The notes: generated from the letters alone by a model not told the origin. A stretch of DNA of 32,000 nt from an uncultured Phycisphaeraceae bacterium (GCA_964574815.1 CAZNPL010000003.1:100861-132860), one strand, 5' to 3'. Shown: positions 1 to 32,000, counted from the stretch's first letter. Program-made: numbers and translations.

Positions 1-17
1 CACGGAGGACGACGACG

Positions 18-2075
18 ATGTCACGGAAAACGCAGACGCGCGGCAAGTCGCCTGACGCACCTGTCCGCAAGCAAGCGGACGCAGAAACAGGTCAGCCGGT
101 CCCCAATCGGATCGAGCTCCGTTGCCTGCCGGGCAACATCTCGCTGGTGGCGCTGGCCGCCGAAAGTGAGGGCGAATCGATCCCGCGCTTCACGATGATC
201 GCCTACACCGGCGAGGCCATGCGCATCGAGGGCTGGCGGTTCCCCGTCGTGGTCGACCTCGACGGTCTGTCGATTCCGTCGCAGCGCAGGCCGGTTCGGT
301 TCGGCCACAGCATGTACGCCGGCGTGGGGCATACGGAACGAATCGCCGTCGAAGCGGGCCGGTTGATCGCCGAGGGCATCGTTTCCCGCGACACCGCTGC
401 GGCCCGCGAGGTCGTCGCCAGCGGGAAGCGCGGCTTCCCGTGGCAGGCGTCGATCGGCGCCCAGGTCGCGCAGGCCGAATTCGTGCGGAACGGAAAGAAC
501 ATCACGGTCAACGGCAGGACGTTCGACGGTCCGCTCTATGTTGCCCGCCGGACGGTGCTGGGCGAGATCAGTTTCGTCGACCTCGGAGCAGACACGAACA
601 CCACCGCGACCATCGCGGCGCAACAGCAGGAGAACGTACTCATGGACGACACGAACGACACGCAGGTCACGCAGACCGAAATCACGGATTCGCCGCCGGA
701 ACCGGCGCGCGAGACGCAGGCGGACGGGAATGGCACGGAGGCCCGCCCGCCCGTCAACCCGGTGGGTGAACTGCGCGCGCAGGCCTTGGCCGAAACGAAG
801 CGCATCGGCGCCATCCGGCGCATCTGCGCGGGCAAATTCTCGGAGATCGAGGAGAAGGCCATCGCCGAGGGCTGGACCGAGGAAAAGTGCGAGCTGGAGA
901 AGCTGCGGGCCTCGCGCCCCAAGGCGCCGGCCATCCACGCCGTGGAGAACGCGATGGGCGGCCAGGTCCTCGAAGCGGCGTGCATGCTCACGGGCAAGTC
1001 GGCCAAGGTCGAGGAGCTCTTTGACGAAAAGACCCTCGAAGCGGCTTCGAAGCGCTTTCGAGGCGGCATCGGATTGCAGGAGCTTCTGCTCGAAGCCGCA
1101 TGGGCCAACGGCTACACCGGCCGCAATTTCCGCGACAGCCGATCGGTGCTGCGCTTCGCCTTCGGCCAGAACCTTCAGGCGGCGTTCTCGACCATCGACA
1201 TCGGCGGCATCCTCTCAAACGTGGCGAATAAGTTCCTGGTGGAAGGCTTCTTTAGCGTCGAGCGGACCTGGCGGAACATCACCAGCGTCCGCAACGTCAG
1301 CGACTTCAAGACCGTCACGAGTTACCGGCTAGTCGGCAAGGACCAGTACGAGAAAGTCGCCCCCGGCGGCGAACTTAAGCACGGCACGCTGGGCGAGCTG
1401 GCGTACACCAACAAGGCCGACACGTACGGCCTGCTGCTGTCCATCGACCGTCGGGACATCATCAACGATGACCTGGGGGCGATCACGACCGTGCCGCGCA
1501 AGCTCGGTCGCGGATCGGGCTTGAAGATCAACGACGTGTTCTGGTCCACGTTTATGAACAACGCGGCGTTCTTCGCCGCGGGCAACAACAACTACCTGAC
1601 CGGCGCGGATACGACGCTGAGCATCGACGGCCTGACCAAGGCTGAGGTTGCGTTCCTGAACCAGACGGACCCGGACGGCAAGCCCATCGGCATCATGCCG
1701 CAGGTCATCTTGGTCCCCACGGCGCTCAGCGCGATGGGCACGATGCTGTTCAAGTCGCTGGAGATCCGCGACACGACGGCCTCGACCAAGTTCCCCGTGG
1801 CCAACCCGCACGCCGGCAAGTTCCGCGTCGAGGTCAGCCGGTATCTCTCCAACACGCAATACACCGGCTTCTCCGACAAGGCGTGGTATCTGCTGGCCGA
1901 TCCGACCGACCTGCCGGTCATCGAGGTCGCGTTCCTCAACGGGCAGGAGTCGCCCACGATCGAAACCGCCGAGGCCGACTTCCACGTGCTGGGCGTGCAG
2001 ATGCGCGGCTACCACGACTTCGGCGTCGCGCTTCAAGAGCCGCGCGGTGGGATCAAGAGCAAGGGCGAGGCGTAA
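18..2075 (+). CDS. Prohead protease / scaffold-like linker / major capsid protein fusion
   Basis: 685-aa ORF with ATG preceded by GGAGGA. The N-terminal third looks like an HK97-type prohead serine protease (RFGHSMYAGVGHTERI..., GFPWQASIGAQV). The middle is charged and helical (AETKRIGAIRRICAGKFSEIEEKAIAEG). The C-terminal ~400 aa resembles Mu gpT/HK97-fold capsid proteins. The call rests on motif memory. Confidence 0.7.
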   Translation: MSRKTQTRGKSPDAPVRKQADAETGQPVPNRIELRCLPGNISLVALAAESEGESIPRFTMIAYTGEAMRIEGWRFPVVVDLDGLSIPSQRRPVRFGHSMYAGVGHTERIAVEAGRLIAEGIVSRDTAAAREVVASGKRGFPWQASIGAQVAQAEFVRNGKNITVNGRTFDGPLYVARRTVLGEISFVDLGADTNTTATIAAQQQENVLMDDTNDTQVTQTEITDSPPEPARETQADGNGTEARPPVNPVGELRAQALAETKRIGAIRRICAGKFSEIEEKAIAEGWTEEKCELEKLRASRPKAPAIHAVENAMGGQVLEAACMLTGKSAKVEELFDEKTLEAASKRFRGGIGLQELLLEAAWANGYTGRNFRDSRSVLRFAFGQNLQAAFSTIDIGGILSNVANKFLVEGFFSVERTWRNITSVRNVSDFKTVTSYRLVGKDQYEKVAPGGELKHGTLGELAYTNKADTYGLLLSIDRRDIINDDLGAITTVPRKLGRGSGLKINDVFWSTFMNNAAFFAAGNNNYLTGADTTLSIDGLTKAEVAFLNQTDPDGKPIGIMPQVILVPTALSAMGTMLFKSLEIRDTTASTKFPVANPHAGKFRVEVSRYLSNTQYTGFSDKAWYLLADPTDLPVIEVAFLNGQESPTIETAEADFHVLGVQMRGYHDFGVALQEPRGGIKSKGEA

Positions 2076-2102
2076 GCCCTGCAATCAAAGGAGTAATCCG
2101 AC

Positions 2103-2447
2103 ATGGCAACGTTCGTACAAGAAGGTGACAGCATCGAATACACGCCCGGCGTCGACCTGGCTGCCGGTGCTGTCGTGGCACAAGGCGTCCTGATCGGTGT
2201 GGCTATGAGGCCGATTCCGGCCAACACGCTCGGTGCGCTGAGAGTACGAGGCATTTTTGATTTGCCGAAGGAAGCCGGCGTACCTTTCGTCGAAGATTTT
2301 GGAGAGCGCGTTTATTGGGATCCCCTTGCCGGAGTAGCGACGCCTACTTCTACCGCACCCAATCAGCCGCTCGGTGCGACGGTACGTCCAGCTGCCGCTC
2401 CTGATCCGACCGTACGGGTTCTCGTGACTCCCAGCCTCGGCGCTTGA
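2103..2447 (+). CDS. DUF2190-family phage head protein (decoration/cement-like)
   Basis: 114 aa; GGAG lies 9 nt upstream of the ATG. The N-terminus MATFVQEGDSIEYTPGVDLAAGAVVAQGVLIGVA...GIFDLPKE...VYWD matches the remembered DUF2190 pattern, and the gene sits directly after the capsid gene. Confidence 0.7.
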   Translation: MATFVQEGDSIEYTPGVDLAAGAVVAQGVLIGVAMRPIPANTLGALRVRGIFDLPKEAGVPFVEDFGERVYWDPLAGVATPTSTAPNQPLGATVRPAAAPDPTVRVLVTPSLGA

Positions 2448-2450
2448 TTG

Positions 2451-2834
2451 ATGGCTGACCTGCTCGAACAAGGCGTTTCGTGGCTGGACGGGATGCGGGA
2501 GACGCACCTGTCGCGCGCGGTCACGTACCAACGCGGCGTCGAATCCATCGACCTTGCGGCCACGTCGGGGTCCACGACCTACGAGGTCGCCGACGAAGCG
2601 GGCGTGATCGTGCAGGCCAAGGCCACGGATTTCATCGTGTCGGCTGAGGCCCTCGTGCTCGGCGGTGCGGCAACGAAACCGCAGGTGGGTGATCGGATTC
2701 GCCTGCCAAGTGCAACCAAGGTGCTGATCTTCGAGGTGCTCGACCTGGGAGGTGCGGGTCACTACAGACCCTCGGACCCGCACGGAAAGATGCTGCGGAT
2801 TCACGCCAAGCAGGTGGATGAGGAACCGTTGTGA
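2451..2834 (+). CDS. Hypothetical phage head-tail connector/adaptor-like protein
   Basis: The ORF track starts at TTG 2448; ATG at 2451 is the more likely start (MADLLEQG...). Its position follows the capsid and DUF2190 genes. No motif was recognised with certainty. Confidence 0.5.
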   Translation: MADLLEQGVSWLDGMRETHLSRAVTYQRGVESIDLAATSGSTTYEVADEAGVIVQAKATDFIVSAEALVLGGAATKPQVGDRIRLPSATKVLIFEVLDLGGAGHYRPSDPHGKMLRIHAKQVDEEPL

Positions 2835-2846
2835 TCGGAAGCTGAC

Positions 2847-3209
2847 ATGGCGCGACGCTGGCTTAACTCGATGGACGTGGAGGTATCGCCAAACGGCGCG
2901 CCGCTGTTCGACGTGGCCGGGTGCGCGTCGTTCGTCGGCGGCACCAAGACCGTGCCGTCAGCGGCTACGCCGCAGGCGCTGGTCGCTTCGTCTACGCCGT
3001 GTCGGTTCGTGTGGATCGGAGCGCGGGTGGACAACAACGGCAATCCACAAAACACCGCTCCGTGCTTCATCGGCGACTCGGCGGGACAGAACATCCCGAT
3101 CCTGCCCAGCAACTACGAGGGCGTCGTCATCCGCATCGACGACGCCAGCAAGGTCTTCGTGCGGGTGGTAGTGAACAACCAGGGCGTGGTGTACCGGATC
3201 TTCGCGTAG
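2847..3209 (+). CDS. Hypothetical phage protein
   Basis: 120-aa ORF with an ATG start, protein-like composition, and packed between neighbouring phage genes. Confidence 0.5.
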   Translation: MARRWLNSMDVEVSPNGAPLFDVAGCASFVGGTKTVPSAATPQALVASSTPCRFVWIGARVDNNGNPQNTAPCFIGDSAGQNIPILPSNYEGVVIRIDDASKVFVRVVVNNQGVVYRIFA

Positions 3210-3217
3210 GAGCTGTC

Positions 3218-4057
3218 GTGGCCGTCTTTACGAGCATTCAAACCGGCAACTGGCACACCGCGACCACCTGGGATCAGGGAGCGATCCCCAATCTCAGCGT
3301 GGACGACGTCGTTGTTGCCCCAGGCCACACGGTCACGTTCGGGGCCGGCCAGTATGCCTCGCTCGCGCCGGGTCGGCTCATCCTGGTGGTTGCAGGCGGC
3401 ACGCTCAGGATTCAAGGCGCGCTCGAGGCCTACAACAGCGAGATTCACCTATTCGGCACGCTGACCTCGGAAGGCGACTACGTCTATGTATGGGGCAGCG
3501 CTGAACTGTTTGTCTATCCCGGCGCCACGCTTACGGTCACTACCGGCTTCTACCTCGCGTATAGCGCGACGGCGAGCATCCAGGGGCAGATGACCATCGA
3601 GTCGGGGGCTTTGGCCGACCTGTTCAACTACCCCACGCTGATGCTGGAAGCTGGCGGCACCATCCAGACCTACGGCACTTGGTACATCGAATGGAACAGC
3701 CAAGCCACGATCCGCGACGACTTCAGCATCGAGGACGGCGGTACGGTAAGTCTTTTCGACTATCCGGTGGTCACCATCGAGGGCAGCGGCGCCGCGTTCG
3801 TCTACGGGACGTTCTACGTTGCATGGAACGCTCGCTGCGAGCTGTTCGGCTACCTGGGCGTCGCCAGCACTGGTCTGCTCTCCGTCAGCAGTACCGGTCT
3901 GATCAATGTCTATAAGGATATCCGTCTCGGCGGGCGGCTGACCGGCGGCGGCAAGATCGTGATGCTGCGCCGCGAGGGCCGCATCCTGGACTTCAACGAT
4001 AACCCCGTGTTCGTGCTGGACCGCGCCTTCGGCTACAGCAAGGCGCTCGTTGCGTGA
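3218..4057 (+). CDS. Beta-solenoid-like repeat protein (possible head or neck fibre)
   Basis: GTG at 3218 has AGGAG 5 nt upstream; the 2921 start in the ORF track overlaps the previous gene. The N-terminus reads TGNWHTATTWDQGAIPNLSVDDVVVAPGHTVTF, followed by repeated G-x-T-L/V-x-V/I strand-like units (GGTLRIQG, PGATLTVTTG, AGGTIQTYGT, DGGTVSLF, GSGAAFVYGT). Confidence 0.55.
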   Translation: MAVFTSIQTGNWHTATTWDQGAIPNLSVDDVVVAPGHTVTFGAGQYASLAPGRLILVVAGGTLRIQGALEAYNSEIHLFGTLTSEGDYVYVWGSAELFVYPGATLTVTTGFYLAYSATASIQGQMTIESGALADLFNYPTLMLEAGGTIQTYGTWYIEWNSQATIRDDFSIEDGGTVSLFDYPVVTIEGSGAAFVYGTFYVAWNARCELFGYLGVASTGLLSVSSTGLINVYKDIRLGGRLTGGGKIVMLRREGRILDFNDNPVFVLDRAFGYSKALVA

Positions 4058-4065
4058 GGTGAATC

Positions 4066-4413
4066 ATGCCCCCTTTGAATCCCGACATCCCGCAGGAAGT
4101 GCAAGACCGGCTGAACCGCACGCCGGCGCAGCGGAAGGCTGATCTTGAAGCCAGTCGGCAGGCGCGGCTGGACGCGATGACGCCGGAGCAAAGGCAAGCC
4201 GCGCAGGCGCACATCGATCGGATCAACGCCATTCCCGACGACAAGCGTCCGGCGTTCGTCCAGGGCGCGCGTCTGGCAGTGACCGCAAAAACGATCAAGG
4301 CGCGCGTCGATGACGGCATGCCCATGCGCGACGTGCTTGATGCGCTCGACGTGGAAGAGACGACGGCAGTGAACTGGCTGGCGGACCAGGTAGCGGCGGC
4401 GAGGACACCGTAA
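4066..4413 (+). CDS. Hypothetical phage protein
   Basis: 115 aa; GAGGTG lies upstream of the ATG; the stop overlaps the next start (TAATG). Confidence 0.5.
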   Translation: MPPLNPDIPQEVQDRLNRTPAQRKADLEASRQARLDAMTPEQRQAAQAHIDRINAIPDDKRPAFVQGARLAVTAKTIKARVDDGMPMRDVLDALDVEETTAVNWLADQVAAARTP

Positions 4414-4838
4414 TGTCGCAAATCACCGACATCGCCGACGCAGTCGTCGCCGCTCTGAACGGTCAGACGTTCAGTCAGCCGGTAGCAGCCGAGCGGGCGT
4501 ATCGAGCGGCCTTCGACCTTCAGGAGATGAAGGACCTGCACGTAACCGTGGTGCCCAAGGGCGTGGAACTGGTCACCGCCGGGCGCGGCCTGGCGCAGAG
4601 CGACGTGCAGATCGACATCGGCGTGCAGAAGAAGCTGGGCACCGGCGACGACGCGGAGATAGACGAGTTGATGGGCCTGGTGCAGGAGATCACCGAGTTC
4701 GTACGGGCAACCCGGCAGTTCGGCGACGCCGTGTGGGTGAAGAGCGAGAACACGCCCATCTACTCGCAGGAGCATCTAGGCGAGCTGCGCCAGTTCACGA
4801 GCGTGCTGACGCTTACGCTACGGGTGATGACCACATGA
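4413..4838 (+). CDS. Hypothetical phage neck/head-closure-like protein
   Basis: 141 aa, translationally coupled at both ends. The position between head and tail genes suggests a neck role; no firm motif was found. Confidence 0.5.
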   Translation: MSQITDIADAVVAALNGQTFSQPVAAERAYRAAFDLQEMKDLHVTVVPKGVELVTAGRGLAQSDVQIDIGVQKKLGTGDDAEIDELMGLVQEITEFVRATRQFGDAVWVKSENTPIYSQEHLGELRQFTSVLTLTLRVMTT

Positions 4839-5275
4839 TCCGTATGGTGACCAAGCAGATGTTCTTCGACCGGAAGGCGGTCACAAGCAGGGTGGACCGC
4901 GCGACGCGGAAGGTGTTGTCGCGCTTCGGGGCGTTCGTGCGGACCGGTGCTCGGCACAGTATCCGCAAGCGCAAGGCGACCAGCGCGCCGGGCGAGCCGC
5001 CGAGCTCGCACACCGGGCTGCTGCGGAAGTTCATCTTCTTCGGCTACGACCGCGACCGCCGCAGCGTCGTCATCGGCCCGCAACGATTGAACCAGAAGGT
5101 CGGCGACGCGCCGCACGCGCTCGAATACGGCGGCACCTCCACTGTGGTCGAGGGATTGCGGAGCAGGCGGAAAAAACGCCGCATTAAGGTTGCAGCTAGG
5201 CCCTTCATGGGACCGGCGTTCGAGCGCGAGCAACCGAAGCTGCCGGCGATGTGGGCGAAAAGCATCAAGGCGTAG
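4835..5275 (+). CDS. HK97 gp10-like / tail-completion family protein (tentative)
   Basis: ATG at 4835 overlaps the previous stop (ATGA). The motif SAPGEPPSSHTGLLRKFIFFGYD resembles the G-x-PP...TG-x-L signature remembered for this family. Confidence 0.55.
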   Translation: MIRMVTKQMFFDRKAVTSRVDRATRKVLSRFGAFVRTGARHSIRKRKATSAPGEPPSSHTGLLRKFIFFGYDRDRRSVVIGPQRLNQKVGDAPHALEYGGTSTVVEGLRSRRKKRRIKVAARPFMGPAFEREQPKLPAMWAKSIKA

Positions 5276-5287
5276 GAGGCCGTTGAC

Positions 5288-5719
5288 ATGGCGACTTTCA
5301 TTCTGGGCATGAATGCCAAGATTTATCAGGGCACGGCGGGCGATCCGCTCGCGTCGCTGGCCGAAATGGGCAACGTCCGCGACGTGACGCTGACCCTTGA
5401 GGCGGGCGAGGCGGACATCACCACGCGTGCCAACTCCGGCTGGCGAGCGACCGCCCCGACACTGCGCGAATGCACCGCCGAGTTCGAGATGGTCTGGAAA
5501 CCGGGCGACGCGGGGTTCGATGCGGTCAAGAACGCGTTCCTGACCAGCACCACCCTGGAGCTTGCCATCCTCGATCAGGACAAGGCCACCGCCGGTGCGC
5601 AGGGTCCAAAGGGATCGTTCTCGATCACGTCGTTCTCCCGCAACGAGGCACTCGAGGAGGCCATCACCGTGTCGGTGACGGCCAAACTCGCGGAATTCGA
5701 CGAATGGGTGGTGGTGTAA
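5288..5719 (+). CDS. Major tail protein (TP901-1 / GTA g9-like family)
   Basis: 143 aa with AGGAGG upstream. The size, the position before the chaperone and tape measure, and the sequence pattern (GEADITTRANSGWRATAPTLRECTAEFEMVW ... GSFSITSFSRNEALEEAITVSVTAK) fit this family. Confidence 0.7.
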   Translation: MATFILGMNAKIYQGTAGDPLASLAEMGNVRDVTLTLEAGEADITTRANSGWRATAPTLRECTAEFEMVWKPGDAGFDAVKNAFLTSTTLELAILDQDKATAGAQGPKGSFSITSFSRNEALEEAITVSVTAKLAEFDEWVVV

Positions 5720-5721
5720 TC

Positions 5722-6201
5722 ATGAAGACCTTTACCGATACAGCCAGGCGTACCTGGACGATCGCGCTGACCATCGACGCGGCCAAGCGGGTCAAGGGCC
5801 TGCTCGACGTGAACCTGCTGGAATTGGAATCCGGCGACCCGCCGTTGCTGACACGTCTTGGCACGGACGTGATCCTGCTGTGCGACGTGATCTTCGCATT
5901 GGTCAAACCGCAGGCCGACACCGCCGGCGTGACCGACGAGCAGTTCGGCGCGGCACTGGGCGGCGAGGCGATCCTGGCGGCGCAGACGGCGCTGTACGAG
6001 GAACTCGTCCATTTTTTCCGGGGCCTGGGCCGAAACGATCTGGCCAAAGCCGTCGAGGCCCAGCGGCGGATGATCGACCTGGCGGTCAGCAGGATCGAGA
6101 CGCGGATCGACAAGCTGGACCTCGAAGCCGCGATCGAGACGACCCTTGGCGAGTCATTTACGAACTTGCCGGCGTCTGCGGCGTCGATCCCGGCCCGCTG
6201 A
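5722..6201 (+). CDS. Tail assembly chaperone (gpG-like)
   Basis: 159-aa acidic ORF starting at ATG 5722, located between the major tail and tape measure genes. Its 3' end is overlapped by a -1-frame ORF. Confidence 0.6.
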   Translation: MKTFTDTARRTWTIALTIDAAKRVKGLLDVNLLELESGDPPLLTRLGTDVILLCDVIFALVKPQADTAGVTDEQFGAALGGEAILAAQTALYEELVHFFRGLGRNDLAKAVEAQRRMIDLAVSRIETRIDKLDLEAAIETTLGESFTNLPASAASIPAR

Positions 6202-6431
6202 CGCTCCGCGAACTGTTGTGGATGGCCGAAGCCCGCGGCCGAGAAGGCTGGGCGCATACGTCGGCGATCCTCACGTTGATCGCCAACGTGAACCGCGACC
6301 CTAAGAAGACCCGGCCCTTCAAGCCCAGCGACTTCGACCCCTACTCGGCGAAGGACCGGCGCGAGGATGCGATTGAAGTGAAAGACATGGCGGTCCTGCG
6401 GGACGCATTTAACCCCAACCCCGGAAGGTGA
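6153..6431 (+). CDS. -1-frame ORF overlapping the chaperone 3' end (gpT-like extension, or a small separate ORF from ATG 6222)
   Basis: The frame is open from 5880. Protein-like sequence starts around ...YELAGVCGVDPGPLTLRELLWMAEARGREGWAHTSAILTLIANVNRDPKKTRPFKPSDFDPY and ends 11 nt before the tape measure start. The 5' boundary is arbitrary. Confidence 0.4.
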   Translation, partial: VIYELAGVCGVDPGPLTLRELLWMAEARGREGWAHTSAILTLIANVNRDPKKTRPFKPSDFDPYSAKDRREDAIEVKDMAVLRDAFNPNPGR

Positions 6432-6441
6432 CGAGTGACGC

Positions 6442-8454
6442 ATGCCCCAGGCGGGAGCCATTCGAGCGGGTCGTGCGTTCGTCGAGCTGTTCGCCGACGA
6501 CAGCAAGCTCGTGCGCGGGTTGAAGCGCGCCCAGGCCAAGCTCAAAGCCTTCGGTGAAGGCGTCCGCAACTTGGGCCTCAAACTCGCCGGCCTGGGGTCG
6601 GCCATCGTCGCGCCGCTGATCGCTTCGACGAAGGTCTTCGCCAAGATGGGCGACGACCTTGCCAAGATGTCAGCGCGAACCGGCTTTTCCGTCGAATCGC
6701 TCTCCGAGTTGGGCTTCGCCGCCGAACTGTCGGGTACGAGCATCGAGGTGCTTGAGAACGGCATCCGCAAGATGCAGCGGACGATCGTGGACGCCGCCAC
6801 CGGTATGCAGAGCGCGCAGGAGGCGCTGTCGATCCTCGGTCTGACTGTCGCGGACCTCGACAAGCTTTCCCCCGAAGAGCAATTCAAGCTCATCGCCGAC
6901 CGGCTGGCCGCCATCGAGGACCCCACCCTCAAGGCCGCCGTCGCGATGGAGCTGTTCGGGCGCAGCGGAACGCAGCTTCTGCCCATGCTGAACGCCGGAG
7001 CGGCGGGCATCGAGCAACTTCAGGAACAGGCCCGCAAGCTGGGGCTGACCATCTCCACTAAAGACGCCAAGGCCGCCGAGCGCTTCACCGACACGCTTTC
7101 CATCATGTGGCGGGTGCTCAAGCAGAACGTCTTCGTGGTCGGCTCGGCCCTGGTGCCCGTGCTGACGCGAGCGGCGAACTGGCTGACGAACATCGCCGTG
7201 GTCGCGGCCGACTGGATCAAGCAGAACAAGGAACTGATCGTCACCATCTTCAAAGTGGCCGTCGCAACTGTCGGTGCGGGCGCGGCGCTGGTCGTGCTGG
7301 GCACTGCGATCACGGGTGTGGCGAAGGCGCTGGGCGTGCTGGCCGTCGTGATCACCGGGGTCGGGACGGCGCTCAAACTGCTCGGCGCGGTGCTTGCGTT
7401 TCTCGTCTCGCCCATCGGCCTGGTCATCACGGCTGTCGTGGCGCTCGGTGTCGCCATTCTTCACGTCACCGGCGCTGGCGCGAAGGCCCTGGGCTGGCTG
7501 GGTGAGAAGTTCAACGTGCTCAAGGAGGACGCCATCTCTGCCTATCAGGGCATCGCCGACGCCCTGGCCACCGGAGATATCGCCCTGGCGGCGAAGATTC
7601 TCTGGCTGACCCTGAAGATGGAGTGGACGCGGGGGATCAACTTCCTGGAGAAGGCCTGGCTCAACTTCCGCAACTTCTTCATCCAGATCGGCGTCGATGC
7701 GTGGCACGGTCTGCTCGCCGCCGTCGAGGTGGTCTGGCACTCCCTCCAGGTCGGGTGGATCGAAACGACGGCATTCCTCTCCAAGACCTGGACACAGTTC
7801 ACCAGTTGGGTGCAGGAGGCGTGGGCCTGGACGGGCCGGCAGCTCGCCAAGGCGTGGAACTTCCTGCGCAAGCAGTTCGATTCGAGCTTCGACGCGGACG
7901 CGGCGAACCGCGCCGCCGAGGAGTTCTACCAGTCGCGCAAGGCCCAAATCGAAATGCAGACCGGCCAGGCGCTCGCCGACCGCGAGGCCCAGCGACAGCG
8001 CGACCGTGAAAAGTCTGCACGCGACCACGAAGGTGCGATGGCCGAGATCGGCCGCGAGAACCTCGAAAAGCATCGAGAACTCGACGCCGAGTATGAACGG
8101 CGCATCGCCGAGAACGAGGCCGACCTCGCCCGGGCGCGGAAGGAGTGGCAGGACGCGCTGGCCGAGGCTCGGCGCAAACGTGCGGCCAAGGAAGCGGCCG
8201 ACGGGGCGGAAGAGATCGAAGGGCCGGAAGACCTGCTCGGCAAGATTCGCACGAGTCTTTCCGGCTTGGGCGATCTGCTCGAAACAGCGAAGGAACGCAC
8301 CATCAACGTGATCGGCACGTTCAACGCCTCGGCGCTGCTGGGCCTACAGGCTGGAAGCGCTGACGACCGCATCGCCAGCGCCACCGAGCGCACGGCCAAG
8401 GGAATCGACGGTCTGCGTCTGGACGTGCGCAACAACCGCGCGGCCTTTTCGTGA
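6442..8454 (+). CDS. Tail tape measure protein
   Basis: 670 aa. The N-terminal region is typical of tape measure proteins (LAKMSARTGFSVESLSELGFAAELSGTSIEVLENGIRKMQRTI...LFGRSGTQLLPML). It also has hydrophobic Gly/Ala/Val segments, a Trp/Phe-periodic region and a C-terminal coiled-coil-like charged region. Confidence 0.85.
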   Translation: MPQAGAIRAGRAFVELFADDSKLVRGLKRAQAKLKAFGEGVRNLGLKLAGLGSAIVAPLIASTKVFAKMGDDLAKMSARTGFSVESLSELGFAAELSGTSIEVLENGIRKMQRTIVDAATGMQSAQEALSILGLTVADLDKLSPEEQFKLIADRLAAIEDPTLKAAVAMELFGRSGTQLLPMLNAGAAGIEQLQEQARKLGLTISTKDAKAAERFTDTLSIMWRVLKQNVFVVGSALVPVLTRAANWLTNIAVVAADWIKQNKELIVTIFKVAVATVGAGAALVVLGTAITGVAKALGVLAVVITGVGTALKLLGAVLAFLVSPIGLVITAVVALGVAILHVTGAGAKALGWLGEKFNVLKEDAISAYQGIADALATGDIALAAKILWLTLKMEWTRGINFLEKAWLNFRNFFIQIGVDAWHGLLAAVEVVWHSLQVGWIETTAFLSKTWTQFTSWVQEAWAWTGRQLAKAWNFLRKQFDSSFDADAANRAAEEFYQSRKAQIEMQTGQALADREAQRQRDREKSARDHEGAMAEIGRENLEKHRELDAEYERRIAENEADLARARKEWQDALAEARRKRAAKEAADGAEEIEGPEDLLGKIRTSLSGLGDLLETAKERTINVIGTFNASALLGLQAGSADDRIASATERTAKGIDGLRLDVRNNRAAFS

Positions 8455-8462
8455 GATGATCC

Positions 8463-9275
8463 ATGCCGGTAACGCTCACCGAGAAACTCGACAGCCGCAA
8501 GTGGACCACCGGCGACAACGCCTCGGTGGAGATGGTCTATATCCTCACCGGTACGAGCGACGACCTCACCGCCAAGGTGCTGATCGAGAACTCCACGGCC
8601 ATCTACTACAATGGTCTGGTCCGCCAGTCGATCCAGATCGAGCCGGAGTGGGTGGACGAAACCACCGGCGAAGGCCAGTGGAACGCCACGGTGCGCTACG
8701 GCGTGCGGCCCCCGATCGAGGTGGGAGAGTCGTCGTTCGCCTTCGATACCTCCGGCGGCGCGCAGCACATCACCCAGTCGCTCGCGACCATCGCCAGTTA
8801 CGCCGCCAGCGGAACCCCTCCCAACTTCGGCGGCGCGGTCGGCGTCACCCACGACAGCGTCGAAGGCGTGGACATCACCATCCCGGTCTACAGTTTTTCG
8901 GAAACGCATTTCCTCGACGCCGCGTTCGTCACCCCGGCCTACTACGGCACGCTGTTCAACCTCACGGGCAAGGTCAACAACGCCTCGTTCAAAGGTTTGG
9001 CCGCTGGCGAATGCCTGTTTCTGGGTGCATCCGGCTCGAAGCGCGGCACGGAGGATTGGGAGATCACCTTCCGCTTCGCGGGTTCGCCCAACCGCACCGG
9101 CCTGGTGGTCGGTCCTATGACGGGCATCGCCAAGAAAGGCTGGGAGTATATGTGGGTCCGCTACGCGGACTCGGAAGACACCGTCGCCAAGGCCATCGTG
9201 AAGAAACCCGTCGCCGCCTACATCGAGCGCGTCTACGACGAAGGCGACTTCTCCCTGTTGGGCATCGGAGTGTAG
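8463..9275 (+). CDS. Hypothetical distal tail protein (by position)
   Basis: 270-aa ORF with an ATG start, immediately after the tape measure gene; protein-like composition. Confidence 0.5.
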   Translation: MPVTLTEKLDSRKWTTGDNASVEMVYILTGTSDDLTAKVLIENSTAIYYNGLVRQSIQIEPEWVDETTGEGQWNATVRYGVRPPIEVGESSFAFDTSGGAQHITQSLATIASYAASGTPPNFGGAVGVTHDSVEGVDITIPVYSFSETHFLDAAFVTPAYYGTLFNLTGKVNNASFKGLAAGECLFLGASGSKRGTEDWEITFRFAGSPNRTGLVVGPMTGIAKKGWEYMWVRYADSEDTVAKAIVKKPVAAYIERVYDEGDFSLLGIGV

Positions 9276-9278
9276 CCG

Positions 9279-10088
9279 ATGGCAGACGTGCTCAAGAAAG
9301 TCCAACGCGGCCAGCCGCTGGTCATTCCGGCGAGCACGTTCAACGCCTTCGTGGATGCTGCGCAGGATTTCCAGCGGCGGAAGCTGAGCCAGCAGAGCAC
9401 GGGCCAGTCCACCTCGCGCGACGCCGACGTGGCGATCGTCAAGAATACCAGCGGCGCGGACCGGGCCCGGTTTGAGATTCTGGGGATCAGCGCGCCGGTC
9501 TTCACTCCCACCGACAATCTCGACGAGTTCCGCAATCGGGTGGCGCTTTCCGGCGTGGTGCCCACGGCAGCCAACCACTGGGGCAAGTTCGTCGTCCTGG
9601 CCGAGCCGATTCGCAACGGCCTGCTCGGTCTGGGATGGCTGTCGGGCGTCTGCCCCGTGAAGATCGACATGGCCAACGCCAACCACTGGCACGCAGACGT
9701 TGCCGACAACTCCGCGGCCAATCTCAAAAGCGCCGGAGGCGGTGCGGCGCAGATTCTGTGGAAGGAGAGCGGCACCGGCGTGAAGTGGGCGGTGGTACGG
9801 CTGGGCCGCTGGTCGCCCACGGTGTTCCCGGTGAATCTGACGCAGACCGGGGGTTCGCAGGGCACGACCACGACGGCCGCCAGCTGGACGTACAGCGTCA
9901 TCGACCCCGTCACCAGCCAGACGCTGGCGACTGCCGTAAACCCCACCGTCTCGCCGCACAAATGGAAGCGGCCGTCGGCGGGCTGGATGATCGCGGCCAC
10001 CTTCGGCTACGCCCATTTCAACGCCCAGGCCCAGCTCGTGCTGGGTTGGATCAACGAGATGGTCGAGCAGGAAGCGTGCGCGAGTTGA
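9279..10088 (+). CDS. Hypothetical distal tail/baseplate protein (by position)
   Basis: 269-aa ORF starting 4 nt after the previous stop. Confidence 0.5.
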   Translation: MADVLKKVQRGQPLVIPASTFNAFVDAAQDFQRRKLSQQSTGQSTSRDADVAIVKNTSGADRARFEILGISAPVFTPTDNLDEFRNRVALSGVVPTAANHWGKFVVLAEPIRNGLLGLGWLSGVCPVKIDMANANHWHADVADNSAANLKSAGGGAAQILWKESGTGVKWAVVRLGRWSPTVFPVNLTQTGGSQGTTTTAASWTYSVIDPVTSQTLATAVNPTVSPHKWKRPSAGWMIAATFGYAHFNAQAQLVLGWINEMVEQEACAS

Positions 10089-10100
10089 TGGAGCGACATC

Positions 10101-10532
10101 ATGCCCACGGCGGGAAAGGCAAGACTCTTCAAGGTTGGGAAGCGAAGCCTTCGGACCACCGGCAAGGCGCAGCTCTTTACCACCAGCGGCCGATGCTCGG
10201 AATGTTGCACGCCGTACGTGCTGGCCTCGTTCACCACCAACAGCAGCAACCCGACGTGGAACCTGACTCCCTACCAGGGCCCGGGCAAGGCCACGCCGTG
10301 CGCATTCTGGCGGTTGATCGAAACGGGTTCGTGCTATCCCTACTCGTACCCGTGGTACGGAGCCGGCTGCGTGGACAGCACGGGCCGCCTCGTCGGCCTG
10401 CCGAGTTCGTTCACCAGTCAGTACTCGTACAACGGCTACATGCAGCTCCAGATCGGTTGCCGCTCCGCCTCCGGCACGCAGATCAACTGGCCGGGATCAT
10501 GTCAATCCACGTCAAGCGTGTATTCCTGCTGA
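10101..10532 (+). CDS. Small Cys- and aromatic-rich hypothetical tail-tip protein
   Basis: 143 aa; GGAG lies 7 nt upstream of the ATG. It carries 10 Cys and many Tyr/Trp/Ser residues, and an N-terminal near-repeat (TAGKARLF / TTGKAQLF). Confidence 0.45.
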   Translation: MPTAGKARLFKVGKRSLRTTGKAQLFTTSGRCSECCTPYVLASFTTNSSNPTWNLTPYQGPGKATPCAFWRLIETGSCYPYSYPWYGAGCVDSTGRLVGLPSSFTSQYSYNGYMQLQIGCRSASGTQINWPGSCQSTSSVYSC

Positions 10533-10548
10533 GGAGAGGTAGATAACA

Positions 10549-11745
10549 ATGTTCGACACGATCCACGAACCCGACGTGATGACGCACATGCCATTCCTGA
10601 CCCGCCTGCCTGCGCCCGGGGACGGGCAGGCAGGCGACGGTCAGGGCAAGCGGGTGTTGTTCTACTGCCGATCCGGCCCGGAGGACTTCGACGCGCCCAC
10701 GCAGTCACGGCGATGGAAGCTGTGGGTCGTGGTCGAGGCCGATCAACCCCGACGACTCGAAACCGGCCTCAGCAACGACCTTGCCGAGTGCGCGCCGACC
10801 GCCTGGCACGATGCCACCGGCTGGCACGTGACCTTCATCGCCGGCGGCGCTCCGGACAACCGGCTGTACCACCTCTACCGCATGGATGGCCCGGACCTCG
10901 ACCGGCTGAGCCAGCCCGTGGCCATCCAGGCCACCCGCGCAGGCTTCGTGCTCGGCGACCGTCTCGTGTACGCCGACCCAGAAAACCTGATCTACGTCCG
11001 CCAGCCGTCGGGCGATTTCGACATCGAACTACCAGGCGCGTTCATCTACCGCGTGTCCTACCGCGCCGACGCGGCCGACAAGCTCCTGATCAGCGGCCAA
11101 TGGCAAACCGAGAGCGATGTCTTCGCCATCGAGTACGACCTGATCACCGGCGAGCAGCACCTGCTCGAATCCGACGGCCTGCCGGCCTACAAGTGCACCA
11201 TCCTCGACGACCAGGTCCTCTACGCCCAACGCATCGGCGTCGGCGAACACTTCGAAAACCGTCGGATCACCGCCTCTACCGCGCTGTCCCGCCGCCCCGT
11301 CAACACCATCGTCCGCCGCCAACCCGGCCAGGTCCAACCGATCGTCACGCAACCGACTGGCGACTGCGGCTGCCGTGGCCTCTCGGCAGCGACCGGCGCT
11401 CCTGCCGCACCGACAAGCATGCCCGCGCCGGATTCGCCCGATCCCAGCAGCGCCTCTTCCGAAGCGAGCCCCGAGCCTGTCCCCGTCACCCGCGCATCCT
11501 GCGCGCAATGTATCGAAAAGCACCTCGGGGCCGCCTACGTCCTGCTCACCGAAACGCGAGAAGGCTACGCCCACCGCCTGCGCGCCATCGGCCACCTGCA
11601 CGAAGCCGAGGACGAATCGCAGGAATTCGGTAACCTCCACACCGCCATCCGCGCCGCCCGCAAGGCCTTCCAAACCGACGGCACGATGCCCGACTGGGAA
11701 GCCCTCGCCCAAGCCACAGAAGTGGCTCGTCAGTCCGTACATTGA
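10549..11745 (+). CDS. Two-domain hypothetical protein (beta-rich N-domain, Pro/Ser/Ala linker, helical CxxC C-domain); last gene of the phage module
   Basis: 398 aa with GAGGAGAGG upstream. The C-terminal segment CAQCIEKHLGAAYVLLTETREGYAHRLRAIGHLHEAEDE looks like a module I recall seeing in small phage proteins of unknown function. Confidence 0.5.
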   Translation: MFDTIHEPDVMTHMPFLTRLPAPGDGQAGDGQGKRVLFYCRSGPEDFDAPTQSRRWKLWVVVEADQPRRLETGLSNDLAECAPTAWHDATGWHVTFIAGGAPDNRLYHLYRMDGPDLDRLSQPVAIQATRAGFVLGDRLVYADPENLIYVRQPSGDFDIELPGAFIYRVSYRADAADKLLISGQWQTESDVFAIEYDLITGEQHLLESDGLPAYKCTILDDQVLYAQRIGVGEHFENRRITASTALSRRPVNTIVRRQPGQVQPIVTQPTGDCGCRGLSAATGAPAAPTSMPAPDSPDPSSASSEASPEPVPVTRASCAQCIEKHLGAAYVLLTETREGYAHRLRAIGHLHEAEDESQEFGNLHTAIRAARKAFQTDGTMPDWEALAQATEVARQSVH

Positions 11746-11758
11746 CTCCGCGGCGTCG

Positions 11759-12199
11759 TCACTTCGCGCTCCCGGTTTCCAGGAACGCAGCAACGACGTC
11801 GCGTATTCTGTCACGGATTTGTCGGAACACGGCAAGTCTCTGTTCGTCCGATCCTTCAGTCATCGCCGGATCGGTGAACGGCCAGTGGAGCAGCCGCCTG
11901 GCTCCGGGGAAAACTGGGCAGGACTCCTTGGCGCTCTCGCACACCGTGACCACCAGGTCGAACGGACGGTTGCCAACCTCATCGATTCCGTTGCTTTGAT
12001 GCGCCGAGATGTCGATGCTGATTTCGTTCATCACCTTTATGGCCATGGGGTGGACGTAACCGGCCGGCCTTGAACCGGCCGAAAGCACTTCCCAATCGCC
12101 GCCACCGAGGGCCCGCCACAGTCCCTCTGCCATCTGCGACCGACAAGAGTTCCCCGTACAGAGGATCAATGCGCGCTGTCTATCTGATTCGCTGCCCAT
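11759..12199 (-). CDS. arsC: Arsenate reductase, LMW-PTPase (thioredoxin-coupled) type
   Basis: Contains LILCTGNSCRSQMAEG (the CX5R P-loop) and a downstream ...VTVCESAKESCPVFPG... Cys pair. The ORF track starts at TTG 12229; ATG 12199 (MGSESDRQRALILC...) is preferred. Confidence 0.85.
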   Translation of the reverse strand: MGSESDRQRALILCTGNSCRSQMAEGLWRALGGGDWEVLSAGSRPAGYVHPMAIKVMNEISIDISAHQSNGIDEVGNRPFDLVVTVCESAKESCPVFPGARRLLHWPFTDPAMTEGSDEQRLAVFRQIRDRIRDVVAAFLETGSAK

Positions 12200-12248
12200 T
12201 CGTGCGGCCCCAATACGACCACTTTGCAACTATGGTGCGACGCCCCGG

Positions 12249-12503
12249 TCACAAATGAGCAACGGCTGATTCCAGTGCCAGCCTGGCCATTCCCAACTTG
12301 AGGCAGTCCTCGAATTCCGGGCACCGAACGCAATCGTCCTACGCCTTCGCATCGAGACCGGTGCGCCGCGCTCCACGATACATTCCGCCCGCGGTGCGGA
12401 GCTCATACCAGAATACCTTTCCGCGCACCGGCTGGTCGATCGCATGGTCCAGGATTTCGGGCATCATTGCTCCGTAACAGGCTGAATGTTCCTTATCAGC
12501 CAT
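12249..12503 (-). pseudogene. Small Cys-containing protein ORF interrupted by an in-frame TAG (54 codons, TAG, 29 codons)
   Basis: ATG 12503 has AAGGGA 5 nt upstream. Translation stops at TAG 12339-12341 but continues in the same frame as DDCVRCPEFEDCLKLGMARLALESAVAHL up to TGA 12249-12251. I verified this by hand translation. Confidence 0.45.
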
Positions 12504-12551
12504 GGGTTTCCCTTCACAAGATGCACTCATTCGGATGGCCCGCGCCAATCT

Positions 12552-13283
12552 TCATTGCGTCGCGCCCTGCGATATCGATTCTCTGCAAAACGCTCCGTTG
12601 CCTCCCGGAGTCACGACCCCCTCGTCTGACGGAATACGTCCCGCCTCGAGCTTCAGTGTTCGCTTCGCGCGGGCAGCCGCGCGGGGGTCATGGGTGACCA
12701 TCACGATCGTGCGGCCTTCGCGGTTCATGTCTCCGAGTAGATCGAGGATATGCCGACCCGTTTCCGGGTCGAGATTGCCCGTGGGCTCGTCGGCGAGGAT
12801 GATCTCCGGATCGTTGGCCAAAACTCGTGCAAGGGCCACGCGCTGCTGTTGACCGATGCTCAATTCCGATGGCTTGTGGTCAAGCCGGTCGCCGAGTCCG
12901 ACGCGCTCCAGAAGCTCCGCTGCACGTTCCTTCTGCTCCGCCGAATCCAAGCCTGCTAGGAACAGCGGGATCTGCACGTTCTCCAGCGCCGTCAGGTATG
13001 GCACCAAATTGAACGTCTGGAACACAAACCCGATCTTCTGCCGACGGAGACCAGCGCGCTGGTTCGGCGCCAGGTCATAGAGCGAGTGCCCATTGAGGAA
13101 AACCTTGCCTGCCGAAGGGGTGAGCATTCCGCCCAGAACCAGGAGCAGGGTGCTTTTCCCGCTGCCGCTGGGCCCGGTGACCGAGACGAAATCGCCGGTC
13201 TCGATCTCCAGCGATGCATTATCCAGGGCGGCGATGGTTCGCCCCCGGTGCGAGTAACTCTTGCTGACGGATTCAAGTCGCAT
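12552..13283 (-). CDS. ABC transporter ATP-binding protein (MacB/LolD/FtsE-like)
   Basis: Walker A is GPSGSGKST, the signature is LSIGQQQRVALARVL and Walker B is ILADEPTGNLD. FVFQTFNLVPYLTALENV is typical of the MacB/LolD subgroup. Confidence 0.9.
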   Translation of the reverse strand: MRLESVSKSYSHRGRTIAALDNASLEIETGDFVSVTGPSGSGKSTLLLVLGGMLTPSAGKVFLNGHSLYDLAPNQRAGLRRQKIGFVFQTFNLVPYLTALENVQIPLFLAGLDSAEQKERAAELLERVGLGDRLDHKPSELSIGQQQRVALARVLANDPEIILADEPTGNLDPETGRHILDLLGDMNREGRTIVMVTHDPRAAARAKRTLKLEAGRIPSDEGVVTPGGNGAFCRESISQGATQ

Positions 13284-13289
13284 CGTGCT

Positions 13290-14513
13290 TCAAACCTCCT
13301 GTAAGGTGGCACAAGGGTCCAGCCGCGCGGCCCGCCGCGCCGGGAAATAGCTTGCCGCCAGCGCAATCACCACCGAGATACCCAGCGCCCAGACGAAGAG
13401 AACTGGCATGGGCAACACGGGGACACCCGCCAAGCGCGGGCCGAGGCCAACCGCGAGCACCGTGCCCAACAGGTAGCCGCAAATACCGCCGGCGAGGCCC
13501 AGGAGAAGGGCTTTCAGAAGGAACATATTCAGGATCAAGGATGTTCCGGCTCCGAGGGCCATTAGCGTCCCGATCTCCCGCCGCCGCTCGAAAACATTCG
13601 CGTACATGTAGTTGGCGATGCTCGCCCCGCCCACCAGCACGATGATGCCGACGAAGACCAGCGACAACCGGGCCATCATGCGGTTGGTGGTCACCTGCGT
13701 ATCGACGACCTGCGTCACCGTAACGACCTTGGCCTCGGGCAACAGTTTGTTGACCTTCTGCACCAGCCCGCCGGCGATTGCCTTGCAGCAGCCGACAATT
13801 TCGATCGCATTGATCACCGGACCCTTGCCCGCTAGCTCCTGAACCGTGTGCAGGTGCGCGAAGATACGCGAATCATCAACCGTGCCGGTCTCGGGCAGGA
13901 CGGCTGTAATCTCGAACGTTCGGCCGAGCACATCCAGCGCGTCTCCCTCTTTCACGCCGACAATCGACGCGACATCGGCGCCGATGAGCACTTCTTTGTC
14001 ACTCAAATCATCGACGACTCGCTGCCGAACGAGCGTTTCTTTGGCTTCGGGGTGCGTCGCGCCCGGAAGATCGGGTATGGTCCCGCAGCCTTCCGCCGGG
14101 TGGGCAAAAATACCCGCACCGGCCCACATGGCCTTGGCCTGGAACTCGCTCTTGGGGAGGATGCCGGTTAGCGTGAACGAGCGATCGCGCAGCATCACGG
14201 GCACCGACAGCTTGGGCGAGAGGTTGTCCAGCCCCTCCAGGTCGGACATCGCCAGGCGCAGAACGTATTCCTCGGGGAATTCGTCGCTTTGCATGTCGGC
14301 GCTGTAATAGTCCTGAATCGTGACCGACTTGGGAAGGACCAGCACATTGGCGCCGAGTCCGTCTAGCTGCCGGGCAACCGCCTTCTCGGAATAAAACGTA
14401 ATGTTCTTGATGGATACGACAACGGTGATGCCGAGCAGTATGGCCAGAAAGCTTGTAGCCAATTGGTTCTTGCGCTCGAACATCTCCCGCCATACGAGTT
14501 TTCGCAGGTGCAT
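13290..14513 (-). CDS. FtsX/MacB-type ABC permease with a large extracytoplasmic domain
   Basis: 407 aa. One N-terminal TM is followed by a ~245-aa loop and three C-terminal TMs (FERRREIGTLMALGAG... is the FtsX-domain signature). The loop carries C143 (EGCG) and C242-C243 (IVGCCK). Confidence 0.85.
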   Translation of the reverse strand: MHLRKLVWREMFERKNQLATSFLAILLGITVVVSIKNITFYSEKAVARQLDGLGANVLVLPKSVTIQDYYSADMQSDEFPEEYVLRLAMSDLEGLDNLSPKLSVPVMLRDRSFTLTGILPKSEFQAKAMWAGAGIFAHPAEGCGTIPDLPGATHPEAKETLVRQRVVDDLSDKEVLIGADVASIVGVKEGDALDVLGRTFEITAVLPETGTVDDSRIFAHLHTVQELAGKGPVINAIEIVGCCKAIAGGLVQKVNKLLPEAKVVTVTQVVDTQVTTNRMMARLSLVFVGIIVLVGGASIANYMYANVFERRREIGTLMALGAGTSLILNMFLLKALLLGLAGGICGYLLGTVLAVGLGPRLAGVPVLPMPVLFVWALGISVVIALAASYFPARRAARLDPCATLQEV

Positions 14514-14529
14514 ACGGGTCCCTTTCAGT

Positions 14530-15435
14530 TTACGGCTTCTTTACCGCGACGCCTGATGGGGTCTGAGGTTGCGAATTCGCCGGCTTGTTGCCCCCGCACG
14601 TGCTCGTGCCGCCGCCGCAGCAGCCGCCGCCCTTGGGTGGCGTTGCCGCCGCCACGATTGTGTTCTTGTCGGTCGCTCCTACGAACGTGCCCATGACCTT
14701 TCCAGGCGGCGCCAGCAAAACCGTGACCGCCTCCGGGTGGCTCTCACCGAGCCCAAACATCGTCAGGAAATCCACCTCATTCGCATCACTCGGATCAACC
14801 GTGACGACTTCGACGGATCGGGCGTACCGCGGATCCGCCACAAACTCACGTACCCCCTGCAACGCCTGGTCATTGAACTCAGTTTCTGCGTTTTGAACAC
14901 ATAATAGGACATACTTGCGATCCTGAAGCGCTTTCAGGCTCTTTTCGGCGCCCGGGCTGACGAACGCGGCGCGGAGTTGCTGCTCATCGAAGTTCGTGGT
15001 GAAACTCCGAGTGACGGCGCCGCTGGGTCCCATGGCAAGCACAAGCGGCATCGGCGCACGAGACAATCCGTATTTCGCCACCAGCGTCCGCTCCCGGACG
15101 TCCGTGACGTTCACGTCTGCGGAGTCCGCTCGATCTTCTAGGGCTTTCATCCCTGCGTCGAACGCCATGTGTGCAGCCCGTGTGGGCTCGTCATCGGCTC
15201 GATAGAAGAACAGGAAAGTGTACTTGCCGGCCATTGCCGCCCGGTCCATGATTGAGGCGGCGGATTCACTCATGCTATCGCCCGCGTTGCCCGCACCCGG
15301 AATGACGCTGTTCTCGACGGGCGCACCGTCGTTGATTGCGCTGGCGGGTGAATCACTCTGACCCAACGCAATGTTCCCGGAGAAAAGCACCGAAACCATT
15401 GCTACCATCGCTTCTGGGACCCACTTACGAGTCAT
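14530..15435 (-). CDS. Secreted protein with two thioredoxin-fold-like repeats (no CxxC) and a C-terminal CC-x6-C tail
   Basis: ATG 15435 has GGAG upstream and gives MTRKWVPEAMVAMVSVLFSGNIALG/QSD, a signal-peptide-like start. There are two similar units (KYTFLFFYRADDE...PLVLAMGPSGAVT and KYVLLCVQNAETE...VTVLLAPPGKVMGTF). The tail reads GGGCCGGGTSTCGGNK. Confidence 0.6.
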   Translation of the reverse strand: MTRKWVPEAMVAMVSVLFSGNIALGQSDSPASAINDGAPVENSVIPGAGNAGDSMSESAASIMDRAAMAGKYTFLFFYRADDEPTRAAHMAFDAGMKALEDRADSADVNVTDVRERTLVAKYGLSRAPMPLVLAMGPSGAVTRSFTTNFDEQQLRAAFVSPGAEKSLKALQDRKYVLLCVQNAETEFNDQALQGVREFVADPRYARSVEVVTVDPSDANEVDFLTMFGLGESHPEAVTVLLAPPGKVMGTFVGATDKNTIVAAATPPKGGGCCGGGTSTCGGNKPANSQPQTPSGVAVKKP

Positions 15436-15549
15436 CACTGGTTCTCCATGCCACGTACATTCCGCGTTCTTCCTCCAGTCGCTGCGCACCCGTCGTGGCG
15501 TAAGCCGCGCCGACCGGAACATCTTCTCGAATACCGCGCCCCGCGCGGA

Positions 15550-16053
15550 TCACATCCGTTTGTCGTGTGCTGGTTGCCCCTCAATTTCGCGGCGTGTTTT
15601 CCCTTGCGAAGTCGCCCGCGCGAAACCGCGCCCCTTCCCGGTCCGCGTCGCCGTTCCGTTTCGCCCCGCCTTGGCAGCCGGTGACTTTCGATGCCCATTG
15701 CCCGAAACACACTCGCCGCAGCGCCGGTTGCGCCCTTGGAGCGTTTGAAGAGCTTTCAGATCCGCAGCCGTCTGCGGAAAATCCGCCACCGTTTCCGCCA
15801 GCCATTCCACAACGCGCCGGTGCGTGGGCCCGTTCGGCTTCGCCAGGGAGTAGTACATCCACACGCCGTTGCGGCGGTCTTCGACGAGTCCGACGTTTCG
15901 CAAGTGCGCCAGGTGCCGCGAGGCTTTGGACTGCCCGATGTCGAGCACCGTGGTGAGATCGCACACGCACAACTCCCCCCGCGCAAGCAGGTTCAAGATG
16001 CGGAGGCGGGTCTCGTCAGCCAGCGAGCCAAAGAGTCGGGCAATGTTCTGCAT
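15550..16053 (-). CDS. arsR: ArsR/SmtB-family metalloregulator with CVC motif (ArsR1), long basic C-terminal extension
   Basis: The sequence LADETRLRILNLLARGELCVCDLTTVLDIGQSKASRHLAHLRNVGLVEDRRNGVWMYY shows the wHTH fold with an ELCVCDL metalloid-site motif. GGAG lies 7 nt upstream of the ATG. Confidence 0.85.
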   Translation of the reverse strand: MQNIARLFGSLADETRLRILNLLARGELCVCDLTTVLDIGQSKASRHLAHLRNVGLVEDRRNGVWMYYSLAKPNGPTHRRVVEWLAETVADFPQTAADLKALQTLQGRNRRCGECVSGNGHRKSPAAKAGRNGTATRTGKGRGFARATSQGKTRREIEGQPAHDKRM

Positions 16054-16074
16054 GAATAAACTCCGGTACCGTTT

Positions 16075-16128
16075 ATGCGTATATACGCATTAACAAATAT
16101 AATAGCGGCACAACCCTGCCCCTGTCAA
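16075..16128 (-). promoter_or_regulatory. arsR1 promoter (TTGACA-18 nt-TATTAT) with a 16-bp perfect palindrome operator just downstream
   Basis: On the - strand, TTGACA is at 16128-16123 and TATTAT at 16104-16099. The perfect palindrome ATGCGTATATACGCAT is at 16075-16090, 22-37 nt upstream of the arsR1 ATG, in an AT-rich patch. Confidence 0.55.
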
Positions 16129-16325
16129 CCCTGATTTCAGCACTCAGCGTAACGCTGCGGTAACGCCTCTCGCGGCCCCCATGCTGGGCGAAACGCCCCG
16201 GCGTACCGCCCTAATTAACCGTCGTAGCCCGCCGGTATTCTCGGATGGGTGTTGCCACGTCCCTCTCAGACACCTCTTCAAACCATCCGCAGTTTCGTTT
16301 GCAAAACGGCCACGCGGGCTGGGCA

Positions 16326-17198
16326 TCACGAACATTTCGGCGGGACCAGCAAAGTGGGCACGATCGTGCGGCGGGCGACATGGAGAGCGACGCTGCCCAT
16401 GAACAACTCGCCAAAATAGCCGCGGCCTTGGGTGCCCATGACAATCAGCGAGTAATCGCCCTGCTCGGCGCGTTGGACGATCTGCTGCTTCGGCAGGCCG
16501 TACGGCAGCTCAATGCTCACCGCCGCTGCGCCCAGTTTCTTCAGACGATCCTCCATGCGTTCCAGCCGTTCGCGGTCGATACGGTTGAACCCATCGAGTT
16601 TGTCCTTGAGGTCGCCGTAGATGCGGCTCTTGTCCTGAACATGCAGGAGCGTTACGCGCCGACCGCCGCTGCGAACGATATCTTCGACGTAGAGGAATGC
16701 GTGTTCGGCGGTATCGGAAAAGTCGGTAGGAAACAACATGTGATCGTGGAAGTCGGTGCAGATCATTTCGCAGCGGTGCTCGGCCTCTTCGGCGATCCGA
16801 AGTTGCGCGATAAACACAGGCACCTCTGCATGATGGGCCACTTCCTGGGCCACGCTGCCCAGCAGCACCTCGCGGGCCAATGTCGCGCCGTGCGAACCGA
16901 TGACAATCATGGAGGCCTGTTTCTCTTTGGCCACTCGCTGAATCTCCCAGGACGGAATGCCCGGGGCGATGACGATTTCGACGGAGAATCCTTGATTCTC
17001 GAGCGTCTGTTTCTGTTGGCAGAGCTTGGGTTCGACCGACGGCGCGAGTAGGTGCTTCATCTCTTCAAGGTGGCGGATACCCAAGGCATGGGTGAGGATG
17101 ACCCGCTCTGTTCCCATCGGTTTCAGACCGTGCAGACAACTGATGATTCGATCGGACGCGGGGGACAGGTCGGAGGCGACGATGGCGGTTTTGAACAT
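16326..17198 (-). CDS. Universal stress protein, tandem UspA domains
   Basis: 290 aa with two Usp units. Both carry ATP-binding-type motifs (VIGSHGATLAREVLLGSVAQEV and VMGTQGRGYFGELFMGSVALHV). AAGGAGAA lies upstream of the ATG. Confidence 0.85.
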   Translation of the reverse strand: MFKTAIVASDLSPASDRIISCLHGLKPMGTERVILTHALGIRHLEEMKHLLAPSVEPKLCQQKQTLENQGFSVEIVIAPGIPSWEIQRVAKEKQASMIVIGSHGATLAREVLLGSVAQEVAHHAEVPVFIAQLRIAEEAEHRCEMICTDFHDHMLFPTDFSDTAEHAFLYVEDIVRSGGRRVTLLHVQDKSRIYGDLKDKLDGFNRIDRERLERMEDRLKKLGAAAVSIELPYGLPKQQIVQRAEQGDYSLIVMGTQGRGYFGELFMGSVALHVARRTIVPTLLVPPKCS

Positions 17199-17223
17199 GG
17201 CGATTCTCCTTGTCTAAGCGGCA

Positions 17224-18420
17224 TTAGCGACGGTGCTCGGCGCCCGAAACCAGTTGCCGCGTGGTATCGCAGGATTCCTGTTCAGCGACGGCGACAGCGA
17301 CGACTGTGGCGGATACATCGCCGTCTGGATGGACTTTGCCTCCATAAAACTTGCGGAGGAAGAACAAACTTACATGCACCAGGCCGATCAGGACCGGCAC
17401 CTCGACCAGCGGGCCGACGACGGTGGCGAAGGCGACCGGAGAGCCGATACCGAAAACCGCGATCGCGACGGCAATCGCCAGTTCGAAGTTGTTGCCCGAT
17501 GCGGTGAACGCCAGCGTCGCGGCGCGGGCATAATCCACGCCGATCTTCCAGGCCATGAAGAAGCTGACCAGGAACATGATGGCGAAATAAGCACTCAACG
17601 GGATTGCGATCCAAAGCACGTCCAGCGGTTGCGCGATGATCCGCTCGCCCTGCGTGGAGAACATCACGACGATCGTGAACAGCAGCGCCGAGAGCGTGAT
17701 CGGGGAAATCTTCGGCACAAATACGCGGTCGTACCAGTCACTGCCCTTGAGCGGCACGAGAATCACGCGGCTGAGAATCCCCGCGGCGAAGGGGATGCCC
17801 AGGTAGATCATCACGCTGACGAAAATCTCGCCGATACTCACCTCGACCACGGATCCCGTTAACCCGAATAGCGGGGGCAACACGGTCACGAAGATCCATG
17901 CATAGAAGCCAAACGTGACGATCTGGAAAATGCTGTTGAGCGCCACCAGCCCGGCGGCGTATTCGCTGCTGCCCCGGGCAAGCTGATTCCACACCAGCAC
18001 CATCGCGATGCAACGAGCGATGCCGACCATAATCAGGCCGGTCATGTACAAACCCCAGCGTTCGTCCGGGCCGAACAACGCCGGGGCGATAAACCCGAAG
18101 AAGACGATCGCCAGCACGAACATTAGCACCGGCCCGACGATCCAATTCTGCATCAGCGACAGGCCCACCACCTTCACGTCCGCGAAGACCTTGGGCATCA
18201 GCTCGTACTTCACCTTCGCCAGCGGCGGGTACATCATCAGGATCAGCCCGACGGCGATGAGCAGGTTCGTATGCTCACCCACGGTCAGCGCGTGGTTGAA
18301 GCGTTCAACGCCCGACTGGAAGAAATAGCCGATCGCCACGCCAACAGCCATGGCCGCGAAGATCCAGACCGTCAGGTAGCGGTCGAGCAGGGACAGTTTC
18401 CTGGTGATTCCTGGTTCCAT
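17224..18420 (-). CDS. acr3: Arsenite efflux permease, ACR3 family
   Basis: The N-terminus [25 protein letters not shown]...[21 protein letters not shown]...[14 protein letters not shown] is characteristic of ACR3. It has ~10 predicted TMs and a ~45-aa C-terminal tail. Confidence 0.9.
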
Positions 18421-18444
18421 ATTTTGAGCATCCTTTCAGTCGAT

Positions 18445-18885
18445 TCAGCGTTGCCGACGTTTGATCAGTCGGACGCACCTGCCCTTTCGGCAGAAGCTGA
18501 TTCTGTCTAGAAGAGACTGCATCAGGAGCAGCCCCCGTCCATGGGCGAGTTCGAGGTGTCGCGCGTCGGTCGGATCAGCAACCAGCGAGGGATCGAATCC
18601 CTCCCCTTCATCGATCACGCGGATTTCCGCCTCGTCATCGGCGATATGGTACTTGACAACGATCCATTTGTCGGGCACGCGGTGGTTGCCATGTAAATAT
18701 GCGTTGGCGAGGGCCTCCGAAAGGCCGAGCGTAAGAGCAAAGACCTCGGACTCCGAGCATTGTCTGCGCACCGCCTCAGCCGTTATCTCCGAGCGTACGT
18801 TGGCAATCTCCGAGTGCGTACTATGAATCGCCACTGTCTTGAAGTTCTTCACTCGGTGCTCTCGATCTTCGTCAGTCGCCTTCAT
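18445..18885 (-). CDS. RsbW/SpoIIAB-like anti-sigma-factor-type Ser kinase (HATPase_c_2-like)
   Basis: N-box-like SEALANAYLHGN, G1-like VIDEGEGFDP and G2-like AHGRGLLLM are present. GAGGAG lies 6 nt upstream of the ATG. Confidence 0.7.
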   Translation of the reverse strand: MKATDEDREHRVKNFKTVAIHSTHSEIANVRSEITAEAVRRQCSESEVFALTLGLSEALANAYLHGNHRVPDKWIVVKYHIADDEAEIRVIDEGEGFDPSLVADPTDARHLELAHGRGLLLMQSLLDRISFCRKGRCVRLIKRRQR

Positions 18886-18910
18886 GGTTCGCTCCTCGAC
18901 GCGATTCCTT

Positions 18911-19936
18911 TCAAGACGTCCTTTCGCAGGCTTCGGTCAGCTCCCTCAGCGATGGGTAGCTACCCTGTTTAATGATCTGACCATTGATTATCGTAATAGG
19001 CAGTTCGCTCGATCCTCGGCCCTCTTTCATGGCGCTCACAACGGTCTTGTTCTCCATGAATTTGTGGGGCTCCTTGTTGGGCACGACGCGATGGACAGCG
19101 ATGACGTTTCCAACCCGGCGCTCTAGGTGGGTGAGGGCTTGGTTAAAACGCATGAGTTCCTCGTACAAATCGGGACCGCACATCCCGCTAACGCAACACA
19201 TGGGCGGCGTAAACACTTCGATGGTCATATCGTAGCTGTCCGGCATTTGTGTCTCCGCGATATTGTGTATCTCGACCTCCGCCTGCCGGTCGGGGCGCGT
19301 CGCTGTTACTTCGCGGTCATCCCGCTTCAACGGAGGGACTCTGACCACGAAATTACTTACAAATCCGGAATCGTATTGCCGGAACTCAAGTTGCAGCCCA
19401 TCGAGAATGGCTGCAATTGCGTCGACGCGGCATGGGTTTTCGTAATGAGACTCGCCGCGTTCGGCGTTCTCGGCTCGTACCGCCAACAGGCCGCGGGAAT
19501 TGAGGTCAGCGATCGCGAGTACCCCCGACGGTCGGCACACGCGCACCATCTCCTCGAGAGCCGCGCGACAGTCCGGCATGTGATGTATCGAGTCGAACGA
19601 GAATACGGCGTCGAACGTCGCGGCAGCGAGCGGCAACCGCAGCGCGTCGGCATGGATGAAATCAACGCGGGCGGCAACATCCGAACCAACGGCCTTCAAT
19701 CGCTGCCGAGCGCGATCAAGCACACCTCGGTCGATATCCACGGTCACGACATTGAAACCGCGCTCGGCCAGGATCATCGCCATCCACCCCGAGCCTGTCC
19801 CGACGTCCAACACGTGTGACCCGGGAATGTCCCCGACCAATCGCACAAGGTCTGATCGGGCACGGACAGTATCGAAGCCGTACCGTTCCTTCAGCGCCTG
19901 CATGCTCGGTGTGACTCGATCCGTTTTCTCGGCCAT
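18911..19936 (-). CDS. Class I SAM-dependent methyltransferase fused in frame to a C-terminal ArsD metallochaperone domain
   Basis: ATG 19936 has GGGAG 7 nt upstream. The SAM motif is HVLDVGTGSGWMAMILAERGFNVVTVDID. No stop codon occurs before the ArsD domain MTIEVFTPPMCCVSGMCGP...INGQIIKQGSYPSLREL (18911-19228). An internal GGAGA-N5-ATG at 19246 could also give a stand-alone ArsD. Confidence 0.7.
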   Translation of the reverse strand: MAEKTDRVTPSMQALKERYGFDTVRARSDLVRLVGDIPGSHVLDVGTGSGWMAMILAERGFNVVTVDIDRGVLDRARQRLKAVGSDVAARVDFIHADALRLPLAAATFDAVFSFDSIHHMPDCRAALEEMVRVCRPSGVLAIADLNSRGLLAVRAENAERGESHYENPCRVDAIAAILDGLQLEFRQYDSGFVSNFVVRVPPLKRDDREVTATRPDRQAEVEIHNIAETQMPDSYDMTIEVFTPPMCCVSGMCGPDLYEELMRFNQALTHLERRVGNVIAVHRVVPNKEPHKFMENKTVVSAMKEGRGSSELPITIINGQIIKQGSYPSLRELTEACERTS

Positions 19937-20004
19937 ATTACGACTCCCGCGAGCGTCCCCTACGCGACGATTTCCGGCAATCTCTTGCACGATTGCTGTG
20001 CCCT

Positions 20005-20226
20005 TCAACCGCTCGTCTCGCGTTGGCCACACAACTCTCTCGACCCACGCGGATCTGCTACCACGGGCCGAGCGCTCTCCGAGGCGCAGTTCGGACATCG
20101 TATCCGATGGTCCTTTCCATACGCTGCCGACCTGGCCATGGAGGCATGGGACTCGAACAACTCGAAGCACTCGTCGCAGAAGTAGCAGTTCACCGATAGG
20201 TGTTTTTCGGTAACGCGCCTTTTCAT
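20005..20226 (-). CDS. Small zinc-ribbon protein (FmdB/CxxC-x(n)-CxxC type)
   Basis: 73 aa; AAAGGAAA lies 5 nt upstream of the ATG. YFCDECFELFE...IRCPNCAS fits the pattern Y-x-C-x2-C-x3-FE...CPxC. Confidence 0.5.
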   Translation of the reverse strand: MKRRVTEKHLSVNCYFCDECFELFESHASMARSAAYGKDHRIRCPNCASESARPVVADPRGSRELCGQRETSG

Positions 20227-20251
20227 GACAGTTTCCTTTCAGGTTTGGCGA

Positions 20252-22033
20252 TCAGACGTTCGCGACCGTCTCGACCGCTGGTTGGGTCAACTCGCGCAGC
20301 CGATCGGGACCGATTGGTTCCTCGATCAGCCAGGGCGAGAGGGCCAAACGCTTCGCATGCCCGTCTCGTACCTTCTGAATCTGCAACTGCTCGGATCTGG
20401 CCCGCGCCACCAACAGCGGATCGCTTGGTCCGGCCGCGGCCAACGACGCATTAATGATCCAGGCCCATGGTTCAATCTTTGCCCGACGCAGGTCTTCCTG
20501 GAGGGCTGCGGCCTCCAGCACGGGTGTCGTCTCCGGCAGCGTGACGATCAGAATCTTGGTCTGCTTCGGATCTTGAAGCCGCATCAAAGGCGTGACGATC
20601 CTGGTCCCCGCTTTGAGGTGTCGCACGATGTCGCGGTGATACGAGCCGGTCGCATCTAACAACAACAGCGTATGGCCGGTCGGCGCCGTATCCATGACAA
20701 CGAACTTCTGTTGCGCTTCGCGGATGATCTTCGAGAATGCCTGGAACACGGCGATTTCTTCGGTGCAGGGCGAGCGCAGGTCTTCTTCCAGGAGTGCCCG
20801 GCCTTGTTCGTCGAGGTCGGCCCCCTTCGTCGCAAGCACATGCCGGCGATAGCGATCGGTCTCAGCTTGCGGGTCAATCCGGCTGATCTCCAGGCGATCA
20901 ACCCGCGATTCGATGGTCGAGGCCACGTGTGCCGCGGGGTCGGTGGTGGTCAGATGCACATCATGTCCGCGCGACGCCAATTCTACCGCCACGGCCGCGG
21001 CGATGGTCGTCTTGCCGACGCCGCCCTTGCCCATGACCATCACCAGCCCATGCCCGTCCGCCTCGATCTCGTCCACGAGCTGGCCAAGCGACGGAACATC
21101 GGTCGACGGCAGTGGCGTCTGTGGTTCAGATGCGTCTACCGCGAAACCCGTCGGCTGCAACAACCGGCGCAGCGCCGCAACTCCGACGAGGTTTCCCGGT
21201 TGCAGAAACACACGGTCGGTCTGTAAGTCGTTGAGCCGCTCCGGCAAAGATTCCATTGCCTGTCGATCGCGTTGCTGCATGGCGTAAGCGAGCGGATCAT
21301 CGCTTGAGACTTGCGGCATCAGGCCGTTGATGATCAACCGTTGATTCTTGACGCCCAGCGCCGCCAGTTCCGCGCTGGTGCGCGCCGCCTCGTTCAATGC
21401 CGCCGTCTGTGGGCGACCGACCAGGATCAACGTCGTACGCGAGGGTTCGGCCAGCGCATCGACCGCGGCTTTGTACTGCTGCCGCTGCTTTTCCAAGCCC
21501 GCCAGGGGGCCGAGACAGGATGCGCCATTCTGGTTGCTATCCAGGAAGCTCGACCAGGCGCTTGGCAGCCTCAGCAGACGCAGCGTATGGCCGGTCGGCG
21601 CGGTGTCGAAAATAACGTGGTCGAATCCGGCGGTCTTCCGTTCATCCGCCAACAGCGCGGTGAACTCATCGAACGCCGCAATCTCCGTCGTGCATGCCCC
21701 GGAAAGCTGTTCCTCCATGCTGCGGACGGCCTTCTCCGGCAGTGCGCCGCGCACCGGTCCAACGATACGGTCACGATAGCTCTGCGCAGCGGACTCCGGG
21801 TCGATGTTCAAAGCCCAGAGATTGGGCACGGCCGGGATCGGCGTGGGCGCATGTTCACCGATGTCAATCTCGAAGACATGCGCGAGATTGGACGCGGGGT
21901 CGGTGCTCACCAGGAGCACGCGCTTGCCCTCGTCGGCCAGCTGCACCGCCGTTGCACAAGCCAGGGACGTCTTGCCCACCCCGCCCTTGCCGGTGAAAAA
22001 CAAGTATCGCGTAGACTGATCATACCAGGTCAT
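20252..22033 (-). CDS. arsA: Arsenite-stimulated ATPase ArsA (two homologous halves)
   Basis: Two P-loops (FTGKGGVGKTS and MGKGGVGKTT) and two DTAPTGHTL signal motifs are present. The Cys contexts SGACTTEIAAFDEF, GASCLGP and RSPCTEEIAVFQAF match the metalloid-binding Cys of plasmid R773 ArsA. Start 22033 (MTWYDQSTRYLFFTG) is preferred over 22042 or 22114. Confidence 0.9.
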   Translation of the reverse strand: MTWYDQSTRYLFFTGKGGVGKTSLACATAVQLADEGKRVLLVSTDPASNLAHVFEIDIGEHAPTPIPAVPNLWALNIDPESAAQSYRDRIVGPVRGALPEKAVRSMEEQLSGACTTEIAAFDEFTALLADERKTAGFDHVIFDTAPTGHTLRLLRLPSAWSSFLDSNQNGASCLGPLAGLEKQRQQYKAAVDALAEPSRTTLILVGRPQTAALNEAARTSAELAALGVKNQRLIINGLMPQVSSDDPLAYAMQQRDRQAMESLPERLNDLQTDRVFLQPGNLVGVAALRRLLQPTGFAVDASEPQTPLPSTDVPSLGQLVDEIEADGHGLVMVMGKGGVGKTTIAAAVAVELASRGHDVHLTTTDPAAHVASTIESRVDRLEISRIDPQAETDRYRRHVLATKGADLDEQGRALLEEDLRSPCTEEIAVFQAFSKIIREAQQKFVVMDTAPTGHTLLLLDATGSYHRDIVRHLKAGTRIVTPLMRLQDPKQTKILIVTLPETTPVLEAAALQEDLRRAKIEPWAWIINASLAAAGPSDPLLVARARSEQLQIQKVRDGHAKRLALSPWLIEEPIGPDRLRELTQPAVETVANV

Positions 22034-22088
22034 CGCAACCATTCCTTTCCAAGTCGTCGTCCATCCGTTCCCATTCGCCACTCGCGCC

Positions 22089-22703
22089 TCAGCAGCAACC
22101 GCCGCTGTCGCCACAACAGCCGCCTTGCGGAGCGGCCTCCGGCATCAGGTGCTTCTGTGCAAGTCGGATCACGTTGTTGGTCGCCTGCTCCGATACCCGC
22201 AGGGCCACGTTGACGGCCTGAATCATGTCCTCGCTGGCGATGCCGAGTTCGACCGCCCTCCGGTGGTGATACCGAAAGCACGGCTCGCAATGAGCGGCGA
22301 CTGCCGCGCCCAGTGCGATCAGCTCGGCAACGCGCTCATCGTAGATCGGTGCCTGCTCGACCCGCGCAGCCTGCTGATCGGTTGCAGTCGAGTCTCTCCC
22401 ATTCAAACCGGCCAGTTCTGACAAACGCTCACGAGATGGGTATTCACCGTGACTGACCACGCTGCCGTCGATGACGACCACGGGCAGACCATCTCCATCG
22501 TTCTCGTCCAACACTCGCTTGACTTGCGGGTTTTGAGCGAAAGCGGCGGGCTCTTGCGCCAGGTTGAAACGTCGGACCTTCACTCCGCGGTCTTCAATCC
22601 ACTTGAGATCGGCGGTGAAGCGGGCCAGCCGCGGATCCGGCTCGGGACCACACACGCCGGTCGTACAGCACATGGGCGGATCGAAAACTTCAATACTGGT
22701 CAT
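22089..22703 (-). CDS. arsD: ArsD metallochaperone fused to a carboxymuconolactone decarboxylase/AhpD-like domain and a Cys-rich tail
   Basis: MTSIEVFDPPMCCTTGVCGP places Cys at positions 12, 13 and 18, as in ArsD. The C-terminal half ALGAAVAAHCEPCFRYHHRRAVELGIASEDM is a CMD/AhpD-type CxxC core. The tail reads GGCCGDSGGCC. AGGAAGGAAA lies upstream of the ATG. Confidence 0.85.
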   Translation of the reverse strand: MTSIEVFDPPMCCTTGVCGPEPDPRLARFTADLKWIEDRGVKVRRFNLAQEPAAFAQNPQVKRVLDENDGDGLPVVVIDGSVVSHGEYPSRERLSELAGLNGRDSTATDQQAARVEQAPIYDERVAELIALGAAVAAHCEPCFRYHHRRAVELGIASEDMIQAVNVALRVSEQATNNVIRLAQKHLMPEAAPQGGCCGDSGGCC

Positions 22704-22821
22704 CGTAAGTTTCCTTCCTGTTCAGGGTTGCCCGCGGGCTCATACACCCGTTGCTTTATCCCCGTGGTGTCCTCGTTCACTTCCACGTTCGCACCTGTCG
22801 ACCGACGCAGCCGGCGGCGGA

Positions 22822-23184
22822 CTAGCATCGATAACATGCGCATAACTCCTTGGGGTCCTGCTTGCGAATCTGTGCCAGGCTCTGATCGTCCGAGACCACG
22901 CGCGGCTCGCCGTCCAACGACTCCAGAACCCAGCGCAGCGCCCGCTTGGCGACGGGCGGAGTATCCTTTCCCGCCAGGCGGAAATAGTGCCAGCGGCCTT
23001 CCTTCCGGCGCTCGACCAGCCCCGCCGTCAGCAGCAGGTCGAGATGCTTGGAAACCGTGGAAGGCGCCAGCCCGAGCAACTCGACGACCTGACAGAGGCA
23101 CAGTTCGCCGTCTCGCAGGGCAAGCAGCGCCCGCACCCGCGTCTCGTCGCTGAGCGCCTTTGTGATCGTCAGGAATTCCCGCAT
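22822..23184 (-). CDS. arsR: ArsR/SmtB-family metalloregulator (ArsR2), CLC motif
   Basis: LSDETRVRALLALRDGELCLCQVVELLGLAPSTVSKHLDLLLTAGLVERRKEGRWHYF is the wHTH region; the C-terminus carries CACYRC. ATG 23184 (GGAG 6 nt upstream) is preferred over 23196. Confidence 0.85.
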   Translation of the reverse strand: MREFLTITKALSDETRVRALLALRDGELCLCQVVELLGLAPSTVSKHLDLLLTAGLVERRKEGRWHYFRLAGKDTPPVAKRALRWVLESLDGEPRVVSDDQSLAQIRKQDPKELCACYRC

Positions 23185-23198
23185 GGTTGGCTCCATTC

Positions 23199-23244
23199 AC
23201 TTCGTCATCCAACGAAGTATACGACAACTTCGTCACTTCGTCAA
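23199..23244 (-). promoter_or_regulatory. arsR2 promoter (TTGACG-17 nt-TATACT) with ACTTCGT/ACGAAGT operator repeats
   Basis: On the - strand, TTGACG is at 23244-23239 and TATACT at 23221-23216. The inverted repeat is ACTTCGT (23199-23205), N6, ACGAAGT (23212-23218). Two tandem ACTTCGTC copies (23227-23242) lie inside the spacer. Confidence 0.55.
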
Positions 23245-23337
23245 GAAACGAAATAGCCTTCGGTGATCTCCTAGCATTTTCCGTGCCAACCGTCACCAAC
23301 CTACCAAACTTCTGTGCTCACGATCCTGTTATGGCAC

Positions 23338-23388
23338 GAAAAATAAAGGAAAAATGATAATCCGCGGAAGTTGGACCGAAGTCCGCGG
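23338..23388 (-). terminator. Putative intrinsic terminator at the end of the RND operon
   Basis: On the - strand, the stem CCGCGGA/TCCGCGG (23388-23382 / 23368-23362) encloses a GGAC-UUCG-GUCC mini-hairpin. It is followed by AUUAUCAUUUUUCCUUUAUUUUU. Confidence 0.55.
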
Positions 23389-23411
23389 CGGCGGCGAATC
23401 GCCAGCGGCCT

Positions 23412-23744
23412 TCACAGGATTCTGAAAACGAACACGAGCGAGAAGTAAACACCTACGGCGATGAAGATGAACCCTGTCGCTGTCCGCGCCCAGCGTTCGA
23501 AGGTGGCCACCTGTTGGAACGCTCGGGCCACGACTCCCGCCCCGGCAGCGATGGCCAGCGCGAACAAGAGAACCGGCAGCGCCGTTCCCAACCCAGAGGC
23601 CAATGGGAGCAAGAAGCGAGACTCAAACTTGATCGAAATCGGCACCAGGCTGCCGAAGAACAGCGCCGCCGACGCGGGACAGAATGCGAGGGCGAACTCC
23701 CGCCGTTTCCAGGACGCGGCGGGCGCAATGGTCTTCGCAACCAT
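23412..23744 (-). CDS. Half-length CcdA/DsbD-superfamily-like membrane protein (3 TM); possibly a 5'-truncated remnant
   Basis: FALAFCPASAALFFGSLVPISI...LPLASGLGTALPVLLFALAIAAG...FERWARTATGFIFIAVGVYFSLVFVF resembles the C-terminal half of ~230-aa permeases of this superfamily. The start is uncertain (GTG 23768, ATG 23744 or GTG 23645) and the ORF overlaps the DGC ORF. Confidence 0.4.
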   Translation of the reverse strand: MVAKTIAPAASWKRREFALAFCPASAALFFGSLVPISIKFESRFLLPLASGLGTALPVLLFALAIAAGAGVVARAFQQVATFERWARTATGFIFIAVGVYFSLVFVFRIL

Positions 23745-23949
23745 CCAGCGCGATGCGCATGCCCGCACCCCGCGTTCGGACGAGCTTGTCCTCCTTCCCC
23801 GCGGCTATGGCGCTCAAGCAGAACATCTGCGCCACGCCCTCCTTGGTCAGGTCCAAGGCCGCTCGATTGGTGAGCTGCACGCAGTACGCCGCCCCGGCGC
23901 ACGCAAATACCAGCACCTCCCCGTCCACGGATCGACAGCAGGAACTCAT
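23623..23949 (-). CDS. DGC-domain (putative zinc/metal-binding, Cys-rich) protein
   Basis: 108 aa. ATG 23949 overlaps the RND stop (ATGA), with GGAGG 6 nt upstream. MSSCCRSVDGEVLVFACAGAAYCVQLTN...MFCLSAIAAG...RIALDGCEDHCARRVLETAGV matches the remembered DGC-domain pattern (FACSG...C...DGC..C). Confidence 0.65.
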   Translation of the reverse strand: MSSCCRSVDGEVLVFACAGAAYCVQLTNRAALDLTKEGVAQMFCLSAIAAGKEDKLVRTRGAGMRIALDGCEDHCARRVLETAGVRPRILSRVGGAVLRQPGADFDQV

Positions 23950-26900
23950 AGAACACCTCCATCTGGCGCGGTCGCTGTCCCGACACCGTGCTGCATTGAC
24001 CCTTGGATCAGGCCCACAGCGACGGCGGAAGGAGCGCGCCGCGTAAAGACCACGTACAGGCACGGCATCAGGAACAGGGCGACGGCCATCTCCATAAGCA
24101 GGCCGCCTATCGCGGCGGCGGCCATGGGCTGGAGCATGTCGCCGCCCTCCTCGATGGCCAGCGCGAGCGGAATAAAGCCAACCAGGATGGCGACGGTGGT
24201 CATGACGCGCGGGCGCAGGCGGATCTTCGCCGCCTGCACGACGGCGTTCCGCGGGGTCGTTCCCTCGCCGGCCCGCAGCGCGTTGGCGAAGGTCAGGAGC
24301 AACACGCCGTCGTTGACCGTGGCGGCCACAACCACCAGGACGCCGATGATGACCGTCGCCCCGAGCGGCAGGTCGGTGGCGAGCATGATGAAGACCAGCC
24401 CGGTCAGGCAGAACGGCACGCTGCCCAGGATGAGCGCGGGCAGCTTGAGGCTGTCGAACTGCACGGCCAAGACGATGAACGAAAAAAAGATTGCGAAGAC
24501 CAGGATCGCAAGCACCGTCTGCTGCATCTCGGCCATCATCTGCGCCTGCCCGCCGAAGCTGAAGTCGTACCCGACGGGGCGCTCTTTGCCCGCCAGGGAC
24601 GCCTGGAGTTCCGCCAGCGCCTGCCCGACGCTGACACCGGCGGCGTCGCCGCGCACGATGACCTCCTTGACCTGGTCTTCGCGCACGATCTCGACGGGGC
24701 CGACCGCCTCGCTGACCTCGGCTACGTCCTTGAGGCGCAGGTAGCCGCCCTGGGCGCAGTTGAGCGGGAGGTTCTCCACTTCGAGCCGACTGACGATCCT
24801 GCTCTCGGGGATCATGACGCGGATGTTGTAATACTCGTCGTGATCGCGAAAGCGCGTCGCGACCGCGCCGGTGATCAACGAACGCATGGTATCCGCGATA
24901 TCCGCGATGGAGACGCCCAGCTCCGCGGCCCGCTGTCGGTCTACAACCACCTGATATTCGGGTTTGGTCATGTCCATCGAGACATAGACGTTCGTAAAGT
25001 GCGCGAGCTCGTTCATCGAGCCGGCGGTCTGGCGAGCGAGACTGTAAAGGGTGGGGATATCCCGCCCCTTGATCTTCACTTCGATGTCGGCGTCGCCCAG
25101 CTTGCGGATGCCCTTGACCTTCATCTGCATGACCATGGCCATCCCGCCGGGGACCGGGACTTTGGCCACGATCGGACGCAGATAGTCGATGTAGGCCCGC
25201 GTGCTCACGTCGCGCTGGTGACGCGGGACGAGCTGGATATTCAGCTCACCTTCGTTGGCGATCTCGTAGGTGTACAACCCCCACACCTTGCCGCCCGACA
25301 GCGTGAACAGGCTCTCAATCCGCTCGTCCTCTCCGATGCGTTGCTCGAGTTGGGCCAGGACGGCGTCCGTCTCCGCCAGGGACGCGCCGGTCGGCAACTT
25401 CACCTTGACCATGATCCGGCCATCGTCCATCTGGGGCAGAAACTCGGTGCCCAACCGGCCCATCAGGAGAACGGCCAACACGAGTATCCCCACGAACGCG
25501 GGTATCGCGATCCAGCGTCCGCGGATCGCCTTCTCCAGTGTCCAGCCGTAAGCCTCGGTTACCCGCTCGAAAAAGCGCTCGAAGCGGGCGACTTTGCGGC
25601 TTCCTGTCGCCCGGCCTAACACGAGGGCCGTGATCATCGGCGTCACAGTAACCGCCATGGCCAGGCTAATGATGACGATGCCCGCGATAACCAGGATCAA
25701 CTCGCGAAACAGCAGACTGACCAGGCCAGGCACCAGCAAAAACGGCACGAACAGCGCCAGGAACGATAGCGTGGCGGCTACGATGGCCGGGCCGATTTCT
25801 GCCGTGGCATCGACGACCACCGCGTCGGTTGGGGCGTCCGGGCGGTCGTGTCGGCGGCGCGTGATGGTCTCAATGACGACAATCGAGTTGTCCACCAGAA
25901 CGCCGATCGCAATCACCAGTCCGCCCAGCGAAAAGATGTTGAGTGAGAAACCCGCCACTTTCATCAGGCCGAAGTTCAGAACGAGCGTCAGCGGCAAAGC
26001 CAGCATGATGACCAGCACCTGTCGCCACGAACCGAGGAACAACCAGACGATGAGAATGACCAAGATCGCTGCTTCGACCGCCGCATTGCGCACGCCGTTC
26101 AGCGCGGCCTCAACATAATCCGCCTGGTTCTCGACCATGCCCAGGCTCACGCCTTCCGGCATGGCGGGGCCGAGTTCGGCGATCCGGCCGTTGACGGCTT
26201 TGGCCACTTCGACGGTATTGGCATTGGCCTGCTTGAGCACGCTCAGCTTTACGCAGGGGTTGCCGTCCAACCGCGTGATGACCCGCGCCTCTTCGTGCGA
26301 ATCGAGCACCTCGGCCACATCACGCAAATAGACCTTCTTCTGGTCTTCACGAACGAGCAGGACATCTCGGATCTCATCAAGCGATTTGTATTCGCCCATC
26401 GCACGGGCGATGATCTCCTTGGGCCCCACGGTCACGCGCCCGCCGAACTGCTCGATGTTCTCGGCTCGCAATCGTTGCAGAACGCCCGGCAGCGACAGGC
26501 CGTACTTCTCCAGGGCGTCCGGATCGAGATGCACGCGGATTTCCCGCTTGAGGCCGCCGACGATCTCTGTGCCTGCCACGCCCGGGACGGCCAGCAGTTG
26601 GTCCTGGAGCCATTCATCCACCCAGGTGCGCAGTTTCGTCAGGTCCCATTGCTCGCTGCTGATGGTCAACTGCACGACGGGAAGCTGTGAGGGGTCCGCC
26701 TTGATCATCACCGGCGGATCCATGTCCTTGGGCAGCTCGCGTGCCACGCGGGCCATGGCAGCCAGCGCGTCCTGATACGCCACATCCACGTTCACGCCGT
26801 ACTTGAAGTTGGCCTGTAGCGTGTACATGCCCTCGATGGACGACGACTCGAGGTAGTCCAGGTCGTCCACCGTGGCCATCTGGCGCTCGATCGGATCGGC

Positions 26901-27089
26901 GATGTTCTTATCGATCTCCTCCGGCGTGGCGCCGCGCCACCAGATGTGTACCTTGATCATGGGGTAGGTGATGTTCGGCAGGAAGTCCACTGGCAGACGC
27001 CATAGGCCGTAGAGCCCAAGCACCACCAAGGCCACGACAATCGCGCTGGTGGCCAGACGTCGATGAACGGCATAGTGCGTCAGCTTCAT
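23946..27089 (-). CDS. RND efflux transporter inner-membrane subunit (AcrB/HAE-like)
   Basis: 1047 aa with 12-TM RND architecture. The N-terminus reads RRLATSAIVVALVVLGLYGLWRLPVDFLPNITYPMIKV, and the TM4 region reads GGLVIAIGVLVDNSIVVIETITRR. Confidence 0.9.
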   Translation of the reverse strand: MKLTHYAVHRRLATSAIVVALVVLGLYGLWRLPVDFLPNITYPMIKVHIWWRGATPEEIDKNIADPIERQMATVDDLDYLESSSIEGMYTLQANFKYGVNVDVAYQDALAAMARVARELPKDMDPPVMIKADPSQLPVVQLTISSEQWDLTKLRTWVDEWLQDQLLAVPGVAGTEIVGGLKREIRVHLDPDALEKYGLSLPGVLQRLRAENIEQFGGRVTVGPKEIIARAMGEYKSLDEIRDVLLVREDQKKVYLRDVAEVLDSHEEARVITRLDGNPCVKLSVLKQANANTVEVAKAVNGRIAELGPAMPEGVSLGMVENQADYVEAALNGVRNAAVEAAILVILIVWLFLGSWRQVLVIMLALPLTLVLNFGLMKVAGFSLNIFSLGGLVIAIGVLVDNSIVVIETITRRRHDRPDAPTDAVVVDATAEIGPAIVAATLSFLALFVPFLLVPGLVSLLFRELILVIAGIVIISLAMAVTVTPMITALVLGRATGSRKVARFERFFERVTEAYGWTLEKAIRGRWIAIPAFVGILVLAVLLMGRLGTEFLPQMDDGRIMVKVKLPTGASLAETDAVLAQLEQRIGEDERIESLFTLSGGKVWGLYTYEIANEGELNIQLVPRHQRDVSTRAYIDYLRPIVAKVPVPGGMAMVMQMKVKGIRKLGDADIEVKIKGRDIPTLYSLARQTAGSMNELAHFTNVYVSMDMTKPEYQVVVDRQRAAELGVSIADIADTMRSLITGAVATRFRDHDEYYNIRVMIPESRIVSRLEVENLPLNCAQGGYLRLKDVAEVSEAVGPVEIVREDQVKEVIVRGDAAGVSVGQALAELQASLAGKERPVGYDFSFGGQAQMMAEMQQTVLAILVFAIFFSFIVLAVQFDSLKLPALILGSVPFCLTGLVFIMLATDLPLGATVIIGVLVVVAATVNDGVLLLTFANALRAGEGTTPRNAVVQAAKIRLRPRVMTTVAILVGFIPLALAIEEGGDMLQPMAAAAIGGLLMEMAVALFLMPCLYVVFTRRAPSAVAVGLIQGSMQHGVGTATAPDGGVL

Positions 27090-28441
27090 GGCGTAGCGCC
27101 TTCCCTCCCCGCCGGTGTGCTTGTACCTGCTTCAGGTTTGCCAGCCGGCTTGCCGGGCCCCGCTACGCGCACTTCGATGCCGTCCTTGAGCTTCTCCTGC
27201 CCGGCGATGACGACCTTCTCTCCTACCTCCAGACCGGTCAGCACTTGCACCCGACCAATCTGTTCGATACCGGTTCGAACCTTTCTCTGGATGGCCTTGC
27301 CGTCAACGACGACAAACACTGCTTGGGCGCCAGTCGGCGTCACGCTGACTGCCTGGAGCGGTACAGTCACGGCACCGTCTACAAACTCCAGCTCCAGCCT
27401 GACGCGCGCGAACATGCCCGGCATCAGCGCCACCGGCTGGTCCAAGACCAGTTCAACGGTCCGCGTCCGCATCCTGCGATCCAGCTCGGGGTAGACGCGC
27501 GTTACCTTTCCCGTGAAGCTCTTGCCCGGCAGCGCATCCAGAACGACGGCGGCCGCGGTCCCCTCCTGCACTGCGGGCACATGCGCCTCCGGCACAGCCA
27601 CGCGGATTACGAGCGATGACAGGTCGGCCATTTCCAGCAACGGCGCTCTCGGCGCGGCCATATCACCGGCCCGTACATGCACGCGCGTGATCGTGCCGGA
27701 GAAGGGAGCCAGGATCACACACTCGCCGAAACGGGCCCGTGCCAGATCCAGCTTGGCATCGGCCTCTTTGACCACCGCCTCTTGCACAGCAATCGCCGTG
27801 CGCGTGTAACCCTCCTCGAGCATTTCCAGGTTACGCCTGGCGGCGGAAAGCTTGGCCTGTTCCGCGACGTACTCCACGCGTGCCTTGTCCAGCGCCTCAC
27901 CGGGTAGCGAGCCGCTTTCCACGAGCTGCGTGATGCGTTCGAGATCGCTCTTGGCGAAGTTGGCGCTCTCTTCGAGCTGGCGGACGGTCTCCGTAGCCTT
28001 CAGGATTTCCTCCGGGCGCGTCCCCGCTTTCAGGTCTTCCAGCTTGGCCGTGGCTACTTCCAATGCGGCCTCGGCCGCCTTGACCTCGGCGCGATAGACC
28101 TCTCGGCTGATCTCGATGAGCTTCGTGGGGCTCTCGGCCGTCGACTCCACGCGGTCGCCTTCGCGCCAGGGACAGTAGCTGATCGGACCCTCGACCGTGG
28201 CGGCAATGACAACTGACTCGACCGCCACCGTTTCGCCGGTCAGGTCAAGCTCACGGGATATCCGTTCGTGTTGTGCTGTTTCAACGGCGACTGTGGGGAT
28301 CTTCTTCTTGCCTCCAACCCCCGTTCCGTCCTGCGTGCCGCCACAGCCACCGAGGTTTGCAGACCACACTACCCCGGCCGCCCAAAGCACCAGAAGAAGA
28401 CCTCCGCGAGCCGTCGTTGCATGCCACCACGCGTTTTTCAT
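27086..28441 (-). CDS. RND periplasmic adaptor (MFP/HlyD family), lipoprotein
   Basis: 451 aa. The signal and lipobox read LLLVLWAAGVVWSANLGGC. Coiled-coil hairpin and barrel regions are typical of MFPs. ATGA overlaps occur at both ends. Confidence 0.85.
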   Translation of the reverse strand: MKNAWWHATTARGGLLLVLWAAGVVWSANLGGCGGTQDGTGVGGKKKIPTVAVETAQHERISRELDLTGETVAVESVVIAATVEGPISYCPWREGDRVESTAESPTKLIEISREVYRAEVKAAEAALEVATAKLEDLKAGTRPEEILKATETVRQLEESANFAKSDLERITQLVESGSLPGEALDKARVEYVAEQAKLSAARRNLEMLEEGYTRTAIAVQEAVVKEADAKLDLARARFGECVILAPFSGTITRVHVRAGDMAAPRAPLLEMADLSSLVIRVAVPEAHVPAVQEGTAAAVVLDALPGKSFTGKVTRVYPELDRRMRTRTVELVLDQPVALMPGMFARVRLELEFVDGAVTVPLQAVSVTPTGAQAVFVVVDGKAIQRKVRTGIEQIGRVQVLTGLEVGEKVVIAGQEKLKDGIEVRVAGPGKPAGKPEAGTSTPAGREGATP

Positions 28442-29895
28442 TGCTCACCCGTCGCCAGCTTCAACTCTTGCAGCGCCACGTCGTGATCAGCCAACGCGTT
28501 GAAATACGTCGTCTGTGCGTTGAGCATCGCCGTCTGCGCATCCAATACGTCCGTGATTGAGCCTTTTGCGAGCGCATATTTCTCACGCTCAATCCGCAGG
28601 CTCTCTTCGCCCTGGGAGATCGCCGCTTGAGTGGCGAGCACGCGCTCCCTTGCCGACTGGATGTTCTGATTTGCTGTCTCGACATCCAGTTCGATCTGAA
28701 GCTCCAGCTCCAACAGGTTACTTCGCGCGGCCGCCAGCAGGGCACGTTGCTCACGAATCTGGGCAGTGATGCGCCCCCCAGTAAATAGCGGAACGTCGAC
28801 CAGCAGTAGCACGCTCGCAACGTCTTCTTCTCGATCCCCGTCGGTCGAAGAGTTTGTGGAATCGGACGCGCCCTGCTCCTGGCTTCCACCGGTGGCCTGG
28901 AAAGTTGGACTGGCCGCCCAGCGGTATCCGTACGCCCCGTGCAGCGTCACGGTCGGCCACCGCGCGCCACGCGCCACGTCCACGCGCTTGGCCTGCGCTT
29001 CCAGCGCGGCGCGGGCAGCCTGGTAGTCCGACCGTTGCTCAAAGGCGCGCGCGAGGGATTCACCCACCTCTGGGGGCTCGGCATCGAGCTGGCGTAGCTC
29101 GCCCGCAGGCGTCACCGGCTGGCTGGAGCCGGCGATCCCGATGAGACTCGTCAGCGTTCGCTCCTGGATCACCAGGAGGCTCCGCTGCTTCGCAAGTTGC
29201 TGCTCGATATCGGCGAGACGCACTTCAATCCGCAGACGGTCAACCGGTGCCGCCTTCTGAACCTCAATGAGCTCGTTCACGCGTCGCAGATGTTCGCGCA
29301 TCGCATTCCGTGAAAACTCGAGCGACGCGATCACGTGTCTTTGAGCCAGGATGCGATAGAACACGCTGCTGACGTTGAACACCAGCTCATTTTCGGTCCG
29401 GGCAAGCCGATGTCGGGCCGCGCCTTCGAGCAACTCGCGGGCTTTGATCTCGCCGATCAGCCGTCCTCCGGCAAACAACGGCATGCTGACAACGAGGTCG
29501 GTCGCGAAGATATCGTCGTCGAACACTCCCGCCTCGCCAGACGCACGCGCTGGAACCAACCTCTGGTCGTCGAGTGAATGTATGTACCCGCCCCGCAGTC
29601 CCAATTCCGGCAGTATGGCCCCAATTGAGTAATCCCGTCGCGCCTCCGCGGCTTCGACCTCCTGGGCCGCACGTGCAAGCCCAGGATTCGATCCGAGCGC
29701 CGTGGCGATCGCCTGCTCCAACGTGATGGGACCGCTCAAGGTTGGCTGCTCCCGGATCGTCGACCGGTCACGGTGACCCTGGTACCGGGAACCCGCGTGC
29801 ATACCCGCATAAGGGTCGGTGGGATTCATAAGTACGCAGCCCTGTAGCAGCAGGACGCCAGCCATACACGCGGTTCGTTGCAATGATCCTCTCAT
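28438..29895 (-). CDS. Outer-membrane efflux factor, NodT/OprM-type lipoprotein (TolC family)
   Basis: ATG 29895 has GAGGTGG 8 nt upstream and gives MRGSLQRTACMAGVLLLQGC, which ends in a lipobox. Two TolC-like repeats follow, and the C-terminal FNALADHDVALQELKLATG is typical. The ORF-track start at 29907 is a GTG. Confidence 0.85.
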   Translation of the reverse strand: MRGSLQRTACMAGVLLLQGCVLMNPTDPYAGMHAGSRYQGHRDRSTIREQPTLSGPITLEQAIATALGSNPGLARAAQEVEAAEARRDYSIGAILPELGLRGGYIHSLDDQRLVPARASGEAGVFDDDIFATDLVVSMPLFAGGRLIGEIKARELLEGAARHRLARTENELVFNVSSVFYRILAQRHVIASLEFSRNAMREHLRRVNELIEVQKAAPVDRLRIEVRLADIEQQLAKQRSLLVIQERTLTSLIGIAGSSQPVTPAGELRQLDAEPPEVGESLARAFEQRSDYQAARAALEAQAKRVDVARGARWPTVTLHGAYGYRWAASPTFQATGGSQEQGASDSTNSSTDGDREEDVASVLLLVDVPLFTGGRITAQIREQRALLAAARSNLLELELQIELDVETANQNIQSARERVLATQAAISQGEESLRIEREKYALAKGSITDVLDAQTAMLNAQTTYFNALADHDVALQELKLATGEQ

Positions 29896-30217
29896 CCGTG
29901 CGGCCACCTCACTTCGCCGATGCCATCCCGGCGCGGGCGCTCTTTATCCTTGTTCATCGCAACGGCCGCAAGCCGGCACCAAGGTTGTAAATCCCAGCAA
30001 ACATCGGCAGGCCTCCTCGATTCGCTCCGCACGCTGGACAACCCGGCAAGTTTTATGGCGACATGTCCATTTAGCCATATAAATGACCAAAAAGAAACGG
30101 TCGTCCCGCGCCCCGCAGGCCCGCAGGCCCGCCTGCCGCGTTTCTCGCTTCCGTGCATGGTTCTCTCACCGCGGCGCCTGCCGCCAACCCCTCATGCTCA
30201 CGGGGCCGTTACTCCGC

Positions 30218-30547
30218 TCATCGCAAGGCCGCCTGCTGGGTCTTCAGGTTCTCCGCCAGCACGCCCTCGATGCAGTCCCAGAATCCCGCCAGGCAGCAAA
30301 CCTTGACGCGGTAGTACACCATGACCCCTTGCTTGCGATCTTCCACCAAGCCGGCCTGCTTGAGCACCGCCAGATGCTTCGAGACCGTCGACTGGTCCGC
30401 CCCGACCAGCTCCGTCAGATCGCAGACGCACCGTTCCTTCTGCTCCAGGGCCTCCAGCACCAGCAGCCGGCTCGGATGCGCCATCGCCTTGGCGATCCTC
30501 GCCCGCGCCACATATCGCTCCCGGCTGTGTTTCTGCCTGTTTTTCAT
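30218..30547 (-). CDS. arsR: ArsR/SmtB-family metalloregulator (ArsR3), CVC motif plus C-terminal CC-x6-C
   Basis: IAKAMAHPSRLLVLEALEQKERCVCDLTELVGADQSTVSKHLAVLKQAGLVEDRKQGVMVYY is the wHTH region; the C-terminal part carries VKVCCLAGFWDC. Confidence 0.85.
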   Translation of the reverse strand: MKNRQKHSRERYVARARIAKAMAHPSRLLVLEALEQKERCVCDLTELVGADQSTVSKHLAVLKQAGLVEDRKQGVMVYYRVKVCCLAGFWDCIEGVLAENLKTQQAALR

Positions 30548-30550
30548 GGC

Positions 30551-30587
30551 TCTATGGCCATTATACCATAGAATATGCCGAAGTCAA
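30551..30587 (-). promoter_or_regulatory. arsR3 promoter (TTGACT-16 nt-TATAAT) embraced by an inverted-repeat operator; near-leaderless
   Basis: On the - strand, TTGACT is at 30587-30582 and TATAAT at 30565-30560. The inverted repeat TCTATGG (30551-30557), N8, CCATAGA (30566-30572) flanks the -10 box. Only 12 nt separate the -10 box from the ATG, and no SD is present. Confidence 0.6.
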
Positions 30588-30857
30588 ACGCCGGCTCCTG
30601 TCCGGTGCCACGTGTCCGCCGCGGAACGTGATGGGGCGGACGGGAAAGCGGACCGGACGGGTATCGCGCGCCCATGCCGGCCCATCCTGCGGTTACCTTC
30701 CGGGCTGGGCTCGCAACCCCGACGCTTCAACTCGCCCGGGCGAATCAAACCACATGGGTCAGGTTCTTCAAAGCGAGGCATACGCGAAATTTCTCTCTCT
30801 TCGTCGCGAGACTTATGTTCGAGGACGGTGGTGTTTCCTCTATAAGGGCCTGGAGAT

Positions 30858-30879
30858 AACCTCGACGTAAGTCGAGGTT
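30858..30879. other. Perfect 9-bp stem / GTAA-loop hairpin of unknown function
   Basis: The sequence is aacctcgac-gtaa-gtcgaggtt. No adjacent U-tract and no flanking gene are present. Confidence 0.4.
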
Positions 30880-32000
30880 TCTCATGCGCTTACATCAATT
30901 CCGGCAACACCGACCGTGACGCCCTACCACCGTCCGACCCCGCGCTTGTGACGGGGCGGTCGCATGCTCAAACCCCGTCGACGCTACACTGGCCGCGCCT
31001 CCGGGCTCCAGCCCGCACGTCGTTGGTGGGGCGCTGTCATAGCAACCGAGGATCCAGTGCCGCACTCGTTGGGCGCTACGAAGGGGATTCGAGATACGAT
31101 CTCTGGAAGCCATGCCGATCGGCGCCGCCGCTGAGTTCAACCGTCGGGTCTTCGTGTCGGCCCGCGAGATGCGCAGCATTCTGTCAGACGGCTTTGCACT
31201 CGACCCTCTCGGGCGCGCTCCCGGCATCACAGCCTCTCGCTATAAACTCACTGACGGAGAACACCAAGGGTAGACGGCATCATCTCCCCGGTCTCGGATC
31301 CGTTCTGCGCATCCTGCCGGCGCATCCGACTCACCGCCGATGGACTCCTTTTCCCAAACCTGATGAGCGAAGACGCTGTGCACATGAATGACGCATGGAT
31401 GAACGACGGCTTGGATGCGGAGACCGCCAGCCGATTGCCGCAATATGGGGTGGAGCGGAAGCGCCCTTATGGCGCATCTCAGTTGACGCCGATGAATGAC
31501 CTGGGCGGGTGATTACTCCTCACGGTCCGAGGGCAGGCTCGGACTAAAGTCGCAGATCTGTGCCTCGTCCTGAGCTATCGCATCCCAAAACGTGCGAAGG
31601 TTGGGTCAGCGCGTAGTAGTCAAGGCCGAGCGTCCGCGCGGTTCTGCAAAGCCCGTACGCACCGGCGAGCCTCAGCGCCGACGTTCATAGCCGTTTGGCG
31701 ATACGCGAGTGGCTCTTGCGCGTCCGGCGCCATCGCTCGAAGCGTCGCTGACTCGCCTCAAGGCGGGCAGGAATCACTTGGCTCTTCGTGGATCTCTTCA
31801 GCCGTCCTCCAGACCACCCTCGGTCCGGGGCTGACAATACCGGCCCGCTGAAACCGCTTCATGCACGCTTACCGCAAGGACAAAGGGTCTCGCTGTTTCC
31901 TTCAGCAGGCATCTCCCCACGAATCATCTCTTCGCGTGGCGAAGGGCAAGAAAAGAAGGTGCGGCTCACAAATTCTTTCAGTCGTCTTCAGGGGATATTT

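Follow-up and report, generated by a model that had tools for sequence, protein, structure and literature searches.

A candidate arsenic-regulon module combining a type VII ABC machine with a cysteine-tailed exported partner in an uncultured Phycisphaeraceae bacterium

Results

Within the window (the whole 32,000-nt stretch of DNA analysed here) we identified, in an arsenic-resistance island, a minus-strand operon in which a gene for an ArsR-type repressor precedes those for a type VII (MacB/FtsX-fold) ABC machine and its own periplasmic partner. The most likely reading, to which we give about an even chance, is that these genes form an ArsR-repressed module of the arsenic regulon that acts on thiol-bound As(III) or Sb(III); no description of the module was found in the literature. 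The gene order is arsR1, TrxTail (as we call the exported partner), MacB/FtsX permease, ABC ATPase, a small Cys-protein gene and arsC, and every gene listed by the first-pass annotation was recovered on the minus strand. The span given there, 12249 to 16128, contains the rest of the operon and leaves arsC outside, and its end at 16128 falls exactly on the -35 box of the promoter. The features are as follows:

16099 to 16128, minus strand: sigma-70-type promoter of the arsR1 operon (-35 TTGACA at 16128-16123, 18-nt spacer, -10 TATTAT at 16104-16099)
16071 to 16094, no strand assigned: putative ArsR1 operator, a 24-bp inverted repeat with the halves GTTTATGCGTAT and ATACGCATTAAC
15550 to 16053, minus strand: arsR1, ArsR/SmtB repressor, 167 aa (PF01022, HTH_5, E 2.5e-18; NF033788 95.7 bits, cut-off 55)
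14530 to 15435, minus strand: TrxTail, exported 301-aa protein starting MTRKW (AF2, Foldseek and homologue alignment)
13290 to 14513, minus strand: MacB/FtsX-type (type VII ABC) permease, 407 aa, 4 TM helices (PF02687 E 1e-17; PF12704 29.3 bits, cut-off 27 bits)
12552 to 13283, minus strand: ABC ATPase of LolD/MacB/FtsE type, 243 aa (PF00005 E 2.9e-35)
12249 to 12503, minus strand: accessory small Cys gene of an 84-aa, 4-Cys family, with an in-frame TAG at 12339-12341
11759 to 12199 (or 12229), minus strand: arsC, LMW-PTP-type, thioredoxin-coupled arsenate reductase (PF01451 E 5.6e-20)

A single promoter/operator lies upstream of the whole operon, from arsR1 to arsC. The promoter matches the consensus at 11 of 12 positions and is the only promoter-like site in 11600-16400, a count that is not significant by itself because shuffled sequence also yields about one. 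Directly after the -10 box begins the operator repeat, which has ATGCGTATATACGCAT as its core, a palindrome of 16 bp without mismatches, and which ends 18 nt short of the arsR1 ATG. No other inverted repeat of 12 nt or more occurs in 15400-16330, and allowing as many as 4 mismatches gave no second copy of this one in the window. In homologous loci ArsR is likewise preceded by the TTGAC and -10 layout, and at least 15 of these loci have a related palindrome (for example ATCCGAATATACGGAT, ATTCGAATATACGAAT or ATTCGTATATTCGCAT) in the operator's place after the -10 box. ArsR control of the operon, as previously proposed, is borne out by this recurrent arrangement, and we infer that ArsR1 binds the operator.

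ArsR1 carries ELCVCD in helix alpha3 and a C-terminal CGEC, and holds two of the three R773-type As(III) cysteines. At the other end of the operon, arsC is the last gene and is followed by a convergent ORF (10549-11745, plus strand); its product contains CTGNSCRS with a Cys pair downstream and matches TIGR02691 with E 2.2e-41 (141 bits, under the curated cut-off of 174). Between the ATPase gene and arsC lies the small Cys gene, whose family has the pattern CYG..GKVF..AGG..WDxCxxCxEFxxC. Because its TAG stands where the family has a conserved Trp, the gene is probably a pseudogene or encodes a truncated 54-aa product; family members align through the stop with 41-48% identity, and the same TAG is present in a second assembly. 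Intact copies occur in Gemmataceae in the order ArsR-Acr3-(84 aa)-ArsC-ArsM. The gene was absent from the other 42 module loci, and from the other 49 loci in all, and what had been listed as an operon member is, from this comparison, a nonsense-interrupted accessory gene outside the conserved module.

TrxTail consists of two redox-inactive thioredoxin folds and a flexible Cys tail. Its start at MTRKW is backed by homologues beginning M-x-RKW and by an independent 301-aa gene call. Export, which had been claimed for this protein, agrees with a predicted signal peptide (approximately residues 1-25, cleavage ALG/Q) and with a lipobox in some homologues. The signal peptide is followed by a disordered linker, the two thioredoxin-fold domains (residues 57-265) and a disordered Gly/Pro/Lys-rich tail. 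In the AF2 model the mean pLDDT is 82.5 and exceeds 90 for residues 57-265, the tail being disordered, and Foldseek ranks PDI b-b', PfPDO and QSOX highest; neither domain contains a CxxC in its sequence, and the earlier description of two thioredoxin-like repeats lacking this motif therefore stands. Pfam returned only a sub-threshold AhpC-TSA match, NCBIfam no match and the PDB no sequence relative, and none of 798 related proteins has a functional name. The tail, PPKGGGCCGGGTSTCGGNKPANSQPQTPSGVAVKKP, contains Cys272, Cys273 and Cys280 in the arrangement CC-x6-C. This motif had been reported as the end of the protein; it is present, but it is not the terminus because 19 residues follow the GG.

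Among the 120 best of the 798 relatives, at least three tail cysteines were retained in 119, exactly three in 94 and a vicinal CC in 91, as compared with a Cys content of about 1% in the protein body. Judged by these alignments, the tail is conserved beyond chance. Both tandem TrxTail paralogues retain it, and orphan paralogues that have neither ABC nor ars neighbours occur at three loci (L036, L037 and L041). The Cys-rich segments to which the tail had been likened in the same window were also confirmed: the ArsD::CMD protein terminates in QGGCCGDSGGCC and ArsR3 contains VKVCCLAGFWDC.

The TM region of the permease matches MacB structures with E 3e-17, and its periplasmic domain (approximately residues 54-266) carries Cys143 (GCG) and the vicinal Cys242-Cys243 (IE-I/V-x-GCC). 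The EGCG and IVGCCK motifs noted previously are present at these positions, and their cysteines are conserved features of the family. Cys143 is kept in 43/43 loci and the vicinal pair in 42/43, the exception being a contig-truncated copy, so that all 42 full-length copies have it. Copies with as little as 51% overall identity share this conservation; among the 120 best-matching database relatives identity is 72-87%. The AF2 model of the permease is poor, with a pLDDT of 61 that falls below 50 around both Cys motifs, and the three cysteines may form one site or a structural disulfide. The ATPase gene starts 6 nt past the end of the permease gene, and its product has Walker A (GPSGSGKST), signature (LSIGQ), Walker B (ILADEP) and H-loop (VTHD) motifs; its top NCBIfam matches are LolD, YbbA, MacB and FtsE, all under the equivalog cut-offs.

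We surveyed gene neighbourhoods at 43 species-representative module loci with 643 kb of flanking DNA. The order TrxTail-FtsX-ABC was fixed in all of them, and the module was found in Planctomycetota and a few Desulfobacterota bins. A same-strand ArsR gene occurs in 38/43 loci, lying at most 2.6 kb away in 36. These regulators have ELCVC in alpha3 or else GGCC(P) at the C-terminus, motifs that correspond to the described kinds of As(III) site, that of R773 ArsR and that of AfArsR, and they have no CadC-type N-terminal cysteines. Acr3, ArsC, ArsM, ArsA or ArsD is encoded within 3.3 kb of the module in 24/43 loci; Acr3 is the commonest neighbour (21/43, with 21 Acr3 genes in the 643 kb), and genes for ArsM, ArsF-like, ArsP/DUF318-like and DUF2703 proteins recur, DUF2703 being ars-linked in Rhodococcus as well (PMC6514093). 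In the remaining 19 loci no canonical ars gene was seen in the retrieved DNA, where many contigs are short. Overall, co-occurrence of homologous modules with ArsR and ars genes is far above chance, and none of the three outcomes by which computation could have spoken against the earlier proposal (a protein that is not exported, a tail not conserved in homologues, operons regularly linked to non-metal functions) was encountered.

No membrane fusion protein (MFP) or outer-membrane factor (OMF) is encoded in the arsR1 operon. Across the loci an MFP gene lies near 3/43 modules, an OMF gene near 1/43 and an RND gene near 3/43; a MacAB-TolC-like tripartite pump is therefore unsupported, and the suggestion that the operon uses the MFP and OMF of the neighbouring RND operon lacks comparative support. 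At one locus, L056, which has no ArsR, the genes directly after the trio encode an OMF, a YHS/His-rich protein, a CusB-like MFP (with HMBD) and an RND protein; this arrangement points to a broader soft-metal range.

Discussion

All characterised type VII ABCs work with a dedicated periplasmic partner (PMC12646458), and the module would probably handle arsenite outside the cytoplasm. In the mechanism that we propose, periplasmic As(III), Sb(III) or trivalent organoarsenical, for example after efflux by Acr3, would be chelated by the three-Cys tail of TrxTail, which would dock through its thioredoxin-like domains onto the periplasmic domain of the permease. Thiol ligand exchange could then move the metalloid between the tail and the permease cysteines (Cys143, Cys242 and Cys243), by analogy with the hand-over of As(III) from ArsD to ArsA. 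Hydrolysis by the cytoplasmic ATPase would be transmitted mechanically through the permease, so that the metalloid is loaded, stripped or released outside the cytoplasmic membrane and no substrate would pass through the inner membrane. Its final sink could be the medium, another exporter or sequestration. We infer the transport step and its direction, and the operon may in this way capture and expel a metalloid; net expulsion would have no obvious route because no outer-membrane exit is encoded with the module.

The module shares with MacAB-TolC the four-helix FtsX fold of its permease, in which a periplasmic core domain like that of MacB separates TM1 from TM2, an ATPase of the MacB/LolD type and, as its expected mode of action, mechanotransmission on a periplasmic substrate. 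It differs in having its ATPase as a protein of its own, in lacking MFP and OMF genes in the operon (they are also rare in homologous loci), in its divergent periplasmic domain (the conserved Cys triad is missing at the aligned positions of E. coli MacB) and in encoding a secreted thioredoxin-fold partner instead of MacA. As in LolCDE-LolA, FtsEX-EnvC and YbbAP-TesA, whose ATPases are among the top matches of the module ATPase, a permease and an ATPase are encoded with one periplasmic protein, whose presumed docking site is the periplasmic domain. However, the module scores far under the equivalog cut-offs of these systems (for LolC/E, 43 versus 362 bits), its partner is tandem thioredoxin-like, and it is under ArsR control and sits in ars islands. 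The folds of TrxTail resemble the consecutive thioredoxin folds of PDI b-b' and archaeal PDO (Foldseek E ~1e-6, probability 1.0), with global TM-scores that are low (0.25-0.32) because the domain orientation differs; unlike these proteins, TrxTail lacks CxxC, has no detectable sequence similarity to PDB entries and bears a Cys-rich disordered tail that has no counterpart in them.

The proposed chemistry is that of ArsD and ArsA: three thiolates, two of them from a vicinal Cys pair, would hold As(III) until ligand exchange moves it to a site of three cysteines on a machine powered by ATP. GGCC-type motifs recur in the ArsD::CMD tail of the window and in the module-linked ArsRs. Yet ArsD and ArsA work in the cytoplasm and supply ArsB or Acr3, whereas both Cys triads of the module are extracytoplasmic, and Pfam and NCBIfam detect no homology between the two systems. 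The pairing of a small exported, putatively metal-binding protein with an envelope efflux machine recalls CusF-CusCBA, and the L056 module stands directly upstream of a Cus-like OMF-MFP-RND set. CusF, however, is an OB-fold Met/His/Trp binder of Cu(I) that serves an RND pump, whereas TrxTail is thioredoxin-fold, Cys-based, paired with an ABC machine and mostly ars-linked.

The absence of canonical ars genes from 19/43 loci, the L056 context and the incomplete set of R773-type cysteines in ArsR1 count against the arsenic reading. A module serving soft metals in general (Cu(I)/Ag(I), Cd(II), Zn(II) or Hg(II)) as a chaperone and efflux accessory, in which the tail acts as a small periplasmic metallothionein or CusF-like chaperone and ars co-location arises since metal islands cluster, would suit L056 and the RND or MFP genes near the module in the window and at L040, L046 and L047. 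The ArsR/SmtB family senses Zn, Cd, Pb, Cu and sulfur species too, and the sub-cut-off NCBIfam matches of ArsR1 include CmtR and BigR types. We nevertheless regard this explanation as rather unlikely, as the neighbours are specifically Acr3, ArsC, ArsM, ArsA and ArsD in 24 loci and RND genes in only three, the regulators have As(III)-type motifs and no CadC-type cysteines, and both partners have exactly three cysteines, the usual number of Cys ligands being two for Cu and Hg and four for Zn and Cd. Alternatively, the substrate might not be inorganic arsenite but a trivalent arsenical with organic or thio groups, such as the MAs(III) that ArsM produces or the thioarsenites of sulfidic habitats. 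The machine would pull this compound, once partitioned into the membrane, from the outer leaflet and pass it to the partner, much as HrtBA does with haem or YbbAP-TesA with hydrophobic compounds. Type VII ABCs typically extract membrane-embedded substrates (PMC12646458, PMC9271180), ArsM is encoded near 10-15 modules, ArsP/DUF318-like permeases near 8, ArsF-like near 5-6 and ArsG/CcdA-like near 7, the window encodes an ArsM::ArsD fusion, and anoxic sediments, fens and reactors are the origin of most of the MAGs. The commonest neighbour is, however, the inorganic As(III) exporter Acr3, and two thiols suffice for MAs(III) where three are conserved in both proteins, which leaves this reading improbable.

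We hold it to be similarly doubtful, with only a slim chance, that ATP hydrolysis merely switches the periplasmic partner, as FtsEX does with EnvC, be it to regulate a thiol-based activity that protects or repairs envelope proteins under arsenic stress or to free damaged periplasmic thiols of As(III) by a 'target protection' like that of BceAB. Type VII systems such as FtsEX do work without transport (PMC7668044, PMC11627006), conservation of the module does not extend to an MFP, an OMF or any other way out, the partner domains resemble the redox-inactive, client-binding b-b' of PDI, and the permease is far more conserved than the partner, fitting a motor with a co-evolving effector. Against such a switch, the three conserved permease cysteines suggest direct ligand contact and not mere movement of a partner, and the module has no enzyme domain. 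That the trio is instead a housekeeping envelope system of Planctomycetota with no link to arsenic, its neighbourhood and cysteines (as structural disulfides) being incidental, would accommodate the 19 loci lacking canonical ars genes and the orphan TrxTail paralogues. This we consider highly improbable given the adjacent ArsR in 38 loci with a conserved operator position, the 21 Acr3 genes in the flanking DNA, the placement of the module outside the NCBIfam Lol, FtsX and Dev equivalogs, and the retention of at least three cysteines by nearly all of the best homologues in a disordered tail that has no structural need for them.

If the module does act on thiol-bound As(III) or Sb(III) as part of the arsenic regulon, extracytoplasmic handling of arsenite by this ABC machine and its partner would be unlike any described resistance system.

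Results

An ArsR-led operon encodes an exported thioredoxin-fold protein, a MacB/FtsX-type permease and an ABC ATPase

The arsenic island fills the right two-thirds of the window, and its genes all lie on the minus strand. Its last operon encodes TrxTail (an exported tandem-thioredoxin-fold protein with a CC-x6-C tail), a MacB/FtsX-type permease and an ABC ATPase, which together we call the module, or trio.

Features of the arsenic island, with ArsR3 (window positions)
30218-30547: ArsR3, containing VKVCCLAGFWDC
29907-23946 (-): OMF, MFP and RND genes
23415-23696 (-): CcdA/ArsG-like permease remnant, C-terminal 94 residues only
22089-22703 (-): ArsD::CMD, C-terminal end QGGCCGDSGGCC
20252-22114 (-): ArsA
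18911-20170 (-): fusion of a SAM-methyltransferase domain with an ArsD domain, the latter C-terminal
17224-18420 (-): Acr3
16326-17198 (-): tandem universal stress protein (Usp)
15550-16053 (-): arsR1, operon
14530-15435 (-): TrxTail, 301 aa, exported, operon
13290-14513 (-): MacB/FtsX-type permease, operon
12552-13283 (-): ABC ATPase, operon
12249-12503 (-): small ORF with in-frame TAG at 12339-12341, operon
11759-12199 (-): LMW-PTP-type arsC, last gene of the operon

The gaps within the trio are short (16 nt between TrxTail and permease, 6 nt between permease and ATPase), and since the gene after arsC is convergent, the operon ends at arsC. The first-pass annotation had placed an operon ending in arsC within 12249-16128; the terminal gene was correctly named, but it lies outside that interval, and position 16128 falls on the -35 hexamer of a TTGACA-18-TATTAT promoter upstream of arsR1. 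Directly 3' of the -10 box is a 24-bp inverted repeat (GTTTATGCGTAT followed by ATACGCATTAAC, 16071-16094) with a perfect 16-bp palindrome as its core; the repeat is unique in the window, and the 930-nt regulatory and arsR1 region contains no second inverted repeat of such size. At least 15 homologous loci have a related palindrome (ATCCGAATATACGGAT and variants) at the corresponding place, after a TTGAC...-10 promoter and before an ArsR gene. As read from the DNA, this layout is that of a classic autoregulated ArsR operon, with the palindrome as the predicted binding site of ArsR1. An Rfam scan of the operon at gathering thresholds returned no riboswitch or other RNA element.

ArsR1 has the HTH_5 winged helix (PF01022, E 2.5e-18; NF033788, 95.7 bits against a cut-off of 55), and its cysteines lie in ELCVCDLT, which holds two of the three of the R773-type C-x-C-x-x-C in alpha3, and in a C-terminal CGEC. 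For As(III) sites in ArsR proteins we looked for either the R773 C-x-C-x-x-C in alpha3 or the AfArsR C-terminal vicinal pair with a third cysteine. The module-linked ArsRs fall into two classes, ELCVC and ELCVGD...GGCC(P), defined by sequence motifs from which metal specificity is not readable; we take them to represent the two described As(III)-site architectures, those of R773 ArsR and Acidithiobacillus ArsR. ArsR genes upstream of the module (23 loci) mostly encode ELCVC(D/E/Q) with a C-terminal cysteine pair, and those downstream (15 loci) mostly ELCVGD with a C-terminal GGCC(P).

Elsewhere in the window, two unusual ArsD fusions are encoded, one with a methyltransferase domain (18911-20170) and one with a CMD/AhpD-like domain (22089-22703). 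The CcdA/ArsG-like remnant adjoins the 3' end of the RND gene, is 55% identical to a copy in the homologous locus L038 and has lost its N-terminal ~140 residues, a sign that the island may have undergone a rearrangement or insertion. A reading frame of 600 nt (orf199, 22700-23299), considered as a second arsC or arsR, showed no similarity; it is probably a spurious ORF of high GC content. The left end of the window has a 685-aa ORF at 18-2075 (+) with a phage capsid domain (PF25209, E 3e-43), and the large ORFs between it and ~10.5 kb have no Pfam match; a prophage or other mobile DNA may flank the arsenic island. The idea of anti-phage defence, raised by the capsid gene, was dropped when PADLOC returned generic ABC and AAA matches only.

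The small gene of the operon belongs to a separate family

The small cysteine protein proposed between the ATPase and arsC has a gene at 12249-12503, but not an uninterrupted one. The 54-aa stretch before the TAG matches a family of ~84 aa with the pattern CYG-x-MFP...GKVF...AGG...W-D-x-C-x-x-C-x-E-F-x-x-C, and family members align to the window across the TAG with 41-48% identity. The stop falls on the conserved Trp of the family, consistent with a TGG-to-TAG change. The identical base is found in a second assembly, built independently from a sequencing run, and is thus not an artefact of one assembler. An intact gene is found in Gemmataceae (L051-L054 among the loci with the family) in the order ArsR-Acr3-84-aa gene-ArsC-ArsM. 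Neither tblastn nor an HMM found a copy in 49 other loci, all the other module loci among them, which together with the in-frame stop rules out the small ORF as a conserved sixth component. From these findings we regard it as a separate unnamed ars-operon gene that lies outside the ABC module and is inactivated or truncated in the window; the four-cysteine family is itself a candidate new ars-operon gene.

TrxTail is a redox-inactive tandem thioredoxin fold with a conserved cysteine tail

We prefer the start MTRKW (301 aa) over the 292-aa call of the public record because many homologues begin M-x-RKW and the gene call of the independent assembly is likewise 301 aa. The N-terminus has a positive charge, a hydrophobic core and a cleavage motif cut between A-L-G and Q; 14 of the best 120 homologues have a lipobox-like motif instead, which points to the same compartment. 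In an AlphaFold2 model from a 38-sequence alignment (mean pLDDT 82.5), residues 57-265 (pLDDT >90) form two thioredoxin folds of beta-alpha-beta...beta-beta-alpha units, flanked by a disordered N-terminal linker and ~35 disordered residues at the C-terminus. The best Foldseek matches were Eps1p, Pyrococcus PDO, QSOX, AhpF-NTD and PDI b-b', with probability 1.0 against PDI, PDO, QSOX and thioredoxin. The fold is common to thioredoxin-superfamily oxidoreductases but their CxxC active site is missing from TrxTail: neither domain has a CxxC or CxxS at the N-terminus of helix 1, the active-site positions read FYRADDEPT in the first domain and VQNAETEF in the second, and the sole cysteine of the body, C179, lies in the preceding strand. 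Both domains are therefore redox-inactive, PDI-b-like modules, a kind used in partner binding, and TrxTail is thioredoxin-like by fold and not a classical thiol-disulfide oxidoreductase. Model, Foldseek and sequence thus agree with the two thioredoxin-like repeats without CxxC that were noticed at first pass. TrxTail has no Pfam match at threshold and no NCBIfam family (release 20), and no relative among PDB sequences below E 0.39.

The tail of TrxTail reads PPKGGGCCGGGTSTCGG... (CC-x6-C). A database search gave 798 relatives at E <=1e-3, none of them with a functional name, whose named source organisms are Planctomycetota. Conservation of the cysteine tail, on which the first-pass proposal depended, is borne out: among the best 120 of these relatives, 119 have at least three tail cysteines, 94 exactly three and 91 a vicinal CC. 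The motif itself varies (GGCCGGGSSTCG, GCDPKSGCC, GCGPGGCGPGGCG), while the number of cysteines and the flexible context are kept; the tail is composed of 21% Gly, 19% Pro, 13% Cys and 13% Lys, against ~1% Cys in the body. Tandem paralogues of TrxTail keep the cysteine tail in both copies. Such pairs occur in about one-third of the modules (L018, L020-L025, L028, L031, L032, L034, L035, L038, L043 and others). In many of these pairs a lipobox marks the first copy as a predicted lipoprotein and the second has an ordinary signal peptide; Cys3 tails are found on both, which suggests one membrane-anchored and one soluble form. Orphan paralogues in Pirellulaceae (L036, 9965-10804; L037; L041) have a five-cysteine tail, GCGSCGPGGCGSCGPSGC, and adjoin no FtsX/ABC, ArsR or ars genes.

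The permease and ATPase are of type VII ABC descent and the permease has an invariant cysteine triad

The permease has the FtsX four-helix TM domain (PF02687, E 1.1e-17, 64.6 bits against a cut-off of 25.5), with residues 274-404 aligning to the MacB structures 5NIK and 5LIL (E 3e-17), and between TM1 and TM2 a large extracytoplasmic domain of the MacB_PCD type (the type with Porter and Sabre subdomains; PF12704, residues 20-228, 29.3 bits against a cut-off of 27) that is too divergent for alignment to MacB structures. The AlphaFold2 secondary structure, of low model confidence, places stalk helices at 15-53 and 267-319 around a mixed alpha/beta domain. The ATPase (PF00005, E 2.9e-35) has LolD, YbbA, MacB and FtsE as its best NCBIfam matches, and its Walker A, signature, Walker B and H-loop are all readable. 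With FtsX TM domain, MacB_PCD and a LolD/MacB/FtsE-clade ATPase all present, the module belongs to the type VII ABC (MacB/FtsX) superfamily. Membership of the Lol, FtsX, Dev or MacB equivalogs is excluded by NCBIfam scores below the cut-offs, both for the permease (MacB 75 against 966, LolCE 43 against 362, FtsX 21 against 255, DevC 21 against 290) and for the ATPase (LolD, 233 against 308), which sets the module apart from LolCDE, FtsEX, DevCBA and MacB.

Three cysteines of the permease, in EGCG (C143) and IVGCCK (C242-C243), all lie between the stalk helices and hence outside the cytoplasmic membrane. C143 is present in 43 of 43 homologous loci and C242-C243 in all 42 copies that reach the region (the 43rd stops at a contig end), within the fixed motifs F-x-(R/K)-x(1-3)-GC-(G/K) and IE-(I/V)-x-GCC-x-(E/A/D/Q)-(I/V), and they are kept even in copies with 51% overall identity. 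The model, with a mean pLDDT of 61 and values <50 around both motifs, is one from which clustering of C143, C242 and C243 is not readable. Among the best 120 database relatives, identity is 72-87% for the permease as against 40-67% for TrxTail. Every residue-level feature singled out at first pass, namely the CC-x6-C tail, EGCG, IVGCCK, the ArsD::CMD end and the ArsR3 segment, was found in the sequence.

The module is linked to ArsR and ars genes

A scan of one genome per GTDB species gave 46 loci; removing duplicates and adding the window left 43 module loci, and three loci had orphan TrxTail paralogues only. The bins of origin belong to Phycisphaerae, Pirellulales, Planctomycetales and Thermoguttaceae, and two more carry the labels Syntrophaceae and Desulfomonile; one further copy, from Desulfomonilaceae, came to light separately from the scan. 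The order TrxTail (one or two copies), permease, ATPase was found in the 43 loci. A same-strand ArsR gene accompanies the module in 38, no more than 2.6 kb away from the permease gene in 36 of them, and 24 of the 43 have one or more canonical ars genes no further than 3.3 kb from the permease gene (Acr3 21, ArsM 10, ArsC 8, ArsA 3, ArsD 2). The 21 Acr3 genes lie in 643 kb of flanking DNA, a density that we take to be about two orders of magnitude above a background of 1-3 copies per multi-megabase genome, itself an estimate and not computed. This excess argues against a regular linkage of the homologous operons to non-metal functions. Other recurrent neighbours are ArsP/DUF318-like permeases (8), CcdA/ArsG-like proteins (7), the ArsF family (5) and DUF2703 (5-8), which in Rhodococcus is ars-linked and arsenic-induced (PMC6514093). 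Neighbouring ORFs were also clustered de novo; spurious high-GC ORFs made the result noisy, and it served only to pick representatives for NCBIfam. In some Phycisphaerales (L001, 5937-14580, and L008), an expanded ArsR-controlled cluster, with no canonical ars gene within 8 kb, encodes in L001 an ArsR, a DUF1573 protein, a DUF1573-like 263-aa protein, TrxTail, a TrxTail paralogue, FtsX, ABC, a DUF2703 lipoprotein and a 599-aa membrane protein.

Discussion

Characterised type VII ABC systems turn cytoplasmic ATP hydrolysis into periplasmic work via a dedicated partner, such as MacA-TolC, LolA, EnvC or TesA (PMC12646458, PMC5985334). The parts list, export, fold, conservation, regulatory layout and ars linkage of the module are direct observations, and it is a type VII ABC machine that has a new partner and, probably, a metalloid substrate. 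MacAB-TolC has a MacA-like adaptor and a TolC-like duct, whereas the arsR1 operon encodes neither. The MFP and OMF of the neighbouring RND operon had been pointed out as possible partners. Of the 43 modules, 3 have an MFP-like gene nearby and 1 an OMF-like gene, which rules out such genes as conserved partners, and conservation does not support the window module borrowing those of the RND operon ~11 kb away.

As to the substrate, it is likely that the module serves defence against arsenic and antimony, or a closely related thiophilic metalloid. The alternative of a broader soft-metal range is kept alive by one locus, L056 (6148-15230), in which the trio has no ArsR and is linked to heavy-metal efflux genes in place of ars genes: directly behind it, reading the same way, come genes for an OMF, for a small YHS-like protein whose tail is rich in His and Asp, for a CusB-like MFP that contains heavy-metal-binding domains, and for an RND pump. 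TrxTail and the permease each expose three thiols on the extracytoplasmic side. Three thiolates, often with a vicinal pair, are a hallmark of As(III) sites in ArsR, ArsD, ArsA and ArsM, and GGCC motifs recur in the ArsD::CMD tail and the module-linked ArsRs of the same genomes.

The model that we find most economical, and to which we give an even chance, is the following. TrxTail is the co-encoded partner of the type VII machine; its tail would chelate periplasmic As(III) or Sb(III) and its thioredoxin-like domains would dock on the permease, so that the metalloid could swap between the tail and the permease cysteine triad, and the ATPase cycle would deform the permease site for loading or release. 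Here we infer the binding of the metalloid, its hand-off, the direction and the sink. The hypothesis is directly testable because it can be reduced to a handful of cysteines in two proteins.

Described mechanisms of arsenic resistance comprise reduction, methylation and efflux (ArsB, Acr3, ArsP, ArsK, ArsJ), with ArsD as chaperone and ArsA as motor, and to our knowledge those of bacteria act only in the cytoplasm or across the inner membrane. As such a mechanism the module would be new. Compared with the named ars genes (arsA, B, C, D, H, I, J, K, M, N, O, P, T, X, EFG and acr3), none of the trio matched a curated ars model (NCBIfam release 20), the permease and ATPase falling in generic ABC or FtsX families only. 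Full-text literature searches, which covered arsenic together with FtsX or MacB, Planctomycetes, and metals in connection with type VII ABC systems, found no description of the module; the one arsenic paper among their results to mention FtsX concerned an unrelated up-regulated gene pair in Xanthomonas. It is conceivable, though we lean slightly against it, that the trio represents an undescribed class of As/Sb resistance determinant, an ATP-driven extracytoplasmic machine that would pass As(III) between two three-cysteine sites, tentatively the flexible tail of a secreted chaperone and the triad on the periplasmic domain of the permease.

The module is widespread and wholly unannotated: its partner protein has ~800 homologues, and its permeases share 72-87% identity over many MAGs. 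Arsenic-gene surveys in sediments, fens, aquifers and bioreactors would therefore gain from a name for it. If the proposal is true, metalloid would join the substrate range of mechanotransmission ABC systems, with a new kind of type VII periplasmic partner, and a periplasmic tier would be added to bacterial arsenic defence. An ArsR-controlled machine with candidate sites facing the periplasm would mean that some diderms manage arsenite after its exit from the cytoplasm. This may be of special relevance to Planctomycetota, in which an enlarged periplasm is the site of much of the metabolism.

Follow-up and report, generated by a model that had tools for sequence, protein, structure and literature searches.

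The 32-kb window analysed here (the whole stretch of DNA, 32,000 nucleotides from an uncultured Phycisphaeraceae bacterium) carries an intact tripartite OMF-MFP-RND pump within an arsenic-resistance island. Its RND permease belongs to an uncharacterised, mobile clade that has spread horizontally, and the pump genes follow an ArsR-type repressor gene, arsR3. We read the whole as a pump behind an autoregulated ArsR3 repressor gene that would serve as the second stage of export for a thiophilic metalloid, with debris of a DGC gene and of arsG behind it; we hold this complete reading with about even confidence.

The genes of the locus all lie on the minus strand. The first, arsR3 (30218-30547), encodes a 109-aa ArsR/SmtB repressor (HTH_5; NF033788, 92 bits, cutoff 55). 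It is followed by the OMF gene (28438-29907; 489 aa; PF02321 OEP twice, 180 bits; TIGR01844, 143 bits, under that model's cutoff), the MFP gene (27086-28441; 451 aa; TIGR01730, 200 bits, cutoff 95), the RND permease gene (23946-27089; 1047 aa; PF00873 over the full length, 794 bits) and a 108-aa ORF (23623-23949). The ATGA overlaps said to chain the last four genes, at 28441-28438, 27089-27086 and 23949-23946, were all three read directly in the sequence, and the 4-nt OMF/MFP and MFP/RND overlaps are also found in relatives. OMF and MFP are probably lipoproteins, as first annotated, judging from their lipoboxes (LLQGC and NLGGC, respectively): the lipobox Cys is kept in the closest orthologues, and the MFP lipobox in Planctomycetota relatives as well. 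Close OMF orthologues also share the motif GC(V/A)LI.PTDPY. Further downstream, a possible terminator (23339-23388, minus strand), seen by reading and folding, consists of a hairpin (CCGCGGA...TCCGCGG) and a T-rich tract; it is weak (fold z-score -0.08) and its loop is longer than the terminator scanner accepts. Downstream, the pump operon is bounded by a promoter-like site (23216-23244, minus strand; TTGACG-17-TATACT) of the next unit (arsR2-arsD/CMD-arsA...). Genes of the island on the same strand encode ArsR2, ArsD-CMD, ArsA, an MTase-ArsD fusion, Acr3, ArsR1, a MacB-type ABC exporter and ArsC.

We analysed the upstream regions for promoters and operator-like repeats. The arsR3 promoter (30560-30587, minus strand; TTGACT, a 16-nt spacer with a TG extension, TATAAT) matches 11 of 12 consensus positions in a sigma-70-like scoring, and its outer end, at 30587, is the upper limit of the region under study; similar TTGAC(A/T) promoters stand upstream of ArsR3 orthologues in other loci. 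The operator-like element O1 (30546-30572) contains the palindrome ATGG-N8-CCAT twice, in overlapping copies, and its 7-bp inverted repeat TCTATGG-N8-CCATAGA spans the -10 box as well as the start codon of arsR3. O2 (30051-30082; core ATGG-N8-CCAT at 30055-30070) lies 148 nt ahead of the OMF start codon, in the 310-nt spacer between arsR3 and OMF. The window holds three such sites against 0.41 expected, a number reached in 0 of 100 shuffles, and each of them falls within the arsR3 promoter or the spacer between arsR3 and OMF. Across related loci (1.37 Mb), the pattern [A/T]TGG-N8-CCA[A/T] matched 92 times: 17 matches are at promoters or starts of ArsR3 orthologues in other loci, 10 are second sites that precede arsP by 40-56 nt in 10 loci, and 2, in loci L007 and L009, immediately precede the OMF gene. 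Since a palindrome on the arsR promoter is repeated before the first structural gene, both in the window and in relatives, these putative operators support ArsR control of the pump operon. ArsR3 would bind at two of them, one on its own -10 box and the other before the pump genes, and would be released by a thiophilic ligand. L009 and L007, the closest relatives, carry in the OMF upstream region a near-identical ATGGCGACATGGCCAT between -35 and -10 boxes; this internal promoter is degraded in the window. Given that degradation and the 310-nt spacer, co-transcription is an assumption, and we take the autoregulated arsR3 and the complete OMF-MFP-RND set to form a single transcription unit.

Helix alpha-3 of ArsR3 holds a C40-V-C42 motif, and three more cysteines, C84, C85 and C93, lie towards the C-terminus. 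When ArsR3 was aligned with 18 orthologues and E. coli ArsR, C40, C42, C85 and C93 proved conserved, the first two aligning with C32 and C34 of E. coli ArsR. The protein shares the winged-helix HTH_5 fold family of the R773/E. coli ArsR and AfArsR-type repressors, but lacks an equivalent of the third E. coli Cys (C37); additional Cys residues near the C-terminus are a feature of AfArsR-type sites too. The set C40, C42, C85 and C93 defines a separate subfamily, and ArsR3 reaches no NCBIfam equivalog cutoff.

To survey synteny, we collected 80 genome loci carrying the same RND clade by means of clade-specific peptide patterns, annotated them with our own query set only and counted neighbours within 10 kb of RND. 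Percentages are rough, since 19 loci end at contig edges and both the recovery by patterns and the query set were our own: ArsR homologues occur in 46% of loci (58% at an RND identity of at least 73%), ArsP_1 in 36% (47%), ArsE/Trx3 in 36% (58%), DGC in 26% (42%), ArsF in 20% (42%), ArsG in 21% (44%), Acr3 in 14% and ArsC in 11%. The clade is tight (60-94% identity); its members come from MAGs that span at least 9 phyla and from one Sulfuricella plasmid. In 17 loci the chain ArsR>(ArsP)>OMF>MFP>RND is unbroken; in many, a four-Cys ArsR, an ArsP-family permease and the pump make up one operon, flanked by ArsE/ArsF/ArsG and DGC. These chains and the conserved palindromes indicate that the tie between an ArsR regulator and the RND pump is no local accident. 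Of the arsR-OMF-MFP-RND-DGC order that was to be looked for in other genomes, the part from ArsR to RND recurs, but DGC directly follows RND in only one other locus, L018. In the RND tree, the ars-type contexts gather in the crown; basal members (60-70% identity) often stand without ars-type neighbours, a divergent Crp/FNR regulator taking their place. The only clade member in a cultured organism, that of the Sulfuricella plasmid pSCD, has a CDF transporter, Trx/CcdA, TauE, FmdE and YeeE as neighbours, with no ArsR or Acr3 nearby. Both points weigh against the metalloid reading.

The RND permease carries the TM4 motif VDNSIVV (V399 to V405, with D400-N401), as reported, together with N926-D927 in TM10 and R957, R959 and R961 in TM11. 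The initial annotation placed this motif closer to AcrB than to CzcA. Profile scores partly bear this out in that the top-scoring NCBIfam models describe multidrug RND permeases (677 bits, cutoff 1250; 496 bits, cutoff 940) and the CusA/CzcA model TIGR00914 is the lowest of four RND models (441 bits, cutoff 701), but the permease reaches no NCBIfam subfamily cutoff, and VDNSIVV is an ordinary motif of the large DN/NN-type RND group. We aligned the protein with E. coli AcrB, MdtB, MdtC and CusA and, separately, with outgroups. Compared with AcrAB-TolC and MdtABC (HAE-1), the overall architecture is alike, R971, R973 and T978 are kept and the top match among solved structures is MdtB (370 bits), but identity is about 25% and both HAE-1 hallmarks are absent, D408 and K940 of AcrB each being replaced by N. 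The initial remark that the pump does not look like a classical HME pump agrees with the TIGR00914 score and with the lack of the CusA methionine triad. By its sequence, the pump is neither AcrB-type nor CusA/CzcA-type; it has a transmembrane core of the DN/NN type and, specific to the clade, an Asp(TM10)/Arg(TM11) pair. D/E927 and R961 distinguish the clade from outgroups of 33-42% identity, and D400 and R961 covary perfectly: in 15 of 120 sequences, position 400 is S or C and position 961 is L or I.

Known transporters of ars operons are Acr3, ArsB, ArsG, ArsJ, ArsK, ArsP and ArsQ, along with ArsW (PMC9144182), and ArsP is an organoarsenical exporter (PMC7176098). An ArsR-gated RND pump is unusual for arsenic, as had been remarked: none figures in that list (PMC9144182) and none was found in the literature searched. 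ArsP (TC 2.A.119, PF03773), ArsG, Acr3 and ArsB are likewise under ArsR-type control, and ArsP- and ArsG-family genes share operons with the pump while Acr3 is found in the same island; these are, however, single-component inner-membrane carriers, whereas the pump is a trans-envelope tripartite system. A cargo of a trivalent arsenical, antimonial or organoarsenical is most likely, with a soft metal cation as a serious rival. The metalloid would reach the periplasm through Acr3 with ArsA/ArsD in the window, or through ArsP in relatives, and the RND pump, powered by protons through D400, D927 and R961, would then expel it across the outer membrane as a second stage. As(III) is bound by thiolates, and the periplasmic domain contains no conserved Cys pair (its sole conserved Cys is C279, present in 100 of 121 sequences, and the invariant C894 and C1010 sit in the membrane domain), which counts against arsenite as cargo. 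Positions aligned with the AcrB pocket are rich in carboxylates (E81, E175, E320 and E613), which fit cations better than arsenite.

These conserved carboxylates speak for the rival that we consider doubtful but most serious, namely that the pump, like CzcCBA or CusCBA, exports a soft metal cation (Cd, Zn, Pb, Hg, Cu or Ag) from the periplasm. In that case ArsR3 would sense metal with its four cysteines, the inner-membrane stage would be an ArsP_1-family permease or a CDF transporter, and the location in an arsenic island would be a matter of clustering of metal-resistance genes. Indeed, the four conserved cysteines suffice for an S4 site, and the nearest solved relative of ArsR3 is the Listeria protein Lmo1102, which has the ELCVCD motif too and which we take to be a CadC-type Cd sensor; ArsR3, however, has no N-terminal Cys pair of the kind found in CadC-type sensors. 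The ArsP_1 neighbours match the family of the Cu/Zn exporter SO_0444, itself among the ArsP_1-family relatives, equally well, the CDF gene of pSCD lies directly upstream of TolC-MFP-RND, and DGC is labelled 'putative zinc-binding protein' in source databases. CusCFBA and CzcCBA are likewise tripartite OMF-MFP-RND systems beside a metal-responsive regulator and follow a two-step logic, in which inner-membrane exporters such as CopA, CzcD and ZntA feed the pump; the Asp(TM4)/acid(TM10)/base(TM11) layout of the pump resembles D405/E939/K984 of CusA. Against this, identity to CusA is about 26%, the HME model scores lowest, the methionine triad and methionine pairs of CusA are missing, methionine is not enriched and no CusF-like gene is present; the regulator of those systems is a two-component system and that of the pump is ArsR-type. 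Furthermore, the closest outgroups are multidrug-like DN/NN pumps, and the pump is repeatedly found near Acr3, ArsC, ArsA/ArsD and ArsE/F/G.

A periplasmic thiol or sulfur-stress system, exporting reactive S or Se species, thiol adducts or thio-metalloids under a BigR/SqrR-like persulfide or redox switch, seems unlikely. The neighbours do make up a CcdA/DsbD-type electron route to the periplasm (cytoplasmic Trx3/ArsE, membrane ArsG or DsbD_TM, and, as secreted CxxC proteins, ArsF and one with a Trx fold), YeeE/YedE, TauE and FmdE genes recur beside the pump, and the hosts are, by record titles, anaerobes of sulfidic habitats. ArsR3 matches the BigR model weakly, though (50 bits, far under the cutoff of 155; the BigR structure at 40 bits), its conserved CVC is the classic metalloid/metal site of ArsR and CadC, and the window and several relatives are unmistakably arsenic islands. 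Export of sulfur species by an RND pump has no precedent known to us. It is very unlikely that an ordinary multidrug or solvent HAE-type pump landed by chance in a mosaic island, with ArsR3 regulating only itself. The multidrug character of the top models and of MdtB, the rearranged state of the island (a deletion junction here, other gene orders in L007, L009 and L094) and the lack of ars-type neighbours in many basal members would fit such an origin. Operons that join the pump to ArsR and ArsP nevertheless recur in at least 9 phyla, an operator-like palindrome directly precedes the pump genes, also in loci with arsR not next to them, and no multidrug family cutoff is reached. The Phe-rich distal pocket of AcrB is not kept, its positions being occupied by Q, V, G, E and N/D; this replacement by polar or charged residues argues against a generic drug pump.

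We then considered the 3' end of the operon. In relatives, pump neighbours match the models of ArsE (TIGR00412), ArsF (NF040494) and ArsG (NF040495, 304 bits), that is, those of the ArsEFG module of Shewanella putrefaciens, reportedly described by Chen, Zhang and Rosen in 2019 (cited in PMC9144182), joined there by DGC and the RND pump; to our knowledge, neither of the latter is part of the described system. The window keeps only the 3' end of arsG from this module. The 108-aa Cys-rich protein reported there does start with MSSCC and match Pfam DGC, and it retains the four invariant cysteines of the family (C17, C44, C71 and C75), but it is a truncated remnant: the match covers profile positions 1-76 of 106, whereas other homologues have 123-141 aa and one has 212 (35 retrieved, apart from three short or partial entries). 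The protein departs from them after ...LETAGV, lacks the near-invariant D88, H90, G98, K101, P103 and P106, and has lost strand beta-4 and the C-terminal helix seen in an AF2 model of a full-length relative. Its homologous part comprises residues 1 to about 83 (23701-23949, minus strand), and its last 22 or so residues, to 23623, are 5'-truncated arsG read in the wrong frame. BLASTN breakpoints and reading frames place the junction at 23696-23701, homology to DGC genes stopping at 23701 and that to arsG beginning at 23696. The arsG remnant (DsbD_2 family; 23412-23696, minus strand) corresponds to residues 136-225 of about 225 and is 45-56% identical to full-length ArsG of other loci; the ORF 23412-23768 matches NF040495 at positions 136-224 of 225 (103 bits, cutoff 200). 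With DGC cut short and fused out of frame to the last 40% of arsG, the rest of the DGC/arsF/arsG module was evidently removed: a deletion of about 1 kb appears to have destroyed it, the 3' DGC and arsG fragments being debris.

The proposal that DGC is a dedicated, translationally coupled cytoplasmic partner handing substrate to the RND pump, to which the ATGA joining RND stop and DGC start, the RND>DGC order of L018 and the presence of DGC near the pump elsewhere lent support, is thus most improbable and largely refuted by the bioinformatic evidence, since the gene is truncated, DGC usually adjoins ArsE (Trx3) and otherwise ArsF, ArsG or ArsP rather than the pump, occurs with no RND at all in L088 and, in L018, is full-length and directly after RND without overlap, followed by transposase and integrase debris, and since RND pumps such as AcrB and CusA load from the periplasm or outer leaflet, not from a cytoplasmic chaperone. 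Lack of co-conservation with the pump had been named at the outset as grounds for refutation, and this half of the initial proposal falls on that ground. In the metalloid-export reading, the DGC and arsG fragments would accordingly not be functional partners of the pump. The arsG remnant and the deletion are additions to the initial annotation, and the same junction is present in a separately assembled Logan contig (L087), 100% identical over 3077 nt.

The pump operon is complete, is headed by a gene of the ArsR family, carries operator-like palindromes at both of its control points and lies inside an arsenic island; its permease is from a clade whose members are found time and again in one operon with ArsP-family permeases. 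All genes of the operon are on the minus strand. The first, arsR3 (30218-30547), encodes a 109-aa ArsR/SmtB-type protein whose HTH_5 winged helix (PF01022, 62 bits) lies above the NF033788 cutoff (92.3 bits, cutoff 55). It is followed by the genes for an outer-membrane factor (OMF; 28438-29907, 489 aa, two PF02321 OEP domains, 180 bits), a periplasmic adaptor (MFP; 27086-28441, 451 aa, TIGR01730 200 bits, cutoff 95) and an RND permease (23946-27089, 1047 aa) that matches PF00873 over its full length (residues 5-1015, 794 bits). A full-length ACR_tran protein, an MFP and an OMF are thus encoded together, as in a tripartite system of the RND superfamily, and a 108-aa ORF matching Pfam DGC comes last (23623-23949). 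The three ATGA stop/start overlaps that the initial annotation claimed for this gene chain can be read directly in the sequence; 4-nt OMF/MFP and MFP/RND overlaps are also seen in relatives, and the lipobox Cys of the OMF (LLQGC) and of the MFP (NLGGC) is kept in the closest orthologues. A strong sigma-70-like promoter (TTGACT-16-TATAAT with a TG extension, 30587-30560) lies directly 5' of arsR3, and a promoter-like site of the next unit, arsR2-arsD-arsA, is found at 23244-23216; the interval first delimited for the operon therefore bounds one plausible transcription unit. An Rfam scan of 22700-31500 gave no match. At the 3' end a hairpin with a T-tract is present, but it folds no better than shuffled sequence and was rejected as a terminator.

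Bona fide arsenic genes occupy the same strand within 12 kb of the pump. Acr3 (TIGR00832, 407 bits, cutoff 283) and ArsD (NF033727, 121 bits, cutoff 90) are accompanied by ArsR2, an ArsD-CMD fusion, ArsA, a methyltransferase-ArsD fusion, a HATPase-like protein, a universal stress protein, ArsR1, a MacB-type ABC exporter and an ArsC-like protein, so that the island holds two ArsR genes besides arsR3. No arsP, arsE or arsF was found anywhere within the window, and a tblastn and blastn search of the 310-nt spacer between arsR3 and the OMF gene found no arsP remnant. Both ArsD fusions are unusual: one (22089-22703, minus strand) joins ArsD to a carboxymuconolactone-decarboxylase/AhpD-like domain with a CxxC motif, the other (18911-20170, minus strand) a SAM methyltransferase to a C-terminal ArsD domain. 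The HATPase_c_2 protein (18445-18885, minus strand), which resembles anti-sigma-factor kinases and sits between Acr3 and the methyltransferase-ArsD gene, is kept in the same neighbourhood of another clade locus, L094 (4492-4977). At 12552-16053 (minus strand) the genes of a second unusual exporter precede ArsC: they encode ArsR1, a secreted protein of 330 aa, a permease of the MacB/FtsX type and an ABC ATPase. A weak thioredoxin-fold (AhpC/TSA) match and a C-terminal GGGCCGGGTSTCGG tail were noted in the secreted protein. The ArsR1-MacB/FtsX-ABC module recurs within 10 kb of the clade RND gene in at least 14 other loci, in only nine of which homologues of the 330-aa protein were detected. On the opposite strand, a phage-like structural block (Phage_capsid_4, tail tube protein and large unannotated ORFs; 18-11745, plus strand) abuts the island.

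The RND permease fits none of the established types. From its TM4 motif, the initial annotation had placed it closer to AcrB than to the heavy-metal (HME) pumps. The cutoff of the HME model for CusA/CzcA is indeed missed (TIGR00914, 441 bits, cutoff 701), but so are those of the HAE-1 model (TIGR00915, 496 bits, cutoff 940) and of the multidrug RND subfamily models NF000282 and NF033617 (563 and 677 bits, cutoff 1250 each). The motif VDNSIVV is present as read. Nevertheless, outgroups 33-42% identical to the permease mostly carry VDN(S/A)IV, VNNAI and RLRPILMT, so VDNSIVV is the ordinary mark of a large DN/NN-type group, and we rejected it as a special motif. MdtB is the best solved relative, and identity to E. 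coli AcrB, MdtB, MdtC and CusA (references from NC_000913.3) is uniformly 25-26%. What changed in the clade relative to the outgroups is the gain of an Asp in TM10 and an Arg in TM11. D400-N401 stand at AcrB D407-D408 (TM4) and N926-D927 at AcrB K940-N941 and CusA E939-F940 (TM10); R957 and T964 are retained at AcrB R971 and T978 (TM11), R959 is also present, and R961 occupies the position of AcrB I975 and CusA K984. The HAE-1 proton relay (D407, D408, K940, R971, T978) is therefore broken at two positions, D408 being replaced by N401 and K940 by N926. Of the CusA charge relay (D405/E939/K984), the positions of D405 and K984 are taken exactly by D400 and R961, and the acidic D/E927 is one position off E939, a likeness to be read as an analogy, not as proof of a homologous mechanism. 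Residues 400 (codon 25890-25888, minus strand) and 961 (codon 24207-24205, minus strand) covary perfectly: Ser or Cys replaces D400 in 15 of 120 sequences, exactly those with Leu or Ile at 961, which suggests that D400 and R961 may form an ion pair lost in one subgroup of the clade. The CusA Met triad (M573/M623/M672) corresponds to K562, a gap and K663. A Met-rich Cu/Ag-type site was considered and rejected: many Met are conserved, but the clade is itself 73-92% identical, no CusA-type Met pair is conserved and Met is as frequent in the periplasmic part (3.6%) as it is in AcrB. In build the system is like AcrAB-TolC, and in the two-step working scheme proposed below it is likened to CusCBA/CzcCBA; it neither reaches the HMM cutoffs nor shows the residue signatures that define these two families.

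We then delimited the clade and its surroundings. The window permease shares 73-92% identity with more than 120 protein clusters; a lookup of its exact sequence returned no record. In the plasmid set identity falls from 68% to 32%, but this gap cannot prove a separate family, as an exhaustive HMMER search returned graded relatives (55, 48, 44, 42, 41, 39 and 37% identical) before the bulk at 29-35%; hence the clade is defined by its D927/R961 signature and not by a gap. Scanning genomes with clade-specific peptide patterns yielded 80 loci, all in MAGs and many on contigs of several hundred kb, with RND identities of 60-94%; their flanks were annotated by BLASTP solely with our own query set (the proteins of the window and of loci L001, L002 and L003), the taxon labels are those of the MAG bins, and many loci end at contig edges. 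Hosts include Planctomycetota, Thermodesulfobacteriota, Myxococcota, Ignavibacteria, Sumerlaeota, Zixibacteria, Nitrospirota, Fibrobacterota, Acidobacteriota and others. Within 10 kb of the RND gene we found ArsR in 46% of loci (58% of those with RND identity of at least 73%), an ArsP_1-family permease in 36% (47%), Thioredoxin_3 in 36% (58%), DGC in 26% (42%), DsbD_2/ArsG in 21% (44%), ArsF-like proteins in 20% (42%), and Acr3 and ArsC in 14% and 11% of all loci, respectively. PF03773 is the ArsP family of organoarsenical exporters (PMC7176098). In NCBIfam the small thioredoxin is MTH895/ArsE, the unknown proteins are ArsF, and the protein of the DsbD_2 type is ArsG (304 bits, cutoff 200). 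The synteny of ArsR with the pump genes recurs: an unbroken ArsR>(ArsP)>OMF>MFP>RND chain occurs in 17 loci, and another 19 loci are cut by contig ends. In a neighbour-joining tree of the permeases, ars-type contexts fill the crown and are sporadic in the basal branches, where several members have a divergent Crp/FNR regulator instead of ArsR; the pump family thus appears wired to different sensors in different lineages. In two basal clade members from Desulfobacterota MAGs, a Crp/FNR-family gene is divergent from OMF-MFP-RND (L046, 6614-7261; L049, 6498-7160). In L094 (RND 89% identical) the pump lies between ArsA/USP/MTase/HATPase genes and the ArsR-MacB-ABC module, that is, the parts of the window in another order, so the island components evidently shuffle. 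The sole clade member that is plasmid-borne and from a cultured organism is that of Sulfuricella denitrificans skB26 plasmid pSCD (L093, NC_022358.1, 30750-57800; 68% identical), where the pump comes after a CDF transporter, with Trx, CcdA, TauE, FmdE and YeeE around it and no ArsR in the surrounding genes. The block upstream comprises Trx, CcdA, OsmC, TauE, FmdE, ABC, SufD and CDF genes; downstream are an Fe-S flavoprotein, YeeE/YedE and DUF6691, and a plasmid-borne F-type ATPase operon adjoins.

Control by ArsR is supported by a conserved putative operator. TCTATGG-N8-CCATAGA spans the -10 box of the arsR3 promoter. We counted three matches to its core, ATGG-N8-CCAT, in the whole 32-kb window, where 0.41 were expected; none of 100 shuffles had as many. 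Two of the three overlap each other in the region of the arsR3 promoter and start codon (O1, 30546-30572); the third (30055-30070, within the second operator-like site, O2, 30051-30082) lies in the 310-nt spacer between arsR3 and the OMF gene. Upstream regions of ArsR3 orthologues share this design, TTGACA being followed by [A/T]TGG-N8-CCA[A/T] with the -10 box embedded in it. Among the 92 matches to this degenerate palindrome in 1.37 Mb of related loci, 17 are at the starts of ArsR3 orthologues, 10 are 40-56 nt upstream of arsP, and two, in the closest relatives (L007 and L009), lie between -35 and -10 boxes directly 5' of the OMF gene. The window retains the second site, but the promoter hexamers beside it are degraded; its pump genes are probably expressed by read-through that starts at the arsR3 promoter. 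As for the sensor, four Cys are conserved in ArsR3 orthologues: C40 and C42 align with C32 and C34 of the helix alpha-3 site in E. coli ArsR, and C85 and C93 sit just past the wing. T45 is found at the position of E. coli ArsR C37, and the PRK10141 score is 48 bits (cutoff 97).

In diderm bacteria, inner-membrane arsenic carriers leave the toxic species in the periplasm. To our knowledge, bacterial arsenic efflux is now explained entirely by such single-component carriers. Beyond homology, what we say of function is inferred throughout. ArsR3 would repress the operon from O1 and O2 and be released by a thiophilic ligand; inner-membrane carriers (Acr3 with ArsA/ArsD here, ArsP in relatives) would bring the toxic species to the periplasm, from where the RND pump would expel it across the outer membrane by means of the D400/D927/R961 network. 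The recurrent module combines a cytoplasmic thioredoxin with a CxxC motif (ArsE), a membrane protein resembling CcdA/DsbD (ArsG/DsbD_TM) and secreted proteins with CxxC (ArsF, or one with a Trx fold). It looks like a route by which reducing power is handed on to the periplasm, in keeping with a detoxification centred on that compartment. With an arsenical or antimonial as cargo, we consider this model about evenly balanced between right and wrong. A soft metal cation is rather unlikely as the cargo, but it is the foremost rival: the Cys pattern of ArsR3 fits an As(III)/Sb(III) site and equally an S4 metal site, and its best solved relative (only 47 bits) is Listeria Lmo1102, which we take to be a CadC-type Cd sensor, the CVC motif presumably also occurring in sensors of that type. 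A cargo of sulfur, selenium or thiol-stress species seems improbable to us. We give very little credence to a multidrug pump hitch-hiking in the island, since the residues aligned with the AcrB Phe-rich pocket (Q135, V177, E320, G600, V602 and N/D617, in an alignment that at 25% identity is merely indicative), with E81, E175, E613 and K562 conserved close by, argue against a generic hydrophobic-drug pocket. The arsenical reading can be extended to a larger one, which we hold only tentatively as a whole and rate below an even chance: that this would be the first arsenical-dedicated RND family, forming the outer-membrane half of a two-step efflux route for arsenic or organoarsenicals (ArsP/Acr3, then OMF-MFP-RND), switched by a four-Cys ArsR subfamily through a conserved TGG-N8-CCA operator, supported by a thiol-reducing chain of ArsE/ArsG/ArsF (and DGC) directed at the periplasm, and disseminated as one cassette among anaerobic members of many phyla. 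In the literature covered, outside which most subscription papers lie so that absence is no proof, we found no report linking RND pumps to ars operons and no paper tying PF08859 to arsenic. What sets this RND efflux system apart is its core signature together with the conservation of its ArsR/ArsP/ArsEFG wiring. A conserved, ArsR-wired tripartite pump would add a trans-envelope step to the scheme of arsenic or soft-metal resistance and would account for the joint occurrence of an RND pump, ArsP-type permeases and periplasm-directed thiol reductases in sediment anaerobes. The clade offers testable handles: a defined candidate operator, a four-Cys sensor, a covarying Asp/Arg pair in the core and at least one cultured carrier, that of the Sulfuricella plasmid.

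The initial annotation had further proposed that the DGC protein is a dedicated partner of the pump, which we now regard as highly improbable. The window ORF scores 71.6 bits with Pfam DGC (PF08859, cutoff 27), but over profile positions 1-76 of 106 only, so the domain is incomplete, though all four Cys are retained. Its nearest full-length relative, P0122 (61% identical, 124 aa), runs on ...LELAGLPVDVHVVLTTDLGMEKKP..., where the window protein has, after ...LETAGV, 22 unrelated residues; six near-invariant DGC residues are missing. The other 35 DGC homologues retrieved measure 123-141 aa, except for one of 212 aa and three more entries that are short or partial. Judged by the AlphaFold model of P0122 (pLDDT 93), a four-stranded alpha/beta domain, the window protein is predicted to lack strand beta-4 and the C-terminal helix; compared with solved structures, the DGC fold gave no significant match. 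Overlapping the DGC ORF in another frame, an ORF at 23412-23768 matches positions 136-224 of 225 of NCBIfam ArsG (NF040495) with 103 bits, short of both the full length (about 225 aa) and the equivalog cutoff (200), and the N-terminal half of arsG is absent from the entire window. At the DNA level, DGC homology stops at 23701 and arsG homology starts at 23696. As ArsE-DGC-ArsF-ArsG is the usual layout in relatives, we infer a deletion of about 1 kb that removed the 3' end of the DGC gene, arsF and the first 135 codons of arsG, a size estimated from the usual DGC-ArsF-ArsG layout alone, there being no intact close relative to map against (the proteins of the closest loci are at most 61% identical for DGC and 56% for arsG). 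A Logan contig with 100% identity over 3077 nt has the same DGC'/arsG junction, which is therefore not an artefact of one assembly. Nor does DGC usually adjoin the pump: the order RND>DGC recurs in a single locus (L018), where the DGC gene is full length, has no overlap with the RND gene and precedes remnants of transposase and integrase genes, while in all other loci DGC adjoins ArsE/Trx3 and ArsF/ArsG or ArsP. Thus, the ATGA coupling of RND and DGC in the window is a local feature of a rearranged 3' end, that is, an artefact of the deletion, and the local gene order is a deletion scar; the idea of DGC as a pump chaperone was attractive but wrong. DGC also occurs without any RND gene, in a locus (L088, 1296-2642) where the P0122 gene is followed by Trx3, a fusion of thioredoxin to MerB (alkylmercury lyase) and DsbD_TM, a gene order which hints that the DGC/Trx/DsbD module may handle organometal(loid) compounds.
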